Assembly: GCF_001677475.2 (NCBI RefSeq)
Contig: NZ_CP015229.1
Strand: one strand, 5' to 3'
From: Escherichia coli
GTDB lineage: Bacteria > Pseudomonadota > Gammaproteobacteria > Enterobacterales > Enterobacteriaceae
DNA length: 64,000 nt
Part shown: in pieces, positions 1 through 64,000 of the stretch
Layout of the letters: each line of letters opens with the position of its first letter
Position numbering within the stretch: the first letter of the stretch is position 1
Notes under the pieces: generated by a model
What the model saw: only the letters and a program-made list of their open reading frames with translations
Told to the model about the DNA's origin: nothing
The model's database searches: none
Translations under genes and position numbers: made by a program

Positions 1-537
1 GCATTAGACGGGCAACCGCAGAGCTGGCTTACCAGTTTCCGCTGGGAGAATGGCAACGGCATGTTGACGCAACTCAACCGCCAGTTCCCGACCATTAGCC
101 TGTTAGACATTGGCGCGATTTTAAAACAGGTCGGTCAGGTGCTGGAGCAGGTAAGTCGGGCGCTGGAAGTGATGGTGGTGCTGGTCACCGCCTGCGGTAT
201 GTTGCTGTTGCTGGCGCAGGTGCAGGTGGGAATGCGTCAGCGCCATCAGGAGCTGGTGGTGTGGCGCACTCTCGGTGCGGGCAAAAAACTGCTGCGCACC
301 ACGTTGTGGTGTGAGTTCGCCATGCTCGGGTTTGTTTCTGGCCTGGTGGCCGCAATTGGTGCGGAAACGGCGCTGGCAGTGTTGCAGGCGAAAGTGTTTG
401 ATTTCCCGTGGGAGCCAGACTGGCGATTGTGGATTGTTCTGCCGTGCAGCGGTGCGCTGCTGCTGTCGCTTTGCGGCGGATGGCTGGGCGCGCGACTGGT
501 TAAGGGTAAGGCGCTGTTCAGGCAGTTTGCGGGATGA
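1..537 (+). CDS. ybbP: ABC-transporter permease YbbP, C-terminal part (5' end lies upstream of the window)
   Basis: Open frame runs from nt 1 with no stop until 535-537; track ORF 61..537 is its tail; hydrophobic membrane-protein composition; position upstream of mnmH as in K-12. Confidence 0.8.
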   Translation, partial: ALDGQPQSWLTSFRWENGNGMLTQLNRQFPTISLLDIGAILKQVGQVLEQVSRALEVMVVLVTACGMLLLLAQVQVGMRQRHQELVVWRTLGAGKKLLRTTLWCEFAMLGFVSGLVAAIGAETALAVLQAKVFDFPWEPDWRLWIVLPCSGALLLSLCGGWLGARLVKGKALFRQFAG

Positions 538-553
538 TGACAGGCGTTAGATT

Positions 554-651
<98 letters not shown>

Positions 652-681
652 ATGAACAGTGTGCATTTTGGCAATAAATAT

Positions 682-708
682 GAAACCAACTGTCATGTCG
701 GTTTTTTT
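682..708. terminator. Bidirectional intrinsic terminator hairpin (A-tract / stem / T-tract)
   Basis: gaaaccaac-tgtcat-gtcggttttttt; stem flanked by an A-run upstream and T7 downstream; near-identical to the hairpin at 1161..1189. Confidence 0.6.
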
Positions 709-754
709 AAAGGCCGAAGGTGGTAAACCTTCGGCCTTAGCTACGTTTCCTCAG

Positions 755-838
755 TTATTCAATAAACTGACGGATCAGTTCCAGCAGCGCGATTAGCGCC
801 TTAAGAACGATGAGAACTTTATCGAGAAAAGTTTTCAT
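755..838 (-). CDS. Candidate type I toxin: 27-aa amphipathic peptide MKTFLDKVLIVLKALIALLELIRQFIE (DinQ/TisB-like)
   Basis: ATG at 838-836 (minus), TAA at 757-755; SD AAGGGAG 6 nt upstream; SD lies in perfect palindrome ctcccttaagggag (845..858); peptide matches my recollection of DinQ (shared ALIALLELIR core). Too short for the ORF track. Confidence 0.5.
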   Translation of the reverse strand: MKTFLDKVLIVLKALIALLELIRQFIE

Positions 839-844
839 CCGTTG

Positions 845-858
845 CTCCCTTAAGGGAG
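845..858 (-). promoter_or_regulatory. RBS-sequestering palindrome upstream of the candidate toxin ORF
   Basis: ctcccttaagggag is its own reverse complement; a 5-bp stem / 4-nt loop would occlude the GGGAG Shine-Dalgarno. Confidence 0.5.
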
Positions 859-1063
859 AAAGACAATCACAGCTTACCCTTACGTTGCCTGTAACTATGA
901 TTTTCTTCATGTGCTAGATGAGGACTGCCTCTCTCCAAATTAGAGCACCAGAATCAGCACCACCTGTATCCTGACCAGGACTTAAAAGTACTTTTCCGCA
1001 CTGCGGTAATCCCTTGAGGCAGTATCACTACTAGCGTCGGGATTGTATCGCCAGCATAGCTGT

Positions 1064-1092
1064 TTGAATATGTAGGCATCCTGACTTATAAT
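1064..1092 (+). promoter_or_regulatory. Sigma70-like promoter for the candidate antitoxin sRNA
   Basis: TTGAAT (1064-1069), 17-bp spacer, perfect TATAAT (1087-1092). Confidence 0.5.
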
Positions 1093-1098
1093 TCACTT

Positions 1099-1189
1099 GC
1101 TAGATGAGGACTGTTTCATTTCTGCCCGGAACCACCAAGTCTTGGGCGGAAAAAAAATAAAAAAACCGACTGTCATGTCGGTTTTTTTA
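1099..1189 (+). ncRNA. Candidate antitoxin sRNA (~90 nt), Agr/IstR-like, divergent from the toxin gene
   Basis: Predicted start ~7 nt after the -10; 5' end contains tgctagatgaggactg (1098..1113), identical to 912..927 and so complementary to the minus-strand toxin 5' UTR; ends at the terminator hairpin 1161..1189. Confidence 0.45.
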
Positions 1190-1251
1190 TATCTGTATTC
1201 TGGTGCAACCATTCTGTTCTCACGACAATCGCCGTTTCAGAATACCGCCCA

Positions 1252-2361
<1,110 letters not shown>

Positions 2362-2414
2362 TCAAATCAGCTTGCGCGCTATTTTACGCGCCAACGCGCA
2401 AGGAAACTTGATTT

Positions 2415-3341
2415 TTAACTGCGTGGGTTGCCGAAAATTTCTAAAAATCCGCTGATTTCCGGCCTGCGCTGGGTAAACAAGGTCACAATATCTTCTACCG
2501 CTTTGCCGCTGCCAAATTTGCGCCATGCCAGACTCAATGGCGAAGGAGGGCGCATCGTTGGGATTACCCGGCTGACCAGTTGTTGATTATCGATCATTGA
2601 CTGGCAAAGTGATTTTGGCAAAAAACCAATGCCAACGCCCGCCAGATGGGCGGCGATTTTCGTTTCCATATCGGGAACAATAATCTCTTTTTGCCCCGGC
2701 AATCGCCAGGCAACGCGTTTGGTTAGTGTGCGGGCGCTGTCTTCAATATTGACCGCCGGAAAGCGCCGCAACTGCGCTTCTGTTAGCGGCTCTTCAATGT
2801 TCGCCAGCGGATGATCCGCCGCCATGACAAAGCGCCATTGCACCGATCCTAAGGGATCAAGACTAAAGGTATTTGCCAGCGCCTCGGTTCCCGTGACGCC
2901 GATAGCCAGTGAAAAACCTTCGTACAATAGCGAGTCCCAGACGCCCATATAGATTTGTCGGGAGATGTGAAACTGGGTAAAGGGGTAACGTTCATTCAGC
3001 CACGCCAGCAGTTGGGCGACGGCCTGGGGGTTGTAGAGCAGGTTGTTGATGACAATATTCACCTGGCGTTCCACGCCATCATTCACCTGTTGCAGCTCGC
3101 TGGGCATACTTTCCAGCCAGCTCAGCCAGTCTCTGGCCTGAGAAAGTAGATGCTCGCCAGCCGCTGTCAACGTCACGCTGCGAGTCGTGCGGAAAAACAG
3201 CGCCACTCCGGTATTCTCTTCCAGAAGTTTAATGCGATAACTGATCGTCGCCGTGGTTTTACATAATCGTTCTGCCGCTTTTGAAAAACTTCCTGTTTCA
3301 GCAACCGCAATGAAAGTCCGCAAGGTTTCTGGATCGAACAT
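2415..3341 (-). CDS. allS: LysR-family activator of the allantoin regulon
   Basis: 308-aa ORF with N-terminal LysR HTH; divergent from allA. Confidence 0.92.
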
Positions 3342-3448
3342 CTTCAGGTATCCCCTTTTAAATCAGCAAGTTGCGTGATTTTCTTATCCTCTGATTTATC
3401 AGTATTTTTACATGATAACCCTGTTCAATTTGTGGACTAAATCTAGTT

Positions 3449-3465
3449 TTGGAAAAATATTCCAA
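3449..3465. promoter_or_regulatory. AllR operator-like inverted repeat in the allS-allA intergenic region
   Basis: ttggaaaaatattccaa; same inverted-repeat type recurs upstream of gcl at 4999..5015. Confidence 0.6.
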
Positions 3466-3570
3466 CTTTTGTGTTGATGTTGTTCTCTTAAGGTTTTAGA
3501 TTGCCTGTTATTGAAACCAAGCTGACCGGTCGGCGCTGGTTGAACGGAATTATGTTGCAAGGATAAAAAG

Positions 3571-4053
3571 ATGAAACTTCAGGTATTACCGTTAAGTCAG
3601 GAAGCCTTTAGTGCTTATGGCGATGTAATCGAAACGCAGCAACGGGATTTTTTCCATATTAACAATGGCCTGGTAGAGCGTTACCACGATTTGGCGCTGG
3701 TTGAGATTCTTGAGCAAGACCGTACGCTTATCAGCATTAACCGCGCGCAACCGGCGAATCTGCCGCTGACCATTCACGAACTCGAACGTCATCCGCTGGG
3801 CACTCAGGCCTTTATCCCGATGAAAGGTGAAGTGTTTGTGGTGGTCGTGGCGTTAGGTGACGACAAACCAGACCTGTCAACGCTGCGGGCGTTTATCACC
3901 AACGGTGAACAGGGGGTGAATTACCATCGTAACGTCTGGCATCACCCACTTTTCGCCTGGCAGCGCGTCACCGATTTTCTGACCATCGATCGCGGCGGCA
4001 GTGACAACTGTGATGTTGAAAGTATTCCTGAACAGGAACTCTGTTTTGCGTGA
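3571..4053 (+). CDS. allA: Ureidoglycolate lyase
   Basis: 160-aa ORF; conserved position between allS and allR. Confidence 0.92.
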
Positions 4054-4130
4054 CGCCTGCAACCGACTTGCATAAGATAAACTAATTGTTCATTGTTTAT
4101 GCTCACTTGTAGGTCGGAGTTAACGTAGGT

Positions 4131-4946
4131 ATGACGGAAGTTAGACGGCGCGGCAGGCCAGGACAGGCGGAGCCTGTGGCACAGAAGGGCGCACAGGCGT
4201 TAGAGCGGGGAATTGCGATTCTGCAATATCTGGAAAAAAGTGGGGGAAGTTCGTCGGTTAGCGATATTTCTCTCAATCTGGATTTGCCGCTCTCCACGAC
4301 CTTTCGCTTGCTGAAGGTTTTACAGGCAGCGGATTTTGTCTATCAGGACAGTCAGTTAGGTTGGTGGCATATAGGATTAGGTGTTTTTAACGTCGGTGCG
4401 GCGTACATCCATAACCGCGATGTCCTCTCCGTCGCCGGGCCGTTTATGCGCCGCCTGATGTTACTTTCCGGCGAAACGGTCAATGTCGCGATTCGTAACG
4501 GCAATGAAGCAGTATTAATTGGTCAGTTAGAGTGTAAATCGATGGTCAGGATGTGTGCGCCGCTGGGCAGTCGTCTGCCGCTGCATGCTTCCGGTGCGGG
4601 CAAGGCGCTGCTTTATCCGCTGGCGGAAGAGGAGTTGATGAGCATCATTCTGCAAACCGGTTTGCAGCAGTTTACGCCAACGACGCTTGTGGATATGCCC
4701 ACCTTGCTGAAGGACCTGGAACAAGCGCGTGAACTGGGCTATACCGTAGATAAAGAAGAGCATGTTGTAGGCCTGAATTGCATAGCTTCAGCAATTTACG
4801 ATGATGTAGGTAGTGTTGTTGCCGCTATCTCCATCTCCGGGCCTTCATCAAGACTGACAGAAGATCGTTTTGTCAGTCAGGGTGAGCTGGTCAGAGACAC
4901 CGCCCGCGATATCAGCACGGCGTTGGGACTGAAAGCACATCCATAG
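4131..4946 (+). CDS. allR: IclR-family repressor of the allantoin regulon
   Basis: 271-aa ORF with IclR-type HTH N-terminus and effector domain. Confidence 0.92.
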
Positions 4947-4998
4947 TGTCTGTCGCATCCTGCTCTGCGGAGCGGGTTTTTTTGACAAAATTTGAAAG

Positions 4999-5015
4999 TT
5001 GGAAAATTTTTCCAA
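4999..5015. promoter_or_regulatory. AllR operator-like inverted repeat upstream of gcl
   Basis: ttggaaaatttttccaa, 20 bp upstream of the gcl ATG. Confidence 0.6.
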
Positions 5016-5035
5016 TTAATAGAGGTAGGAATAAA

Positions 5036-6817
5036 ATGGCAAAAATGAGAGCCGTTGACGCGGCAATGTATGTGCTGGAGAAAGAAGGTATCACCACCGC
5101 CTTCGGCGTTCCGGGAGCTGCAATCAATCCGTTCTACTCAGCGATGCGTAAGCACGGCGGTATTCGTCACATTCTGGCGCGTCATGTGGAAGGTGCTTCG
5201 CACATGGCGGAAGGTTATACCCGCGCAACGGCAGGGAATATCGGCGTATGTCTGGGAACCTCGGGACCAGCAGGCACTGACATGATCACCGCGCTCTATT
5301 CCGCTTCTGCTGATTCCATTCCTATTCTGTGCATTACCGGCCAGGCTCCGCGCGCCCGTCTGCATAAAGAAGATTTCCAGGCCGTTGATATTGAAGCAAT
5401 TGCTAAACCGGTCAGCAAAATGGCGGTTACAGTACGTGAAGCGGCGCTGGTGCCTCGTGTGCTGCAACAGGCATTTCACCTGATGCGTTCTGGTCGTCCG
5501 GGTCCGGTACTGGTGGATTTACCGTTCGACGTACAGGTTGCGGAAATCGAGTTTGATCCTGACATGTACGAACCGCTGCCGGTCTACAAACCTGCTGCCA
5601 GCCGTATGCAGATCGAAAAAGCTGTAGAAATGTTAATCCAGGCCGAACGTCCGGTGATTGTTGCCGGGGGCGGGGTAATCAATGCTGACGCAGCTGCACT
5701 GTTACAACAGTTTGCTGAACTGACCAGCGTTCCGGTGATCCCAACGCTGATGGGCTGGGGCTGTATCCCGGACGATCATGAACTGATGGCCGGGATGGTG
5801 GGTCTGCAAACCGCGCATCGTTACGGTAACGCAACGTTGCTGGCGTCCGACATGGTGTTTGGTATCGGTAACCGTTTTGCGAACCGTCATACCGGTTCGG
5901 TAGAGAAATACACCGAAGGGCGCAAAATCGTTCATATCGATATTGAGCCGACGCAAATTGGCCGCGTGCTGTGTCCGGATCTCGGCATTGTTTCTGATGC
6001 TAAAGCGGCGCTGACGCTGCTGGTTGAAGTGGCGCAGGAGATGCAAAAAGCGGGTCGTCTGCCGTGTCGTAAAGAATGGGTCGCCGACTGCCAGCAGCGC
6101 AAACGCACTTTGCTGCGCAAAACCCACTTCGACAATGTGCCGGTGAAACCGCAGCGCGTGTATGAAGAGATGAACAAAGCCTTTGGTCGCGATGTTTGTT
6201 ATGTCACCACCATTGGTCTGTCACAAATCGCTGCGGCACAAATGCTGCATGTCTTTAAAGACCGCCACTGGATCAACTGTGGGCAGGCAGGCCCGCTGGG
6301 CTGGACCATTCCGGCGGCGCTGGGCGTGTGTGCCGCTGATCCAGAGCGCAATGTGGTGGCGATTTCCGGTGACTTCGACTTCCAGTTCCTGATTGAAGAA
6401 TTAGCTGTTGGCGCACAGTTCAACATTCCGTACATCCATGTACTGGTCAATAACGCCTATCTGGGTCTGATTCGCCAGTCGCAGCGCGCGTTTGATATGG
6501 ATTACTGCGTACAGCTCGCGTTCGAAAATATTAACTCCAGCGAAGTGAACGGTTACGGCGTCGACCACGTAAAAGTAGCGGAAGGTTTAGGTTGTAAAGC
6601 GATTCGCGTTTTCAAACCGGAAGATATAGCACCAGCCTTTGAACAGGCGAAAGCCTTAATGGCGCAATATCGGGTACCGGTAGTCGTGGAAGTTATTCTC
6701 GAGCGTGTGACCAATATTTCGATGGGCAGCGAACTGGATAATGTAATGGAATTTGAAGATATCGCCGATAACGCAGTGGATGCACCGACTGAAACCTGCT
6801 TCATGCACTATGAATAG
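5036..6817 (+). CDS. gcl: Glyoxylate carboligase (tartronate-semialdehyde synthase)
   Basis: ThDP-enzyme sequence; start placed at the internal ATG ([18 protein letters not shown]...) giving 593 aa, with an RBS-like aggtagg upstream; track ORF 4946..6817 extends further upstream in frame. Confidence 0.93.
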
Positions 6818-6829
6818 GGGAGATAAATA

Positions 6830-7606
6830 ATGTTACGTTTCTCTGCTAATTTATCAATGTTATTTGGTGAATATGATTTTCTCGCCCGTTTTGAGAAAGC
6901 TGCGCAGTGTGGTTTTCGCGGCGTTGAATTTATGTTTCCTTATGACTACGACATTGAAGAATTAAAACAGGTGCTGGCGAGTAATAAACTCGAGCATACG
7001 CTGCATAATTTACCTGCGGGTGACTGGGCGGCGGGCGAGCGGGGTATTGCCTGTATTCCTGGCCGTGAAGAAGAGTTTCGTGATGGCGTAGCAGCGGCGA
7101 TTCGTTATGCTCGTGCGCTGGGTAATAAAAAAATCAACTGTCTGGTCGGTAAAACGCCGGCGGGTTTCAGCAGTGAACTGATTCACGCAACGCTTGTGGA
7201 AAACCTGCGTTATGCCGCGAATATGTTGATGAAAGAAGATATTTTATTACTGATTGAACCTATCAACCATTTCGATATTCCTGGTTTCCATCTCACCGGA
7301 ACTCAGCAGGCGCTGAAACTGATTGATGATGTAGGCTGCTGCAATTTGAAAATTCAGTATGACATTTATCATATGCAGCGGATGGAAGGTGAATTAACCA
7401 ACACCATGATCCAATGGGTCGATAAAATTGGTCACCTGCAAATCGCCGATAATCCACATCGCGGCGAACCGGGAACCGGAGAAATTAATTACGATTATCT
7501 CTTTAAGGTAATTGAACATTCTGACTACAACGGTTGGGTTGGCTGTGAATATAAACCCAGAACCACCACGGAAGCCGGTTTAGGCTGGATGAAACCGTAC
7601 CGTTAA
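6830..7606 (+). CDS. hyi: Hydroxypyruvate isomerase
   Basis: 258-aa ORF, TIM-barrel sugar-isomerase-like; operon position after gcl. Confidence 0.92.
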   Translation: MLRFSANLSMLFGEYDFLARFEKAAQCGFRGVEFMFPYDYDIEELKQVLASNKLEHTLHNLPAGDWAAGERGIACIPGREEEFRDGVAAAIRYARALGNKKINCLVGKTPAGFSSELIHATLVENLRYAANMLMKEDILLLIEPINHFDIPGFHLTGTQQALKLIDDVGCCNLKIQYDIYHMQRMEGELTNTMIQWVDKIGHLQIADNPHRGEPGTGEINYDYLFKVIEHSDYNGWVGCEYKPRTTTEAGLGWMKPYR

Positions 7607-7705
7607 AACGTAACGCTGTTCAGACAATGCTTTTTTAGGCCGCTACGTCGGCAGGGGATCGTGTTGTCTGAATTCAGGAAAAGCGACATTTAAAAGAGGC
7701 TAAAT

Positions 7706-8584
7706 ATGAAACTGGGATTTATTGGCTTAGGCATTATGGGTACTCCGATGGCCATTAATCTGGCGCGCGCCGGTCATCAACTGCATGTCACAACTATTGG
7801 TTCGGTTGCTGATGAATTACTGTCACTCGGTGCCGTCAGTGTTGAAACTGCGCGCCAGGTAACAGAAGCGTCAGACATCATTTTTATTATGGTGCCGGAT
7901 ACGCCACAGGTTGAAGAAGTTCTGTTTGGTGAAAATGGTTGTACCAAAGCCTCGCTGAAGGGCAAAACCATTGTTGATATGAGCTCCATTTCCCCGATTG
8001 AAACTAAACGTTTCGCTCGTCAGGTGAATGAACTAGGTGGCGATTATCTCGATGCGCCAGTCTCCGGCGGTGAAATCGGCGCGCGTGAAGGGACGTTGTC
8101 GATTATGGTTGGCGGTGACGAAGCGGTATTTGAACGTGTTAAACCGCTGTTTGAATTGCTCGGTAAAAATATCACCCTCGTGGGCGGTAACGGCGACGGT
8201 CAAACCTGCAAAGTGGCAAATCAGATTATCGTGGCGCTCAATATTGAAGCGGTTTCTGAAGCATTGTTGTTTGCTTCAAAAGCCGGTGCGGACCCGGTAC
8301 GTGTGCGCCAGGCGCTGATGGGCGGCTTTGCTTCCTCACGTATTCTGGAAGTTCACGGTGAGCGCATGATTAAACGCACCTTTAATCCAGGTTTCAAAAT
8401 TGCGCTGCACCAGAAAGATCTCAACCTGGCACTGCAAAGTGCGAAAGCACTGGCGCTGAACCTGCCAAACACTGCGACCTGCCAGGAGTTATTTAATACC
8501 TGTGCGGCAAACGGTGGCAGCCAGTTGGATCACTCTGCGTTAGTGCAGGCGCTGGAATTAATGGCTAACCATAAACTGGCCTGA
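7706..8584 (+). CDS. glxR: Tartronate semialdehyde reductase
   Basis: 292-aa ORF; N-terminal Rossmann motif GFIGLGIMG; 3-hydroxyisobutyrate-dehydrogenase family. Confidence 0.93.
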   Translation: MKLGFIGLGIMGTPMAINLARAGHQLHVTTIGSVADELLSLGAVSVETARQVTEASDIIFIMVPDTPQVEEVLFGENGCTKASLKGKTIVDMSSISPIETKRFARQVNELGGDYLDAPVSGGEIGAREGTLSIMVGGDEAVFERVKPLFELLGKNITLVGGNGDGQTCKVANQIIVALNIEAVSEALLFASKAGADPVRVRQALMGGFASSRILEVHGERMIKRTFNPGFKIALHQKDLNLALQSAKALALNLPNTATCQELFNTCAANGGSQLDHSALVQALELMANHKLA

Positions 8585-8752
8585 TACCCGCAATAAAAAT
8601 GGCCGATATCAGAAAATGAATCGGCCAGCAATATTAAAAAAGAAAGCAGCCAAAGATGTTGCTTCAGTATTAAAAATAATATTTTTATTTTATTTGTTCC
8701 TCATAGCTAGATTAAAACAGCGTTATTCGATACGTGAAATTAAGAGGGATTT

Positions 8753-10207
8753 ATGGAACATCAGAGAAAACTATTCCAGCAACGCGGCTATAGCGAAGAT
8801 CTACTGCCGAAAACGCAAAGTCAGCGGACCTGGAAAACATTTAACTATTTTACCTTATGGATGGGTTCGGTTCATAACGTTCCCAATTATGTGATGGTTG
8901 GCGGCTTTTTTATCCTCGGCTTGTCTACCTTTAGTATTATGCTGGCAATTATCCTCAGTGCCTTTTTCATTGCCGCGGTAATGGTATTAAACGGTGCTGC
9001 GGGCAGTAAATACGGCGTACCGTTTGCCATGATCCTGCGTGCTTCTTACGGCGTACGTGGCGCACTGTTTCCCGGATTATTAAGAGGCGGTATTGCTGCC
9101 ATTATGTGGTTTGGCCTGCAATGTTACGCGGGGTCACTGGCCTGCTTGATTCTGATTGGCAAAATCTGGCCGGGATTTTTGACTCTCGGTGGTGATTTCA
9201 CTCTGTTAGGCCTTTCTCTACCGGGCTTAATTACTTTCTTACTCTTCTGGCTGGTCAACGTTGGTATTGGTTTTGGCGGTGGCAAAGTTTTAAATAAATT
9301 CACTGCCATTCTTAACCCGTGCATCTATATCGTTTTCGGCGGTATGGCGATTTGGGCGATTTCGCTGGTCGGGCTCGGTCCAATCTTTGACTACATTCCG
9401 AGCGGTATTCAGAAAGCAGAAAACAGTGGCTTCCTGTTCCTGGTGGTGATTAACGCGGTAGTTGCGGTCTGGGCGGCACCGGCGGTGAGCGCATCCGACT
9501 TTACGCAAAACGCCCACTCGTTTCGTGAGCAAGCGCTGGGGCAAACGCTGGGTTTAGTTGTGGCCTATATTCTGTTTGCGGTCGCCGGGGTATGTATTAT
9601 TGCCGGAGCCAGTATTCACTACGGCGCTGACACCTGGAACGTGCTGGATATTGTTCAGCGTTGGGACAGCCTGTTTGCCTCGTTCTTTGCGGTACTGGTT
9701 ATTCTGATGACGACTATCTCCACTAACGCCACCGGTAATATTATTCCGGCCGGTTATCAGATTGCCGCTATTGCACCGACGAAACTGACCTATAAAAACG
9801 GCGTACTGATTGCCAGTATTATCAGCCTGCTGATCTGCCCGTGGAAATTAATGGAAAATCAGGACAGTATTTATCTGTTCCTCGATATTATCGGCGGAAT
9901 GCTGGGTCCGGTAATTGGTGTAATGATGGCTCATTATTTTGTGGTGATGCGTGGGCAAATTAACCTTGATGAACTATACACCGCACCTGGCGATTATAAA
10001 TATTACGATAACGGTTTTAACCTCACCGCGTTTTCAGTAACTCTGGTGGCCGTTATTTTATCTCTTGGCGGTAAGTTTATTCACTTTATGGAACCGTTAT
10101 CGCGTGTTTCATGGTTTGTCGGCGTCATCGTCGCCTTTGCGGCCTACGCCTTATTAAAGAAACGTACAACAGCAGAAAAAACAGGAGAGCAAAAAACCAT
10201 AGGTTAA
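8753..10207 (+). CDS. ybbW: Allantoin permease (NCS1 family)
   Basis: 484-aa polytopic membrane protein; position between glxR and allB. Confidence 0.9.
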   Translation: MEHQRKLFQQRGYSEDLLPKTQSQRTWKTFNYFTLWMGSVHNVPNYVMVGGFFILGLSTFSIMLAIILSAFFIAAVMVLNGAAGSKYGVPFAMILRASYGVRGALFPGLLRGGIAAIMWFGLQCYAGSLACLILIGKIWPGFLTLGGDFTLLGLSLPGLITFLLFWLVNVGIGFGGGKVLNKFTAILNPCIYIVFGGMAIWAISLVGLGPIFDYIPSGIQKAENSGFLFLVVINAVVAVWAAPAVSASDFTQNAHSFREQALGQTLGLVVAYILFAVAGVCIIAGASIHYGADTWNVLDIVQRWDSLFASFFAVLVILMTTISTNATGNIIPAGYQIAAIAPTKLTYKNGVLIASIISLLICPWKLMENQDSIYLFLDIIGGMLGPVIGVMMAHYFVVMRGQINLDELYTAPGDYKYYDNGFNLTAFSVTLVAVILSLGGKFIHFMEPLSRVSWFVGVIVAFAAYALLKKRTTAEKTGEQKTIG

Positions 10208-10266
10208 TTAATCCCGATATTGAACATTGAGTTAAAAACCAATCTGTATTTTACAAGGAGTTTGTT

Positions 10267-11628
10267 ATGTCTTTTGATTTAATCATTAAAAACGGCACCG
10301 TTATTTTAGAAAACGAAGCTCGCGTTGTAGATATCGCCGTTAAAGGCGGAAAAATTGCTGCTATCGGTCAGGATCTGGGTGATGCAAAAGAAGTTATGGA
10401 TGCGTCTGGTCTGGTGGTTTCGCCGGGCATGGTTGATGCGCACACCCATATTTCTGAACCGGGTCGTAGCCACTGGGAAGGTTATGAAACCGGTACTCGC
10501 GCAGCAGCAAAAGGTGGTATCACCACCATGATCGAAATGCCGCTCAACCAACTGCCTGCAACGGTTGACCGCGCTTCAATTGAACTGAAGTTCGATGCCG
10601 CTAAAGGCAAGCTGACTATCGATGCGGCACAACTCGGTGGCCTGGTGTCTTACAACATTGATCGTCTGCATGAGTTGGATGAAGTGGGCGTTGTCGGCTT
10701 CAAATGCTTCGTTGCGACCTGTGGCGATCGCGGTATCGACAACGACTTCCGTGATGTAAATGACTGGCAGTTCTTCAAAGGCGCGCAGAAGCTGGGCGAA
10801 CTGGGGCAGCCGGTGCTGGTGCACTGCGAAAACGCACTGATCTGTGACGCACTGGGCGAAGAAGCGAAACGTGAAGGTCGCGTAACTGCCCATGACTATG
10901 TGGCTTCGCGTCCGGTATTTACCGAAGTGGAAGCGATTCGCCGCGTACTGTACCTGGCGAAAGTTGCCGGTTGCCGTCTGCACATTTGCCATATCAGCAG
11001 CCCGGAAGGTGTTGAAGAAGTGACTCGTGCACGTCAGGAAGGTCAGGACGTTACCTGTGAATCCTGCCCGCATTACTTTGTACTGGATACCGATCAGTTC
11101 GAAGAAATCGGTACTCTGGCGAAGTGTTCACCGCCGATCCGCGATCTGGAAAACCAGAAAGGCATGTGGGAAAAACTGTTTAACGGTGAAATCGACTGCC
11201 TGGTTTCCGACCACTCACCATGCCCTCCGGAAATGAAAGCCGGCAACATCATGGAAGCATGGGGCGGTATTGCCGGTCTGCAAAACTGTATGGACGTGAT
11301 GTTCGATGAAGCGGTACAGAAACGCGGAATGTCTCTGCCAATGTTCGGCAAATTAATGGCGACTAACGCAGCAGATATTTTCGGTCTGCAGCAAAAAGGC
11401 CGTATCGCCCCAGGAAAAGATGCCGACTTCGTCTTCATTCAGCCGAATAGCAGCTATGTTCTTACCAATGACGATCTGGAATATCGCCACAAAGTCAGCC
11501 CGTATGTTGGCCGTACCATTGGCGCGCGTATCACGAAAACCATCTTACGTGGTGATGTGATTTACGACATTGAACAGGGCTTCCCTGTTGCGCCGAAAGG
11601 TCAATTTATCCTTAAACATCAGCAGTAA
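10267..11628 (+). CDS. allB: Allantoinase
   Basis: 453-aa ORF; amidohydrolase metal-binding motifs (DAHTH, HxH). Confidence 0.93.
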
Positions 11629-11684
11629 TCTGGCCCCTGCAATGCCCGTCCTTGCGGCGGGCATTCTCCGGTTAAGGTGTGTTT

Positions 11685-12986
11685 ATGTTCAATTTTGCAG
11701 TCAGCCGCGAAAGCCTGTTATCAGGATTTCAGTGGTTTTTCTTTATTTTTTGCAACACGGTTGTGGTTCCTCCTACGCTACTTTCTGCTTTTCAGTTGCC
11801 GCAAAGTAGCCTGCTTACGCTCACGCAATATGCTTTTCTTGCTACCGCACTGGCCTGCTTCGCTCAGGTGTTTTGCGGTCATCGTCGCGCTATTATGGAA
11901 GGGCCAGGTGGCCTGTGGTGGGGAACCATCCTTACTATCACCCTTGGCGAAGCATCGCGCGGGACACCGATCAACGATATCGCTACCAGTCTGGCGGTGG
12001 GGATTGCACTCTCCGGCGTGCTGACGATGTTGATTGGTTTTAGCGGATTAGGCCATCGCCTGGCACGGTTATTTACGCCGTCGGTGATGGTCCTGTTTAT
12101 GTTGATGCTGGGCGCGCAGCTGACCACTATCTTTTTCAAAGGTATGCTCGGGCTGCCGTTTGGCATAGCCGACCCAAATTTTAAAATTCAGTTACCGCCG
12201 TTCGCGCTCTCGGTGGCGGTGATGTGCCTGGTACTGGGGATGATTATCTTCCTGCCGCAACGTTTTGCCCGTTATGGCCTGCTGGTCGGCACCATAACCG
12301 GCTGGTTGTTGTGGTACTTTTGCTTTCCTGCTTCGCACTCGCTCTCCGGTGAGTTGCACTGGCAGTGGTTCCCGCTCGGCAGTGGCGGTGCGTTGTCGCC
12401 GGGAATTATTCTGACGGCGGTGATTACAGGTCTGGTAAATATCAGCAATACCTACGGTGCGATTCGGGGCACGGATGTTTTTTATCCGCAGCAGGGCGCG
12501 GGGAATACGCGTTATCGTCGTAGCTTTGTGGCGACCGGATTTATGACGCTGATAACCGTACCGCTGGCGGTAATTCCATTTTCACCGTTTGTTTCATCCA
12601 TTGGTTTATTAACCCAGACTGGCGATTACACGCGACGTTCGTTTATTTATGGCAGCGTTATTTGCCTGCTGGTTGCGCTGGTTCCGGCACTCACGCGACT
12701 ATTTTGCAGTATCCCTTTACCAGTGAGTAGCGCGGTCATGCTGGTTTCTTATCTGCCTTTACTCTTTTCCGCGCTGGTGTTTAGCCAGCAAATAACCTTT
12801 ACCGCTCGCAATATTTATCGACTCGCATTGCCGTTATTTGTCGGCATATTTTTAATGGCATTACCGCCTGTGTATCTGCAAGACCTTCCATTAACGCTTC
12901 GTCCTCTGCTCAGTAACGGCTTACTGGTCGGAATTTTACTGGCTGTTCTTATGGATAATCTTATTCCGTGGGAACGCATCGAATAA
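11685..12986 (+). CDS. ybbY: Putative purine/uracil permease family transporter
   Basis: Membrane protein; start set at the ATG (MFNFAVS...) giving 433 aa; track ORF begins 6 nt earlier at GTG. Confidence 0.88.
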   Translation: MFNFAVSRESLLSGFQWFFFIFCNTVVVPPTLLSAFQLPQSSLLTLTQYAFLATALACFAQVFCGHRRAIMEGPGGLWWGTILTITLGEASRGTPINDIATSLAVGIALSGVLTMLIGFSGLGHRLARLFTPSVMVLFMLMLGAQLTTIFFKGMLGLPFGIADPNFKIQLPPFALSVAVMCLVLGMIIFLPQRFARYGLLVGTITGWLLWYFCFPASHSLSGELHWQWFPLGSGGALSPGIILTAVITGLVNISNTYGAIRGTDVFYPQQGAGNTRYRRSFVATGFMTLITVPLAVIPFSPFVSSIGLLTQTGDYTRRSFIYGSVICLLVALVPALTRLFCSIPLPVSSAVMLVSYLPLLFSALVFSQQITFTARNIYRLALPLFVGIFLMALPPVYLQDLPLTLRPLLSNGLLVGILLAVLMDNLIPWERIE

Positions 12987-13007
12987 TTTGTTGAAAAAGG
13001 ATTGATA

Positions 13008-14153
13008 ATGAAGATTGTCATTGCGCCAGACTCTTTTAAAGAGAGCTTAAGTGCAGAAAAATGTTGTCAGGCAATTAAAGCCGGGTTTTCGACCCTCTTT
13101 CCCGATGCGCACTATATCTGTTTGCCGATAGCGGATGGCGGCGAAGGGACGGTGGATGCGATGGTCGCCGCGACGGGCGGCAACATCGTGAAGCTTGAAG
13201 TCTGCGGGCCGATGGGCGAAAAAGTGAATGCTTTTTATGGCCTTACCGGCGACGGGAAAACAGCGGTGATTGAGATGGCGGCAGCAAGTGGCCTGATGCT
13301 GGTCGCGCCTGAAAAGCGTAATCCGTTGCTGGCCTCCAGTTTTGGTACGGGGGAGTTAATTCGTCATGCGCTGGATAACGGCATTCGCCATATTATTCTC
13401 GGCATTGGCGGTAGTGCGACGGTCGACGGCGGTATGGGCATGGCGCAGGCGCTTGGTGTGCGTTTCCTTGATGCCGACGGTCAGGTGCTGGTGGCTAACG
13501 GCGGCAATTTAGCGCGCGTGGCAAGCATTGAGATGGATGAATGCGATCCGCGTCTGGCGAACTGCCATATTGAAGTAGCATGTGACGTTGATAACCCGCT
13601 GGTAGGGGCACGCGGCGCGGCGGCGGTGTTTGGCCCGCAAAAAGGGGCAACGCCGGAGATGGTCGAAGAACTGGAACAGGGGCTGCAAAATTACGCCCGT
13701 GTTTTACAACAGCAAACTGAAATGAATGTCTGCCAGATGGCGGGCGGCGGCGCGGCGGGCGGTATGGGTATTGCGGCGGCGGTATTCCTCAATGCGGATA
13801 TTAAACCGGGCATTGAGATTGTGTTGAATGCGGTCAATCTTGCGCAGGCGGTGCAGGGCGCAGCACTGGTGATCACCGGGGAAGGGCGCATCGACTCGCA
13901 AACGGCAGGCGGTAAAGCTCCGCTGGGCGTTGCGTCGGTGGCGAAGCAGTTTAATGTACCGGTGATTGGGATTGCTGGCGTATTGGGTGATGGCGTGGAA
14001 GTGGTGCACCAGTACGGCATTGATGCGGTATTCAGCATTTTGCCACGTCTGGCACCTTTAACCGAAGTGCTCGCCAGCGGTGAAACCAATCTCTTCAACA
14101 GTGCGCGAAATATTGCCTGCGCCATTAAAATAGGTCAGGGAATTAAAAACTGA
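13008..14153 (+). CDS. glxK: Glycerate kinase II
   Basis: 381 aa from the ATG ([14 protein letters not shown]...); glycerate-kinase family sequence. Confidence 0.92.
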
Positions 14154-14194
14154 CTCTTACCTTTAAAGTGGATGCGATTTATTTCGTATAAGAG

Positions 14195-14320
14195 CGCAGT
14201 GCTCATGCCGGATGCGGCATGAGTACTATATCCTTCCTGAAAATCGCGCAAATTCTATATATTGTAGAGATCATGTAGGCCTGATAAGCGAAGCGCATCA
14301 GGCAATGTTACAAAAAAAGC
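14195..14320. repeat. REP elements and hairpin in the glxK-allE intergenic region
   Basis: gccggatgcggcatgag... and tgtaggcctgataagcgaagcgcatcaggca, followed by hairpin gccacggtataaaccgtggc. Confidence 0.7.
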
Positions 14321-14380
14321 CACGGTATAAACCGTGGCAAAATCCAACATAGCTAAAAATAATCAGGCGAGTGGTATGAC

Positions 14381-15166
14381 TTAAATCTCTACGTCGCGGT
14401 TGCAATCTTTCGAGTAAATATAGCTGAACGCTTCACCACGCCCTACGCCATAACCAGCCTGTAAAGAATAAGCGCCCATAAAGATGTAATCGCCTTTTTT
14501 CACCGGAATCCAGTTATTGTCAAGGTTATAAACCCCCTGACCGGAAAGAATATAGGCACCGTGTTCCTGAACATGTGTTTCGATATAACCGTGGCTGGCA
14601 CCTGGCGCAAAAGAGAGGATATGCATGTTCATATCAAAACCTAACTCTTTGGGCAGAAAATCCAGCAGGATCACATCATCCATACCTTCATAATGAATGC
14701 GTTCCAGTTCGCTGGCATTGCCAGAAACCAGCCACGGCGCATGACCTTCTACCGGAACATAGCGACGCTTATATAAAAAGATTTGGCTGTCTTCGGCCTG
14801 GGCGTTAACAAAAGTCATTAAGGAGCCTGGCGGGCAATAAAGATAGCCACCTTCACTTAAGGTAAATGTTTTCCCTTCGGCTTTGGCAGTGATATTTCCA
14901 GAGATCACATACAGGAACGTTTCAATGCCTTCGCCACCGAAGCCCTGTTGGTTGCCGCCGTTTTGATGCAGTGTGACCAGATAATCAACAAAAGAGGCAC
15001 CCAGCTTTGGCGTGGAGAGGATTGTCGCGTCACAATTTTCAAAGCCCGGAATAATATTTTTTACCAGACCGTCTGGTGTTAACAGTGCGAAATTACCGTG
15101 TTTAACAATCGCACGGTTAGCCAGTAAATCATCGCGGTAACCGGTGACGTTATTTAAATATCCCAT
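14381..15166 (-). CDS. allE: Cupin-family (S)-ureidoglycine aminohydrolase
   Basis: 261-aa ORF; position upstream of allC/allD (ylbA). Confidence 0.88.
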   Translation of the reverse strand: MGYLNNVTGYRDDLLANRAIVKHGNFALLTPDGLVKNIIPGFENCDATILSTPKLGASFVDYLVTLHQNGGNQQGFGGEGIETFLYVISGNITAKAEGKTFTLSEGGYLYCPPGSLMTFVNAQAEDSQIFLYKRRYVPVEGHAPWLVSGNASELERIHYEGMDDVILLDFLPKELGFDMNMHILSFAPGASHGYIETHVQEHGAYILSGQGVYNLDNNWIPVKKGDYIFMGAYSLQAGYGVGRGEAFSYIYSKDCNRDVEI

Positions 15167-15176
15167 TTATGACTCC

Positions 15177-16412
15177 TTATTTCTGCCAGGCAAGTTGATA
15201 AAGCATGAGTGCCAACGTTTTGACCCCTTCGGCAAGGTCGGTAATATTGGTGCGTTCCGCCGGGTTATGGCTGATCCCGTTGATGCTGGGGATAAAAATC
15301 ATACAGGTTGGTACGCGAGGCGCGAAAATTTGCGCGTCGTGCCCGGCACCACTGTGCATCACCCGGTAATTCAGTTTTTCGCTTTCACACAATTCTGTCA
15401 GGGTGGCGACCAGGTCCTTATTCATCGGCACGGGTTCTTCGTCCATCCATAAATCAATATCAATACCAATGTCCATTTCATCGCAAATCGCCCGCATGTC
15501 GTTTTCTAACTGCTGGGTGAAATCGCGCAGCACGGCAGCGTCGGTATGACGACAATCAATGGTGAACGTGGTTTTACCTGGTACCACATTCACCGTATTC
15601 GGACGCGGCTCCACCTTGCCAAAGGTAAGCACCAGCGGGTCGCCCATCTTTTTCGCTTTTTCGATCGACTGATGGCAAATGCGACTGAAAGCGTAAACCG
15701 TATCACGACGATAACCCATCGGCGTGGTGCCTGCATGGTTTGATTCGCCGTTCAGCGTCACCGTATAGCGACGTTGCCCGACAATTGCATTCACCACGCC
15801 AATTGACTGCCCGTTACTTTCCAGCACACAGCCCTGTTCGATATGCAGTTCGACAAAGGCTTTAATATCCTGACGCGGAGTTAGCGGGGCGTCCGGCAGA
15901 GTAAATCCGCAAGCCTTCATCGCATCGACAAACCTATTTCCTTTGGCATCACAGATATTCCGTACGTCGTCAGGATTCGCCAGCCCAAAGATATTTTTAC
16001 TGCCCCAGAAGACATACGGGAAGCGGCTGCCTTCTTCTTCTGCCATCGCCACCACTTCGACCGTACGTAGCGGCGCGCCGTATTGCGTTTTCAGCCAGTC
16101 AATTGCCAGCCAGGCCGCCAGCGCGCCGAATTGCCCGTCGAGGTTACCGCCGTTAACCACGGTATCGATATGCGAACCGCTCAGAACCACTTCCTGTGGA
16201 TATTCGGTGCCATTCAGGCGACCGTATAAATTTCCCACTTCATCGAAATGTGTTTCCAGCCCGCTTGCTGCCATTCTTTTTTTAAATTGCTGTTGGGTTT
16301 CCAGCCATTCCGGCGAATAAAGTAAACGGGTCATCCCACCCGTAGGGTCAGCGCCAAAAGAGGAAAGCCAGGGCAGCGTTTCTTCTATGGCTTGACGGAA
16401 ATGTGTAATCAT
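15177..16412 (-). CDS. allC: Allantoate amidohydrolase
   Basis: M20-peptidase-like; start set at the internal ATG (MITHFRQAIEE...) giving 411 aa. Confidence 0.92.
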   Translation of the reverse strand: MITHFRQAIEETLPWLSSFGADPTGGMTRLLYSPEWLETQQQFKKRMAASGLETHFDEVGNLYGRLNGTEYPQEVVLSGSHIDTVVNGGNLDGQFGALAAWLAIDWLKTQYGAPLRTVEVVAMAEEEGSRFPYVFWGSKNIFGLANPDDVRNICDAKGNRFVDAMKACGFTLPDAPLTPRQDIKAFVELHIEQGCVLESNGQSIGVVNAIVGQRRYTVTLNGESNHAGTTPMGYRRDTVYAFSRICHQSIEKAKKMGDPLVLTFGKVEPRPNTVNVVPGKTTFTIDCRHTDAAVLRDFTQQLENDMRAICDEMDIGIDIDLWMDEEPVPMNKDLVATLTELCESEKLNYRVMHSGAGHDAQIFAPRVPTCMIFIPSINGISHNPAERTNITDLAEGVKTLALMLYQLAWQK

Positions 16413-16433
16413 AAGAAAGTCCTGTCTCAATAA

Positions 16434-17483
16434 TTATTGCGCAAAGGGATTTTTCGTTTCGTATGACGTGTTATAAAGCGCGTCGGAAATTAAATACTGG
16501 TAAATATCATCAACAATTTCGATGCCTTCGACGGCGGCTTTGCGTTGTTTAATATCCTGATCCTGTCCGGGATAATAAACCTGATTAAAACCGGGCGCGG
16601 GGGTAATGGCATTTAATTCGCGCATGGTCTGGCTAAGATGTTGACGGAATAATTCGCTGGAGGAGAAAAAGTTCGGATTAATAACTATATGTAATTGCCC
16701 CAAATTACGCCCGGCGTGTAAATCGTCATACATCGAACTAACCTGTCGCCCGAACGGTAAGCCGAGTAAGACGCCTGAGAGGACGTCAATCATCATCATC
16801 AGGCCATACCCTTTCGGCCCAGCGGCGGGGAGCAGAGCATGTACCGCGAACGGATCGGTTGTTGGTGCACCGTTTTTATCGACCGCCCAGGTATCCGGGA
16901 TAGACATATTACGCGAGCGGGCGTCGAGCACTTTTCCCCATGCCTGTACGGTAGTCGCCATATCAAAGGTAAGGATCTCGTTGCCTTCTCCCGGCGCGGC
17001 AAAGGCCAGTGGGTTAGTACCGTAGTAAATTTCCGCGCCGCCAAACGGCACCACCATTGGATCGGACTGGCACATCGAAATACCAATTAATCCGGCGCGG
17101 GCTGCCTGCTGCACAAAATAAGAGATTGCGCCGCTGTGACCCATCCGGCTGATACCGACCACCGCAACGCCATTTTGCTGGGCGGTTTTGATGGCATGTT
17201 CCATACCCATTTTCGCCGCGACCTGTCCGGCGGCATTGTCGGCATGTAAAATTGCCGAGCACGGCCCGGTTTCCTCAAGACGAAACTCCGGTTCGCGGTT
17301 GGTGCCGCCTTTTGAGATGCGTTCCGCGTAGTATTCCACGCGCACCGCGCCATGAGAGTGGATCCCTCTGGCATCGGCGTAAACCAATACTTCAGCCACG
17401 GTTGCAGCGTGCTCACGTTTTAACCCAGCCTGGTAGAGTTTATTCTCGATTAGCTGGTGGAGTGTTTCCCGACTGATTTTCAT
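16434..17483 (-). CDS. allD: Ureidoglycolate dehydrogenase
   Basis: 349-aa ORF, Ldh2-type oxidoreductase family. Confidence 0.92.
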   Translation of the reverse strand: MKISRETLHQLIENKLYQAGLKREHAATVAEVLVYADARGIHSHGAVRVEYYAERISKGGTNREPEFRLEETGPCSAILHADNAAGQVAAKMGMEHAIKTAQQNGVAVVGISRMGHSGAISYFVQQAARAGLIGISMCQSDPMVVPFGGAEIYYGTNPLAFAAPGEGNEILTFDMATTVQAWGKVLDARSRNMSIPDTWAVDKNGAPTTDPFAVHALLPAAGPKGYGLMMMIDVLSGVLLGLPFGRQVSSMYDDLHAGRNLGQLHIVINPNFFSSSELFRQHLSQTMRELNAITPAPGFNQVYYPGQDQDIKQRKAAVEGIEIVDDIYQYLISDALYNTSYETKNPFAQ

Positions 17484-17799
17484 CTGTCTTCCTTTTTAAC
17501 GACGGTGTGAAGCATGACTGCAATTAACATACAGGGAAAATATCTGGATTATGTGATCCAGACAGGCAAAAAAATATAGTTAGAATTTATTTGATAATCC
17601 GCTCGCTTTTAACCTGGTTTTTAAAACAACCACGCTTATTAAAAAATAACGCGTAATAGCCTGGCGGTTATTTGAATTCTTTTGTTAATAATCCCTGTGT
17701 GATATTCATCACCTTATTTACTCGTTGTCATCGATACCGTAATCGCCACATTAACACTGCTCGTGCAATTGCCATGGGTGCAATTTTTAAGGAGTTGTT

Positions 17800-19467
17800 A
17801 TGATCCACGCCTTTATTAAAAAAGGGTGTTTTCAGGATTCGGTCAGTTTAATGATTATTTCACGAAAACTCAGCGAATCAGAAAATGTTGATGATGTTTC
17901 CGTAATGATGGGTACGCCCGCCAATAAAGCGTTATTAGATACCACAGGTTTCTGGCATGACGATTTTAATAACGCCACGCCGAACGATATTTGCGTGGCA
18001 ATTCGTAGCGAAGCGGCGGATGCGGGGATCGCGCAGGCGATTATGCAGCAGCTTGAAGAGGCGCTAAAACAACTGGCGCAGGGTTCAGGCAGCAGCCAGG
18101 CGTTGACGCAGGTGCGTCGCTGGGACAGTGCCTGTCAGAAATTACCCGATGCCAATCTGGCGCTGATTTCAGTGGCTGGTGAGTATGCGGCGGAGCTGGC
18201 GAACCAGGCGCTGGATCGTAACCTCAACGTGATGATGTTCTCCGATAACGTTACGCTGGAAGATGAAATCCAACTTAAAACCCGCGCGCGGGAAAAAGGC
18301 TTGCTGGTGATGGGACCAGACTGCGGTACGTCGATGATTGCCGCCACGCCGCTGGCTTTTGCTAACGTGATGCCGGAAGGCAACATTGGCGTCATTGGCG
18401 CTTCCGGTACCGGGATTCAGGAGCTGTGCTCACAGATTGCGCTGGCAGGGGAGGGAATTACTCACGCGATTGGTCTTGGCGGGCGCGACCTCAGCCGTGA
18501 AGTGGGCGGCATCAGTGCGCTAACAGCGCTGGAAATGCTCAGTGCAGACGAGAAAAGCGAAGTGCTGGCATTTGTTTCAAAACCACCTGCCGATGCTGTG
18601 CGTCTGAAAATTGTTAATGCCATGAAAGCAACCGGCAAACCGACGGTGGCGCTGTTTTTAGGTTATACCCCGGCGGTGGCCCGCGACGAGAATGTCTGGT
18701 TTGCCTCCTCGCTGGATGAGGCCGCACGCCTGGCTTGCCTGCTTTCACGCGTCACGGCGCGACGTAACGCAATAGCACCTGTCAGCAGCGGATTTATTTG
18801 CGGTTTGTATACCGGCGGTACGCTGGCTGCCGAAGCGGCGGGATTACTTGCCGGACACCTTGGCGTGGAAGCCGATGATGCCCATCATCACGGCATGATG
18901 CTCGACGCCGATGGTCACCAGATTATTGACCTCGGCGATGATTTCTACACAGTCGGGCGTCCCCATCCGATGATCGACCCAACCTTACGCAACCAGTTAA
19001 TTGCCGATCTCGGCGCTAAACCGTCAGTGCGCGTATTGCTACTTGATGTCGTGATTGGCTTCGGCGCGACCGCCGATCCTGCCGCCTCGCTGGTGAGCGC
19101 CTGGCAAAAAGCCTGTGCCGCGCGTTCAGACAACCAACCGCTGTATGCCATTGCCACGGTGACAGGTACCGAACGTGACCCGCAATGCCGCTCGCAGCAA
19201 ATCGCCACGCTGGAAGATGCGGGGATTGCGGTCGTGAGTTCGCTACCGGAAGCCACCTTGCTGGCGGCAGCGTTAATTCATCCGCTCTCGCCTGCCGCAC
19301 AGCAACACACATCGTCATTACTGGAAAACGTCGCCGTGATTAACATCGGATTACGCAACTTTGCGCTGGAGCTACAAAGCGCCAGCAAACCGGTTGTGCA
19401 TTACCAATGGTCGCCAGTCGCCGGCGGCAATAAAAAACTGGCTCGTTTATTAGAACGTTTGCAATAA
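17800..19467 (+). CDS. fdrA: FdrA (succinyl-CoA-synthetase-alpha-like); oxamate carbamoyltransferase subunit
   Basis: 555-aa ORF; CoA-binding/ligase-like fold; first gene of the fdrA-ylbE-ylbF-ybcF cluster. Confidence 0.9.
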   Translation: MIHAFIKKGCFQDSVSLMIISRKLSESENVDDVSVMMGTPANKALLDTTGFWHDDFNNATPNDICVAIRSEAADAGIAQAIMQQLEEALKQLAQGSGSSQALTQVRRWDSACQKLPDANLALISVAGEYAAELANQALDRNLNVMMFSDNVTLEDEIQLKTRAREKGLLVMGPDCGTSMIAATPLAFANVMPEGNIGVIGASGTGIQELCSQIALAGEGITHAIGLGGRDLSREVGGISALTALEMLSADEKSEVLAFVSKPPADAVRLKIVNAMKATGKPTVALFLGYTPAVARDENVWFASSLDEAARLACLLSRVTARRNAIAPVSSGFICGLYTGGTLAAEAAGLLAGHLGVEADDAHHHGMMLDADGHQIIDLGDDFYTVGRPHPMIDPTLRNQLIADLGAKPSVRVLLLDVVIGFGATADPAASLVSAWQKACAARSDNQPLYAIATVTGTERDPQCRSQQIATLEDAGIAVVSSLPEATLLAAALIHPLSPAAQQHTSSLLENVAVINIGLRNFALELQSASKPVVHYQWSPVAGGNKKLARLLERLQ

Positions 19468-19476
19468 GGGGTTCCC

Positions 19477-20736
19477 ATGTTTACATCAGTGGCGCAAGCC
19501 AATGCTGCGGTTATCGAACAAATTCGTCGCGCTCGTCCACACTGGCTGGATGTGCAACCGGCTTCTTCACTTATCAGCGAACTAAACGAGGGCAAAACAC
19601 TGCTTCACGCCGGGCCGCCAATGCGCTGGCAGGAGATGACCGGACCCATGAAAGGGGCGTGCGTGGGCGCATGTCTGTTTGAAGGCTGGGCGAAAGATGA
19701 AGCGCAGGCGCTGGCAATACTGGAGCTGGGGGAAGTGAACTTCATTCCTTGTCACCATGTGAATGCCGTCGGGCCAATGGGCGGCATTACTTCTGCCAGT
19801 ATGCCGATGCTGGTGGTCGAGAACGTGACCGACGGCAACCGGGCGTACTGCAACCTCAATGAAGGTATCGGCAAAGTGATGCGTTTTGGCGCTTACGGCG
19901 AAGATGTCCTGACTCGCCATCGCTGGATGCGCGATGTGTTAATGCCAGTATTAAGTGCGGCGCTGGGGCGCATGGAGCGCGGTATCGATCTCACCGCGAT
20001 GATGGCGCAGGGCATTACGATGGGCGATGAGTTCCATCAACGCAATATTGCTTCCTCAGCATTGTTAATGTGTGCGCTGGCCCCACAAATTGCCCGACTC
20101 GATCATGATAAACAGCACATCGCCGAAGTGATGGATTTCCTCAGCGTGACCGATCAGTTCTTCCTCAACCTCGCGATGGCTTACTGCAAGGCGGCGATGG
20201 ATGCTGGCGCGATGATCCGCGCAGGCAGCATCGTTACGGCTATGACCCGCAACGGCAATATGTTCGGGATTCGGGTAAGCGGGCTGGGTGAACGCTGGTT
20301 TACTGCGCCTGTAAACACTCCGCAAGGTCTGTTTTTCACCGGCTTCTCGCAGGAGCAGGCGAACCCGGATATGGGCGATAGCGCGATTACCGAAACCTTT
20401 GGTATTGGCGGAGCCGCAATGATCGCAGCGCCTGGCGTAACGCGCTTTGTCGGTGCGGGTGGCATGGAAGCGGCCAGAGCGGTATCTGAAGAGATGGCGG
20501 AAATTTACCTTGAACGCAATATGCAGTTGCAGATCCCAAGCTGGGATTTTCAGGGCGCGTGTCTGGGACTGGACATTCGTCGCGTGGTAGAAACCGGCAT
20601 TACGCCACTCATCAATACCGGTATCGCCCATAAAGAGGCGGGGATCGGGCAGATTGGCGCAGGCACTGTGCGGGCACCGCTGGCGTGTTTTGAACAGGCG
20701 CTGGAAGCACTGGCTGAAAGCATGGGGATTGGTTGA
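19477..20736 (+). CDS. ylbE: DUF1116 protein YlbE, apparently intact (419 aa)
   Basis: Continuous ORF; RBS aagggg upstream; I recall ylbE as frameshifted in K-12 MG1655. Confidence 0.88.
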
Positions 20737-20746
20737 GGAACGTGCA

Positions 20747-21562
20747 ATGACGATCATCCATCCTCTGCTTGCCAGCCGTAGCGCACCGAATTATCGCCAG
20801 TCCTGGCGGTTAGCGGGAGTGTGGCGACGGGCGATTAACCTGATGACGGAAAGCGGCGAACTGTTAACGCTGCATCGTCAGGGTAGTGGTTTCGGCCCCG
20901 GAGGATGGGTGCTTCGCCGCGCGCAATTCGATGCGTTATGCGGTGGATTATGCGGCAATGAACGACCACAGGTTGTGGCTCAAGGGATTCGCCTCGGGCG
21001 TTTCACGGTTAAACAGCCACAGCGTTATTGTTTGCTGCGTATTACGCCGCCTGCACATCCTCAACCGCTTGCCGCTGCATGGATGCAACGCGCGGAGGAA
21101 ACCGGGCTTTTCGGGCCACTGGCGATGGCGACAAGCGATCCGCTGCCTGCTGAATTACGCCAGTTTCGTCACTGTTTTCAGGCCGCGCTCAATGGCATTA
21201 AGACCGACTGGCGGCACTGGCTGGGTAAAGGCCCCGGATTAACGCCGAGTCATGATGACACGCTGAGCGGAATGCTGCTGGCGGCCTGGTATTATGGCGC
21301 TTTAGATGCGTGCTCCGGTCGCCCGTTTTTTGCCTGTTCCAACAATCTTCAACTCGTTACCACAGCGGTGAGCGTCAGTTATTTACGTTATGCCGCGCAA
21401 GGATATTTCGCCTCGCCACTCCTGCACTTTGTTCATGCTCTGAGTTGCCCGAAACGTACCGCTGTTGCGATTGATTCGCTGCTGGCGCTGGGGCACACGT
21501 CAGGGGCAGATACGCTGCTGGGGTTCTGGCTTGGTCAACAATTATTACAAGGAAAACCATGA
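20747..21562 (+). CDS. ylbF: YlbF (DUF2877)
   Basis: 271 aa from ATG 20747 (MTIIHPLL...), RBS gaggaa; the track's longer ORF overlaps ylbE; 4-nt overlap with ybcF. Confidence 0.88.
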
Positions 21563-22452
21563 AAACACTGGTTGTAGCTCTTGGGGGCAACGCCTTACTC
21601 CAGCGCGGTGAGGCGCTGACGGCAGAAAATCAATATCGCAACATTGCCAGTGCTGTACCCGCACTGGCGCGCCTGGCCCGTTCTTATCGGCTGGCGATTG
21701 TTCACGGCAACGGGCCACAGGTGGGGCTGCTGGCGTTACAGAATCTGGCGTGGAAAGAGGTAGAACCGTATCCGCTGGATGTGCTGGTGGCGGAAAGCCA
21801 GGGGATGATTGGCTATATGCTGGCGCAGAGTTTGAGCGCACAGCCGCAGATGCCGCCTGTCACGACGGTGCTGACGCGCATTGAAGTTTCGCCGGATGAT
21901 CCGGCGTTTTTGCAGCCAGAGAAGTTTATCGGTCCGGTTTATCAGCCAGAAGAACAAGAGGCACTGGAAGCGGCTTATGGCTGGCAGATGAAACGTGATG
22001 GTAAATATTTACGCCGGGTGGTGGCGTCTCCGCAACCGCGTAAAATTCTCGACAGCGAAGCCATCGAGTTGTTGCTCAAAGAGGGGCATGTGGTGATTTG
22101 CAGTGGCGGCGGCGGTGTGCCTGTGACGGATGACGGAGCAGGGAGTGAAGCAGTGATTGATAAAGATCTCGCCGCTGCGTTGCTCGCCGAGCAGATTAAT
22201 GCCGATGGGCTGGTGATCCTCACCGATGCTGATGCGGTATATGAAAACTGGGGAACGCCGCAGCAACGTGCCATTCGCCATGCCACACCGGATGAGTTAG
22301 CGCCATTTGCCAAAGCCGATGGTTCGATGGGGCCGAAGGTAACGGCGGTGAGTGGCTATGTCAGAAGCCGTGGCAAACCTGCGTGGATTGGGGCGTTATC
22401 GCGGATTGAAGAGACGCTGGCGGGCGAAGCGGGGACCTGTATTTCGCTGTAG
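21559..22452 (+). CDS. ybcF: Carbamate kinase-like protein
   Basis: 297-aa ORF; amino-acid-kinase-fold N-terminus ([13 protein letters not shown]). Confidence 0.92.
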
Positions 22453-22454
22453 TG

Positions 22455-22580
22455 ATGAGAGCATCCGGCAATCGGCGCACCATGCCTGATGCGACGCTTG
22501 ACGCGTCTTATCAGGCCTACAATGGGTACCGGAGCGGTAAGCCGGATAAGGCGTTCACGCCGAATCCGGCAAGAATATGA
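22455..22580. repeat. REP/BIME elements between convergent ybcF and purK
   Basis: gcctgatgcgacgcttgacgcgtcttatcaggcctac ... gccggataaggcgttcacgccgaatccggca. Confidence 0.8.
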
Positions 22581-22588
22581 GCACCAGG

Positions 22589-23656
22589 TTAATTGAACTT
22601 ACTCTGCGCCCACATCACGCCGCTGGCATACTCTGGCGGCAGCAGCGGGATTAAGGCTTCCAGCGTCGCGGTCAGACGCGATGTGTCGCTGTCGGTCAAA
22701 TTCAGATGCCCCACTTTACGCCCCGGACGGACTTCTTTGTCGTACCAGTGCAGATGCACCAGCGGCAGTTTCAGCCAGTCATAATTCACATCGCTACCAA
22801 TCAGGTTGATCATCACCGACGGACTATTCACTACCGGTTGCGGTAACGGCAGATCGGTAATCGCCCGCAGATGCAGCTCAAACTGGCTGATGCTGGCACC
22901 GTTTTGTGTCCAGTGACCGCTGTTATGCACACGCGGAGCCAGTTCGTTGATCAGCAGACCTTGCGGGGTGACAAAACACTCCATCGCCATCACGCCCACA
23001 TAGCCCAGCTCCTGCATAATCGCCGACAGCATCTCTTCGGCCTGCGCCTGCTGCTGCGCGTTGGCCTGCGGGAAAGCGACGCTGGTGCGCAAAATACCGT
23101 CCTGATGCAGGTTATGCGTCAGCGGATAAAACACGGTGCTGCCATCAAAGCCGCGCGCGCCAACCAGCGACACTTCACCAGAGAAGTTAATGCCCTGCTC
23201 GACAATACATTCGCCGTAACACTCTGCCGGTAACTGTTCGGTTTCATTGGCGCGTAAACGCCATTGACCGCGACCGTCATAGCCACCAGTGCGACGCTTA
23301 ACAATCGCCAGTTCACCTAAACGATCAAACACCGCAGGCCACTCGCTGCGATCGGCAAGTAACTGCCACGGTGCGGTCGGCAGGTGAAGCTTGTCGAAAA
23401 GCTGCTTCTGAGTCAGACGGTCGGCAATAATCGGGAATACATCGCGGTTCACAAAGGCCGGATGGCGCGCCAGCTCGCGGGTTAATGCGGTTTCCGGCCA
23501 GCGTTCGATCTCAGCGGTAATCACGCTTTGTTGAAAAGGCACCGCCGCCGGTTCAGCGTCCAGCCCGACCGGCCAGACAGCAATGCCTAACGGTTCGCCT
23601 GCCTGACGCAGCATACGGCCTAACTGCCCGTTACCGAGGACGCAAACCTGTTTCAT
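22589..23656 (-). CDS. purK: N5-carboxyaminoimidazole ribonucleotide synthetase
   Basis: 355-aa ATP-grasp ORF; 4-nt overlap with purE. Confidence 0.95.
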
Positions 23657-24162
23657 GCCGCACCTCGCGGGTCCGGGTTTTCCAGCACTTCGTCGGTCTG
23701 GGCTTTACGCCAGTCATTCAGACGCTGGTGCAGTTCTTTATCATGAGTCGCAAGAATTTGTGCTGCCAGTAACGCCGCGTTTGCCGCGCCAGCTTTACCA
23801 ATCGCCAGCGTACCCACCGGAATGCCGCGCGGCATTTGTACGATGGAGTAGAGACTATCGACACCGCTCAGTGCGGCGCTCTGTACTGGCACGCCCAGCA
23901 CTGGCACCAGCGTTTTGGCGGCAATCATGCCTGGCAGATGCGCTGCGCCGCCTGCGCCCGCAATAATCACCTGATAACCGTTTTCTTCGGCGCTTTCGGC
24001 GAAGCTGAACAGTTTATCGGGGGTGCGGTGAGCAGAAACCACTTCAACGTGGTGCGGGACATTCAGGATTTCGAAGATTTCGGCGGCGAACTGCATGGTA
24101 GCCCAGTCGCTTTTGGACCCCATCACGATGGCGACACGCGCCGGATTATTGCGGGAAGACAT
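23653..24162 (-). CDS. purE: N5-CAIR mutase
   Basis: Start set at [20 protein letters not shown] (169 aa); track ORF extends 9 codons upstream. Confidence 0.95.
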
Positions 24163-24278
24163 GCGTCTAAAAACTCCTGTGGTGCACAACTCTCGGCTTT
24201 AGAGGGCACAGAGAATAGCACGGAAAGAGAGCAAGGAAAACGGTTGCGTGGCTGTGGAATCAGCAAACTTGTGCGTTA

Positions 24279-25001
24279 TTAAAACGGGAAATGGATTAGC
24301 TCAACGTCATCCGCCGTGACTTTCACCATCGAACCTTCGGTATGCCAGGCACCCAGTACCACGCGAAAAGCAGGTTGCTGATTGGCGATGAATTCATGCA
24401 CCGCCGGGCGATGCGTATGCCCGTGGATCAGCCATTGCACCTGATGTTTTTCCATCGCACTGACCACCGCGTTTTGGTTAACGTCCATGATCGCCAGCGA
24501 TTTACTGCTGTTGGCTTCTTTGCTGTTCGCTCGCATTCGCGCGGCAATGCGTTTGCGCACAAACAACGGCAGGGCGAGGAATAGCGTTTGCAGCCAGGGT
24601 TTGTGGACTTTGGCGCGAAAAGCCTGATAACCGGCGTCATCGGTGCACAGCGTGTCGCCATGCATAATCAATACCCGGCGACCATACAGTTCGAGCACCT
24701 TTTCTTCCGGCAATAACGTCATGCCGCTTTCACGGGCAAAGCGTTTGCCGAGCAGAAAATCACGGTTGCCATGAATGAAATAACAGGGAACACCGGAATC
24801 GGAAACCGCTTTGATCGCTGCCGCCATCTGGCGATGGAGTGGGTTGGGATCGTCGTCGCCAATCCACGCTTCAAACAGATCGCCAAGAATATACAGCGCG
24901 TCGGCCTTGCGGGCTTCCCCCGCTAAAAAACGCAGAAAACCGGCGGTGATCGCCGGTTCTTCCGCGCAGAGATGAAGATCTGCAATAAAGAGTGTCGCCA
25001 C
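24279..25001 (-). CDS. lpxH: UDP-2,3-diacylglucosamine pyrophosphatase
   Basis: 240-aa calcineurin-like phosphoesterase; motifs DLHL and GNRD. Confidence 0.93.
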
Positions 25002-25003
25002 GA

Positions 25004-25498
25004 TTACTCGCTAACGGTCACGCTTTCAATGATAACGTCTTCTTTTGGCACGTCCTGGTGCATACCGCTACGACCGGTTGCAACACCTTTGATTTTGTCT
25101 ACCACGTCCATGCCTTCAACCACTTCAGCAAACACGCAGTAGCCCCAACCTTGCAGGCTTTCGCCAGAGAAGTTCAGGAAGTCGTTATCAACCACGTTGA
25201 TGAAGAACTGTGCAGTTGCAGAGTGCGGAGCCTGAGTACGGGCCATTGCCAGCGTACCACGGGTATTTTTCAGGCCGTTGTTGGCTTCGTTTTTGATCGG
25301 TTCTTTGGTGGCTTTTTGTTTCATGCCCGGTTCAAAACCGCCGCCCTGAATCATAAAACCGTTGATAACACGGTGGAAAATGGTGTTGTTGTAAAAACCT
25401 TCGCGGCAGTAGTCCAGGAAGTTTTTAACTGTTTCAGGTGCTTTATCGTCAAAAGTTTTGATGACAATATCGCCGTGATTGGTGTGGAAAGTAACCAT
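25004..25498 (-). CDS. ppiB: Peptidyl-prolyl cis-trans isomerase B (cyclophilin)
   Basis: 164-aa cyclophilin sequence ([16 protein letters not shown]...). Confidence 0.96.
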
Positions 25499-25671
25499 TT
25501 TTGCATCCTGTTCCGTTTGATTGGTGCTTCAACCCGGTTCGGGTCATATATAGGGTGGTGTTATAGCATAACCGCACGATCGGATCATCTCGCAATGTAT
25601 GCTGAATCGCGCGGGAAATATGGGTATTATACGCAACTCAATTACCCACACATGTCTAAACGGAATCTTCG

Positions 25672-27057
25672 ATGCTAAAAATCTTCAATACTCTGACACG
25701 CCAAAAAGAGGAATTTAAGCCTATTCACGCCGGGGAAGTCGGCATGTACGTGTGTGGAATCACCGTTTACGACCTCTGTCATATCGGTCACGGGCGTACC
25801 TTTGTTGCCTTTGACGTGGTTGCACGCTACCTGCGTTTCCTCGGCTACAAGCTGAAGTATGTGCGCAACATTACCGATATCGACGATAAAATCATCAAAC
25901 GCGCCAATGAAAATGGCGAAAGCTTTGTGGCGCTGGTGGATCGCATGATCGCCGAAATGCACAAAGATTTTGATGCTTTGAACATTCTGCGCCCGGATAT
26001 GGAGCCACGCGCGACGCACCATATCGCAGAAATTATTGAACTCACTGAGCAACTGATCGCCAAAGGTCACGCTTATGTGGCGGACAACGGCGACGTGATG
26101 TTCGACGTACCGACCGATCCAACTTATGGCGTGCTGTCGCGTCAGGATCTTGACCAGCTGCAGGCAGGCGCGCGCGTTGACGTGGTCGACGACAAACGCA
26201 ACCCGATGGACTTCGTTCTGTGGAAGATGTCTAAAGAGGGCGAACCAAGCTGGCCGTCTCCGTGGGGCGCGGGCCGTCCAGGCTGGCACATTGAATGTTC
26301 GGCAATGAACTGCAAGCAGCTGGGTAACCACTTTGATATCCACGGCGGCGGTTCTGACCTGATGTTCCCGCACCACGAGAATGAAATCGCGCAGTCCACC
26401 TGTGCCCATGATGGTCAGTATGTTAACTACTGGATGCACTCCGGCATGGTGATGGTTGACCGCGAGAAGATGTCCAAATCGCTGGGTAACTTCTTTACCG
26501 TGCGCGATGTGCTGAAATACTACGACGCGGAAACCGTGCGTTACTTCCTGATGTCGGGACACTATCGCAGCCAGCTGAACTACAGCGAAGAGAACCTGAA
26601 GCAGGCGCGTGCGGCGCTGGAGCGTCTCTACACTGCCCTGCGCGGCACAGACAAAACCGTTGCTCCTGCCGGTGGCGAAGCGTTTGAAGCGCGCTTTATT
26701 GAGGCGATGGACGACGATTTCAACACCCCGGAAGCCTATTCCGTGCTGTTTGATATGGCGCGTGAAGTAAACCGTCTGAAAGCAGAAGATATGACAGCGG
26801 CGAATGCAATGGCATCTCACCTGCGTAAACTTTCCGCTGTATTGGGCCTGCTGGAGCAAGAACCGGAAGCGTTCCTGCAAAGCGGCGCGCAGGCAGACGA
26901 CAGCGAAGTGGCTGAGATTGAAGCGTTAATTCAACAGCGTCTGGATGCCCGTAAAGCGAAAGACTGGGCGGCGGCAGATGCGGCGCGTGACCGTCTTAAC
27001 GAGATGGGGATCGTGCTGGAAGATGGCCCGCAAGGGACCACCTGGCGTCGTAAGTAA
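25672..27057 (+). CDS. cysS: Cysteinyl-tRNA synthetase
   Basis: 461-aa class I aaRS with HIGH (CHIGHGR) and KMSKS motifs. Confidence 0.97.
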
Positions 27058-27092
27058 TTGCGCTATTGCCGGATGCGAGTTTTCGCATCCGG

Positions 27093-27614
27093 TTATCGTC
27101 TGCGCCACCACAACATTCCCATCAGTAGCATCCCCGGCAACCACACCCACATCAATTCAGAAATAATCACCTGATGCCCGTACGGCGTGGTGTAACGAGA
27201 CAATGCAAACGGCGCGACTTTAATCACCTGCCAGGGAGCGAAAAAGCGTTCATCTGACCACGGCCACAGCCAGCCAACCCCTTTACCGCCAGTGGTTACC
27301 GAATCCAGCAAGCTGTGCGATAGCAACGAGACGGTTAAAAACAGCCAGCAGCGAATCAGCCCAGCCCTGAACCATCGGCGTCCAATCAGCACACATAACA
27401 GCGGGACAACAAACGCAAACACCAGCGAATGGGTAAACCCGCGATGACCAAAAACATTGCCGTAAGCAATGCCAAATTTAAACGACAATACGTCGGCGTC
27501 GGGCAGCATCGCCAGGATGATTCCGGCAAATAACAGACGCGGAGGGATGACTTTCGAACCCAACCCTAAACCAATGCATAGGGGAACGGCGGCGTGCGTA
27601 ATAACGGTTGGCAT
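27093..27614 (-). CDS. ybcI: Inner-membrane metal-dependent hydrolase family protein
   Basis: 173-aa hydrophobic ORF; position between cysS and ybcJ. Confidence 0.85.
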   Translation of the reverse strand: MPTVITHAAVPLCIGLGLGSKVIPPRLLFAGIILAMLPDADVLSFKFGIAYGNVFGHRGFTHSLVFAFVVPLLCVLIGRRWFRAGLIRCWLFLTVSLLSHSLLDSVTTGGKGVGWLWPWSDERFFAPWQVIKVAPFALSRYTTPYGHQVIISELMWVWLPGMLLMGMLWWRRR

Positions 27615-27721
27615 GATGGTCGCTTCGGCAAAATGTCGATGCTATCAGCATGGATGAACGGGGCGTAGAGGGCAAAAGTCTGAAAAGAGAACCGGCCTGT
27701 TGATACAGGCCGGGAAAGGGA

Positions 27722-27934
27722 TCAGGCAACAACCTGTACGCTGTGACCTGCAAAACTCACTGTCTGACCGGCGACGATTTTGCAGCGTTTGCGCGTTTCA
27801 ACCGCGCCGTCGACTTTCACCTGGCCTTCGGCAATCGCGATTTTCGCCTGCGCGCCGCTTTCGCTCCAGCCTTCCAGTTTCAGCAAGTCGCACAGCTCAA
27901 CGTGCGGATGTTTACCTAAAGAAAATGTCGCCAT
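27722..27934 (-). CDS. ybcJ: S4-like RNA-binding protein
   Basis: 70 aa from the internal ATG (MATFSLGKHPHVEL...); start abuts the folD stop. Confidence 0.85.
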   Translation of the reverse strand: MATFSLGKHPHVELCDLLKLEGWSESGAQAKIAIAEGQVKVDGAVETRKRCKIVAGQTVSFAGHSVQVVA

Positions 27935-27935
27935 G

Positions 27936-28802
27936 TTACTCATCCTGTGGATCATGATATTCAACGCACGCCTGTAGCGTGTTTTCAATCAGCGTGGCAA
28001 CCGTCATCGGGCCAACGCCGCCGGGAACAGGCGTAATGTATGAGGCGCGTTTAGCCGCGTCTTCAAACACGACGTCGCCCACAACTTTGCCATTTTCCAG
28101 ACGGTTGATGCCAACATCAATCACAATTGCGCCTTCTTTGATCCAGTCACCGGGAATAAAACCTGGCTTACCGACGGCAACGATCAACAGATCGGCATTT
28201 TCTACGTGATGACGCAGATTTTTAGTGAAGCGGTGAGTCACGGTAGTGGTGCAACCTGCGAGCAACAGTTCCATGCTCATTGGACGACCGACGATATTCG
28301 ATGCGCCAATCACCACGGCGTTGAGGCCGAAGGTGTCAATGTTGTAACGCTCAAGCAGCGTGACGATACCCCGCGGGGTGCAGGGACGCAGACGCGGCGC
28401 GCGCTGGCACAGACGACCGACGTTGTAAGGATGGAAACCGTCCACGTCTTTGTCCGGATGAATACGTTCCAGCACTTTGACGTTATCAATACCCGCCGGT
28501 AACGGCAGTTGAACCAGAATGCCATCGATGGTGTTGTCGGCATTCAGCGCATCGATAAGCTCCAACAGCTCCGCTTCGCTGGTGGTTTCCGGGAGGTCAT
28601 AAGAGCGGGAGACGAACCCGACTTCTTCACAAGCCTTGCGTTTGCTTGCGACATAAATTTGCGATGCAGGGTTACTACCCACCAGCACAACGGCCAGTCC
28701 TGGTGCCCGCAGTCCGGCTGCAATACGCGCCTGAACTTTTTGAGCAACTTCAGAGCGCACCTGCTGCGCAATCGTTTTACCGTCAATAATCTTTGCTGCC
28801 AT
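27936..28802 (-). CDS. folD: Bifunctional methylenetetrahydrofolate dehydrogenase/cyclohydrolase
   Basis: 288-aa ORF ([20 protein letters not shown]...). Confidence 0.96.
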
Positions 28803-29282
28803 CAGAGAGAGGATTCCATCTGTTACGTAGGTCGAAGGGGATGCGCCTATTTTGTCAGAAGCGGGGCGCGCTGTCAGGTTTCGTTTCAGATTTATCGCGT
28901 GAAGCGACCTCTTGCGAAGGTTAGGCGCACCGTCGCTGAGGTCGCTGAGATTGAAAGCTTCATTTTTCGTCCATGATGGCGTTGTAAATCTGGAACTGAT
29001 TTATTTCCTTGTTTAAGGATTAAGATAATTTAAGAAATACCTGACAATATAAAAAGAATTTTCAGCCTGGTAATCTACCGCTTCAGGTCTATATTTGTGT
29101 TGAATATATTTTGCGCGGAAGTATTCATCTAACGGGGCTCTCTATTTTTTAGAGTAGAGTGCATATTTTCAATTAAGACATTCTTAGAGGATAAAAAGGA
29201 ATTTTACTACTATCAGTGTCTTAAATAAAGTAATCGGTTATATACGGATGTGGAGTCGATAAATGAGATTGAAGGAATATAT

Positions 29283-29825
29283 ATGAAATTAAGATTTATT
29301 TCGTCTGCGCTGGCTGCCGCACTATTCGCCGCTACGGGTAGTTATGCTGCCGTTGTAGATGGCGGTACAATTCACTTTGAAGGCGAACTGGTGAATGCTG
29401 CCTGTTCAGTGAATACTGACTCGGCAGACCAGGTTGTCACACTCGGTCAATATCGTACCGATATTTTCAATGCTGTTGGTAATACCTCTGCATTAATTCC
29501 ATTCACCATTCAGTTGAACGACTGCGATCCTGTTGTTGCCGCTAATGCTGCCGTTGCATTTTCTGGTCAGGCTGATGCAATCAATGATAATTTATTGGCC
29601 ATTGCATCCAGTACCAATACAACAACAGCAACGGGTGTCGGTATTGAAATACTTGATAATACATCCGCAATTCTCAAACCTGATGGGAATAGCTTCTCAA
29701 CCAACCAGAACTTGATCCCCGGGACCAACGTTCTTCATTTTTCTGCACGTTATAAAGGCACCGGTACAAGTGCATCAGCAGGGCAAGCAAATGCTGACGC
29801 GACTTTTATTATGAGATACGAATAA
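29283..29825 (+). CDS. sfmA: Type 1-like fimbrial major subunit
   Basis: Signal peptide then fimbrin domain; start set at [16 protein letters not shown] (180 aa); AT-rich upstream region. Confidence 0.9.
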
Positions 29826-30044
29826 TCAAAACCACGTTGTTTTGAATTATATATCACGTCTTATAACAAAGTAATGTACCGGTTGTCTGAAGCGGTATGG
29901 TGGCAATGTAAATCGAAATCATGTTCACTTTGTATCATGCCGCTTTATTAAATGAAAAGGGAATGATGTGTTGTAAGAAACCAAAGCAATCATTTCTTTA
30001 TATTTCTTATTTTTGCCGTTAGGAATACACAAGGCGTATTAACT

Positions 30045-30737
30045 ATGATGACTAAAATAAAGTTATTGATGCTCATTATATTTTATTTAATCATTTCGGC
30101 CAGCGCCCATGCTGCCGGAGGGATCGCATTAGGTGCCACGCGTATTATTTATCCCGCTGATGCTAAACAGACTGCGGTATGGATTAGAAATAGCCATACC
30201 AATGAGCGTTTTCTGGTCAATTCGTGGATTGAAAACAGCAGCGGTGTAAAAGAAAAGTCATTCATCATTACACCGCCACTATTTGTTAGTGAACCCAAAA
30301 GCGAAAATACTTTGCGTATTATTTACACCGGTCCACCGCTGGCGGCAGATCGTGAGTCTCTGTTCTGGATGAATGTTAAGACGATCCCTTCGGTAGATAA
30401 AAATGCATTGAACGGCAGGAATGTTTTGCAACTGGCGATTTTATCGCGCATGAAGTTATTTCTCCGTCCAATTCAATTACAAGAATTACCCGCAGAAGCA
30501 CCGGACACACTTAAGTTTTCGCGATCCGGTAACTATATCAATGTTCATAATCCCTCACCTTTTTATGTCACCCTGGTTAACTTACAAGTGGGCAGCCAAA
30601 AGTTGGGGAATGCTATGGCTGCACCCAGAGTTAATTCACAAATTCCCTTACCCTCAGGAGTGCAGGGAAAGCTGAAATTTCAGACCGTTAATGATTATGG
30701 TTCAGTAACCCCGGTCAGAGAAGTGAACTTAAACTAA
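30045..30737 (+). CDS. sfmC: Periplasmic pilus chaperone
   Basis: 230-aa PapD-like chaperone with signal peptide. Confidence 0.92.
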
Positions 30738-30767
30738 CCGAATCATCTGACAATATCAGAGCTAATT

Positions 30768-33377
30768 ATGAAAATACCCACTACTACGGATATTCCGCAG
30801 AGGTATACCTGGTGTCTGGCCGGAATTTGTTATTCATCTCTTGCCATTTTACCCTCCTTTTTAAGCTATGCGGAAAGTTATTTCAACCCGGCATTTTTAT
30901 TAGAGAATGGCACATCCGTTGCTGATTTATCGCGCTTTGAGAGAGGTAATCATCAACCTGCGGGCGTGTATCGGGTGGATCTCTGGCGTAATGATGAGTT
31001 CATTGGTTCACAGGATATCGTATTTGAATCGACAACAGAAAATACAGGTGATAAATCAGGTGGGTTAATGCCCTGTTTTAACCAGGTACTCCTTGAACGA
31101 ATTGGCCTTAATAGCAGTGCATTTCCCGAGTTAGCCCAGCAGCAAAACAATAAATGCATCAATTTACTGAAAGCTGTACCTGATGCCACAATTAACTTTG
31201 ATTTTGCAGCGATGCGCCTGAACATCACTATTCCTCAGATAGCGTTGTTGAGTAGCGCTCACGGTTACATTCCGCCTGAAGAGTGGGATGAAGGTATTCC
31301 TGCTTTACTCCTGAATTATAATTTCACCGGTAACAGAGGTAATGGTAACGATAGCTATTTTTTTAGTGAACTCAGCGGGATTAATATTGGCCCGTGGCGT
31401 TTACGCAACAATGGTTCCTGGAACTATTTTCGCGGAAATGGATATCATTCAGAACAGTGGAATAATATTGGCACCTGGGTACAGCGCGCCATTATTCCGC
31501 TGAAAAGTGAACTGGTAATGGGAGACGGCAATACAGGAAGTGATATTTTCGATGGCGTTGGATTTCGTGGTGTACGGCTTTACTCTTCCGATAATATGTA
31601 TCCTGATAGCCAGCAAGGATTTGCCCCAACGGTACGTGGGATTGCCCGTACGGCGGCCCAGCTAACGATTCGGCAAAATGGTTTTATTATCTATCAAAGC
31701 TATGTTTCCCCCGGCGCTTTTGAAATTACAGATTTGCACCCGACATCTTCAAATGGCGATCTGGACGTCACCATCGACGAACGCGATGGCAATCAGCAGA
31801 ATTACACTATTCCGTATTCAACAGTGCCAATTTTACAACGCGAAGGGCGTTTCAAATTTGACCTGACGGCGGGCGATTTTCGTAGCGGTAATAGTCAGCA
31901 ATCATCGCCTTTCTTTTTTCAGGGCACGGCACTCGGCGGTTTACCACAGGAATTTACTGCCTACGGCGGGACGCAATTATCTGCCAATTACACCGCCTTT
32001 TTATTAGGGCTGGGGCGCAACCTCGGGAACTGGGGCGCAGTGTCGCTGGATGTGACCCATGCGCGCAGTCAGTTAGCCGACGACAGTCGTCATGAGGGGG
32101 ATTCCATTCGCTTCCTCTATGCGAAATCGATGAATACCTTCGGCACCAATTTTCAGTTAATGGGTTACCGCTATTCGACACAAGGTTTTTATACCCTTGA
32201 TGATGTTGCGTATCGTCGAATGGAGGGGTACGAATATGATTACGATTACGACGGTGAGCATCGCGATGAACCGATAATCGTGAATTACCACAATTTACGC
32301 TTTAGCCGTAAAGACCGTTTGCAGTTAAATATTTCACAATCACTTAATGACTTTGGCTCGCTTTATATCTCTGGTACCCATCAAAAATACTGGAATACTT
32401 CGGATTCAGATACCTGGTATCAGGTGGGGTATACCAGCAGCTGGGTTGGCATCAGTTATTCACTCTCATTTTCGTGGAATGAATCTGTAGGGATCCCCGA
32501 TAACGAACGTATTGTCGGACTTAATGTTTCAGTGCCTTTCAATGTTCTGACCAAACGTCGCTACACCCGGGAAAATGCGCTCGACCGCGCTTATGCCTCC
32601 TTTAACGCCAACCGTAACAGCAACGGGCAAAATAGCTGGCTGGCAGGTGTAGGTGGGACCTTACTGGAAGGCCACAACCTGAGTTATCACGTAAGCCAGG
32701 GTGATACCTCGAATAATGGGTATACGGGCAGCGCCACGGCAAACTGGCAGGCCACTTACGGTACGCTGGGGGTCGGGTATAACTACGACCGCGATCAACA
32801 TGACGTTAACTGGCAGCTGTCTGGCGGTGTGGTCGGGCATGAAAATGGCATAACGCTGAGCCAGCCTTTAGGGGATACCAATGTTTTGATTAAAGCGCCT
32901 GGTGCAGGCGGTGTACGCATTGAAAATCAAACTGGCATTTTAACCGACTGGCGCGGCTATGCGGTGATGCCGTATGCCACGGTTTATCGGTATAACCGTA
33001 TCGCGCTTGATACCAATACGATGGGGAATTCCATCGATGTTGAAAAAAATATTAGCAGCGTTGTGCCGACGCAAGGCGCGTTGGTTCGTGCCAATTTTGA
33101 TACCCGCATAGGCGTGCGGGCGCTCATTACCGTTACCCAGGGCGGAAAACCGGTGCCGTTTGGATCACTGGTACGGGAAAACAGTACCGGAATAACCGGT
33201 ATGGTGGGTGATGACGGGCAAGTTTATTTAAGTGGTGCGCCATTGTCTGGTGAATTACTGGTTCAGTGGGGAGACGGCGCGAACTCACGCTGCATTGCGC
33301 ACTATGTATTGCCGAAGCAAAGCTTACAGCAAGCCGTCACTGTTATTTCGGCAGTTTGCACACATCCTGGCTCATAA
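30768..33377 (+). CDS. sfmD: Outer-membrane fimbrial usher
   Basis: 869-aa usher-family ORF. Confidence 0.92.
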
Positions 33378-33389
33378 AGGAAATTATCA

Positions 33390-34397
33390 ATGAAGATAAT
33401 CTGCAGATTATTATTGGCGATGGCATGTTTGTGGTTAACAAACATATCCTGGGCTACTGTTTGTGCAAATAGTACTGGCGTAACAGAAGATGAACACTAT
33501 GATCTCTCAAATGTCTTTAATAGCACCAATAACCAGCCAGGGCAGATTGTTGTTTTACCGGAAAAATCCGGCTGGGTAGGTGTGTCAGCAATTTGTCCAC
33601 CCGGCACGCTGGTGAATTATACATACCGTAGTTATGTCACCAACTTTATTGTTCAGGAAACTATCGATAATTATAAATATATGCAATTAAATGATTATCT
33701 ATTAGGTGCGATGAGTCTGGTTGATAGCGTGATGGATATTCAGTTTCCCCCGCAAAATTATATTCGGATGGGAACAGATCCTAACGTTTCGCAAAACCTG
33801 CCGTTTGGGGTGATGGATTCTCGTTTGATATTTCGTTTAAAGGTTATTCGTCCTTTTATTAATATGGTGGAGATCCCCAGACAGGTGATGTTTACCGTGT
33901 ATGTGACATCAACGCCTTACGATCCGTTGGTTACACCTGTTTATACCATTAGTTTTGGTGGCCGGGTTGAAGTACCGCAAAACTGCGAATTAAATGCCGG
34001 GCAGATTGTTGAATTTGATTTTGGTGATATCGGCGCATCGTTATTTAGTGCGGCAGGGCCGGGTAATCGACCTGCTGGTGTCATGCCGCAAACCAAGAGC
34101 ATTGCGATCAAATGTACGAATGTTGCTGCACAGGCTTATTTATCAATGCGTCTGGAAGCCAGTGCCGTTTCTGGTCAGGCGATGGTGTCGGACAATCAGG
34201 ATTTAGGTTTTATTGTGGCCGATCAGAACGATACGCCGATCACACCTAACGATCTCAATAGCGTTATTCCTTTCCGCCTAGATGCAGCTGCGGCAGCCAA
34301 TGTCACACTTCGCGCCTGGCCTATCAGTATTACCGGTCAAAAACCGACCGAAGGGCCGTTTAGTGCGCTGGGGTATTTACGCGTCGATTATCAATGA
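33390..34397 (+). CDS. sfmH: Fimbrial adhesin-like subunit
   Basis: 335-aa ORF with signal peptide; operon position after the usher. Confidence 0.85.
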   Translation: MKIICRLLLAMACLWLTNISWATVCANSTGVTEDEHYDLSNVFNSTNNQPGQIVVLPEKSGWVGVSAICPPGTLVNYTYRSYVTNFIVQETIDNYKYMQLNDYLLGAMSLVDSVMDIQFPPQNYIRMGTDPNVSQNLPFGVMDSRLIFRLKVIRPFINMVEIPRQVMFTVYVTSTPYDPLVTPVYTISFGGRVEVPQNCELNAGQIVEFDFGDIGASLFSAAGPGNRPAGVMPQTKSIAIKCTNVAAQAYLSMRLEASAVSGQAMVSDNQDLGFIVADQNDTPITPNDLNSVIPFRLDAAAAANVTLRAWPISITGQKPTEGPFSALGYLRVDYQ

Positions 34398-34407
34398 GGT
34401 ACGGAGA

Positions 34408-34923
34408 ATGAGAAGAGTACTCTTTAGCTGTTTCTGCGGGCTACTGTGGAGTTCCAGTGGATGGGCTGTTGACCCTTTAGGAACGATTAATATCAATTTG
34501 CACGGTAACGTTGTTGATTTCTCCTGTACCGTAAACACTGCGGATATTGATAAGACGGTAGATTTAGGCAGATGGCCTACGACACAATTACTGAACGCTG
34601 GTGATACCACGGCACTCGTCCCTTTTAGCCTGCGGCTGGAGGGATGTCCTCCGGGTTCAGTTGCGATTTTATTTACGGGAACGCCGGCATCCGATACCAA
34701 CCTGCTGGCTCTGGATGATCCCACAATGGCACAAACCGTCGCCATCGAATTACGTAATAGCGATCGCTCCCGGCTCGCACTGGGAGCGGCGAGCCCGACT
34801 GAGGAAGTAGATGCAAATGGCAATGTCACACTAAACTTTTTTGCCAATTATCGAGCGTTAGCCAGCGGTGTTCGGCCAGGTGTGGCGAAAGCGGATGCGA
34901 TATTTATGATCAATTATAATTAA
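34408..34923 (+). CDS. sfmF: Minor fimbrial subunit
   Basis: 171 aa from ATG 34408 with RBS ggag; track ORF extends upstream into sfmH. Confidence 0.88.
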   Translation: MRRVLFSCFCGLLWSSSGWAVDPLGTININLHGNVVDFSCTVNTADIDKTVDLGRWPTTQLLNAGDTTALVPFSLRLEGCPPGSVAILFTGTPASDTNLLALDDPTMAQTVAIELRNSDRSRLALGAASPTEEVDANGNVTLNFFANYRALASGVRPGVAKADAIFMINYN

Positions 34924-34925
34924 TA

Positions 34926-35558
34926 TTATATTAATTCATATAATTTGGCGTAGTCGATAAGCTCTACAATTGAATGCAAACCTAGCTTGCCATAAATATT
35001 AGATTTATGCGCACTAACTGTTTTATTGCTAAGTAATAACTTATCGGCAATTTCTTTATTAGATAATCCGCTAACCAGATAACGTAATATGGTCACTTCA
35101 CGATTAGATAGCACCGTGACCGTTGAACTATTCGTACTACATTTATTGCTTTTTATATAGTTAAGCGTTTCGCTGGGAAAAAAAGTGTATCCGGAGAGGA
35201 TCATCTGAACGGCATGAAAAATATCATTCTGATCATTGCATTTACTGACAAAACCGTTAGCACCAGCTTGTATCGCTCTGCCAGCATAAAAGCATTCTGA
35301 TTTCGATGATAAAAATAATACTTTCACTGTACTCTGGATTTGTTTGATCCTTTTCAGAAAGGTAAAACCGTCAGTACCGGGCAAGTCTATATCCATAATG
35401 ATTAAATCAACAGGACGGGTTCGGATATAATCGATGGTTATGCGGTAATCATCCGTTTTCAGGACAATCTGCAATTCACTGTTTTTTTGCAACAGAACTT
35501 CAATAGACATTCTGATGATAGGATGAGTATCCATAATGATCACCGACGTTGGTTTCAT
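34926..35558 (-). CDS. fimZ: LuxR/NarL-family response regulator
   Basis: Receiver domain plus C-terminal LuxR HTH; start set at MKPTSVIIMDTHPII (210 aa). Confidence 0.92.
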   Translation of the reverse strand: MKPTSVIIMDTHPIIRMSIEVLLQKNSELQIVLKTDDYRITIDYIRTRPVDLIIMDIDLPGTDGFTFLKRIKQIQSTVKVLFLSSKSECFYAGRAIQAGANGFVSKCNDQNDIFHAVQMILSGYTFFPSETLNYIKSNKCSTNSSTVTVLSNREVTILRYLVSGLSNKEIADKLLLSNKTVSAHKSNIYGKLGLHSIVELIDYAKLYELI

Positions 35559-35799
35559 AGTTACCAGTCTCATAGGAGCGAACAATTTTCCGTTAGGGCG
35601 GTAAATTGTACTTTGATACATGAAAATACGGGTTTTCTTGATTCAGACGCGCAGCGGTGTGCGTTTGTTTGCCGCTATAGCGAAATAAATCAGAAAATCA
35701 GACGCGGTCGTTCACTTGTTCAGCAACCAGATCAAAAGCCATTGACTCAGCAAGGGTTGACCGTATAATTCACGCGATTACACCGCATTGCGGTATCAA

Positions 35800-35876
35800 C
35801 GCGCCCTTAGCTCAGTTGGATAGAGCAACGACCTTCTAAGTCGTGGGCCGCAGGTTCGAATCCTGCAGGGCGCGCC
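35800..35876 (+). tRNA. argU: tRNA-Arg (anticodon UCU)
   Basis: gcgcccttagctcagttggatagagcaacgaccttctaagtcgtgggccgcaggttcgaatcctgcagggcgcgcca; cloverleaf with TCT anticodon; promoter TTGACT...TATAAT upstream. Confidence 0.97.
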
Positions 35877-35922
35877 ATTTCTTCTTCATTTATGCCCGTC
35901 TTATCCGTTTCCGCTTTGCCCT

Positions 35923-46781: not shown

Positions 46782-47114
46782 ATGAAAAAAGCACTGCAAG
46801 TCGCAATGTTCAGTCTGTTTACCGTTATTGGCTTTAATGCCCAGGCTAACGAACATCATCATGAAACCATGAGCGAAGCACAACCACAGGTTATTAGCGC
46901 CACTGGCGTGGTAAAAGGTATTGATCTGGAAAGCAAAAAAATCACCATCCATCACGATCCGATTGCTGCCGTGAACTGGCCGGAGATGACCATGCGCTTT
47001 ACCATCACCCCGCAGACGAAGATGGGCGAAATAAAAACCGGCGACAAAGTGGCGTTTAATTTTGTCCAGCAGGGCAACCTTTCTTTATTACAGGATATTA
47101 AAGTCAGCCAGTAA
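46782..47114 (+). CDS. cusF: Periplasmic copper chaperone
   Basis: 110-aa ORF with signal peptide and His/Met-rich region. Confidence 0.95.
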   Translation: MKKALQVAMFSLFTVIGFNAQANEHHHETMSEAQPQVISATGVVKGIDLESKKITIHHDPIAAVNWPEMTMRFTITPQTKMGEIKTGDKVAFNFVQQGNLSLLQDIKVSQ

Positions 47115-47129
47115 CCCAGGTTTAATGAG

Positions 47130-48353
47130 ATGAAAAAAATCGCGCTTATTATCGGCAGCATGATCGCGGGCGGTATTATTTCTGCGGCAGGTTTTACCTG
47201 GTTTGCAAAGGCTGAACCGCTAGTGGAAAAAACGCCGACCGCAGAACGTAAAATCTTATTCTGGTACGACCCGATGTATCCCAATACGCGGTTCGATAAA
47301 CCAGGTAAATCGCCGTTTATGGATATGGATCTGGTGCCGAAATATGCCGATGAAGAGAGTTCTGCGTCTGGTGTACGCATTGACCCGACCCAGACACAGA
47401 ATCTGGGGGTGAAAACGGCTACCGTCACGCGCGGGCCGCTGACTTTTGCCCAGAGTTTCCCGGCGAATGTCAGTTACAACGAGTATAAGTATGCCATTGT
47501 GCAGGCTCGCGCTGCCGGGTTTATCGATAAGGTGTATCCGCTTACCGTGGGCGATAAAGTACAAAAGGGCACACCGCTTCTCGACCTGACCATTCCCGAC
47601 TGGGTGGAAGCGCAGAGTGAGTATTTACTGCTGCGCGAAACCGGCGGTACGGCGACCCAGACTGAAGGCATTCTTGAGCGACTGCGACTGGCGGGAATGC
47701 CGGAAGCTGATATTCGCCGCCTGATCGCCACGCAAAAAATCCAGACTCGCTTTACGCTCAAATCGCCCATTGATGGCGTGATCACCGCGTTTGATCTGCG
47801 CGCGGGAATGAATATCGCCAAAGATAACGTGGTCGCGAAAATTCAGGGTATGGACCCGGTGTGGGTCACTGCTGCGATCCCGGAGTCCATCGCCTGGCTG
47901 GTGAAAGATGCCTCGCAGTTTACGCTCACCGTTCCGGCACGACCGGATAAAACACTCACCATCCGCAAATGGACGCTGCTACCCGGCGTGGATGCCGCAA
48001 CCCGCACGCTGCAGCTGCGCCTGGAAGTCGACAACACCGACGAGGCGCTAAAGCCGGGAATGAACGCCTGGTTGCAACTCAACACCGCCAGCGAACCGAT
48101 GCTGCTCATTCCGTCACAAGCGCTGATTGATACCGGCAGCGAACAGCGGGTGATTACCGTTGATGCCGACGGGCGCTTTGTACCGAAACGTGTTGCCGTT
48201 TTCCAGGCATCGCAAGGCGTCACCGCGTTACGCTCTGGTCTGGCGGAAGGTGAAAAGGTGGTTTCCAGCGGCCTGTTCCTGATCGATTCCGAAGCCAATA
48301 TTTCTGGCGCACTGGAGCGAATGCGCTCTGAAAGTGCTACCCATGCGCATTGA
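47130..48353 (+). CDS. cusB: Membrane fusion protein of the copper/silver efflux system
   Basis: 407-aa HlyD-family ORF. Confidence 0.95.
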   Translation: MKKIALIIGSMIAGGIISAAGFTWFAKAEPLVEKTPTAERKILFWYDPMYPNTRFDKPGKSPFMDMDLVPKYADEESSASGVRIDPTQTQNLGVKTATVTRGPLTFAQSFPANVSYNEYKYAIVQARAAGFIDKVYPLTVGDKVQKGTPLLDLTIPDWVEAQSEYLLLRETGGTATQTEGILERLRLAGMPEADIRRLIATQKIQTRFTLKSPIDGVITAFDLRAGMNIAKDNVVAKIQGMDPVWVTAAIPESIAWLVKDASQFTLTVPARPDKTLTIRKWTLLPGVDAATRTLQLRLEVDNTDEALKPGMNAWLQLNTASEPMLLIPSQALIDTGSEQRVITVDADGRFVPKRVAVFQASQGVTALRSGLAEGEKVVSSGLFLIDSEANISGALERMRSESATHAH

Positions 48354-48364
48354 GGGAATAGCCA

Positions 48365-51300
48365 ATGATTGAATGGATTATTCGTCGCTCGGTGGCGAAC
48401 CGTTTTCTGGTGCTGATGGGCGCGTTGTTTCTGAGTATCTGGGGCACCTGGACCATCATTAACACGCCAGTGGATGCACTGCCGGATCTCTCTGATGTAC
48501 AGGTGATTATTAAAACCAGCTATCCCGGTCAGGCACCGCAAATCGTTGAAAATCAGGTGACTTATCCGCTAACCACCACCATGTTGTCGGTGCCTGGCGC
48601 GAAGACTGTGCGCGGTTTCTCGCAGTTTGGCGACTCTTATGTGTATGTCATTTTCGAAGATGGCACCGATCCGTACTGGGCGCGCTCGCGGGTGCTGGAG
48701 TACCTCAACCAGGTACAGGGTAAGCTGCCTGCGGGAGTCAGCGCCGAGCTGGGGCCAGATGCCACGGGTGTTGGCTGGATCTATGAATATGCACTGGTGG
48801 ATCGCAGCGGTAAGCACGATCTGGCCGATTTACGCTCATTGCAGGACTGGTTTCTCAAATATGAGCTAAAAACCATCCCTGACGTTGCGGAAGTGGCGTC
48901 GGTGGGCGGTGTGGTGAAAGAGTATCAGGTGGTTATCGATCCTCAGCGCCTGGCGCAGTATGGCATCAGTCTCGCCGAAGTAAAAAGCGCGCTGGATGCT
49001 TCAAACCAGGAAGCGGGCGGTTCGTCGATCGAACTGGCGGAAGCGGAATATATGGTGCGCGCCAGCGGCTATCTGCAAACGCTTGACGACTTTAATCACA
49101 TCGTTTTAAAAGCCAGTGAAAATGGCGTGCCCGTTTATCTGTGTGATGTTGCGAAGGTCCAGATTGGCCCGGAGATGCGCCGGGGCATTGCCGAACTAAA
49201 CGGCGAAGGCGAAGTGGCGGGCGGGGTGGTGATCCTGCGCTCCGGCAAAAACGCCCGAGAAGTGATCGCCGCCGTGAAGGACAAACTGGAAACGCTGAAA
49301 AGTAGTCTGCCGGAAGGCGTGGAGATAGTTACAACATACGATCGCAGCCAGCTCATTGACCGCGCCATCGACAACCTCAGCGGCAAGTTGCTGGAAGAGT
49401 TTATTGTGGTGGCGGTAGTCTGTGCGCTGTTTCTCTGGCATGTGCGCTCGGCGCTGGTGGCGATTATTTCGTTGCCGCTGGGGTTGTGTATTGCTTTTAT
49501 TGTCATGCACTTTCAGGGACTGAACGCCAATATTATGTCGCTGGGCGGTATTGCGATTGCCGTCGGGGCGATGGTCGATGCTGCTATCGTCATGATCGAG
49601 AATGCGCATAAACGGCTGGAAGAGTGGCAGCACCAGCATCCTGACGCCACGCTGGATAATAAAACGCGCTGGCAGGTGATTACCGATGCGTCTGTTGAAG
49701 TGGGTCCGGCGCTGTTTATCAGTCTGCTGATTATCACACTGTCGTTTATCCCGATCTTCACCCTGGAAGGGCAGGAAGGGCGTCTGTTTGGCCCGCTGGC
49801 GTTCACCAAAACGTATGCGATGGCGGGCGCGGCGCTGCTGGCGATCGTGGTGATCCCGATCCTGATGGGCTACTGGATCCGTGGCAAAATTCCGCCAGAA
49901 AGCAGTAACCCGCTCAATCGCTTTTTGATTCGTGCTTATCATCCGCTGTTGCTGAAAGTACTGCACTGGCCAAAAACCACGCTGCTGGTGGCAGCGCTTT
50001 CGGTGCTGACGGTTCTCTGGCCGCTCAATAAAGTTGGCGGGGAATTTTTACCGCAGATCAATGAAGGCGACTTGTTGTATATGCCATCGACGCTGCCGGG
50101 GATTTCCGCAGCAGAGGCGGCGAGTATGCTGCAAAAAACCGACAAGCTGATTATGAGCGTACCTGAAGTGGCGCGGGTATTTGGCAAAACCGGGAAAGCG
50201 GAAACCGCCACCGATTCTGCTCCGCTGGAGATGGTAGAAACGACCATCCAGCTTAAGCCACAAGATCAGTGGCGGCCAGGCATGACGATGGGCAAAATCA
50301 TCGAGGAACTGGATAACACCGTGCGGCTGCCGGGGCTGGCGAATCTGTGGGTGCCGCCAATTCGTAACCGTATCGATATGCTCTCGACTGGCATTAAAAG
50401 CCCCATCGGCATTAAAGTTTCCGGCACTGTGCTGGCGGATATCGACGCGATGGCGGAGCAAATTGAAGAAGTGGCACGAACGGTGCCAGGCGTGGCTTCT
50501 GCGCTTGCTGAGCGTCTGGAAGGTGGGCGCTATATCAACGTTGAGATTAACCGTGAAAAAGCCGCGCGTTACGGTATGACGGTGGCGGATGTGCAATTGT
50601 TTGTGACTTCTGCGGTGGGCGGGGCGATGGTTGGCGAAACGGTGGAAGGGATTGCCCGTTATCCGATTAATCTGCGTTATCCGCAAAGCTGGCGCGATAG
50701 TCCGCAGGCACTGCGCCAGTTACCAATTTTGACGCCGATGAAGCAGCAAATTACCCTGGCAGATGTGGCCGACGTTAAAGTCTCTACCGGACCGTCGATG
50801 CTGAAAACCGAGAATGCGCGCCCGACGAGCTGGATTTATATCGATGCCCGCGATCGTGACATGGTGTCGGTGGTTCACGATTTGCAAAAAGCGATAGCTG
50901 AAAAAGTGCAGTTAAAACCGGGCACCAGCGTGGCATTCTCCGGGCAGTTCGAGCTACTGGAGCGCGCCAACCATAAGCTGAAACTCATGGTGCCGATGAC
51001 GTTGATGATCATCTTCGTGCTGTTGTATTTGGCGTTCCGTCGGGTGGGCGAAGCGTTGCTGATTATCAGCAGCGTACCGTTTGCGTTGGTGGGCGGCATC
51101 TGGTTGCTGTGGTGGATGGGCTTTCATCTTTCCGTGGCGACGGGCACTGGCTTTATCGCCCTTGCCGGAGTCGCCGCCGAATTTGGCGTGGTGATGCTGA
51201 TGTATTTACGTCACGCCATAGAGGCCGAGCCGTCGTTGAATAATCCGCAAACATTCAGTGAGCAGAAGCTGGATGAGGCGTTGTATCACGGCGCGGTACT

Positions 51301-51508
51301 GCGCGTGCGTCCGAAAGCAATGACGGTGGCAGTGATTATTGCCGGTCTGCTGCCGATTCTGTGGGGTACGGGAGCAGGTTCAGAGGTGATGAGCCGGATT
51401 GCCGCGCCGATGATTGGCGGCATGATCACCGCGCCTTTGCTGTCGCTGTTTATTATCCCGGCGGCGTATAAGCTGATGTGGCTGCACCGACATCGGGTAC
51501 GGAAATAA
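48365..51508 (+). CDS. cusA: RND heavy-metal efflux pump
   Basis: 1047-aa 12-TM RND transporter. Confidence 0.96.
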
Positions 51509-51609
51509 AAGCAGGATACCCCGTTTAACCGTGTGGATTGTGTCTTGCGACGATGGGCACTAAATGTTAAAAGGTGCCCCTCAACAAAAAAGACACACAG
51601 GGGAAAGGC

Positions 51610-52986
51610 GTGAAAAACGCGTCAACCGTATCGGAAGATACTGCGTCGAATCAAGAGCCGACGCTTCATCGCGGATTACATAACCGTCATATTCAACTGA
51701 TTGCGCTGGGTGGCGCAATTGGTACTGGTCTGTTTCTTGGCATTGGCCCGGCGATTCAGATGGCGGGTCCGGCTGTATTGCTGGGCTACGGCGTCGCCGG
51801 GATCATCGCTTTCCTGATTATGCGCCAGCTTGGCGAAATGGTGGTTGAGGAGCCGGTATCCGGTTCATTTGCCCACTTTGCCTATAAATACTGGGGACCG
51901 TTTGCGGGCTTCCTCTCTGGCTGGAACTACTGGGTAATGTTCGTGCTGGTGGGAATGGCAGAGCTGACCGCTGCGGGCATCTATATGCAGTACTGGTTCC
52001 CGGATGTTCCAACGTGGATTTGGGCTGCCGCCTTCTTTATTATCATCAACGCCGTTAACCTGGTGAACGTGCGCTTATATGGCGAAACCGAGTTCTGGTT
52101 TGCGCTGATTAAAGTGCTGGCGATCATCGGTATGATCGGCTTTGGCCTGTGGCTGCTGTTTTCTGGTCACGGCGGCGAGAAAGCCAGTATCGACAACCTC
52201 TGGCGCTACGGTGGTTTCTTCGCCACCGGCTGGAATGGGCTGATTTTGTCGCTGGCGGTAATTATGTTCTCCTTCGGCGGTCTGGAGCTGATTGGGATTA
52301 CAGCCGCTGAAGCGCGCGATCCGGAAAAAAGCATCCCGAAAGCAGTGAATCAGGTGGTGTATCGCATCCTGCTGTTTTATATCGGTTCACTGGTGGTTTT
52401 ACTGGCACTCTATCCGTGGGTGGAAGTGAAATCTAACAGTAGCCCGTTTGTGATGATTTTCCATAATCTCGACAGCAACGTGGTAGCTTCTGCGCTGAAC
52501 TTCGTCATTCTGGTAGCATCGCTGTCAGTGTATAACAGCGGGGTTTACTCTAACAGCCGCATGCTGTTTGGCCTTTCTGTGCAGGGTAATGCGCCGAAGT
52601 TTTTGACTCGCGTCAGCCGTCGCGGCGTGCCGATTAACTCGCTGATGCTTTCCGGAGCGATCACTTCGCTGGTGGTGTTAATCAACTATCTGCTGCCGCA
52701 AAAAGCGTTTGGTCTGCTGATGGCGCTGGTGGTAGCAACGCTGCTGTTGAACTGGATTATGATCTGTCTGGCGCATCTGCGTTTTCGTGCAGCGATGCGA
52801 CGTCAGGGGCGTGAAACACAGTTTAAGGCGCTGCTCTATCCGTTCGGCAACTATCTTTGCATCGCCTTCCTCGCCATGATTTTGCTGCTGATGTGCACGA
52901 TGGATGATATGCGCTTGTCAGCGATTCTGCTGCCGGTGTGGATTGTATTCCTGTTTGTGGCGTTTAAAACGCTGCGTCGGAAATAA
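51610..52986 (+). CDS. pheP: Phenylalanine-specific permease (APC family)
   Basis: GTG start at 51610 after RBS aggggaaagg gives 458 aa (VKNASTVSEDTASNQ...); track ORF starts upstream. Confidence 0.9.
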   Translation: MKNASTVSEDTASNQEPTLHRGLHNRHIQLIALGGAIGTGLFLGIGPAIQMAGPAVLLGYGVAGIIAFLIMRQLGEMVVEEPVSGSFAHFAYKYWGPFAGFLSGWNYWVMFVLVGMAELTAAGIYMQYWFPDVPTWIWAAAFFIIINAVNLVNVRLYGETEFWFALIKVLAIIGMIGFGLWLLFSGHGGEKASIDNLWRYGGFFATGWNGLILSLAVIMFSFGGLELIGITAAEARDPEKSIPKAVNQVVYRILLFYIGSLVVLLALYPWVEVKSNSSPFVMIFHNLDSNVVASALNFVILVASLSVYNSGVYSNSRMLFGLSVQGNAPKFLTRVSRRGVPINSLMLSGAITSLVVLINYLLPQKAFGLLMALVVATLLLNWIMICLAHLRFRAAMRRQGRETQFKALLYPFGNYLCIAFLAMILLLMCTMDDMRLSAILLPVWIVFLFVAFKTLRRK

Positions 52987-53017
52987 GGCATTCACGCTAC
53001 ATCCGACAAAACGATGT

Positions 53018-53051
53018 CCGCTCTCATCCATTCGATGAGAGCGGTTTTTTT
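53018..53051. terminator. Bidirectional intrinsic terminator between convergent pheP and ybdG
   Basis: ccgctctcatc-cattc-gatgagagcgg followed by T7. Confidence 0.8.
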
Positions 53052-53053
53052 AA

Positions 53054-54349
<1,296 letters not shown>

Positions 54350-54408
54350 TTATGCAAATCAGGAGAATCTGAGGGGAAATAGCCGGGCAGATGCCCGGCA
54401 AGAGATAA

Positions 54409-55062
54409 TTACACTTCGGTTAAGGTGATGTTTTGCGGCAGACGAGATTTCGGCAGCGTAGCGTTAAAATCTTCAACGCTGTGATGACCCACCGGAACAA
54501 CCACCAGACTGGTGTAGCCTTTCTCTTTCAGACCAAACTCTGCATCGAGGATGGCGGCGTCAAAACCTTCGATGGGTACCGCGTCCAGACCCAGCGCCGC
54601 CACGCCCAGCAGGAAGTTACCGACGTTGAGATAAACCTGTTTTGCCATCCACTCTGCATCATCATGCAGATCTTTACGGTGCATATCGGCGAAGAACTTG
54701 CGACCTTTATCGTTCGCGGCTTTCGCTTCCGGCGTGGCAAAGCGGCCATCAGCATCTTCCTGGTCAACAACCAGCTTCAGCCAGGCATCGTCCATCGCGG
54801 TTTTTGCACAGAACACCACGACGTGCGAGGCATCAAGCATTTTACGCTCGTTGAACACGTAATTACCGGCAGCGGATTTGGCAACACGCGCTTTTCCTTC
54901 TTCCGTGCTGGCAACAATAAAATGCCACGGTTGGGAGTTGGTGCTGGATGGGCTGTATTGCAGTAGCGTTTTGATCTGCTCGGCCTGTTCCGGGGTAAGT
55001 TTTTTGCTGGCATCAAATGCCTTAGTGGAATGACGCTTTAAGGCGACAGAAATGATATCCAT
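54409..55062 (-). CDS. nfsB: Oxygen-insensitive NAD(P)H nitroreductase
   Basis: Start set at [17 protein letters not shown] (217 aa). Confidence 0.95.
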
Positions 55063-55155
55063 AAAGACTCCATGTGAAAGTAATTTTGCGTGCCAGCAGA
55101 TTACAAGGTTCAACAAGAAATGGTAAGCGAGAAAAATGCGCTATAGATTTCCGCT

Positions 55156-55524
55156 TTAGCCTGGACGCACTCTTTTTTGATCGCGTTTAGCCAGACCATC
55201 AACCACCAGATTCCACGAATCGTTGATCAGATCGCGAAGTAACGCTTCGGAGATTTCCTCGCCGGGATACACCGAAATCCAGTGCTTTTTATTCATGTGA
55301 TACCCTGGCTTAATGCTTGGGTATATTTGCTGATTTAACAGGGATTTTTGTGGATCGGACTTCAGATTGATAAAGGGGACGTCGCGCAGCTCCGACGACA
55401 GCATAAAAATTTTGCCGCCAATTTTAAAAACATCGAACTCCGGGCCAAAAGGCCAGCAAAGCTCGACAAAGGGTAACTCAAGGGCCAGGCGTTTCGCCGT
55501 TTCGTGCAGTGATTGCTTATCCAT
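55156..55524 (-). CDS. ybdF: DUF419 protein
   Basis: 122-aa ORF; conserved position after nfsB. Confidence 0.88.
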
Positions 55525-55588
55525 AAACGTTCCTTTAGGCGAAGGAGAATAAGCAAAGTATGCCGCGAAGTTCGGCGATAATCGACGT

Positions 55589-55837
55589 TTAATCCGCTAG
55601 CGAGAACCAGCGTCGCCAGATAAAGCGCAGAACAAAATACTCAATAGCGCCCAGCACTAAAAACCACAGGCAAAACAATAAAGTGTAAAGCTGACTAAGA
55701 TCCATCAGATGAAACATGGTCACCAGTTTTTGTGCCAGCGTCAGCCCCAGTGCGGGGGCGGGCAGCAGCAGGCAAGAGAGGAAAGCCATCAGCAAAATGC
55801 CTGCTGCGGTGGTCAAGGTTTCTAAAGGGTGTTTCAT
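55589..55837 (-). CDS. ybdJ: Small membrane protein
   Basis: 82-aa ORF with two hydrophobic segments. Confidence 0.85.
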
Positions 55838-55902
55838 AACATTGTTAAATGTAAGTTAAAACACCATTGTCAGGGATATTCTTCTGTAAGGCAATTCCCG
55901 GC

Positions 55903-57030
<1,128 letters not shown>

Positions 57031-57472
57031 TTATGTTGGCGTTTTCTATTCAGTATAGAAGTGGGAGCGACTGGGCGAGATGCGGAAGTTCTGGAATGTT
57101 TCTTTTTTTGGTGATGGTGAACTGATTGTGACTGAAGAAGTTTGGCTACTTTTGCAATGTGACAAGTTATGGCAGAGCTGGCTGGTGGCGAAGAATTTTG
57201 ACGATTGAGGCATGCAGAAAAAAACGGGTTCAGCTTCAGTTGATCAAATGAGGAGTGAGAAGTCTGAAACAGGACTAACTGTATAAATAAACAGCTATTT
57301 TGCTGAGGAAGGGTAAGATAACGGCGGGTGCCTGAAGCTTTCCGGTTTCAGGTTTACTCTGAGGTCTGGAAAGATGAAGCCCCAGGAGATATTTCTATCA
57401 ACCCTGGGGCTGCCACTCCAAACCCGAACAATTTGGATGGTAGTCCCTTCTTCGCATGGAGGCAATATAAAC

Positions 57473-57625
57473 ATGCTGACGAAATATGCCCTTGTGGCAG
57501 TCATAGTGCTGTGTTTGACGGTACTGGGATTTACGCTTCTGGTCGGAGACTCGCTGTGTGAGTTTACGGTGAAGGAACGTAATATTGAGTTTAAGGCTGT
57601 TCTCGCTTACGAACCGAAGAAGTAG
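57473..57625 (+). CDS. hokE: Hok-family host-killing toxin, copy 1 (50 aa)
   Basis: [53 protein letters not shown] ggagg; in this copy an upstream ORF is fused in frame (track ORF 57374..57625). Confidence 0.9.
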
Positions 57626-57976
57626 CCGTTGTGCGGGGAGTAATCCCCGCATATCCGGTTGTCAGGTCAGGGTGGTAAGGCACCTGCTTTACACTTTCGC
57701 CCGCGGTCAGCAATGGCTGCGGGCGATGTCGTTTTAAGGGCAATGATCAGTTTTGCCAACAGAAGTCCGAAACAGGATTCACTGTATAAATAAACAGCTA
57801 TTTTGCTGAGGAAGGGTAAGATAACGGCGGGTGCCTGAAGCTTTCCGGTTTCAGGTTAACTCTGAGGTCTGGAAAGATGAAGCCCCAGGATGATATTTCT
57901 ATCAACCCTGGGGCTACCTACCCAAACCTGAACAATTTGGATGGTAGTCCCTTCTTCGCATGGAGGCAATATAAAC

Positions 57977-58129
57977 ATGCTGACGAAATATGCCCTTGTG
58001 GCAGTCATAGTGCTGTGTTTAACGGTGCTGGGATTTACGCTTCTGGTCGGAGACTCGCTGTGTGAGTTTACGGTGAAGGAACGTAATATTGAGTTTAAGG
58101 CTGTTCTCGCTTACGAACCGAAGAAGTAG
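57977..58129 (+). CDS. hokE: Hok-family host-killing toxin, copy 2 (50 aa)
   Basis: Identical 50-aa Hok; overlapping mok frame intact (track ORF 57877..58065). Confidence 0.9.
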
Positions 58130-58250
58130 CCGTTGTGCGGGGAGTAATCCCCGCATATCCGGTTGTCAGGTCAGGATGGTAAGGCACCTGCTTTACACTT
58201 TCGCCCGTGGTCAGTGATGGCTGCGGGCGAATCGTACCAGATGTTGTCAA

Positions 58251-58880
58251 TTAATCGTGTTGGCACAGCGTTATGACTATTTTTTCTTTTATCTGCCAGT
58301 GCACAGCAAACTGCTCATCCTCTAGTCGAATGATGATCTGCTGTTTATTCCAGCTAATTATCTGATAATCCAGAAAACCTTGAGCGGCCTGTATCTTGCT
58401 TGCCTTAAATGCGCTCTCTTTGGCGGAAAATGCCAGTGTCAGCGCCAGAGAAAAGGTTAAACCGCATTCTGCGAGTCGCTCGTGTTCTGCTGGTGTAATA
58501 ATGTTGTCTGTCAATTCTCTTGCGGTTTGTACAGAGAAAATCTCTTCGATATCAATGCCAATCGGTTGACGAGTTACCACGGCTAATGCCGTAGCCCCAC
58601 AGTGGCTAATACTGCCGTATACCTCCGCAGGCCACACAGGTTGGCGTAGCTCGCCGATTGCGGGCACACATTTATAGCCATATTCCCGCAGCGCATAAAC
58701 TGCAGCGATCCGTCCGGCTAAATGCTCTGTTTTACGTTTACGTCCAGCGTGTTGCAGTTGTGCGTAGTGCGGCAGCCAGAGTAAATCCTGCTCGCGAAAA
58801 CTCGCCGGATCAAACTCAACAAAATGCAGCGTATGTCCTGCAAAGGGGAGGGAGGTATGCGTAGTTTTCATGTCGACCAT
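58251..58880 (-). CDS. entD: Phosphopantetheinyl transferase for enterobactin synthase
   Basis: Start set at MVDMKTTHTSLPF (209 aa); the longer track ORF would run into the REP element. Confidence 0.9.
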   Translation of the reverse strand: MVDMKTTHTSLPFAGHTLHFVEFDPASFREQDLLWLPHYAQLQHAGRKRKTEHLAGRIAAVYALREYGYKCVPAIGELRQPVWPAEVYGSISHCGATALAVVTRQPIGIDIEEIFSVQTARELTDNIITPAEHERLAECGLTFSLALTLAFSAKESAFKASKIQAAQGFLDYQIISWNKQQIIIRLEDEQFAVHWQIKEKIVITLCQHD

Positions 58881-58908
58881 ATTAGAGAATGATGACAAAC
58901 GCAAAACT

Positions 58909-59006
58909 GCCTGATGCGCTACGCTTATCAGGCCTACGTGGTCCTGCAATATATTGAATTGGCAAGATTTTGTAGGCCGGATAAGGCGTTCACGCCGCAT
59001 CCGGCA
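58909..59006. repeat. REP/BIME element between entD and fepA
   Basis: gcctgatgcgctacgcttatcaggcctac...tgtaggccggataaggcgttcacgccgcatccggca; near-identical to 554..651. Confidence 0.85.
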
Positions 59007-59044
59007 TGAACGACGCGCACTTTGTCAACAATCTGACGTTAGCA

Positions 59045-61285
59045 TCAGAAGTGAGTATTAACGCTCATATACCACGTACGTCCCGGCTCGTTATAGGTAT
59101 ACGCCCCGGCACCTGCGATATAGTTGGCTCCTGCCAGATCGCCCGTGGTCTGGGCATTGCCCGCACGCCACAAACGCTTATCGAATAGGTTGTCCACGCC
59201 GCCGGTCAGACTGACATTCTTCGTCACATCCCAGGTCGCGCTCAGGCCAACAATGCTGTAAGGACTAATTTCTTTGGTTTCCGGTCCAACCGCTGGCTGG
59301 CCTTTATAGTTGTACTTCTTCGGCTGCTGCTTGCCGTACCAGGTGAAGGTCGTTTGCATCGACAAATCTTCCCGTGCCTGCCAGCTCAGCGTTGAGTTCA
59401 ACGTATACTCCGGGATGATCGACAAACGGTCGCCCGTGGTTTTGTTTTCACTCTTCAGCATATAAGTGATGTTATTGGTCCACATCACCGTTTCGCTAAC
59501 CGGTACGTTTAACGATCCTTCCAGGCCTTCAACCACTGCTTTCGGCACGTTATCCCACTGATAGAGATCGGTGCCGACTGCGTTTTGTCCTACAGCCACA
59601 TAGCCCGCTTCAATCTTATTGCGATAATCGTTACGGAACCATGTGACGCCCGCCAGCCAGCCGTCGCGTTTGAACTCCAGACCAATCTCTTTGTTGATAC
59701 TGGTTTCCGCTTTCAGGTCATCGTTCCCTTGCAGATAGCAGCCGCCCGCGCTGGCATAGCAGCCCTGACCTTTACTGTAGAGAATGTAGTTCGGGTTAGT
59801 CTGGTACAGGCTCGGCGCTTTATAGGCGCGGGCAATGCCCATTTTCAGCGTGAAGTCATCGCCTAAACCTTGCGATATGTTCAGCGCCGGGCTCCAGTTA
59901 TTGCCGACAATACTGTGATGATCGAAACGCAGCCCCGGCGTTACGATGGTGCTGTCAGTCAGCTCCATGTTGTTTTCGGCAAACAGCGAGAAAATTTCTG
60001 CTTTTGAATACGGGCTACGGTCGGTGGCACTCACGCCATCAATAGCGCCACCGGTATTCGTTCCGGTCAGTGCCTGGGTGTTGGAACTTAAGTCCTTCAT
60101 CCGTTGCTGATTCCACTCCGTACCCAGCGTCAGCGTTTGGTTAACGAGGAAATCAATCGGCAGGTTAACTTCGCTGTGCAGCATCACGTCATCAAGATCG
60201 ATATCGACGAAATCCTGTGTCGCTTTTTCGTTAAATTTCCCTTCGGTACCACCCGCCAGACCTTCCGGAATACGCGAGTTACGGGTGTGTTCGTACTGCA
60301 CCCAGTTGCTGGTGGTCACGCCGTTATCCCAGCCACCGTTCCAGGTCAGCGAGTAGTTCTGGCGATACAGGCGGTTGGTTTCATCGCCATATTTCGAGCG
60401 AGTGTAAGCGTCAGAGTTGGTGTTCTGGGTATCGCCCGCATACAGGTTACCCTGGCGGCTGTAACCCGCTTCCAGTTCGAGTGATTGCAGAGGCGCGAAG
60501 TCCCAGCGCACCACGCCATTAATATCTTTGTTGATCACCCCTTCGCGCCCGGCTGGTAACGTCGTGGCATACGTTCCGGCACGCGCGGACTGATGACCCT
60601 GGTTGATATCCCACGCGTCAGCCTGGGTTTTGTCGAGGTTGCCATACAAGCGGAAGCTGAATTCGTCGCCCAGCGGACCGGTCAGGCTGAAGTTGGTGCG
60701 TTTAGTGGCACCTTCCTCTTTATGTTCTGGCGCATTGAAATAAGCGTCCCAGGAGCCGTGCCACTCACCGCTGCCTTTTTTGGTAATGATGTTAACCACG
60801 CCGCCCGCCGCGCCGTTGCCGTAACGCGCAGCTGCCGGACCACGCAGAACTTCAATACGTTCAATCATTTCAGGTGGCACCCAGGAAGTATCACCACGGG
60901 TATCGCGCTCTCCACGCCAGCCCTGACGCACCGAGTTACGGCTGCTGACCGGTTTGCCGTCAATTAAAATCAGCGTGTTTTCCGGACCCATGCCGCGAAT
61001 ATCAATCTGGCGGTTATTACCACGCTGACCACTGGTGGAGTTACCGGTCAGGTTAACGCCTGGCATGGTACGGATAATCTCCGACACATCGCGGGCAACC
61101 GGGTTTTTGCGGATTTCATCTGCGGTGATGGTCGAAACGCCAGGCGCCTGCAAGTTCTGCTCGGCGGCGGTAACGACAATAGTATCGTCATGTGAAACAG
61201 GAGTATCGGTCGGCTCTTGTGCCTGCGCTACCCCATAAATCCCCAGATTGACCAACAAGGCCAGGGAATGAATCTTCTTGTTCAT
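59045..61285 (-). CDS. fepA: TonB-dependent ferric enterobactin outer-membrane receptor
   Basis: Start set at MNKKIHSLALLVNLGIYGVAQA (746 aa); TonB box DTIVVTA; C-terminal aromatic residue. Confidence 0.96.
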   Translation of the reverse strand: MNKKIHSLALLVNLGIYGVAQAQEPTDTPVSHDDTIVVTAAEQNLQAPGVSTITADEIRKNPVARDVSEIIRTMPGVNLTGNSTSGQRGNNRQIDIRGMGPENTLILIDGKPVSSRNSVRQGWRGERDTRGDTSWVPPEMIERIEVLRGPAAARYGNGAAGGVVNIITKKGSGEWHGSWDAYFNAPEHKEEGATKRTNFSLTGPLGDEFSFRLYGNLDKTQADAWDINQGHQSARAGTYATTLPAGREGVINKDINGVVRWDFAPLQSLELEAGYSRQGNLYAGDTQNTNSDAYTRSKYGDETNRLYRQNYSLTWNGGWDNGVTTSNWVQYEHTRNSRIPEGLAGGTEGKFNEKATQDFVDIDLDDVMLHSEVNLPIDFLVNQTLTLGTEWNQQRMKDLSSNTQALTGTNTGGAIDGVSATDRSPYSKAEIFSLFAENNMELTDSTIVTPGLRFDHHSIVGNNWSPALNISQGLGDDFTLKMGIARAYKAPSLYQTNPNYILYSKGQGCYASAGGCYLQGNDDLKAETSINKEIGLEFKRDGWLAGVTWFRNDYRNKIEAGYVAVGQNAVGTDLYQWDNVPKAVVEGLEGSLNVPVSETVMWTNNITYMLKSENKTTGDRLSIIPEYTLNSTLSWQAREDLSMQTTFTWYGKQQPKKYNYKGQPAVGPETKEISPYSIVGLSATWDVTKNVSLTGGVDNLFDKRLWRAGNAQTTGDLAGANYIAGAGAYTYNEPGRTWYMSVNTHF

Positions 61286-61452
61286 TGTTTTATTCCTGCA
61301 TTTTTGCCACGAATTGCAACTGTCGGGCATGGTCGTCATCAACACGACGCATCCCGCTACCGCGAAAACCTTTGATCCTGAAAGACACGCAGTGCAGTTG
61401 GTTAATTAATGTCCGCGCTTCCCACGGCGCGCCATTACGCTATTGCAAATGC

Positions 61453-61480
61453 AAATAGTTATCAATAATATTATCAATAT
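61453..61480. promoter_or_regulatory. Fur box(es) in the divergent fepA-fes promoter
   Basis: aaatagttatcaataatattatcaatat, overlapping matches to the Fur consensus GATAATGATAATCATTATC. Confidence 0.75.
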
Positions 61481-61527
61481 ATTTCTGCAATCAATGAAAA
61501 ATTGCACAGTAAACATGGGGTTATGGT

Positions 61528-62730
61528 GTGGCGGCGTTAAAAGTAGGAAGTGAGAGCTGGTGGCAGTCGAAACATGGCCCGGAATGGCAGCGTCTGAATG
61601 ACGAAATGTTTGAGGTCACTTTCTGGTGGCGTGATCCCCAAGGTTCTGAAGAATACTCGACGATAAAGCGCGTATGGGTCTACATCACTGGTGTGACCGA
61701 TCACCATCAGAACAGCCAGCCCCAGTCGATGCAGCGAATTGCAGGCACCAACGTCTGGCAGTGGACGACACAACTCAATGCCAACTGGCGCGGCAGCTAC
61801 TGTTTTATTCCCACCGAACGCGATGACATTTTTTCTGCACCATCACCCGATTGCCTCGAATTGCGCGAAGGCTGGCGAAAACTATTACCCCAGGCGATAG
61901 CCGATCCGCTGAATCCACAAAGCTGGAAAGGCGGGCGAGGGCACGCTGTTTCTGCACTCGAAATGCCGCAAGCGCCTCTGCAACCGGGATGGGATTGTCC
62001 GCAAGCGCCAGAAATACCTGCCAAAGAAATTATCTGGAAAAGTGAACGGTTGAAAAATTCACGCCGTGTATGGATTTTTACCACCGGCGATGCAACAGCA
62101 GAAGAACGCCCGCTGGCAGTTTTGCTTGATGGCGAATTTTGGGCGCAGTGTATGCCCGTCTGGCCTGGGCTGACTTCGCTGACCCATCGTCAGCAACTTC
62201 CTCCCGCCGTGTATGTGTTGATCGACGCTATCGACACCACGCACCGCGCCCACGAACTGACGTGTAATGCGGATTTCTGGCTGGCAGTACAGCAAGAGTT
62301 ATTACCCCTGGTGAAAGCTATTGCCCCTTTTAGCGATCGCGCCGATCGCACCGTGGTCGCCGGGCAGAGTTTTGGTGGGCTTTCCGCGCTGTATGCCGGA
62401 CTGCACTGGCCTGAACGCTTTGGCTGTGTATTAAGCCAGTCAGGATCGTACTGGTGGCCGCATCGGGGCGGGCAGCAAGAGGGCGTGTTACTTGAAAAGC
62501 TAAAAGCTGGTGGAGTTAGCGCCGAAGGTCTGCGCATTGTGCTGGAAGCGGGTATTCGCGAGCCGATGATTATGCGGGCCAATCAGGCGCTGTATGCGCA
62601 ATTACACCCCATAAAAGAATCCATTTTCTGGCGTCAGGTTGACGGCGGACATGATGCGCTTTGTTGGCGCGGTGGCTTGATGCAGGGGCTAATCGACCTC
62701 TGGCAACCACTTTTCCATGACAGGAGTTGA
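61528..62730 (+). CDS. fes: Enterobactin/ferric enterobactin esterase
   Basis: 400-aa ORF from GTG 61528; esterase GxSxG (GQSFGG); an internal ATG (MFEVTFWW) is an alternative start. Confidence 0.92.
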   Translation: MAALKVGSESWWQSKHGPEWQRLNDEMFEVTFWWRDPQGSEEYSTIKRVWVYITGVTDHHQNSQPQSMQRIAGTNVWQWTTQLNANWRGSYCFIPTERDDIFSAPSPDCLELREGWRKLLPQAIADPLNPQSWKGGRGHAVSALEMPQAPLQPGWDCPQAPEIPAKEIIWKSERLKNSRRVWIFTTGDATAEERPLAVLLDGEFWAQCMPVWPGLTSLTHRQQLPPAVYVLIDAIDTTHRAHELTCNADFWLAVQQELLPLVKAIAPFSDRADRTVVAGQSFGGLSALYAGLHWPERFGCVLSQSGSYWWPHRGGQQEGVLLEKLKAGGVSAEGLRIVLEAGIREPMIMRANQALYAQLHPIKESIFWRQVDGGHDALCWRGGLMQGLIDLWQPLFHDRS

Positions 62731-62732
62731 AT

Positions 62733-62951
62733 ATGGCATTCAGTAATCCCTTCGATGATCCACAGGGAGCGTTTTACATTTTGCGCAATGCGCAGGGTCA
62801 ATTCAGTCTGTGGCCGCAACAATGCGCCTTACCGGCAGGCTGGGACATTGTGTGTCAGCCGCAGTCACAAGAGTCCTGCCAGCAGTGGCTTGAAGCCCAC
62901 TGGCGTACTCTGACACCGGCGAATTTCACCCAGTTGCAGGAGGCGCAATGA
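62733..62951 (+). CDS. ybdZ: MbtH-like protein
   Basis: 72 aa from ATG 62733 (MAFSNPFDDPQGAFYIL...), RBS caggag; 4-nt overlap with entF. Confidence 0.93.
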   Translation: MAFSNPFDDPQGAFYILRNAQGQFSLWPQQCALPAGWDIVCQPQSQESCQQWLEAHWRTLTPANFTQLQEAQ

Positions 62952-64000
62952 GCCAGCATTTACCTTTGGTCGCCGCACAGCCCGGCATCTGGATGGCAGA
63001 AAAACTGTCGGATTTACCCTCCGCCTGGAGCGTGGCGCATTACGTTGAGTTAACCGGAGAGGTTGATGCGCCATTACTGGCCCGCGCGGTGGTTGCCGGA
63101 TTAGCGCAAGCAGATACGTTGCGGATGCGTTTTACGGAAGATAACGGCGAAGTCTGGCAATGGGTTGATGATGCGCTGATATTCGAACTACCAGAAATTA
63201 TCGACCTGCGAACCAATATTGATCCGCACGGTACTGCGCGGGCATTAATGCAGGCGGATTTGCAACAAGATTTGCGCGTCGATAGCGGTAAACCACTGGT
63301 CTTTCATCAGCTGATACAGGTGGCGGATAACCGCTGGTACTGGTATCAGCGTTATCACCATTTGCTGGTCGATGGCTTCAGTTTCCCGGCCATTACCCGC
63401 CAGATCACCAATATTTACTGCACATTGCTGCGTGGTGAACCAACGCCTGCTTCGCCGTTTACGCCTTTCGCTGATGTAGTGGAAGAGTACCAGCAATACC
63501 GCGAAAGCGAAGCCTGGCAGCGTGATGCGGCATTCTGGGCAGAACAGCGTCGTCAACTGCCGCCGCCCGCGTCACTTTCTCCGGCACCTTTACCGGGGCG
63601 CAGCGCTTCGGCAGATATTTTGCGTCTGAAAATGGAATTTACCGACGGGGAATTCCGCCAGTTGGCTACGCAACTTTCAGGTGTGCAGCGTACCGATTTA
63701 GCCCTTGCGCTGACGGCTTTGTGGCTGGGGCGATTGTGCAACCGCATGGACTACGCCGCCGGATTTATCTTTATGCGTCGACTGGGCTCGGCGGCGTTGA
63801 CGGCTACCGGACCCGTGCTCAACGTTTTGCCGCTGGGTATTCATATTGTGGCGCAAGAAACGCTGCCGGAACTGGCAACCCGACTGGCAGCACAACTGAA
63901 AAAAATGCGTCGCCATCAACGTTACGATGCCGAACAAATTGTCCGTGACAGCGGGCGAGCGGCAGGTGATGAACCGCTGTTTGGTCCGGTACTCAATATT
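62948..64000 (+). CDS. entF: Enterobactin synthase component F (NRPS), N-terminal condensation domain; 3' end beyond the window
   Basis: ATG 62948; MSQHLPLVAAQPGIWMAEKLS...; HHLLVDGFSF condensation motif; open to the window end, so absent from the ORF track. Confidence 0.93.
   Translation, partial: MSQHLPLVAAQPGIWMAEKLSDLPSAWSVAHYVELTGEVDAPLLARAVVAGLAQADTLRMRFTEDNGEVWQWVDDALIFELPEIIDLRTNIDPHGTARALMQADLQQDLRVDSGKPLVFHQLIQVADNRWYWYQRYHHLLVDGFSFPAITRQITNIYCTLLRGEPTPASPFTPFADVVEEYQQYRESEAWQRDAAFWAEQRRQLPPPASLSPAPLPGRSASADILRLKMEFTDGEFRQLATQLSGVQRTDLALALTALWLGRLCNRMDYAAGFIFMRRLGSAALTATGPVLNVLPLGIHIVAQETLPELATRLAAQLKKMRRHQRYDAEQIVRDSGRAAGDEPLFGPVLNI

What the first reader, a model, noticed from the sequence alone, without database searches (positions are those of the whole stretch)
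682..1189. Unannotated candidate type I toxin-antitoxin module in the ybbP-mnmH intergenic region
Seen in sequence: a minus-strand 27-codon ORF (838..755) encodes MKTFLDKVLIVLKALIALLELIRQFIE, a single amphipathic helix. Its SD sits inside a perfect palindrome (845..858), and a near-consensus sigma70 promoter on the plus strand (1064..1092) would give a ~90-nt transcript ending at the terminator 1161..1189. Established knowledge: a small membrane peptide, a structured 5' UTR and a divergent sRNA is the architecture of tisB/istR-1, dinQ/agrB, shoB/ohsC and zor/orz. The peptide matches DinQ as I recall it (shared ALIALLELIR core) and lies outside the K-12 dinQ locus (arsR-gor). Inference: a second DinQ-family module, possibly undescribed at this locus.
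Basis: partly seen in the sequence, partly recalled or inferred. Interest (0 to 1): 0.78.

Follow-up and report, generated by a model that had tools for sequence, protein, structure and literature searches.

The report
Second DinQ/AgrB toxin-antitoxin copy

Summary
The 27-aa ORF (838..755, minus strand) passes NCBI's DinQ model (40.9 bits, cut-off 30). The plus-strand RNA at 1100-1190 passes Rfam's AgrB threshold (50.3 bits, threshold 40). The whole module aligns end to end with K-12 dinQ-agrA. So the reading "second DinQ-family type I module" is right.

The claim "unannotated, possibly undescribed" is not right. RefSeq annotates this CDS as dinQ between ybbP and mnmH, and 1332 of 5426 complete E. 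coli genomes carry the module. Canonical gor-arsR dinQ is in 5422 of 5426, so nearly all carriers have both. The dinQ-like (dql) family was published in 2016, and a plasmid member was validated in 2025.

What I could add:
- The module is a 575-bp insert. Other strains have an empty site or an Rhs island there.
- It has one cognate sRNA with its own seed sequence.
- It lacks the LexA operator of canonical dinQ, so the "damage-inducible" label is probably wrong for this copy.
- About 15% of carriers appear to have lost the toxin's start through a 108-bp deletion but kept the sRNA.

Expression and toxicity were not tested. Interest is low.

The parts
666..1240 (.). Accessory insert of about 575 bp that carries the whole module. 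It is absent from the 'empty' ybbP-mnmH site of strain Nissle.
   Evidence: Alignment A3: Nissle homology runs to window ~665 and resumes at ~1241. The annotation shows a 140-bp ybbP-mnmH spacer in Nissle. K-12, BL21 and O157 diverge right after the ybbP stop, and K-12 and O157 carry an Rhs element there.
683..709 (+). Orphan AgrB-type terminator copy. It is a 27-nt direct repeat of the sRNA terminator at 1163-1189 and lies just 3' of the toxin gene.
   Evidence: Direct repeat family D1, 96% identical, spacing 480. On the plus strand it reads as a hairpin plus T7, and the scan also flags a terminator-like site on the minus strand. That it is a remnant of a neighbouring module's sRNA is inference.
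710..738 (-). 3' hairpin (terminator) of the toxin mRNA, homologous to the dinQ terminator hairpin.
   Evidence: Inverted repeat I3: 12-bp arms, 100% complementary. It aligns with the K-12 dinQ terminator. The same hairpin followed by a short U-tract is seen in plasmid homologues.
755..838 (-). Toxin ORF of 27 aa (DinQ paralogue), MKTFLDKVLIVLKALIALLELIRQFIE, including the stop codon.
   Evidence: PGAP annotates the identical CDS in L001. The 27-aa start is preferred by analogy with the experimentally defined 27-aa DinQ peptide V (PMC3567139).
845..858 (-). SD-sequestering hairpin CUCCC-UUAA-GGGAG, corresponding to elements 3:4 of the dinQ model. The SD GGGAG is at 849..845.
   Evidence: Perfect palindrome. 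It aligns with the K-12 CUCCAU...AUGGAG hairpin. In the predicted full-length mRNA the SD has P(unpaired) = 0.013.
913..936 (-). sRNA target site in the toxin 5' UTR (mRNA nt ~100-123). It also serves as 'element 2', which pairs with either the mRNA 5' end or element 3.
   Evidence: Direct repeat D2, 906-927 versus 1092-1113. Duplex prediction gives -47.0 kcal/mol against a shuffle mean of -22.6, sd 2.9. It is homologous to dinQ G88-A119.
1016..1035 (-). Predicted 5' end of the primary toxin transcript ('element 1', GCUAGUAGUGAUACUGCCUC). It pairs with the sRNA target site and so locks the full-length mRNA.
   Evidence: MFE structure of the full-length mRNA. The +1 at G1035 is inferred from homology to K-12: -10, then 6 nt, then GYUAG.
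1042..1068 (-). Inferred toxin promoter: -35 TTCAAA (1068..1063), 15-nt spacer, -10 TACAAT (1047..1042). There is no LexA operator.
   Evidence: Relaxed promoter scan. The -10 is positionally homologous to K-12 TATGAT and to IncX TATAAT. No CTG-N10-CAG occurs in window 1-18000. The best LexA-like site matches 5/6 core and 11/20 overall, against 6/6 and 15/20 in K-12.
1064..1092 (+). sRNA promoter TTGAAT-17-TATAAT, back to back with the toxin promoter's -35.
1099..1190 (+). AgrB-family antisense sRNA of about 91 nt: an antisense 5' end that is largely unpaired in the prediction, an internal hairpin, then an intrinsic terminator at 1157-1190.
   Evidence: Rfam RF02891, 50.3 bits against a gathering score of 40. 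The fold is -32.8 kcal/mol with the same domain layout as AgrB, plus a weak extra hairpin in the 5' 22 nt.
816..923 (.). Segment lost in a natural 108-bp deletion allele, between the microhomologies GATGAGAACT and GATGAGGACT. The deletion removes the start codon, the SD and part of the sRNA target, and keeps the sRNA gene.
   Evidence: Alignment A2 with strain PCP06238, where no CDS is annotated. 1332 genomes hold the module but only 1135 hold this segment.

Best explanation
This is an accessory chromosomal paralogue of the E. coli dinQ/agrB type I toxin-antitoxin system, carried on a ~575-bp insert between ybbP and mnmH.

The minus strand gives a ~330-nt mRNA whose 3' end encodes a 27-aa amphipathic membrane peptide. 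As made, the mRNA is translationally inert. Its 5' end (nt 1-20) pairs with nt ~104-123, and the SD sits in the CUCCC/GGGAG hairpin. Removal of the 5' leader would free nt ~100-123 to pair with the left arm of the SD hairpin, which would open the SD.

The divergently transcribed ~91-nt AgrB-type sRNA pairs through its 5' end with that same stretch: a 24-nt duplex that starts with 15 perfect Watson-Crick pairs. Binding would re-close the SD hairpin and, by analogy with AgrB, create an RNase III substrate, so the toxin would not be made.

Unlike canonical dinQ, this copy has no LexA operator. It is therefore probably not SOS-induced and resembles the constitutive plasmid dql modules.

Shown here: homology, architecture, complementarity and distribution. 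Inferred: transcription start sites, mRNA processing, toxicity and SOS independence.
For: Identity:
- NCBIfam toxin_DinQ scores 40.9 bits (cut-off 30); K-12 DinQ scores 54.0.
- BLASTP gives 15/19 identities to DinQ.
- Rfam AgrB scores 50.3 bits against a gathering score of 40.
- The module aligns end to end with K-12 dinQ-agrA: terminator, ORF, SD hairpin, target site, promoter region and sRNA.

Pairing:
- The sRNA 5' 33 nt against the toxin mRNA gives -47.0 kcal/mol. Shuffled controls give -22.6 +/- 2.9, with a best of -34.7.
- Non-cognate pairs are weaker: AgrB against this mRNA -27.2, and this sRNA against dinQ -35.5.
- K-12 references: AgrB:dinQ -58.2, AgrA:dinQ -42.7.
- Four paralogous loci each have their own seed, matched between sRNA and target: K-12 GTTCTTATCTAA, window GTCCTCATCTAG, IncI1 dqlB GTCTGTATCTAA, IncX CTGTCTATACCTAAC.

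Structural switch:
- Predicted P(unpaired) of the SD is 0.013 in the full-length mRNA, 0.15-0.22 after 5' truncation, and 0.012 with the sRNA site blocked (0.087 in one of three truncations tested).
- The K-12 control gives 0.083, 0.216 and 0.019, which fits the published model.

Paralogy:
- Canonical dinQ is in 5422 of 5426 genomes.
- This copy is in 1332 genomes, all on chromosomes, and carrier records show two matching places.

No LexA operator.

Family mechanism shown experimentally elsewhere: dinQ/agrB (PMC3567139, PMC5066626) and dqlB/agrB on pOXA-48, including compensatory seed mutations (PMC12365149).
Against: - There is no transcript, toxicity or rescue data for this copy.
- The toxin promoter is weak by consensus (15-nt spacer), and the standard scan missed it.
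- The cognate duplex (-47.0) is weaker than AgrB:dinQ (-58.2) and only modestly stronger than AgrA:dinQ (-42.7). AgrA does not protect against DinQ in K-12.
- By ungapped 31-nt counting, the cognate pair (20 WC + 6 GU) barely exceeds the non-cognate pairs.
- About 15% of carrier genomes appear to have deleted the toxin's 5' part, so the toxin is dispensable.
- Folding predictions are thermodynamic models only.
Confidence: 0.8

Rival explanations
1. The module is a silent or decaying relic. The toxin is not effectively expressed, the single sRNA is an AgrA-like degenerate copy, and the module persists neutrally until it is deleted.
For: - The inferred toxin promoter is weak, with a 15-nt spacer.
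- The sRNA sits at the agrA position relative to the toxin.
- Its duplex energy (-47.0) is closer to the non-protective AgrA:dinQ pair (-42.7) than to AgrB:dinQ (-58.2).
- About 197 of 1332 carriers lack the toxin's 5' segment.
- Other strains have an empty site or an Rhs island there.
Against: - 1133 of 1135 intact copies are at least 99% identical across the start codon, SD and target segment.
- The ORF, the SD hairpin, element 1 and a 15-nt perfect seed are all retained together.
- The seed has diverged from K-12 at matched positions in both the sRNA and its target. That is expected under selection for pairing, not under decay.
- Seeds of 18-21 nt are sufficient in other type I systems (my recollection of the zorO/orzO and tisB/istR-1 literature, not checked here).
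Confidence: 0.15
2. It is simply dinQ, the SOS-inducible, LexA-regulated gene, as the PGAP product name 'damage-inducible type I toxin DinQ' implies.
For: It hits the NCBIfam 'equivalog' model NF041472 above the cut-off, and RefSeq names it dinQ.
Against: - Canonical dinQ-agrAB at gor-arsR is present in 5422 of 5426 genomes, so nearly all carriers of this copy also have it.
- The two loci are only ~70% identical in DNA.
- The K-12 LexA operator TACTGTATGATTATCCAGTT overlaps the -10 and the +1. The homologous window sequence GGCGATACAATCCCGACGCT has neither CTG nor CAG at the core positions.
- There is no CTG-N10-CAG anywhere in the module.
Confidence: 0.03
3. The ORF, palindrome and promoter coincide by chance in an intergenic region, and there is no gene.
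For: Short ORFs and promoter-like hexamers are common. The promoter scan expects about 1 hit in this region by chance.
Against: Two independent curated models, one for the protein and one for the RNA, are both passed. Homology to an experimentally characterised locus runs end to end.
Confidence: 0.01

Closest known systems
dinQ/agrAB of E. coli K-12 (gor-arsR locus; Weel-Sneve 2013, Kristiansen 2016)
   Same: - A 27-aa single-helix peptide with the ALIALLELIR core and the same polar stripe: D3/G10/E17/Q24 in DinQ, D6/K13/E20/E27 here.
- A long 5' UTR with an SD hairpin.
- A divergent AgrB-type sRNA whose 5' end is antisense to the UTR.
- The same predicted three-state logic: locked, open, and re-closed by the sRNA.
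   Different: - Different locus, on an accessory 575-bp insert.
- About 70% DNA identity.
- ATG start instead of GTG, a 2-aa N-terminal shift and a C-terminus shorter by 3 aa.
- Lys where DinQ has Gly10.
- One sRNA instead of two.
- A private seed differing at 4 positions in the 16-nt core.
- Element 1 pairs with the seed part of the target site rather than with the part upstream of it.
- No LexA operator.
- A shorter and weaker antisense duplex.
dql (dinQ-like) genes dqlA and dqlB of Enterobacteriaceae (Kristiansen 2016); DqlB/agrB addiction module of pOXA-48 (PMC12365149)
   Same: - Homologous peptide, 5' UTR and AgrB-type sRNA.
- No LexA box in the plasmid copies examined.
- Locus-specific seeds.
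- IncX plasmid copies encode MGAFIDKAIM(I/V)LRVLIALLELIRMFF. This shares the window peptide's N-terminal xxFxDK, its basic residue at the DinQ Gly10 position, and its short C-terminus.
   Different: - This copy is chromosomal only: 0 of 1338 places lie on plasmids of complete E. coli genomes.
- It fails the DqlB model (24.5 bits, cut-off 35).
- It is about 70% identical in DNA to the plasmid copies.
- Whether it is one of the 14 dql sequences in Kristiansen's Fig. 3 could not be checked, because the figure and supplements are not held.
tisB/istR-1 and zorO/orzO type I systems
   Same: A divergent, non-overlapping sRNA targets a long 5' UTR, and the primary transcript is inert and is activated by 5' processing (PMC3567139 discussion; PMC8594479).
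   Different: No sequence membership. Rfam OrzO-P matches only the terminator, at 24.1 and 21.5 bits against a gathering score of 60, and no IstR hit was listed. One paper notes 71-74% similarity between part of the zor 5' UTR and plasmid dinQ-type UTRs (PMC11264685); I did not test this here.

Membership tests
DinQ/AgrB type I TA family (dinQ plus dql) | Small hydrophobic peptide matching the DinQ profile above the curated cut-off | tested here: met
   NF041472 scores 40.9 bits (cut-off 30); K-12 DinQ scores 54.0. BLASTP gives 15/19 identities, E = 3e-08.
DinQ/AgrB type I TA family (dinQ plus dql) | AgrB-type sRNA encoded divergently, upstream of the toxin gene and not overlapping it | tested here: met
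   Rfam RF02891 at 1100-1190 (+) scores 50.3 bits against a gathering score of 40. It has its own promoter and terminator. It lies 261 nt from the toxin start codon, against 275 nt for agrA in K-12.
DinQ/AgrB type I TA family (dinQ plus dql) | The 5' end of the sRNA is antisense to the toxin 5' UTR at the position homologous to dinQ G88-A119 | tested here: met
   The duplex is 24 nt (15 contiguous Watson-Crick pairs, then 4 WC, 4 GU and 1 mismatch), at -47.0 kcal/mol against shuffles at -22.6 +/- 2.9. The position is homologous in alignment A1.
DinQ/AgrB type I TA family (dinQ plus dql) | 5' UTR with four elements that form mutually exclusive pairings (1:2 and 3:4 closed; 2:3 open) | tested here: met
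   This was met in silico only. The full-length MFE pairs nt 1-20 with nt 104-123 and closes the SD hairpin. After 5' truncation, element 2 pairs with element 3 and SD accessibility rises from 0.013 to 0.15-0.22. Blocking the sRNA site returns it to 0.012. The K-12 control behaves the same way.
DinQ/AgrB type I TA family (dinQ plus dql) | Peptide is toxic and depolarises the membrane; the sRNA neutralises it | not testable with these tools
   This needs induction and rescue experiments. It has been shown for DinQ (PMC3567139) and for DqlB (PMC12365149) only.
dinQ proper (orthologue of K-12 b4613, 'damage-inducible') | LexA operator overlapping the promoter (SOS regulation) | tested here: not met
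   No CTG-N10-CAG occurs in the module. The homologous position reads GGCGATACAATCCCGACGCT, against K-12 TACTGTATGATTATCCAGTT.
dinQ proper (orthologue of K-12 b4613, 'damage-inducible') | Located between gor and arsR, with tandem agrA and agrB | tested here: not met
   It lies between ybbP and mnmH with a single sRNA. The gor-arsR locus is present separately in 5422 of 5426 genomes.
DqlB (NCBIfam NF041473) | Score at or above the curated cut-off of the DqlB model | tested here: not met
   It scores 24.5 bits against a cut-off of 35. A plasmid DqlB scores 67.0.
DqlA (Kristiansen 2016 subgroup) | Amino-acid signature that separates DqlA from DqlB in their Fig. 3B | not testable with these tools
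   The figure and supplements are not held as text, and no DqlA model appeared in the NCBIfam results. The resemblance to the IncX-plasmid peptides makes membership plausible but does not prove it.
ZorO/OrzO | sRNA matching Rfam OrzO-P at or above the gathering score | tested here: not met
   It scores 24.1 and 21.5 bits against a gathering score of 60, over the terminator only.

The most novel reading that the evidence does not exclude
The most novel reading is that the ybbP-mnmH copy is an SOS-uncoupled, plasmid-type DinQ paralogue with a privately matched antitoxin, and that its sRNA has a role of its own.

This would fit the antitoxin-only alleles, which appear in about 15% of carriers after a 108-bp deletion of the toxin start. 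One such role would be chromosomal 'anti-addiction' or cross-regulation of incoming plasmid dql toxins or of canonical dinQ.

The insert would also be one of three alternative occupants (empty, TA module, Rhs island) of a recombination hot-spot. The orphan terminator at 683-709 would mark its origin from a tandem array of modules.
Probability: 0.1. Interest if true: 0.4.

Novelty: already known. Interest (0 to 1): 0.15.

Why it matters
It matters only modestly.

The finding shows that about a quarter of sequenced E. coli carry two DinQ-type toxins, each with its own matched antitoxin. It also shows that RefSeq transfers the name "damage-inducible DinQ" to a paralogue that lacks the LexA operator, while leaving its antitoxin RNA unannotated in the record I examined.

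That is useful for annotation quality. It is also relevant to anyone studying SOS-linked persistence or membrane-toxin redundancy in non-K-12 strains, because deleting "dinQ" in such strains would leave a second copy in place.

It does not reveal a new kind of system.

Tried and rejected
- **LexA operator search.** The exact core pattern found nothing in the module. A relaxed scan found only a 5/6-core, 11/20 site, CTGTTTGAATATGTAG at 1060-1075. I rejected it as an operator but did not compute a heterology index.
- **Other Rfam families over the sRNA.** STnc370, OrzO-P, RNAI, MicC and others all fell far below their gathering scores and matched mainly the terminator. Rejected.
- **Full-length duplexfold of sRNA against mRNA.** It produced over-extended helices of about 90 nt. 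I replaced it with the 5' 33 nt of the sRNA.
- **Ungapped 31-nt complementarity counts.** These did not separate cognate from non-cognate pairs well. Contiguity and energy do.
- **MAFFT alignment A1, promoter region.** It misaligns the promoter and +1 region by about 20 nt. The homologous -10 and +1 were fixed by hand from the '-10, 6 nt, GYUAG' register shared with K-12 and the IncX copies.
- **First K-12 folding control.** It used the wrong GGAG and was redone.
- **Supplementary files.** Those of Kristiansen 2016 and T1TAdb are not held, so I could not check whether this exact locus is among their listed dql loci.
- **Literature searches.** Searches for dinQ with ybbP, mnmH, ybbB or selU, and for the peptide string, found nothing relevant.
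- **Top 'plasmid' hits to the module.** The three best are records of 1.2-4.9 Mb, apparently chromosomal sequence filed as plasmids. I disregarded them.
- **Expensive scans.** I judged a species-wide genome or metagenome scan unnecessary for the verdict and did not run one.
Full report
**1. The observation**

The window starts in the 3' end of ybbP, which stops at 537. REP-type elements follow at 546-657. The convergent gene mnmH runs 2346..1252 on the minus strand.

- The ORF 838..755 (minus strand) encodes MKTFLDKVLIVLKALIALLELIRQFIE. It is nested in a 51-aa ORF that starts at ATG 910.
- The perfect palindrome CTCCCTTAAGGGAG lies at 845-858. Its minus-strand 3' half is the SD, 6 nt before the ATG.
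- The plus-strand promoter TTGAAT-17-TATAAT lies at 1064-1092, and the terminator at 1157-1190.

**2. What it is**

- The peptide passes NCBI's curated DinQ model: NF041472, 40.9 bits, cut-off 30. K-12 DinQ scores 54.0. It fails the DqlB model at 24.5 bits against a cut-off of 35.
- BLASTP against K-12 DinQ gives 15/19 identities.
- The plus-strand RNA at 1100-1190 passes Rfam AgrB: RF02891, 50.3 bits, gathering score 40. This holds even when the whole 64-kb window is searched.
- A strand-matched alignment with the K-12 gor-arsR region shows homology across the whole module: toxin terminator hairpin, ORF, SD hairpin, antisense target, promoter region and sRNA. The window's single sRNA lies at the agrA position.

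The module is therefore a paralogue of dinQ/agrAB.

**3. It is already annotated and the family is published**

- Megablast of 640-1250 finds the locus in 1332 of 5426 complete E. coli genomes, always chromosomal. The same 84-nt CDS between ybbP and mnmH is annotated 'dinQ: damage-inducible type I toxin DinQ' in all 21 full-length records listed.
- The exact 27-aa and 51-aa sequences are NCBI proteins with that name, each seen on at least 1000 contigs.
- The canonical gor-arsR locus is in 5422 of 5426 genomes. Carriers of the ybbP-mnmH copy show two matching places, with the second at about 70% identity. Nearly all carriers therefore have both.
- Kristiansen et al. 2016 (PMC5066626) described 'dql' (dinQ-like) genes, grouped into dqlA and dqlB, on chromosomes and plasmids of Enterobacteriaceae. 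They noted conserved 5' UTR elements and that some strains carry dql genes together with dinQ.
- T1TAdb predicted the antisense RNAs for those loci (PMC8594479).
- DqlB/agrB of pOXA-48 was validated experimentally in 2025. The work showed toxicity, rescue by agrB, compensatory seed mutations and post-segregational killing (PMC12365149).

Some things remain undescribed as far as I could see. The sRNA gene is not annotated in the PGAP record I examined. No paper in the searchable library links dinQ or dql to the ybbP/mnmH site or contains the peptide string. I could not read Kristiansen's Fig. 3 or the supplements, so the locus may be among their 14 dql sequences.

**4. Anatomy and likely mechanism**

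*Transcription start and promoter.* I placed the published dinQ coordinates on K-12 using SD G184-G187. This puts +1 at the G of GTTAGC, 7 nt after the -10 TATGAT, which lies inside the LexA operator TACTGTATGATTATCCAGTT. The window has the same register: -10 TACAAT (1047..1042), then CCCGAC, then G1035 of GCTAG. The IncX plasmid copies have it too: TATAAT, CAGCAC, GTTAGC. The inferred -35, TTCAAA with a 15-nt spacer, lies back to back with the sRNA's -35.

*No LexA operator.* There is no LexA operator at the homologous position. No CTG-N10-CAG occurs anywhere in window 1-18000.

*Locked state.* The predicted ~330-nt mRNA folds so that nt 1-20 (GCUAGUAGUGAUACUGCCUC) pair with nt 104-123, and the SD is closed in CUCCC/GGGAG, with P(unpaired) = 0.013.

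*Open state.* Truncating 15-45 nt from the 5' end lets GGAGAGAGG pair with CUUUCUCC. SD accessibility rises to 0.15-0.22.

*Re-closed by the sRNA.* Blocking the antisense site returns accessibility to 0.012 (0.087 for one of the three truncations tested). The K-12 control gives 0.083, 0.216 and 0.019, which fits the published +1, +44 and +44:AgrB states.

*sRNA pairing.* The sRNA 5' end pairs with mRNA nt 100-123 (window 913-936). There are 15 contiguous Watson-Crick pairs, then 4 WC, 4 GU and 1 mismatch. The energy is -47.0 kcal/mol, against shuffles at -22.6 +/- 2.9 with a best of -34.7.

| Pair | Energy (kcal/mol) |
|---|---|
| This sRNA : this mRNA | -47.0 |
| AgrB : this mRNA | -27.2 |
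| This sRNA : dinQ | -35.5 |
| AgrB : dinQ (K-12) | -58.2 |
| AgrA : dinQ (K-12) | -42.7 |

*Private seeds.* Four paralogous loci each carry their own seed, shared by sRNA and target:

| Locus | Seed |
|---|---|
| K-12 dinQ/agrB | GTTCTTATCTAA |
| Window | GTCCTCATCTAG |
| IncI1 dqlB | GTCTGTATCTAA |
| IncX 'dinQ' | CTGTCTATACCTAAC |

This is natural covariation and supports cognate pairing.

*The peptide.* It keeps DinQ's polar stripe. DinQ has D3/G10/E17/Q24, and this peptide has D6/K13/E20/E27, with Lys replacing Gly. It is more amphipathic than DinQ, with a hydrophobic moment of 0.43 against 0.21.

All steps beyond sequence and prediction are inferred from the family: transcription, 5' processing, RNase III cleavage and toxicity.

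**5. Population context**

- The module is a ~575-bp insert at window 666-1240. Strain Nissle has an empty 140-bp ybbP-mnmH spacer whose homology breaks at exactly these points.
- K-12, BL21 and O157 diverge right after the ybbP stop, and K-12 and O157 carry an Rhs element there.
- Some carriers have extra REP units.
- Of the 1332 carriers, only 1135 retain window 817-922. The alleles I examined have a clean 108-bp deletion (816-923) between the microhomologies GATGAGAACT and GATGAGGACT. It removes the start codon, the SD and part of the target but keeps the sRNA gene, and no CDS is annotated there. The figure of about 197 such genomes is inferred from the difference in counts. I did not inspect each genome.
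- A 27-nt copy of the sRNA terminator (683-709) lies just beyond the toxin's 3' hairpin and inside the insert. This is what the junction of two tandem modules would look like. That origin is speculation.

**6. Rivals**

- *Silent, decaying relic.* This cannot be excluded without expression data. It is favoured by the weak promoter, the intermediate duplex strength and the deletion alleles. It is disfavoured by identity of at least 99% in 1133 of 1135 intact copies and by co-retention of every functional element.
- *Orthologous SOS-regulated dinQ.* Rejected.
- *Chance.* Rejected.

**7. Verdict**

The feature is real and was interpreted correctly as a DinQ-family type I toxin-antitoxin module. 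It is not new: the toxin is annotated in RefSeq and the family is published. The residual points are the probable SOS independence, which makes the product name misleading, the unannotated antitoxin RNA, and the insertion and deletion polymorphism. These are minor. Interest is about 0.15.

Noticed in passing
window 57279-58130: There are two tandem hok/sok type I modules. Rfam sok matches 57326-57481 and 57829-57985 (84-87 bits, gathering score 59). Each has a Hok-type ORF ending in [50 protein letters not shown]. Each is preceded by a perfect LexA-box-like CTGTATAAATAAACAG, at 57279 and 57782. This looks like a duplicated, possibly SOS-regulated hokE-type locus.
   Followed up: partly
window 683-709 versus 1163-1189: A 27-nt direct repeat (96% identical) of the AgrB-type terminator brackets the module, with a spacing of 480 bp. 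The left copy has no sRNA body upstream of it and lies inside the 575-bp insert. It may be a remnant of a neighbouring module in a former tandem array.
   Followed up: partly
window 816-923; L003 (strain PCP06238): A natural 108-bp deletion between 10-nt microhomologies removes the toxin start codon, the SD and part of the sRNA target, and keeps the sRNA gene. About 197 of 1332 carrier genomes lack this segment.
   Followed up: yes
window 540-1250 versus L004, L006, L007, L008: The ybbP-mnmH spacer has at least three alternative states among E. coli: empty (140 bp, Nissle), the DinQ-type module (with a variable number of REP units), and an Rhs element (K-12 and O157).
   Followed up: partly
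L001, L008, L009, L010 annotations: PGAP uses inconsistent start codons for DinQ-family toxins: 27 aa in L001, 51 aa in L008, and 78 aa in the IncX plasmids L009 and L010. The AgrB-type sRNA is not annotated in the PGAP chromosome record examined (L001), although it passes the Rfam gathering score there and in the plasmid loci.
   Followed up: partly
L005 757-844 and 1003-1090 (IncI1-type plasmid of ETEC6335): The plasmid dqlB locus carries two AgrB-type sRNA genes, as K-12 does. Only the proximal one matches the dqlB target well (25 WC + 3 GU of 31, against 17 + 6 for the distal one). A sok RNA lies next to them at 584-725.
   Followed up: partly
window 546-657: REP/BIME-type elements lie directly after the ybbP stop, with weak Rfam matches to naRNA4 and ES036, below or near their thresholds. 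They are expanded by two extra units in strain Ec-U9-2.
   Followed up: no
window 14308-14374 and 35801-35874: There is an STnc480 sRNA match (87.6 bits, gathering score 72) and a tRNA gene. Both are unrelated to the finding.
   Followed up: no

Follow-up and report, generated by a model that had tools for sequence, protein, structure and literature searches.

A second DinQ/AgrB-family locus between ybbP and mnmH of Escherichia coli, bracketed by two paralogous terminator-like hairpins

The spacer between ybbP and mnmH in the 64,000-nucleotide stretch of E. coli DNA analysed here (the window) is, judged by its sequence, a chromosomal type I toxin–antitoxin locus of the DinQ/AgrB family and a paralogue of dinQ-agrAB. 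Two hairpins of almost the same sequence bracket it, and their only visible consequence is a genetic one, namely, loss of the module by recombination. The best explanation of the locus as a whole, which we regard as probable, is that hairpin 2 would be the terminator of the antitoxin sRNA, hairpin 1 a decaying copy of it, and the pair a substrate that enables loss of this second DinQ/AgrB locus.

The following scheme is proposed for the locus, with the coordinates of its elements collected in Table 1. A 27-aa membrane toxin of the DinQ family would be transcribed on the minus strand, between about position 1034 and an end near 710 or 683. The divergent AgrB-family sRNA, about 90 nt long, would be transcribed on the plus strand (1100–1190), and its 5′ end would pair with the target box of the toxin 5′ UTR. 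The sRNA would end at hairpin 2, as most likely would the mnmH transcript on the opposite strand, and hairpin 1, a secondary copy of 34–37 nt, would directly border the GC hairpin at its T-rich edge. Since the two hairpins are direct repeats, recombination between them would delete the module and leave a solo hybrid hairpin behind.

Table 1 Features of the ybbP–mnmH spacer and its neighbours (window coordinates)
Feature	Position	Strand	Basis
ybbP 3′ end (ABC transporter permease), left neighbour	1..537	+	ORF 61–537; RefSeq annotation in matching genomes
REP/BIME-type palindromic elements 3′ of ybbP, outside the module	548..660		Inverted repeats; sub-threshold naRNA4/ES036 (REP-derived) Rfam matches
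573-bp present/absent segment with both hairpins and the whole module	666..1238		LF82 and JCM 20135 junctions
Hairpin 1 unit, degenerate copy of the sRNA terminator	673..709		Stem-loop 683–704, loop TGTCAT, T7 702–708
GC-rich hairpin, putative toxin-mRNA terminator/3′ stem-loop	710..738	-	Perfect 12-bp arms; family-conserved
Toxin ORF, 27 aa, MKTFLDKVLIVLKALIALLELIRQFIE, DinQ family	755..838	-	ORF list; PGAP 'dinQ' WP_349808740.1 in matching genomes
Palindrome CTCCCTTAAGGGAG enclosing the Shine-Dalgarno (SD) sequence, putative SD-sequestering stem-loop	842..861	-	Inverted repeat; aligns with dinQ 5′ UTR
Target box in toxin 5′ UTR, complementary to sRNA 5′ end	914..936	-	Direct repeat 906–927 vs 1092–1113, 20/22
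Inferred −10 of toxin promoter, TACAAT	1042..1047	-	Homologous to dinQ promoter position; missed by consensus scan
Candidate sigma-70 promoter of sRNA, TTGAAT-17-TATAAT	1064..1092	+	10/12 matches in scan; aligns with agrB promoter
AgrB-family antitoxin sRNA, ~90 nt	1100..1190	+	Rfam RF02891; aligns with K-12 agrA and agrB
Hairpin 2 unit, predicted terminator of sRNA (+) and mnmH (−)	1156..1190		Perfect 14-nt arms
Right flank of sRNA gene, ancient at the site	1191..1238		Collinear with outgroup L015 and with L035
mnmH (tRNA 2-selenouridine synthase), right neighbour, convergent with sRNA gene	1252..2346	-	ORF; RefSeq annotation

Kinship with dinQ/agrAB, to which the original prediction had likened the locus, was confirmed by profile matches and by alignment. 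The toxin peptide matches the NCBIfam model NF041472 (toxin_DinQ) with 40.9 bits against a cutoff of 30, and its score with the DqlB model (24.5 bits) is under the cutoff of 35. The sRNA matches Rfam RF02891 (AgrB) with 50.3 bits (gathering threshold 40, E = 2e-7) over the full model, positions 1–84; the RefSeq tables hold no ncRNA row at the locus, so the sRNA is unannotated. Alignment with K-12 gor-dinQ-agr covers the module between the GC hairpin and the promoter, and the promoter, body, terminator and flank of agrB align as well. As in K-12, with which it is collinear, the sRNA gene is located 5′ of the toxin mRNA, divergent from it and non-overlapping. The duplex between the sRNA and its target comprises 14 Watson–Crick pairs, or up to 23 nt with four G·U pairs and one mismatch, and the RNAduplex energy is −74 kcal/mol versus −33 ± 3 for shuffled sequences. 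By analogy with dinQ (PMC5066626), the palindrome in the 5′ UTR may sequester the SD sequence. A LexA operator of the form CTG-N10-CAG was found nowhere in the module on either strand; the K-12 LexA box CTGGATAATCATACAG aligns to a CAGTATCACTACTAG-type sequence at this locus. Note that this operator is a feature of dinQ itself and not of every dql member.

Two copies of the direct repeat, 683–709 and 1163–1189, were revealed by the repeat search of the window; they are 27 nt long and identical at 26 of 27 positions (96%), the sole mismatch, A688 versus G1168, being located in the 5′ stem arm. The near-identity predicted earlier (26/28) thus held on alignment, with one trivial slip in the coordinates, as the second 28-nt string occupies 1161–1188 and not 1161–1189. 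Under gapped local alignment the repeat grows to 673–709 versus 1156–1189, consisting of AATAAA, an A-tract, stem, loop TGTCAT, stem, T7 and A; beyond these limits no significant homology was detected in shuffle tests of the left (p = 0.39–0.43) and right (p = 0.55) flanks. The 20-nt core occurs twice in the window with up to three mismatches allowed (0 expected from shuffles). Among 5,426 complete E. coli genomes, the repeat is present in about 1,330, exclusively carriers of the module locus, at a median of two places per genome and never on a plasmid; only three contigs carry it among 100,044 species-representative genomes. A dispersed repeat of the REP/BIME kind was ruled out by these counts, and the copies are confined to genomes with the locus, so the hairpins are not the ordinary genome-wide repeats that the original prediction had named as its possible undoing. 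A search of a phage collection gave no match.

The two paralogous copies differ considerably in predicted strength. Hairpin 2 has perfect 14-nt arms (1157–1170/1177–1190, 14 pairs), is terminator-like on both strands in the terminator scan and folds with about −17 kcal/mol on each strand (−17.5 and −16.9 or −16.4, z about −8). Its stem arms are the same as those of the K-12 agrA/agrB terminators, and it is, by this prediction, the sRNA's own rho-independent terminator; since it is a perfect palindrome flanked by A7 and T7 and faces the convergent mnmH, it most likely would terminate both transcripts. Hairpin 1 folds with only −6.3 kcal/mol on the plus strand and −8.5 on the minus strand (−6.6 and −9.9 in L035) and is terminator-like on the minus strand only. 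On the plus strand, an A·C mismatch is present in every E. coli copy examined, and L035 has a different A·C mismatch together with a T-tract broken to TTTGTT. So, the description of both elements as bidirectional terminators of A-tract, stem and T-tract fits the right copy fully, but not the left one, with its three upstream A residues, its A·C mismatch and a call on the minus strand alone.

The GC-rich hairpin just 3′ of the toxin stop, previously placed at 712..736, is real, with fully complementary arms at 710–721/727–738 and folding energies of −20.7 (−) and −22.6 (+) kcal/mol. In alignment it corresponds to the terminator hairpin of K-12 dinQ beside the gor stop, it is present in all plasmid homologues examined, and it would be the toxin-mRNA terminator of the family. 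Its U-tract is poor, merely UUU followed by A7. Hairpin 1 adjoins the T-rich edge of this hairpin, that is, the predicted 3′ end of the toxin mRNA. No counterpart of hairpin 1 was found at K-12 dinQ or in four plasmid modules, where the GC hairpin is preceded by TTTT(A)TTAAAGG, nor beside either of the GC hairpins of a fifth plasmid.

Constraint is likewise unequal across the locus. Between E. coli and L035, the second Escherichia lineage compared, 7 of the 37 nt of hairpin 1 differ (18.9%), as do 4 of 23 in its left flank; there are 8 changes in the 390 nt of segment 710–1099, none in the 29 nt of the GC hairpin and none in the 35 nt of hairpin 2 (Fisher p = 0.012 and 8e-5). Hairpin 1 thus diverges at the rate of the unconstrained flank. 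The toxin peptide of L035 is identical, its ORF being two substitutions from that of the window. Judged from this comparison, hairpin 1 appears to be under relaxed constraint and would, on the toxin-mRNA strand, be a weak back-up terminator at most. Both stem changes in hairpin 1 (G to A in E. coli, T to C in L035) still pair as G·U on the minus strand, an outcome expected by chance one time in four; this could reflect selection for a toxin-mRNA hairpin instead of pure decay. Among the matches listed, which start at query base 1, hairpin 1 accompanies the toxin region in every carrier. This constant company counts against a useless relic, for which more frequent loss might be expected.

Comparison of the same intergenic region in other E. 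coli genomes, a check proposed together with the original prediction, revealed full, solo and empty states. In LF82 and JCM 20135, the sequence joins ...GTGCA|CAGAAT... with nothing between, which is the empty site; the REP/BIME-type elements are missing from JCM 20135 and also from L035. A solo hybrid hairpin, with the left flank of hairpin 1 and the right flank of hairpin 2, occurs in three genomes: LR-28, where it carries the A variant, SCPM-O-B-8794, where the flank matches the L035-type hairpin 1, and probably GF131, judged from the same 234-nt spacer. The solo hairpins are best read as the product of recombination between hairpins 1 and 2 with deletion of the module, which is favoured over insertion. 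In the outgroup L015, the AgrB gene, hairpin 2 and the right flank are collinear with the module-bearing state, and only the sRNA gene is retained; the −10 of the sRNA promoter is kept in both L015 and L035. Because the right end of the segment is matched collinearly in L015, the empty sites are secondary deletions, a polarity resting on one short Logan contig. About 190 E. coli carriers are without the toxin start, SD sequence and target box and have kept the sRNA gene, and in EPEC E2348/69, near 486.4 kb of NC_011601.1, at least the part from hairpin 1 to the toxin is present, with an annotated dinQ. Other candidate outgroups were set aside: Salmonella and Citrobacter could not be used, since their mnmH has another neighbour, P0005 among the further MnmH relatives is Rhs-type, P0007 and P0010 are on short contigs, and P0008 (L016) carries the complete module and is simply another E. 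coli. The cluster members listed included no sequence named as E. albertii or E. fergusonii.

The origin of the repeat was considered in relation to several possibilities. By their sequence, hairpins 1 and 2 are true paralogues, and convergence of two unrelated terminators by chance is scarcely conceivable. It is true that the CCGAC/GTCGG stem, the T7 tract and even ATATCTG have arisen many times, recurring in about 30 unrelated bacterial families in the metagenome scan (8 of 70 loci were relevant, the rest mostly unrelated convergent terminators), and that an AT-rich Enterobacterales MAG has an identical stem-loop after a tRNA gene, so a shared stem by itself says little about homology. However, the copies here also have the same 6-nt loop, a common AATAAA/A-tract and 26/27 identity within 480 bp, and no other copy exists in any E. 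coli genome. The partial duplication suggested earlier for the locus therefore stands insofar as the hairpins are copies, but not in its likeness to the agrA/agrB gene duplication. In K-12, a 114-nt unit with the whole sRNA gene (88%) is tandemly repeated on one side of dinQ, whereas here the terminator alone, the last 34–37 nt of the sRNA gene, has been copied onto the other side of the toxin gene, with no second sRNA body or promoter. A 5′-truncated AgrB gene as the identity of hairpin 1 was rejected, as Rfam gave no AgrB match in 661–712 and the left flank resembled the sRNA body no better than shuffles (p about 0.4). No sRNA-body homology was detectable left of 673, so descent from a second sRNA gene or module has to be inferred; hairpin 1 would most likely be left over from an event that doubled either the whole module or the sRNA 3′ end. 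One plasmid offers a precedent for such duplication, a tandem array with two dqlB modules and five copies of AgrB. Alternatively, the hairpin could have been a resident bidirectional ybbP/mnmH terminator that was doubled on integration of the module, either by target duplication or because a circular copy of the module recombined with it in the Campbell manner. The unoccupied site that this would require looks exactly like the solo-hairpin genomes, and insertion with duplication leaves the same junctions as deletion between repeats. On the other hand, the AgrB gene includes hairpin 2 together with its flank (the terminator lies within the Rfam model, and K-12 agrA/agrB have the same stem arms), the LR-28 solo hairpin combines the derived A of hairpin 1 with the flank of hairpin 2, like a recent recombinant, single-copy genomes are rare (roughly ≤10/5,426 by place counts), and the empty sites contain no hairpin at all. 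The 12 nt after the T-tract of hairpin 2 also resemble other AgrB flanks (9/12 agrA, 8/12 plasmid, 10/12 L015); this resemblance is taken as suggestive, since only the position-anchored comparison was significant and free local alignment was not. Target-site duplication of a resident terminator, doubted in view of the empty sites without a hairpin and reopened by the solo hairpins, was finally judged unlikely: the repeat is an original part of the AgrB gene, and that gene, with this terminator and flank, is already present in the outgroup L015.

As for function, the claim that both hairpins insulate the module could be made stronger by supposing that they are maintained as bidirectional terminators, hairpin 1 against ybbP and hairpin 2 against mnmH, and that the duplication was selected for this insulation. 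Hairpin 2, an excellent two-way terminator by prediction, is plausible in this role between the sRNA gene and mnmH; in E. coli, hairpin 1 has a T7 tract on the plus strand, occupies the very place that separates ybbP from the antisense side of the toxin gene, and is never missing from the carriers among the matches listed. Nevertheless, the ybbP side of the claim is poorly supported: the plus-strand mismatches and the absence of a terminator call at −6.3 kcal/mol, the broken tract in L035, the divergence of 19% against 0% for hairpin 2, and the fact that other family members do without hairpin 1 make selected two-sided insulation unlikely. Hairpin 1 could instead provide a second antisense contact, in which a toxin mRNA extending past the GC hairpin would pair its 3′ tail, the reverse complement of hairpin 1, with the sRNA terminator through loop–loop kissing of the sort seen in Gram-positive type I systems with 3′ overlap. 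Such read-through is plausible because of the poor U-tract; a 27-bp duplex of −41 kcal/mol is predicted between the tail and the terminator, the loops AUGACA and UGUCAU are complementary, and both lineage-specific changes in hairpin 1 keep this duplex paired via G·U. But complementarity of this kind is an automatic by-product of a direct repeat read off opposite strands, hairpin 1 evolves fast, the DinQ/AgrB family works by 5′ UTR pairing without a 3′ site (PMC3567139, PMC5066626), and the reading presumes that the mRNA extends to 683, so we give it little credence. The broader model, in which the duplicated terminator would both give a 5′-UTR-targeting type I system a second 3′-end contact (AUGACA/UGUCAU) and make the module excisable, is also rather improbable.

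The reading preferred here, a decaying terminator copy whose pairing with the original enables module loss, has several implications. A second DinQ/AgrB locus, with an antitoxin sRNA unannotated in RefSeq, is carried by roughly one in four of the E. coli genomes sequenced. Its annotation as "damage-inducible toxin DinQ" is probably misleading for this copy, because the toxin promoter is without the LexA box to which dinQ owes its name. The genomes together present a decay series of a chromosomal type I system, from the full module through the toxin-dead form with its sRNA, the orphan antitoxin and the solo hairpin to clean deletion, and a duplicated terminator can serve as a recombination substrate for such loss. 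Moreover, terminator likeness, even with several flanking bases, should not be equated with homology unless evidence from the loop and the context is added.

Bidirectional intrinsic terminators between convergent genes are an established kind of element. Hairpin 2 resembles them: its palindrome is perfect, is flanked by an A-tract and a T-tract, and separates the sRNA gene from mnmH, which converges on it. On the plus strand, the definition does not fit hairpin 1. In Bacillus, bsrG/SR4 and its relatives consist of convergent, 3′-overlapping RNAs with one terminator common to both in cis. The present locus would be similar only on the speculative second-contact reading, with complementary terminator hairpins on toxin mRNA and antitoxin whose loops could kiss, and would differ in that the complementarity comes from a duplicated copy in trans.

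The closest known system is dinQ-agrA/agrB in the arsR-gor spacer of E. coli K-12 (Weel-Sneve 2013, PMC3567139; Kristiansen 2016, PMC5066626). The two loci have in common the gene order and strands, the GC-hairpin terminator, a 27-aa toxin, a long 5′ UTR with an SD-sequestering stem, the target box and the divergent promoters, and the AgrB-type terminator stem of K-12, AAAAAACCGAC/GTCGGTTTTTTT, is the same at this locus. They differ in the ybbP-mnmH site, the single sRNA gene instead of two, the missing LexA box, the sRNA/target duplex (about 23 nt with G·U here versus 30/31 at dinQ), the terminator loop (TGTCAT versus GCAAA) and the extra terminator copy beside the toxin-mRNA terminator, which K-12 does not have. 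No paper connecting dinQ or dql with ybbP-mnmH, and no report of a transcript or 3′ ends for this spacer, was found in the literature search. Modules of the dql type (dinQ-like, dqlA/dqlB) with agrB are present on enterobacterial plasmids and chromosomes, where PGAP annotates them, with 14 dql genes in Kristiansen 2016 (PMC5066626), and the part of the window at about 700–987 has homologues in 1,803 plasmids. These modules have the same architecture and an AgrB-family sRNA, and their sRNA genes and whole modules are prone to tandem duplication; unlike them, the locus described here encodes a peptide scoring as DinQ proper and not as DqlB, and the plasmid copies examined are without a second terminator by the GC hairpin. 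Finally, OrzPmg of MG1655 is an example of an orphan type I antitoxin in a decaying chromosomal locus (PMC11264685), to which L015, with its AgrB-like gene alone, and the roughly 190 toxin-dead carriers that keep the sRNA are comparable. What distinguishes the ybbP-mnmH locus from such orphans is the terminator pair, through which the entire module can additionally be lost in a clean way, in analogy to solo-LTR formation.

The ybbP-mnmH spacer carries a DinQ/AgrB-type type I toxin-antitoxin locus. The toxin peptide passes the NCBIfam DinQ model (40.9 bits, cutoff 30), and alignment showed that the spacer is collinear with the K-12 gor-dinQ-agrA-agrB-arsR spacer in the order GC hairpin, toxin ORF, SD-containing palindrome, target box and toxin promoter region, while 1064-1200 aligns with K-12 agrB over the promoter, body, terminator and immediate flank. 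The 5' end of the sRNA (1100-1122) is complementary to the target box (14 Watson-Crick pairs, 23 with G.U), and this match accounts for the second family of repeats (906-927 and 1092-1113). Genes of the dinQ-like (dql) family are known from chromosomes and plasmids (PMC5066626); the literature search found no mention of the ybbP-mnmH site, and the RefSeq tables examined for this locus contain no annotation of the sRNA. Far from this spacer, at 57279-58130 of the window, a ybdK-like and an entD-like gene flank two hok/sok-type type I loci arranged in tandem, 503 bp apart; each combines a HokE-like ORF with a perfect LexA-box-like CTGTATAAATAAACAG (57279, 57782) and an Rfam sok match (57326-57481 and 57829-57985, 84-87 bits).

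Features of the ybbP-mnmH spacer and their divergence between the window and L035, a metagenome contig of a second Escherichia lineage
Feature	Position	Strand	Differences from L035	Remarks
ybbP 3' end	ends 537	+		left neighbour
Hairpin 1 left flank			4 in 23 (17.4%)	
Hairpin 1 unit	673-709		7 in 37 (18.9%)	left copy
GC hairpin	710-738		0 in 29	toxin-mRNA 3' end
Toxin ORF, 27 aa	838-755	-	2 in 84	"damage-inducible type I toxin DinQ" in spacer-matching RefSeq genomes
Toxin 5' UTR			4 in 196	
Target box	914-936			in toxin 5' UTR
Toxin promoter region	990-1060			
sRNA promoter	1064-1092	+		TTGAAT-17-TATAAT, precedes sRNA
AgrB-family sRNA	1100-1190	+		Rfam AgrB, full-length, 50.3 bits (gathering score 40)
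Hairpin 2 unit	1156-1190		0 in 35	right copy, sRNA terminator
mnmH	2346 to 1252	-		right neighbour

The two hairpins bracketing this module had been proposed to be paralogous, and the comparison bears this out. A direct repeat of 27 nt (683-709 and 1163-1189), identical at 26 positions, was recovered by the repeat search and widened by gapped alignment to 673-709 against 1156-1189; outside these limits, the flank comparison detected no significant similarity. The repeat consists, in order, of AATAAA, an A-tract, the stem ACC(A/G)AC, the loop TGTCAT, the stem GTCGGT, T7 and A, and its 20-nt core occurs at only two places in the 64-kb window with up to three mismatches tolerated, the chance expectation being none. 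Nor are these ordinary genome-wide repeats: a 55-nt query around hairpin 2 matched only 1,330 of 5,426 complete E. coli genomes, at a median of two places per genome and never on plasmids. The stretch from hairpin 1 to the toxin was matched in 1,328 genomes, and all of the matches listed start at query base 1, so hairpin 1 goes together with the toxin region in every carrier listed.

The exact hairpin was found in three contigs among 100,044 species-representative genomes, two from Escherichia and one from an AT-rich MAG. In the latter, assigned to Enterobacterales (L011 3433-3560), the identical stem-loop AACCGACTGTCATGTCGGTTTTTTT lies right after a tRNA gene and the 3' flank is somewhat similar; this identity is probably convergence, because the terminator stem is generic. 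When the pattern was relaxed to the same stem, T7 and ATATCTG with any loop, it recovered some 30 unrelated families of terminators from marine, freshwater and soil metagenomes, so that the stem, and even the bases that flank it first, are features on which terminators converge. These metagenome loci (L025-L094), which have CCGAC-loop-GTCGGTTTTTTTATATCTG in common and include one family in more than 20 contigs with a GC content of about 0.57-0.60, show that terminator sequences converge strongly or are strongly constrained. The paralogy of the two hairpins is argued from the common loop, the common A-tract and local exclusivity, and their homology with AgrB terminators from the full-length context.

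Hairpin 2 is an AgrB-type terminator with perfect 14-nt arms, A- and T-tracts included; it is terminator-like on both strands in the scan, with a predicted fold of about -17 kcal/mol on either. Since it is situated 62 nt downstream of the mnmH stop codon, two-way termination, of the sRNA and of mnmH, is the natural reading. The A-run just 5' of its stem, inside the sRNA (1150-1165), varies in length by strain (A8-T-A7 in the window, A6-T-A7 in most others, A6-T-A8 in NCTC9066 and A5-T-A7 in L035). The GC-rich hairpin noticed just beyond the toxin stop is real, with perfect 12-bp arms, and is the conserved DinQ-family toxin-mRNA terminator, being present also at K-12 dinQ (beside the gor stop) and in every plasmid homologue examined. 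Hairpin 1, which directly adjoins it, is weak and in the scan terminator-like on the minus strand only; its stem is interrupted on the plus strand by an A.C mismatch (predicted -6.3 kcal/mol) that pairs as G.U on the minus strand (-8.5 kcal/mol). Of the original prediction of two bidirectional terminators insulating the module, insulation from mnmH by hairpin 2 is credible; hairpin 1 would act at best in one direction, and insulation from ybbP by it finds little support.

The second Escherichia lineage (metagenome contigs L035 and L072) carries the full module at about 97% identity, with mnmH 93-94% identical, an identical toxin peptide and an ORF two substitutions away. Its hairpin 1, AAACCGAC-TGTCAT-GCCGGTTTGTTAAAGG, keeps G in the 5' arm, has T changed to C at another stem position and has a degenerate T-tract resembling the DinQ-family TGTTAAAGG. 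The divergence of hairpin 1 exceeds that of hairpin 2 (p=0.012) and of the rest of the module (8 in 390; p=8e-5), which argues that hairpin 1 evolves as unconstrained DNA, whereas hairpin 2 and the GC hairpin have stayed unchanged. In either lineage, the stem change specific to it reads as A.C on the plus strand and as G.U on the minus strand, which is mildly suggestive of a minus-strand role, the chance expectation being one in four.

The locus occurs in several states. The full module is present in the window, E1V33 and many others. In the empty state (LF82, JCM 20135), GTGCA is joined directly to CAGAAT, and 666-1238 is absent, both hairpins included. E. coli LR-28 retains a solo hairpin, with the left flank and diagnostic A of hairpin 1 and the right flank of hairpin 2; GF131 probably shares this state, having the same 234-nt spacer length. 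In SCPM-O-B-8794, a divergent Escherichia genome, the structure is equivalent with G instead of A, and the left flank matches that of hairpin 1 in L035/L072, which identifies this solo as a hairpin 1 × hairpin 2 recombinant that arose in that lineage separately from those of E. coli. A toxin-dead allele arises by a 108-bp deletion (817-924) between GATGAGAACT (809-818) within the toxin ORF and GATGAGGACT (917-926) in the target box; the toxin start codon, SD and target box are lost, and both hairpins and the sRNA gene are kept. This recurrent allele, seen as a shortened match in about 190 of 1,328 carriers, is present in L003, L088 and L091. In L091 (1-330), the toxin-dead module is preceded not by ybbP but by the 3' end of a gyrB-like gene and a REP element, probably a chimeric assembly via REP sequences. 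Strain Z1323HEC0067 (L004 3723-4769) has an annotated transposase gene of the IS481 family between its toxin gene and mnmH; the alignment with the window is interrupted at about 1064, in the interval that separates the two divergent promoters.

The outgroup contig L015 (Logan SRR31919996; ybbP and mnmH about 83% identical to E. coli in nucleotide sequence) has an orphan AgrB-family gene (1222-1404, 47.9 bits) and no toxin gene. Its ybbP stop abuts the sRNA promoter directly, the TGA falling in the -35 region, and its terminator has the same stem and right flank with a different loop (ATTCACTTT). From hairpin 2 through the right flank to mnmH, L015 is collinear with the full module and not with the empty state. 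The empty state is therefore read as the product of secondary deletion, and the module (or its sRNA half at the least) as long established at this site, on the polarity given by a single short contig.

The loop TGTCAT is common to both hairpins in the E. coli and L035 lineages and differs in hairpin 2 of L015. The simplest history derives hairpin 1 from hairpin 2 by a copying event that followed the divergence of the L015 lineage and preceded that of E. coli and L035; the dating is not firm, as the L015 deletion would remove hairpin 1 in any case. The end of the copy coincides exactly with the T-rich edge of the GC hairpin, a junction that would be expected if an AgrB terminator formerly stood directly upstream of a module, leaving hairpin 1 as the relic of a second sRNA gene or module. 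Such a tandem array exists in the Salmonella IncFII plasmid NZ_CP022492.1 (L096 900-2560), with two tandem dqlB modules, three plus two AgrB-family copies (five Rfam hits, 54-68 bits) and, about 190 nt ahead of the following GC hairpin, an AgrB terminator; these modules adjoin a ccdA-like gene. Since neither Rfam nor the flank comparison revealed sRNA-body homology left of 673, we can only infer the relic route, and hairpin 1 may instead be a short patch duplication. As to consequences, the demonstrable one is module loss by recombination between the pair. A bolder reading would have the 3' tail of the toxin mRNA, containing hairpin 1 in antisense, pair with the sRNA terminator via complementary loops; the predicted duplex has 27 bp and -41 kcal/mol, but such pairing follows automatically from any such repeat and fits badly with the fast divergence of hairpin 1.

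The K-12 locus places these features in context. K-12 dinQ has a LexA box at the position aligned with the toxin promoter region, whereas CTG-N10-CAG is absent from the present module; PGAP nevertheless names the product "damage-inducible" DinQ. The K-12 agrA and agrB terminators (AAAAAACCGAC-GCAAA-GTCGGTTTTTTT) have the arms of hairpin 2 and a different loop. In K-12 dinQ and the plasmid homologues examined, only a T-rich run, TTTT(A)TTAAAGG, precedes the GC hairpin, so that hairpin 1 is, by this comparison, an addition peculiar to the ybbP-mnmH copy. The suggested parallel with dinQ-agrAB therefore applies to the locus, which is a relative of it, and not to the duplication: here the terminator alone was apparently copied, unlike the gene duplication that gave agrA and agrB.

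Follow-up and report, generated by a model that had tools for sequence, protein, structure and literature searches.

The window analysed here, a stretch of 64,000 nucleotides of Escherichia coli DNA, carries between ybbP and mnmH two identical copies of a 16-nt sequence, and the question raised by this locus is what the two copies do. The initial annotation had placed one in the leader of a toxin mRNA and the other at the 5′ end of a small RNA. In our favoured reading, to which we assign a probability of about 0.8, each 16-mer is one half of a matched pair of recognition sequences belonging to a chromosomal DinQ/AgrB-family (“dql”-type) type I toxin-antitoxin module. As judged by sequence comparison, the locus is a paralogue of the E. 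coli dinQ/agrB system and not dinQ proper. The two copies are:

912..927, minus strand: repeat copy 1, reading CAGUCCUCAUCUAGCA on the toxin mRNA (predicted mRNA nt 109-124), core of the sRNA target
1098..1113, plus strand: repeat copy 2, at the sRNA 5′ end, with 14-15 of its 16 nt transcribed (predicted start 1099/1100)

The sequence TGCTAGATGAGGACTG has two occurrences in the 64-kb window, 912-927 and 1098-1113, both on the plus strand, and a search tolerating up to two mismatches still returns exactly these two sites. Two matches were obtained in none of 100 shuffles. In a null model consisting of 1000 dinucleotide-preserving shuffles of the region 540-1260, the longest exact direct repeat measured 8.7 nt on average and 13 nt at most, and none reached 16 nt. 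These results confirm both the exact repeat reported by the initial annotation and its statement that a 16-mer is unlikely to recur by chance at this distance. The similarity extends into the 5′ flanks, with 20 of 22 positions identical between 906-927 and 1092-1113, close to the 20 of 23 first reported; on the other hand, the part of that claim concerning RNA pairing does not hold, since the flank 1092-1097 is predicted to be untranscribed promoter DNA and therefore adds nothing to the RNA duplex. The two copies form a direct repeat, an arrangement in which gene conversion could add to their identity.

The locus follows the end of ybbP (near 536) and a set of REP elements, and is bounded on the other side by mnmH (2346..1252, minus strand). 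It contains two divergent, non-overlapping genes, the sRNA gene with a predicted start at about 1100 (plus strand) and the toxin gene with a predicted +1 at about 1035 (minus strand), leaving approximately 64 bp between the starts. The elements of the toxin gene are the following:

838..755, minus strand: toxin coding sequence, an ORF for a hydrophobic peptide of 27 aa (MKTFLDKVLIVLKALIALLELIRQFIE)
1042..1047, minus strand: toxin promoter −10 box TACAAT, aligned to TATGAT of K-12 dinQ
1016..1035, minus strand: predicted 5′ end of the toxin mRNA (GCUAGUAGUGAUACUGCCUC), the “sequence 1” lock, with +1 at G1035 by homology with K-12
710..738, minus strand: hairpin terminating the toxin mRNA, whose predicted length is then ~328 nt (~330 nt for K-12 dinQ)

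A Shine-Dalgarno (SD) sequence, GGGAG (849..845), lies 6 nt before the ATG at 838. The 27-aa peptide matches the NCBIfam model NF041472 (“damage-inducible type I toxin DinQ”) over residues 5-26 with 40.9 bits (cutoff 30), and in an alignment made by eye 15 of 18 core residues are identical to those of K-12 DinQ. An assignment to dqlB was ruled out, as the score against NF041473 (DqlB; 31 aa, MINLLIIVLRAV...) is 24.5 bits and the cutoff of that model is 35. The alignment with K-12 dinQ spans the entire toxin transcription unit, promoter and terminator included, with 74% identity. The K-12 mRNA was numbered from a +1 at L002:1483, six nt past the −10 TATGAT, whose counterpart in the window is G1035. 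With this start, which like that of the sRNA is set by homology, the toxin mRNA would span approximately 330 nt of the minus strand, from about 1035 to 708.

In RefSeq the locus is labelled “dinQ”, often as a 51-aa form starting at 910 (e.g., in E. coli HS and other carriers), and both the exact 27-aa and the exact 51-aa sequence are named DinQ in NCBI in at least 1000 contigs each, with E. coli and Shigella among the named sources. The regulatory part of this name finds no support in the copy studied here. The CTG-N10-CAG LexA motif does not occur in positions 1-18072 of the window, and when the 20-mers of the locus were scored against the LexA consensus the best matched 11 of 20 positions and had neither CTG nor CAG, compared with 15 of 20 and both motifs for K-12 dinQ. 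LexA/SOS control of the ybbP-mnmH copy was rejected on these grounds; lacking a LexA operator, it gives no support to the designation “damage-inducible”.

The second gene encodes the putative antitoxin, whose elements are listed here together with a related sequence on the other side of the toxin gene:

1099/1100..1190, plus strand: AgrB-family antitoxin sRNA (Rfam RF02891), ~91 nt, with a 5′ tail, an internal hairpin and a Rho-independent terminator
1064..1092, plus strand: sRNA promoter TTGAAT-17 nt-TATAAT (TATAAT at 1087-1092), with 10 of 12 consensus matches
1157..1190, no strand assigned: perfect 14-bp hairpin flanked by an A-run and a T-run, the sRNA terminator
683..709, plus strand: degenerate second copy of the sRNA terminator, 96% identity

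The sRNA is recognised over its full length (model positions 1-84) by the Rfam AgrB model RF02891 with 50.3 bits (gathering score 40), aligns with both agrA and agrB of K-12 and has a fold z of −5.3. Membership in the Zor/Orz group is not indicated, as the scores from the OrzO-P model, 24.1 and 21.5 bits, stay below its gathering score of 60 and concern the terminator part only. There is a single AgrB match, hence one sRNA gene, at the locus, and no sRNA is annotated here in the RefSeq records inspected. Its start was placed at G1099 or C1100 because of the homologous annotated 5′ end of K-12 agrB and the position of TATAAT at 1087-1092; the K-12 agrB 5′ end was mapped by primer extension (Weel-Sneve 2013, PMC3567139), and its counterpart here is C1100. 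For the 5′ tail of ~22 nt, folding predicts a weak hairpin rich in G·U pairs (nt 5-22), a point against the favoured reading; the same tail is unpaired in K-12 agrB. Read on the opposite strand, the hairpin at 1157..1190 is possibly the terminator of mnmH.

The terminator copy at 683..709 may be a remnant of another agr-type gene or the terminator of ybbP; a second sRNA gene at this place was discarded, the similarity to the sRNA not being convincing past ~30 nt. A cis-antisense RNA driven by a second promoter ahead of copy 1 was likewise considered and rejected: the TATGAT at 896-901 has no acceptable −35 box and the promoter scan is silent. The register of this TATGAT relative to copy 1 differs from that of the promoter of copy 2.

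How the two RNAs would interact was then analysed by duplex and co-fold prediction. Whole-length RNAduplex calculations between sRNA and mRNA (−79 kcal/mol) produced implausibly long duplexes, because this approach ignores intramolecular structure and the body of the sRNA is antisense-homologous to the leader; they were replaced by 5′-tail duplexes and co-fold ensembles. The predicted target is:

913..936, minus strand: full sRNA target, with 19 bp in one contiguous stretch, a bulged or mismatched A and another 4-5 bp, ~24 bp in all

In the predicted duplex, the contiguous stretch is made of 15 Watson-Crick pairs starting from G1099, followed by U·G, U·G, U-A and C-G. The DNA located 3′ of the two 16-mers differs (cctctctcc at 928-936 vs tttcatttc at 1114-1122), but four of the five differences are C-to-T and thus become G·U pairs in the RNA. 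The pairing extended in this way covers GGAGAGAGG, the counterpart of dinQ element 2, and the target as a whole overlaps the “sequence 2” switch element (GGAGAGAGGCAGU). It corresponds to predicted mRNA nt 100-123, a position homologous to that of the mapped dinQ/agrB duplex (dinQ G88-A119). In each of the 23 loci examined its 3′ end lies 70-76 nt upstream of the start codon, the value being 73 nt both here and in K-12.

These data support the core of the initial annotation, namely a trans-acting sRNA whose 5′ end faces the 5′ UTR of a divergent toxin mRNA, with AgrB among its named analogues: the sRNA belongs to the AgrB family and the toxin to the DinQ family. Copy 1 had been located in the 5′ UTR about 75 nt upstream of the start codon, and the computed distance from its end to the toxin ATG (838..836) is 73 nt. 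Two details need correction. Copy 2 does mark the 5′ end of the sRNA, but does not provide its first 16 nt in full, as the start is predicted at G1099 or C1100 and not at T1098; and the pairing in trans, proposed to involve 16-20 nt, is predicted to reach ~24 bp by extending in the 3′ direction through the G·U pairs. What the annotation did not say is that the system is already catalogued and is not a new candidate.

The energy of the predicted duplex argues for a specific interaction. The first 30 nt of the sRNA pair with the toxin mRNA at −41.9 kcal/mol, while shuffled tails reach −21.3 ± 2.5 kcal/mol (best −30.7). In a matrix of 8 toxin leaders (the window, K-12 and six plasmid loci) against 10 sRNAs, the cognate sRNA is the best partner of every toxin; for the window toxin, the cognate duplex has −47.3 kcal/mol and the next best, with agrA, −38.3. 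At the same time, this cognate duplex is the weakest of the eight in the matrix (−53.5 to −64.8 kcal/mol for the others), and in a comparison of 22 cognate pairs it is among the weakest (−42.9 kcal/mol, with one other at −44.5 and the remaining 20 at −53 to −67). Indeed, the 3′ (distal) half of the ~34-bp duplex usual in the family is lost at the ybbP-mnmH locus. When the folding of both partners is taken into account, the predicted ensemble binding of the sRNA is stronger for the processed, 5′-truncated mRNA (−21.0 kcal/mol) than for the full-length mRNA (−12.0 kcal/mol), and co-fold prediction gives the same trend for dinQ/agrB. Set beside the net value of −21.0 kcal/mol, dinQ/agrB reaches −37.6 and agrA/dinQ, a pair reported not to repress, −23.8. 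Given the weak cognate duplex and the low net binding, we do not rate function above ~0.8. As for heterologous partners, AgrA is the best that the window toxin has, at −19.7 vs −21.0 kcal/mol for the cognate sRNA.

Covariation within the family points in the same direction as the duplex specificity. The set analysed comprised 20 loci, i.e., the eight loci of the matrix and 12 from a species-level genome scan. For the intermolecular helix of 33 bp, the paired fraction of the cells is 94.7%, and sliding the partner lowers it to 34-42%; 19 of the 33 pairs have changes on both sides, and the observed values are reached in 0 of 500 shuffles. The ybbP-mnmH locus has its own compensatory change at position 2 of the sRNA, where A-U is replaced by G-C. 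It forms part of a lineage-specific three-way change, in which the sRNA goes from GUUAG to GCUAG, the target from CUAAC to CUAGC and the mRNA 5′ end from GUUAG to GCUAG. The matching U-to-C at the mRNA 5′ end agrees with a published idea, in which the sRNA stands in for the 5′ “lock” of the mRNA.

This idea comes from K-12, where the primary dinQ mRNA is translationally inert and becomes active when 44 nt are removed and the four elements of its leader re-pair (PMC5066626). AgrB binds dinQ G88-A119, which contains element 2, so that the SD hairpin closes again, and the duplex is cut by RNase III (PMC5066626). Two further elements of the leader under study are needed to follow the counterpart of this switch:

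845..858, minus strand: SD-sequestering palindrome CUCCCUUAAGGGAG, the “sequences 3:4” hairpin, which buries GGGAG (849..845)
855..862, minus strand: “sequence 3” CUUUCUCC, whose alternative partner in the processed mRNA is GGAGAGAG (929-936), freeing the SD

According to ViennaRNA, the 5′ end of the full-length mRNA (GCUAG...ACUGCCUC) pairs with the target region (GAGGCAGU...CUAGC) and the CUCCCUUAAGGGAG hairpin is closed over the SD. The “sequence 1” lock at 1016..1035 is thus predicted to pair with the same target as the sRNA, whose 5′ end it resembles. In the 5′-truncated mRNA, GGAGAGAGGCAGUC is predicted to pair with GAUUGUCUUUCUCC instead, raising the accessibility of the SD. The predicted mean unpaired probability of the SD is 0.01 in the full-length mRNA (0.04 in the K-12 control), rises to 0.14 upon truncation (0.21) and falls back to 0.01 when the target of the truncated mRNA is blocked (0.02). 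The folding models therefore describe a four-element leader in which mutually exclusive 1:2, 2:3 and 3:4 pairings would gate the SD.

The following sequence of events can be proposed on this basis. In the primary transcript, the mRNA 5′ end (1016-1035) would pair with the target, allowing the hairpin 845-858 to bury the SD and leaving the mRNA inert. After 5′ processing, the freed GGAGAGAG (929-936) would pair with CUUUCUCC (855-862), which would open the SD for translation. The 5′ tail of the sRNA would then pair with 913-936 over ~24 bp, the 16-mer being the Watson-Crick core, and take the place of the lost 5′ lock; the SD hairpin would re-form and the duplex would be a substrate of RNase III. 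As in the dinQ model, the sRNA would not simply occlude the ribosome-binding site but capture a switch element distant from it, and RNase III would cleave the duplex. By analogy with dinQ/agrB, both RNAs are expected to be transcribed, the mRNA to have a processing site, the peptide to be toxic, and the sRNA to repress it with RNase III cleaving the duplex.

The likeness to K-12 dinQ/agrAB extends over the whole toxin mRNA and sRNA. Both systems have a hydrophobic 27-aa peptide with the core DKxxIVLxALIALLELIR, divergent non-overlapping genes, an mRNA of ~330 nt, an sRNA that pairs ~73 nt upstream of the start codon and, as predicted here, the four-element leader switch. The differences are several. 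The ybbP-mnmH copy has no LexA operator and one sRNA instead of the tandem agrA and agrB, it occupies a chromosomal site other than the gor-arsR site of K-12 dinQ/agrAB, and its peptide, which starts with ATG instead of GTG, has 3 aa more at the N-terminus and 3 aa fewer at the C-terminus. Complementarity also differs, amounting to 16 nt when perfect or ~24 bp with G·U pairs here and to 30/31 (~34 bp) for K-12 dinQ/agrB. Both K-12 sRNAs, AgrA and AgrB, are antisense to dinQ at their 5′ ends, along a stretch of 31 nt in which AgrB matches 30/31 and AgrA 25/31, and only AgrB, not AgrA, counteracts DinQ toxicity (PMC3567139).

The dinQ-like (dql) genes, dqlA and dqlB, which are found with agrB-type sRNAs on plasmids and chromosomes of Enterobacteriaceae and in some strains together with dinQ (Kristiansen 2016, with 14 dql genes, PMC5066626), resemble the locus in being SOS-independent DinQ paralogues with their own matched sRNA, in co-occurring with dinQ in some strains and in their over-long annotated N-terminus. 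The plasmid dql loci compared have the same layout and target position as the window locus; plasmid dqlB differs in its 31-aa peptides and duplexes of ~35 nt. Small RNAs have been predicted for dql loci in T1TAdb (PMC8594479), and the pairing of dqlB/agrB of plasmid pOXA-48 was validated by compensatory mutations (PMC12365149). More distantly, tisB/istR-1, zorO/orzO and shoB/ohsC resemble the locus in design: the sRNA is divergently transcribed and acts in trans, the 5′ UTR of the toxin mRNA is long and folded, with the target well upstream of the ribosome-binding site, and the mRNA is activated by processing of its 5′ end (PMC5066626). They have no sequence homology to the locus; TisB, moreover, uses a ribosome standby site and not an element swap of the dinQ type (PMC5066626).

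Of 5426 complete E. coli genomes, 1326 (24%) contain the locus, always on the chromosome, at least 95% identical in all but one, and between ybbP and mnmH in every copy inspected. E. coli HS and ATCC 8739 are among the carriers. Canonical dinQ/agrAB is found in 5422 of the same 5426 genomes, so that essentially all carriers of the ybbP-mnmH module have both systems. K-12 has no match to the locus, and in O157:H7 Sakai the site is occupied by the rhsD island. One contig scan returned no orthologues outside Escherichia and Shigella; its 19 loci are dinQ, dqlB or other dql types, the nearest peptide being MRVFIEKAIIVLKAIIGFLELIRYFLE from an Enterobacteriaceae metagenome-assembled genome. For two loci, L022 and L025, no cognate sRNA was detectable within 900 nt upstream. 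The exact peptide was not found in the searchable literature, nor were experiments on the ybbP-mnmH paralogue.

Promoter, terminator, SD and ORF are intact in 1124 genomes, whereas in up to ~200 of the 1326 carriers (~15%) the match spans under 80% of the query. One pattern, 78% covered in two pieces, is shared by the five matches of this kind that were listed. Aligned in two carriers, this pattern corresponds to a deletion of 108 bp (816-923) between GATGAG(A/G)AC microhomologies, through which toxin codons 1-8, the SD and 12 of the 16 bases of the target are lost while the sRNA gene stays intact. The toxin start and most of the target thus appear to be missing from up to ~200 carriers, with the deletion aligned in two, an apparent loss implying that the toxin is dispensable.

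These deletions bear on the possibility that the module is decaying, i.e., that an “AgrA-like” sRNA no longer represses effectively, the 16-mer is a remnant of an ancestral complementarity of ~34 nt, and the toxin is silenced mainly by its own 5′ lock and SD hairpin or is being lost. A cognate duplex among the weakest compared and without its distal half, a net binding that falls below even that of the ineffective agrA/dinQ pair (−21.0 vs −23.8 kcal/mol, with −37.6 for dinQ/agrB) and the apparent deletion of the toxin start in ~15% of the carriers would all agree with decay. Yet 19 contiguous bp are kept at the 5′ end of the sRNA, where the agrA/dinQ duplex is interrupted by mismatches; the C-to-T nature of four of the five differences next to the 16-mer preserves pairing through G·U; position 2 of the sRNA has undergone a lineage-specific compensatory change; and the gene elements are intact in the 1124 genomes mentioned above. 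We therefore consider decay unlikely. The pairing of this SOS-independent toxin with its own sRNA is trimmed to a predicted ~24 bp, and the predicted net binding is about half that of dinQ/agrB; less likely still than decay is that control of the toxin is therefore shared with the core-genome sRNA AgrA. Were this the case, AgrA, which does not repress dinQ in K-12, would gain a target in about a quarter of E. coli strains, and the sRNA retained in the ~15% of carriers that appear to lack the toxin start would be an orphan, free for other targets.

The RefSeq annotation of E. coli HS and other carriers would instead make the 51-aa ORF (910..755) the real product, blocked directly by an sRNA whose duplex ends 1 nt from the ATG at 910..908, and the 16-mer does abut this ATG. 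This reading is very improbable, as no SD precedes ATG 910 while GGGAG stands 6 nt before ATG 838, and in the long form the match to the DinQ HMM is confined to residues 29-50. In K-12, too, a 49-aa ORF was once predicted, and yet the translated toxin is the 27-aa peptide (PMC3567139); spurious longer N-termini are common in the annotation of Dql peptides (Kristiansen et al., PMC5066626). The RefSeq ORF is probably 24 codons too long. Finally, other duplicated pieces exist at the locus, such as the terminator copies 683-709 and 1163-1189, and deletions at short repeats do happen there, as would be expected if the repeat were a leftover of local duplication or a recombination substrate devoid of function at the RNA level. 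That the same arrangement recurs with different matched sequences in 20 independent loci, with strong compensatory variation, and that the pairing function was demonstrated experimentally in two relatives (PMC5066626, PMC12365149) make this the least credible of the explanations considered. Matched recognition sequences of a DinQ/AgrB-family module remain our preferred reading of the two 16-mers.

The finding is already known in kind: standard curated models detect both genes, RefSeq has a name for the toxin, and the mechanism itself is established for the DinQ/AgrB family. Its meaning lies in the fact that a second DinQ-type toxin, encoded on the chromosome, is present in about one in four complete E. 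coli genomes, a fact of limited practical value, and that the carriers of both systems are a natural test case for the insulation of two paralogous RNA antitoxins.

The cassette comprising the DinQ-like 27-aa toxin and its AgrB-family sRNA lies between ybbP and mnmH. In O157:H7 Sakai, this gap is filled by an rhsD island and not by the toxin-antitoxin cassette (window 536-1252 compared with 41628-47726 of the Sakai locus, L031), and a search for the cassette in K-12 returned no match. Thus, the cassette and the rhsD island look like alternative occupants of a single chromosomal site. REP-type palindromes are found downstream of ybbP, at window positions 546-657, where the Rfam matches to naRNA4 and ES036 are weak and below the gathering scores.

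Two further features were located at the cassette itself:

683-709, plus strand, second copy of the sRNA terminator hairpin (26/27 identical to 1163-1189)
755-910, minus strand, RefSeq 51-aa 'dinQ' ORF, whose start ATG directly adjoins the sRNA target

Comparison within the window sequence shows that the two terminator copies have an exact run of 21 nt in common. Since the copy at 683-709 lies directly past the toxin terminator, direct repeats spaced 480 bp apart enclose the cassette as a whole. This copy may be what is left of a further agr-type gene, or a trace of the insertion that brought the cassette here. As for the 51-aa ORF, its start ATG is not preceded by a Shine-Dalgarno sequence, and the ORF is probably an over-extended form of the 27-aa toxin.

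Query coverage is below 80% in approximately 200 of the 1326 E. coli genomes carrying the locus. In the two of these low-coverage carriers that were aligned (L003 and L005), a 108-bp deletion corresponding to window 816-923 is flanked by GATGAG(A/G)AC microhomologies (809-817 and 917-925). Both have thereby lost the start of the toxin, its Shine-Dalgarno sequence and 12 of the 16 bases of the target but retain the sRNA gene, so that the antitoxin is left as an orphan. A 'dinQ' CDS is still annotated by RefSeq in some deletion genomes.

Additional features were detected elsewhere in the window:

14308-14374, STnc480 sRNA match, above the gathering score
35801-35877, tRNA-Arg (TCT) gene
57326-57481 and 57829-57985, sok matches
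ending at 57625 and 58129, Hok-like ORFs

The last two entries belong to two tandem hok/sok units (57279-58129) about 503 bp apart. The same LexA-type box, CTGTATAAATAAACAG, stands in front of each unit, at 57279 and at 57782; the pair has the appearance of a duplicated hok locus bearing an SOS box.

DinQ-like toxins with the conserved leader also occur in Cedecea davisae (L022) and Serratia marcescens (L025). No complementary sRNA was found within 900 nt upstream of either (best duplex approximately -33 kcal/mol), and their antitoxin may be located elsewhere or be absent. K-12 AgrA, encoded by the following gene, is reported not to repress K-12 dinQ (PMC3567139):

1564-1645 of the K-12 dinQ/agrAB locus (L002), agrA, 5′ end GUUAGAUGAUGGCUAUCUC

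E. albertii, E. whittamii and some E. coli (compared loci L012, L015, L020 and L028) carry a dinQ target allele, GAGAUAGUCGUCAUCUAAC, to which this 5′ end is complementary at every position but one, a G·U wobble. AgrA looks like an antitoxin whose cognate partner is a dinQ allele other than that of K-12.

Follow-up and report, generated by a model that had tools for sequence, protein, structure and literature searches.

Between ybdK and entD, where Escherichia coli K-12 has one hokE unit split by IS186, the window (by which we mean the whole stretch of E. coli DNA analysed here, 64,000 nucleotides in length) has two intact hok/sok-like units in direct tandem and no insertion sequence. Is the second unit a product of the assembly, a recent acquisition of this strain, or a regular form of the locus, and are the two units working toxin–antitoxin modules or remnants of them? 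We conclude, with a probability of about 0.9, that the locus is the chromosomal hokE/sokE type I toxin–antitoxin locus in two-copy form, and that this form is an old, polymorphic array that is neither an artefact nor specific to the strain.

Two hokE/sokE units between ybdK and entD

Self-comparison and pairwise alignment identified two direct repeat units of about 470 nt each, at 57258–57727 and 57761–58231 (~57257–57727 and ~57760–58231 by global alignment), that are ~96–97% identical. The repeat search returned them as two blocks, each at 97% identity: 57258–57387 against 57761–57890, with a spacing of 503, and 57388–57687 against 57892–58191, with a spacing of 504, the change in spacing being due to a single-nucleotide indel (ccaggaGATATTT / ccaggaTGATATTT). 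Counted from the global alignment, the units are separated by one indel and ~17 substitutions; similarity is far lower in the 34-nt spacer and the outer flanks than in the units themselves. Unit 1 was also aligned with 36 other E. coli hokE units. (Note that Tandem Repeats Finder gave no output for the window; because its maximum period of 500 falls below the 503-nt period, this silence is not evidence against the repeat.) The features of the interval are as follows.

55903–57021, minus strand: ybdK (ORF list).
57258–57727, plus strand: hokE/sokE repeat unit 1, comprising an upstream region, a leader, the hok coding sequence and a 3′ UTR that contains the hairpin and the fold-back element (pairwise alignment; direct repeats of families D1 and D2).
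57473–57625, plus strand: hokE copy 1 coding sequence, 50 aa, with the Shine–Dalgarno (SD) sequence GGAGG at 57458–57462 (ORF list).
57728–57760, strand not applicable: inter-unit junction spacer of the J1 type (...TGTCGTTTTAAGGGCAATGATCAGTTTTGCCAAC...).
57761–58231, plus strand: hokE/sokE repeat unit 2 (direct repeats, pairwise alignment).
57977–58129, plus strand: hokE copy 2 coding sequence, 50 aa, same peptide, with the SD sequence GGAGG at 57962–57966 (ORF list).
From 58251, minus strand: entD (ORF list).
From 59045, minus strand: fepA (ORF list).

The two units and short flanks account for the whole ybdK–entD interval (57022–58250) with nothing left over, and IS186 is therefore absent from the window. 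A short repeat of a third family, D3, inside ybdK (56604–56625) seems to match the start region of hok by chance.

Each unit encodes a small hydrophobic ORF of the Hok/Gef toxin family. The hok ATGs lie 504 nt apart, each with GGAGG 10 nt upstream, and the two coding sequences differ by two synonymous and no non-synonymous changes, such that the predicted peptides are identical. This peptide matches Pfam HOK_GEF (PF01848; E=1.1e-7) over the whole 42-position model and is identical to RefSeq HokE WP_000956465.1 of strain MS 198-1. The NCBIfam models for HokA (E=4e-13) and for the Hok subfamily (E=3e-10) also matched, both below their curated cut-offs; because NCBIfam had no HokE-specific model passing its cut-off, we relied on Pfam and on RefSeq naming. 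That the genes are orthologous to hokE is indicated by the ybdK–entD position together with the HokE-type peptide, and the region matches RefSeq loci with the order ybdK-hokE-hokE-entD.

The non-coding parts of the units also have the composition of a hok/sok locus. In particular, Rfam model RF01794 (gathering score 59) matched both units at full length on the hok-sense strand, which gives each a structured leader with the Sok-complementary region. As the model starts at the 5′ end of hok mRNA, the predicted +1 positions are 57326 and 57829.

57326–57481, plus strand: hok mRNA 5′ leader of copy 1 (Rfam RF01794, 84.4 bits), whose 5′ GGGUGCCU is the tac element.
57829–57985, plus strand: hok mRNA 5′ leader of copy 2 (Rfam RF01794, 86.8 bits).
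57632–57651, plus strand: copy 1 post-stop hairpin GCGGGGAGTAATCCCCGC, where IS186 is inserted in K-12; here unoccupied and uninterrupted.
~58136–58155: copy 2 equivalent of the post-stop hairpin, intact.
57678–57685, plus strand: fold-back (fbi-like) element AGGCACCU of copy 1, pairing with the 5′ end at 57326–57333.
58182–58189, plus strand: fold-back (fbi-like) element AGGCACCU of copy 2, pairing with 57829–57836.
57697–57726, plus strand: 3′ hairpin of copy 1, terminator-like, followed by TGTCGTTTTA (terminator scan; inverted repeat I1).
58201–58230, plus strand: 3′ hairpin of copy 2 (sequence, repeat search).

A fold-back arrangement of tac and fbi elements has been described for hok mRNAs (PMC9841398), and in silico both units have it, with GGGUGCCU pairing with AGGCACCU just ahead of the 3′ hairpin. 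In copy 1 the pairing appears in both the minimum-free-energy and the centroid folds of 57326–57740 (z-score −6.85 against shuffled sequences), and in copy 2 the 5′–3′ pairing appears in the centroid fold of 57829–58244 (z-score −7.84). Each unit ends in a palindrome with a 13-bp stem; no T-run follows the hairpin of copy 2, and the terminator scan reported the copy 1 hairpin only.

In K-12 an IS element lies 22 nt after the hokE stop codon, within hairpin GCGGGGAGTAATCCCCGC, and a 12-bp direct target repeat, GGGAGTAATCCC, is found on both sides of it. The element is annotated there as 'IS4-like IS421 family'; from the K-12 map we take it to be IS186/insL2. Both post-stop hairpins are intact in the window, which therefore does not carry the K-12-type disrupted allele. 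The K-12 locus occupies the same ybdK–entD site, its Hok peptide differs from that of the window at V8A only, and its Sok-region haplotype and in-frame upstream ATG are those of unit 1.

A preliminary description of this DNA, made from the sequence alone, had proposed a tandem duplication of hok/sok at the hokE locus between ybdK and entD, with an identical 50-aa Hok ORF, a GGAGG and a terminator palindrome in each unit, and an upstream frame that a 1-nt indel fuses to hok in copy 1 only; it had also held that IS186 is present beside hokE in K-12 and missing here. All of this anatomy was borne out by the findings above. The comparisons of the region with itself and with the hokE locus of other strains, both of which that description had suggested, confirmed the repeat and found such arrays to be widespread.

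Frequency and age of the tandem array

In the population set of complete E. coli genomes, 5,426 in number, a 1.9-kb query found matches in 5,415, many annotated 'hokE (x2)' between ybdK and entD, and a 121-nt query spanning the junction of copies 1 and 2 matched at least 2,450 (~45%) at a coverage of at least 80%. The two-copy tandem form is the commonest hokE allele in complete E. coli genomes, and in thousands of genomes RefSeq annotates this state as two hokE genes. The K-12-type junction between hokE and IS186 was found in 1,872 genomes (34.5%), and the absence of IS186 is thus the majority state at hokE. The suggestion, implicit in the preliminary description, that the tandem state and the missing IS186 are unusual is not supported by these counts. 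Single-copy alleles without an IS also exist, and APEC17 carries a three-copy allele. (We considered whether the figure of 2,450 had been inflated by joined BLAST pieces and rejected this: single-copy genomes lack the 34-nt spacer and so fall short of 80% coverage, with W46 reaching only 39%. The two-piece junction match in p11A is a genuine two-copy array.)

The nearest complete E. coli genome matches the window at only 97.8% identity in a comparison of 19 kb, which places the lineage of the window within E. coli sensu lato, in a part poorly represented among complete genomes. Identity is 96.7% to Escherichia sp. MOD1-EC7003 and 92–94% to E. whittamii.

The J1 spacer is identical in the window and in four unrelated strains (p11A, C4, 7/2 and APEC17), which points to a common origin of the tandem junction. 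Assembly from short reads can go wrong at tandem repeats of ~500 bp, and a single hokE unit could in principle have been expanded wrongly into two. However, such an error would not be expected to produce two copies differing by ~17 substitutions and an indel, nor a junction found exactly in at least 2,450 complete genomes, identical in five unrelated strains and with homologues in other Escherichia species. We give an assembly artefact next to no probability.

The array also extends beyond E. coli. In a scan of one genome per species, we found hokE-type loci in the representatives of five Escherichia species: tandem arrays in E. whittamii, in Escherichia sp. MOD1-EC7003 and in one divergent 'E. 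coli' representative, and single copies in E. albertii and Escherichia sp. E1V33. In E. whittamii the array is likewise found between ybdK and entD, with a junction that is homologous to J1 but has diverged from it. Another junction type, J2, was seen in MOD1-EC7003, and the later of the two junctions in the three-copy array of APEC17 is also of this type. Because E. whittamii has both a tandem array and a J1 homologue, the hokE duplication predates E. coli on this comparison.

These findings bear directly on the idea that the strain acquired a second copy recently and thereby raised its toxin dosage. Both copies encode the same peptide, as they would after a fresh duplication. Yet the units are 3–4% diverged and carry different Sok-region haplotypes, that of unit 1 being of the K-12 type and that of unit 2 a different, widespread one; the presence of only synonymous differences between the hok coding sequences reflects conservation rather than recency; and the junction shared by E. 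coli and E. whittamii refutes a strain-specific event. A recent duplication is accordingly very improbable.

The old array has not been static. Sok-region haplotypes are independent of position in the array, which indicates gene conversion or recombination between units, and the existence of one-, two- and three-copy alleles is best explained by unequal recombination. The proposal in the preliminary description that recombination between the copies would yield the single-copy state fits the alleles seen at the site.

Predicted Sok RNAs and upstream mok frames

The two units of the window differ in the predicted antisense RNA and in the frame upstream of hok.

57368–57430, minus strand: predicted Sok RNA of copy 1, ~63 nt, with a single-stranded 5′ tail, a GCCCCAGG...CCUGGGGC hairpin and a UUCAUCUUU tail.
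57465–57460 (−35, TTGCCT) and 57442–57437 (−10, TACCAT), minus strand: putative Sok promoter of copy 1, with 17-nt spacing, the −35 element overlapping the hok SD sequence.
57871–57934, minus strand: predicted Sok RNA of copy 2, ~64 nt, with five differences from that of copy 1 in the 22-nt 5′ tail and one nucleotide in the hairpin.
57374–57472, plus strand: upstream (mok-position) ATG of copy 1 and 33 codons in frame with hok, part of the 83-aa ORF at 57374–57625 (class F, below).
57877–58065, plus strand: mok-like ORF of 62 aa in copy 2 that overlaps hok in another frame (class M, the canonical hok/sok layout).

We set the Sok boundaries and promoter by analogy with the Sok sequence of plasmid R1. 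A generic σ70 scan reported no promoter on either strand, so that the hok and Sok promoters were assigned solely by analogy and conservation. Consistent with the putative Sok assignment, the predicted Sok promoter, together with the SD sequence and the start codon, forms a block that is completely invariant in 36 E. coli units, and both predicted RNAs fold as a tail, a terminator-like hairpin and a U-rich end with z-scores of −3.4 (copy 1) and −5.3 (copy 2).

Across units, nucleotide diversity is highest at 57406–57435 (π of 0.16–0.20, as compared with no more than 0.075 elsewhere), a segment that corresponds to the predicted 5′ tail of Sok and its target. Within each of the 15 arrays sampled, the copies can be told apart at 2–8 positions of the 27-nt Sok-tail segment. 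The predicted duplexes between tail and target have energies of −45 and −42 kcal/mol for the cognate pairs and about −28 kcal/mol for the cross pairs, and full-length cross pairing is predicted at about −113 kcal/mol. The divergence of the tails is thus compatible with a partial insulation of the two modules, with cross pairing that would still be strong and may allow cross-repression.

The frame upstream of hok was scored in 37 E. coli units from 21 loci, and it falls into three classes.

Class M: canonical 62-aa out-of-frame mok, 14 of 37 units.
Class F: 83-aa frame that runs from the upstream ATG into hok, 15 of 37 units.
Class T: truncated frame of 17–22 aa, 8 of 37 units.

In the window unit 1 is of class F and unit 2 of class M, an order also found in the array of strain MS10711. 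The predicted N-terminal extension of copy 1 is identical in K-12, ACN002, GF130 and copy 1 of MS10711, so the in-frame fusion noted in the preliminary description is not peculiar to this sequence. Class F is, in fact, the commonest state in the genus and the K-12 allele; it is found in five of the six single-copy alleles, and also in E. albertii, E. whittamii and E1V33. Judging from this distribution, the in-frame upstream ATG is probably the ancestral state in the genus. A scheme in which class M is ancestral and each array keeps exactly one such copy lost ground on comparison with other species, E. albertii and E. whittamii among them, in which all the frames are either in-frame or truncated. 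At the position of the indel, copy 2 of the window has a T where other sampled units of its haplotype have a C, a change that is synonymous in mok.

In plasmid R1, translation of mok is required only as far as the hok SD sequence, the Mok product itself being dispensable (PMC9841398; PMC4147584), and premature mok stops upstream of the hok start abolish synthesis of Hok (PMC9841398). Because reading as far as the SD sequence is what R1 requires, classes M and F should alike lead ribosomes to where hok starts; class T, in which the frame stops at least 17 nt upstream of the hok SD sequence, is probably silent. By the same analogy, in both copies of the window a ribosome starting at the upstream ATG would get as far as the start of hok.

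A single class M copy is present in 13 of the 15 E. coli arrays, and no array has two. These arrays are phylogenetically non-independent and reduce to ~8 distinct configurations, and E. whittamii (F,F), MOD1-EC7003 (T,T) and the O157 lineage (T,F) do not follow the pattern; it is suggestive only.

Together, the Sok tails and the mok frames raise the possibility that the units are differentiated paralogues, in which selection on the Sok-target region keeps the units apart, such that a given Sok acts chiefly on the hok mRNA of its own unit, and in which the copies differ in translational competence. The position of the diversity peak in the predicted 5′ tail of Sok, the differences within every sampled array, the weaker cross duplexes between tails and the prevalence of arrays with a single canonical mok would all be expected on such a reading. 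Against this, the cross duplexes are still very stable, the mok pattern has the exceptions and the small number of independent configurations just given, and the diversity peak may mark no more than the stretch of the leader under least constraint. We therefore regard differentiation of this kind as rather doubtful. More doubtful still is the extended proposal that the array has been kept since before the split of E. coli and E. whittamii because its units are functionally distinct, with insulation by the Sok tail and a mok frame that sets which copy is competent; recombination would then act as a switch of toxin state and not merely of dosage.

Functional state and related systems

For the reading that we prefer, an old and polymorphic hokE/sokE array, a working model can be drawn largely from R1. 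Each unit would give rise to a stable hok mRNA in which the pairing of 5′ GGGUGCCU with 3′ AGGCACCU keeps the full-length RNA untranslatable. Trimming of the 3′ end would then allow ribosomes to start at the mok-position ATG and to read as far as the hok SD sequence, leading to translation of the 50-aa membrane toxin. The cis-encoded Sok of ~63 nt, from a promoter overlapping the hok SD sequence, would pair with the region of the mok start, blocking translation and leading to cleavage by RNase III. Copy number would shift between one, two and three by unequal homologous recombination, with gene conversion shuffling the units, and in K-12 and about a third of sequenced strains there is instead a single unit, in which IS186 in the post-stop hairpin cuts the 3′ fold-back element off from the mRNA. 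Two features of the window sit awkwardly with this model: the hairpin of copy 2 is without a U-tract, and in copy 1 the frame upstream of hok is not the out-of-frame mok of the canonical arrangement.

Are the units instead decaying relics, one or both of them non-functional, neutral and re-homogenised by gene conversion? Earlier work found that the chromosomal loci hokA, hokB and hokC gave no post-segregational killing, and they were proposed to be inactive (as summarised in bioRxiv 10.1101/2025.08.07.668861). The high polymorphism of the mok frame, in which M, F and T make up 14, 15 and 8 of 37 units, points in the same direction, as do the early stops of class T, of a kind that abolishes Hok translation in R1, and the disruption of hokE by IS186 in about a third of genomes. 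However, over 26 distinct hokE alleles (45 units from five Escherichia species) the hok coding sequence has a pN/pS of 0.12, a value that argues against simple pseudogene decay; on this measure the Hok coding sequence is under purifying selection. The SD sequence, the start codon and the predicted Sok-promoter block are invariant, the tac/fbi pairing and the Rfam structure are kept in both copies of the window, and neither copy is of class T. We consider decay possible, though unlikely. (Note that K-12 HokE is listed, in the same preprint, among control sequences previously shown to be toxic.)

That hokE occurs as a two-copy array is real, ordinary and already known. RefSeq two-copy arrays in C4, 7/2, O157:H7 ATCC 35150 and O26:H11 11368 have the same site, the J1 junction, a ~503-nt period and two annotated hokE genes, and they differ from the window in allelic detail only. 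Tandem Hok 'islets' of 2–6 copies that arose by local duplication have been described (bioRxiv 10.1101/2025.08.07.668861) and make up 13.5% of Escherichia chromosomal hok genes; the window has such an islet by the definition given there, namely at least two hok homologues less than 2 kb apart with at least 60% peptide identity. In the passages searched, Hok peptides alone are analysed, mok and Sok are stated not to be covered, and a term search found no mention of ybdK or entD. A whole-word search of the literature for hokE/sokE returned incidental mentions only.

As a discovery, the two-copy hokE locus therefore matters little, being the commonest state, present in RefSeq and of a kind already described. 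What the comparison adds is two minor new points, the concentration of inter-copy variation in the predicted recognition tail of Sok and the purifying selection on the hok coding sequence. For specialists in toxin–antitoxin systems of type I, variation of the Sok tail, the three states of the mok frame, with the in-frame state apparently ancestral, and the selection on Hok offer a modest lead on a matter of long standing, namely whether the hok loci of the chromosome have a function. A more practical consequence is that K-12, with one unit and IS186, is a poor reference for hokE, such that the 'differences from K-12' found here are ordinary wild-type variation.

Among known systems, there is also a likeness to hok/sok/mok (parB) of plasmid R1, with which the window shares RF01794, PF01848, the predicted tac/fbi pairing, an ORF at the upstream mok position, and a predicted antisense RNA, composed of a 5′ tail and a hairpin, whose putative −35 element overlaps the hok SD sequence. 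Unlike R1, the window locus is chromosomal and tandem, and the upstream ATG of its copy 1 is in frame with hok rather than opening an out-of-frame mok. Type I modules duplicated within one intergenic region, in copy numbers that vary between strains, are also known from ldr/rdl, ibs/sib and zorO-orzO/zorP-orzP (PMC2887945; PMC11264685), whose toxin and RNA families are unrelated to hok/sok.

Variation of the hokE array among strains

The array in the window consists of two hokE/sokE units joined by a spacer of type J1, one of the two types of spacer sequence (J1 and J2) that join adjacent hokE units. In strain APEC17, the array (positions 1416-2575 of the comparison locus) contains three copies of hokE with junctions of both types, J1 followed by J2, whereas J2 is the sole junction type in Escherichia sp. 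MOD1-EC7003 and in MS10711. That APEC17 combines the two junctions, while these other strains have J2 alone, hints that the ancestral hokE array may have had at least three units, and that two-copy alleles may have arisen from it through different deletions. The DNA beyond the array also differs among strains. In particular, two genes for SDR-family oxidoreductases, rather than entD, come after the final hokE unit in p11A, S3, MS10711 and MOD1-EC7003; because this gene pair replaces entD as the neighbor in some strains, a strain-variable insertion adjoins the hokE array.

Codon 46 of hokE is TAC and the next base is G, and the resulting TACG motif is kept in both copies in the window (codon 46 at 57608-57610 in copy 1 and 58112-58114 in copy 2). 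On the opposite strand, each unit contains an ORF that overlaps the hok leader and start:

57295-57504, minus strand, antisense ORF
57856-58008, minus strand, antisense ORF

Equivalents elsewhere are annotated by RefSeq/PGAP as "hypothetical protein", mostly flagged as frameshifted or as containing an internal stop, and the antisense ORF is probably a spurious gene call across the region of Sok, the predicted antisense RNA.

Lineage of the window

Among 5,426 complete E. coli genomes, the best identity to positions 45000-64000 was only 97.8% over 19 kb, and that to the first 3 kb of the window was about 98.2%. The window thus appears to come from a lineage of E. coli, or from a close relative, that is sparsely sampled in the set of complete genomes.

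A dinQ/agrB-like locus and other elements

The interval between ybbP and mnmH contains a type I toxin locus resembling dinQ/agrB (755-1190). Here, the Rfam AgrB match at 1100-1190 scored 50.3 bits (gathering score 40), and the final part of a minus-strand ORF (755-910) encodes a DinQ-like peptide, MKTFLDKVLIVLKALIALLELIRQFIE; matching genomes carry the RefSeq annotation "dinQ" at the corresponding place. Since only 1,750 of the 5,426 genomes covered at least 80% of the 3-kb query, this locus may, like hokE, be a variable type I toxin–antitoxin site, the second one in the window.

An sRNA match and a tRNA lie elsewhere in the window:

14308-14374, STnc480 sRNA match (87.6 bits)
35801-35877, tRNA-Arg(TCT), at the argU position

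In K-12, argU is a known site of prophage integration. Between entD and fepA lies a REP-like element (58930-59035) with an ES036 match of 42.2 bits, above the Rfam gathering score; its matches to naRNA4 and Ysr224 fall below threshold.

Follow-up and report, generated by a model that had tools for sequence, protein, structure and literature searches.

The window analysed here is a stretch of 64,000 nt from Escherichia coli (NZ_CP015229.1, assembly GCF_001677475.2), and all positions are given in window numbering. The end of the window harbors the left part of the E. coli enterobactin cluster, with entD and fepA on the minus strand and fes, ybdZ, and the beginning of entF on the plus strand (Table 1). 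The gene identities derived from Pfam agreed with the RefSeq annotation of near-identical E. coli genomes. For entD, the K-12 annotation comprises only 621 nt, which correspond to 58251-58871 of the window. The genes fepA and fes form a divergent pair, with an ATG at 61285 on the minus strand and a GTG at 61528 on the plus strand as start codons. The intergenic region between them (61286-61527) has a length of 242 bp and a GC content of 43%, compared to 51% for the whole window. An initial annotation of this DNA gave the right end of the intergenic region correctly and placed its left end at 61346 instead of 61286, because a mechanically called open reading frame (59045..61345) extends fepA to an upstream GTG.

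Table 1. Genes and sequence features in and around the fepA-fes intergenic region (window positions).
Feature	Position	Strand	Description and basis
entD ORF	58251..59000	-	phosphopantetheinyl transferase; downstream of fepA on the same strand; Pfam 4PPT_N and ACPS
fepA	59045..61285	-	ferric enterobactin TonB-dependent receptor, 746 aa; Pfam Plug and TonB_dep_Rec_b-barrel; RefSeq annotation
Inverted repeat CGCGC-N8-GCGCG	61414..61432	none	GC-rich; directly to the left of the operator; within the fepA leader, ~+27 to +45 relative to the putative start
Fur operator	61436..61483	none	equivalent of the K-12 DNase I footprint, transferred via gap-free K-12 alignment; 94% identity (11 species)
Conserved core of the operator	61437..61475		39-bp block; 98% identity (11 species)
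Rest of the intergenic region			47% identity (11 species)
Adjacent fepA and fes codons			64-80% identity (11 species)
fes -35 TTGCAA (putative)	61443..61448	+	derived from the sequence; spacer of 17 bp before TAATAT; invariant across genera
Four overlapping 19-bp Fur-box matches	61445..61481		37 bp, 6-bp phase; starts 61445, 61451, 61457, 61463; matrix
Contiguous GATAAT-type hexamers	61458..61481		GTTATC, AATAAT, ATTATC, AATATA; core of the observation in the initial annotation
fepA -10 TATTAT	61465..61470	-	promoter scan; same hexamer as in the K-12 promoter (PMC10301672); invariant across genera
fes -10 TAATAT (putative)	61466..61471	+	overlap with the fepA -10 of the other strand; invariant across genera
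fepA -35 TTGCAG	61485..61490	-	PMC10301672 and scan; alternative TTGATT at 61494-61489
fes ribosome-binding region CATGGGGTTA	61514..61523	+	5-14 nt upstream of the GTG
fes	61528..62730	+	enterochelin esterase, 400 aa, GTG start; Pfam Enterochelin_N and Esterase; RefSeq annotation
ybdZ	62733..62951	+	MbtH-like protein, 72 aa; Pfam MbtH, E = 1e-21; K-12 annotation
entF, 5' part only	62948..64000	+	enterobactin NRPS; runs past the window end; Pfam Condensation

The older K-12 start of fes (Chen 2007, distance -149) corresponds to the ATG of MFEVTFWW at 61606, and the current RefSeq annotation uses the GTG at 61528. We favored the upstream start (61528), since in other genera the tblastn matches extend back to residues 1-7 of the query. 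The sequence CATGGGGTTA in front of this GTG probably acts as the Shine-Dalgarno sequence of fes; the stretch around it (61511-61527) was 83% conserved across genera.

Other small reading frames in the intergenic region were rejected. A 66-aa "hypothetical protein" that is annotated by RefSeq, e.g., in E. coli CRE1493, across the fepA leader and the operator (~61290-61490, minus strand) is probably an annotation artefact, since a TAG closes the frame in the window and conservation of the region is low. Conservation was weakest, with 23-40% identity and indels, where small ORFs run on the plus strand antisense to the fepA leader.

The stop codon of fes (62728-30) is separated from the ATG of ybdZ (62733) by 2 nt (AT, 62731-62732) and not by 3 nt as originally described, while the described 4-nt overlap of ybdZ and entF was confirmed: the stop codon of ybdZ and the start codon of entF share the ATGA at 62948-62951. 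This overlap is annotated alike in K-12. Neither promoter-like nor terminator-like sites were found in the stretch 62400-63300, which comprises the fes/ybdZ/entF junctions. A cross-genus set was compiled from one Fes scan of species-representative genomes, which resulted in 34 loci. The order fes-ybdZ-entF was kept in 32 of these. The ATGA overlap of ybdZ and entF was present in nearly all Enterobacteriaceae examined, and the gap between fes and ybdZ ranged from 2 to 31 nt within this family. The location on the same strand, the tight junctions, the conserved gene order, and a junction region free of terminator-like signals all argue for coupling of the three genes, which probably form a single operon, as was initially proposed. 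In K-12, coupled expression of fes and entF was reportedly observed by Pettis and McIntosh in 1987.

Two further observations concern the surroundings of this locus. Between fepA and entD, two REP-type small-RNA models of Rfam were matched: ES036/CssrF with 42.2 bits, which exceeds the gathering threshold, at 58930-58971 (minus strand), and naRNA4 below the threshold at 58975-59016 (plus strand). The Rfam matches at 58930-59035 fit repetitive extragenic palindromes inside the fepA-entD transcript. In the window, gcl/hyi (at ~5-8 kb) and fes (at 61.5 kb) are located ~56 kb apart. The corresponding distance in K-12 is presumably ~79 kb, as judged from estimated coordinates. The strain appears to lack roughly 20 kb that are present in the K-12 interval, presumably the DLP12 prophage and IS186.

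Correspondence with the characterized K-12 control region

Over its 242 bp, the intergenic region does not differ from that of E. coli K-12 MG1655 at a single base (gap-free alignment, 0 mismatches), and the same alignment showed no intergenic difference between the window and strain RM10042. The sole nearby mismatch to K-12 is located outside the operator in codon 2 of fes, where G instead of A at 61531 changes ACG to GCG (Thr2Ala). For the 61531 G variant, no 60-mer match of at least 99% was found among the 5,414 complete E. coli genomes holding the locus, and within that set the variant is private to this sequence. G is also the state at 61531 in E. albertii and in Citrobacter sp. R56.

The bidirectional fepA-fes promoter-operator of E. 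coli K-12 was described by Pettis, Brickman & McIntosh 1988, Hunt, Pettis & McIntosh 1994, and Escolar, Perez-Martin & de Lorenzo 1998. The window shares its flanking genes, its footprint position, and its promoter hexamers, and the control regions show no differences. In K-12, the DNase I footprint of Fur extends over 611868-611915 of NC_000913.2 (Hunt 1994, tabulated in Chen 2007, Table 3, PMC2189734). Chen 2007 (PMC2189734) also predicted that 4 clustered Fur sites occupy 37 bp at fepA-fes; the strongest of them, at 611889, has 18.7 bits and is 172 bp away from the start of fepA. Coordinates were transferred by setting the fepA start at 611717 (NC_000913.2) equal to window position 61285. 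By this transfer, the footprint falls on the operator listed in Table 1, and the strongest site of Chen 2007 on ~61457. The AT-rich stretch AAATAGTTATCAATAATATTATCAATAT at 61453-61480, to which the initial annotation had drawn attention, was positioned exactly and lies inside the footprint. As a description of the operator extent it was too short and missed the left third; the true extent is from about 61436/61445 to 61481/61483 and reaches further left than AAATAGTTATCAATAATATTATCAATAT.

Binding and regulation by Fur are well documented for this locus in the literature. ChIP showed that Fur was bound in K-12 and in eight other E. coli strains, and fepA-entD in K-12 is both bound and regulated by Fur. 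For nine E. coli strains and for Salmonella, fepA, fes, entF, and ybdZ were reported to depend on Fur, and fes, ybdZ, and entF are common to the Fur-1 iModulon. Deletion of fur in Salmonella increased the expression of fes by a factor of 39.8 and of fepA by a factor of 10.7 (PMC3212961). The fepA-fes Fur operator has long been described (Pettis 1988; Hunt 1994; Escolar 1998; Chen 2007), and our result leaves the current understanding unchanged. Its value is mainly one of annotation: the strain carries an intact iron switch of wild-type sequence for enterobactin uptake and synthesis. The enterobactin genes are regarded as factors of virulence and fitness, and they are part of the conserved core of the Fur regulon in E. 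coli. The correct recognition of a real operator from the raw sequence also serves as a positive control. The strain presumably has a functional Fur protein, the gene for which lies outside the window.

Fur-box matches and the putative overlap of the promoters

The best count for the plain consensus GATAATGATAATCATTATC at the operator was 13/19. This match is undiscriminating, because dozens of window positions equal it, and many coding positions equal or exceed it. A weighted matrix was therefore used instead. This palindromic 19-bp Fur matrix was obtained by expectation-maximisation from 12 footprinted or confirmed K-12 regions (fepD-entS, fepB, entC, fur, tonB, cir, sodA, fecA, fecI, fhuF with two sites, and fhuA), and fepA-fes was left out. 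The matrix scan, which the initial annotation had named as a check, supported the operator: its best match with the leave-one-out matrix, GCAAATAGTTATCAATAAT at 61451-61469, reached 14.86 bits and rank 2 among 63,982 window positions. Together with its neighbors it forms a series of four overlapping sites in a 6-bp phase, with matrix scores of 6.2 (61445), 14.9 (61451), 2.0 (61457), and 5.7 bits (61463). The summed score of these phased sites was 28.8 and ranked first in the whole window, and their span of 37 bp matches the cluster published by Chen 2007. In 5,000 dinucleotide shuffles of the 242-bp intergenic region, only a fraction of 0.0002 reached 28.8. When only the AT-rich core (61436-61500, 23% GC) was shuffled, a fraction of 0.0036 reached the phased sum.

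The top single-site score in the window was found for GAAATTAATTACGATTATC at 7481-7499 (17.0 bits), which encodes EINYDYL in hyi, the gene for hydroxypyruvate isomerase, and has no phased partners of note. We did not consider it a Fur site: it lies inside the hyi coding sequence (GEINYDYL) and is probably a coding coincidence. Because this position outscores the operator, the single-site score alone is not diagnostic. The operator is recognizable only by the weighted matrix or as a phased array. A cluster of mid-range matrix matches was also present in the AT-rich stretch at ~29000-35000 (e.g., at 30062, 31344, 32232, 32455, and 34912), and these may be no more than an effect of AT richness in DNA that was possibly acquired horizontally.

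The hexamers that follow each other without gaps in the right part of the operator showed different degrees of similarity to GATAAT or its complement. The match was 5/6 for GTTATC (61458-63) and AATAAT (61464-69), 6/6 for ATTATC (61470-75), and 4/6 for AATATA (61476-81). When the 7-1-7 model was applied, 61450-64 matched in 11/14 positions, which is among the top five window positions, and 61462-76 in 10/14. The stretch 61445-61481 thus agrees with the Fur recognition model in its 19-bp boxes, its contiguous hexamers, and its 7-1-7 units. Overlapping Fur-box-like hexamers had been noted in AAATAGTTATCAATAATATTATCAATAT before, and this description holds, since the contiguous hexamers match in 4-6 of 6 positions and the phased matrix matches exceed the shuffle expectation.

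The promoter scan revealed one minus-strand promoter-like site, with TATTAT at 61470-61465 as the -10 hexamer. The fepA promoter of K-12 was reported as TTGCAG-14-TATTAT in the ROSE study (PMC10301672), where its start site was visible only in vitro and after deletion of fur but not in the wild type. The stretch with the fepA -35 was only 43% conserved across genera, in contrast to the invariant -10. The invariant sequence TGATAATAT on the minus strand (61468-61476) is a possible extended -10, and as such it could make the fepA -35 dispensable.

The promoter hexamers of fes were below the threshold of the promoter scan (8/12 with the -35 TTGCAA). The start sites of fepA and fes are 19 bp apart, and the two promoters overlap almost completely (Masulis et al., PMC4469952, citing Pettis 1988). 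We assigned 61443-48 as -35 and 61466-71 as -10 of fes, because this fits the 19-bp separation of the start sites (PMC4469952). The start sites would then be located at ~61458 for fepA (minus strand) and at ~61478 for fes (plus strand). With these assignments the hexamers of the divergent promoters overlap in sequence, and the fepA -10 as well as the putative -35 and -10 of fes lie within 61436-61483, as would the two start positions.

We concluded, with a probability of about 95%, that this region is the textbook fepA-fes Fur operator, which lies over two back-to-back weak sigma-70 promoters and co-represses fepA-entD and fes-ybdZ-entF. The two -10 hexamers would share the same base pairs on opposite strands in the 100%-conserved center of the operator. 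When iron is sufficient, Fe2+-Fur dimers would bind to the 6-bp-phased array of GATAAT-like hexamers. This array would extend over the fes -35, the two -10 elements, and the two start sites, so that RNA polymerase would have access to neither promoter, with joint repression of the fepA-entD and fes-ybdZ-entF transcripts. Under iron limitation, apo-Fur would leave the DNA and both operons would fire, with fes, ybdZ, and entF being expressed from the one fes promoter. Coordinated in vitro repression of both promoters by Fur was reportedly achieved by Escolar et al. in 1998. The presence of a Fur operator between the divergent operons, as proposed from the sequence in the initial annotation, is strongly supported by the identity to K-12, the transferred footprint, the independent matrix, and the peak of conservation across genera. 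The identity, matrix scores, footprint conservation, hexamers, and gene junctions were computed here, and Fur binding and Fur-dependent expression were taken from the literature.

Conservation of the operator and of its left flank

A 551-bp query over the region matched in 5,414 of 5,426 complete E. coli genomes (best match 99.8%), with the flanks annotated as fepA and fes. Within E. coli, the intergenic region hardly varies: 4,163 records showed an identity of at least 99%, and in many of these, K-12 derivatives among them, the match was perfect (100%). In five sampled E. coli variants, all substitutions were located outside 61436-61483. One change inside the operator was present among these variants, an increase from 2 to 5 copies of TGCAAA (+18 bp) in the bat isolate E. 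coli A20. This expansion aligns to 61444-61455 in the left half of the operator and keeps the 6-bp phase. Variants of this kind are rare, since only 2 of the 5,414 genomes fell into the band of 90-95% identity.

Among the 34 loci of the cross-genus set, the same or nearly the same 19-mer was found 68-84 bp upstream of the fes match in every locus that had a divergent fepA with a FepA match reaching the N-terminus. The loci with this 19-mer came from Escherichia, Citrobacter, Leclercia, Kluyvera, Enterobacter, and an isolate labelled "Erwinia". A strong Fur match, though a different one, also precedes fes in Mangrovibacter, Iodobacter, and Aeromonas. The homologues from the Pseudomonas oryzihabitans group had neither fepA nor a Fur match in the 600 bp upstream that were scanned.

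An alignment of 11 species from 6 genera, in which identity was measured against the window, demonstrated that the site is conserved at orthologous promoters. As seen in Table 1, identity was highest in the core and in the footprint as a whole, lower in the adjacent fepA and fes codons, and lowest in the rest of the intergenic region. The positions 61466-61475 were 100% conserved across genera. The sharp phylogenetic footprint seen in this alignment and the biochemical footprint fall together. The stronger conservation of the operator compared to the neighboring coding sequence quantifies a known site and is no new finding.

The invariant block reaches 8-20 bp to the left of the Fur-like hexamers and there comprises ACGCTAT (61437-43) and the GCGCG repeat, which are not Fur-like. 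It is not obvious that Fur alone accounts for this left extension. The inverted repeat was conserved in Escherichia, Citrobacter, Leclercia, and Enterobacter and lost in Kluyvera; in "Erwinia" sp. OLFS4 and C. freundii M21 the stem was kept with different loops. Wherever it was kept, the CGCGC/GCGCG stem itself never varied. Compared to shuffled sequences, neither the fepA leader (z = -0.37) nor the fes leader (z = +1.0) folded better, and there was no indication of a structured leader or riboswitch. An Rfam search of 58000-64000 with a relaxed E-value revealed nothing in the fepA-fes intergenic region, and the fepA-fes, fepD-entS, and fepB-entC regions had no k-mers in common beyond the Fur core. 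We consider it rather doubtful that ACGCTAT and the inverted repeat (61414-61444) represent a second, uncharacterised cis element. If they do, this element might be a 5' stem-loop setting the stability or translation of the fepA mRNA, or a site for a co-regulator acting on both promoters. Hunt et al. are said to have found in 1994 that mutations outside the promoter determinants lowered both transcripts, and to have suggested other regulatory components. A co-regulator site, if present, could be one of these "other regulatory components".

The left extension also bears on the very improbable reading that the conserved block primarily serves to bind another protein, such as CRP, OmpR, or a nucleoid protein with a preference for AT-rich DNA (e.g., H-NS or Fis), and that Fur is secondary. 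The conservation running from the Fur-like hexamers into the GC-rich stretch 61414-61444 would be in line with such a site, as would the effect of mutations outside the promoter determinants and the other components that Hunt et al. reportedly suggested in 1994, and CRP and OmpR are tied to iron genes in the literature. However, the strongest conservation (100%, 61466-75) falls on the best Fur hexamers, Fur binding and Fur-dependent expression are directly documented, and only the k-mers of the Fur core link the region to other ent promoters. A second factor would moreover add to the control by Fur and not replace it. Still less credible is that the AT-rich stretch merely represents the overlapping -10 elements of the divergent promoters and resembles Fur boxes by its AT richness, with no specific repressor involved: TATAAT-like and GATAAT-like hexamers do look alike, the classical consensus is matched in only 13/19 positions, and the AT-rich DNA at 29-35 kb also yields mid-range matrix scores, but composition-preserving shuffles of the AT-rich core reached the phased score in only 0.36% of cases, the invariant block of 39 bp far exceeds two -10 hexamers in length, and the identical K-12 sequence was footprinted by Fur and showed the fepA start only with fur deleted or in vitro.

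Related Fur-controlled promoters

The Fur operator at fepA-fes has counterparts within the enterobactin cluster. Like fepA-fes, fepD-entS (ybdA) and fepB-entC are divergent iron-regulated operons with Fur sites over promoter elements, and their sites helped to train the matrix that detects fepA-fes. The fepB-entC region has two separately protected regions, one for each promoter, whereas fepA-fes has one shared operator because its two -10 elements presumably coincide. Neither fepD-entS nor fepB-entC shares any sequence with fepA-fes beyond the Fur core. The aerobactin promoter iucA of pColV-K30 resembles fepA-fes in its array of GATAAT-type hexamers, the binding of several Fur dimers, and the 6-bp phasing. 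Its footprint is longer, with 13 predicted sites over ~100 bp acting in one direction, in contrast to 4 sites over 37 bp acting in two directions at fepA-fes.
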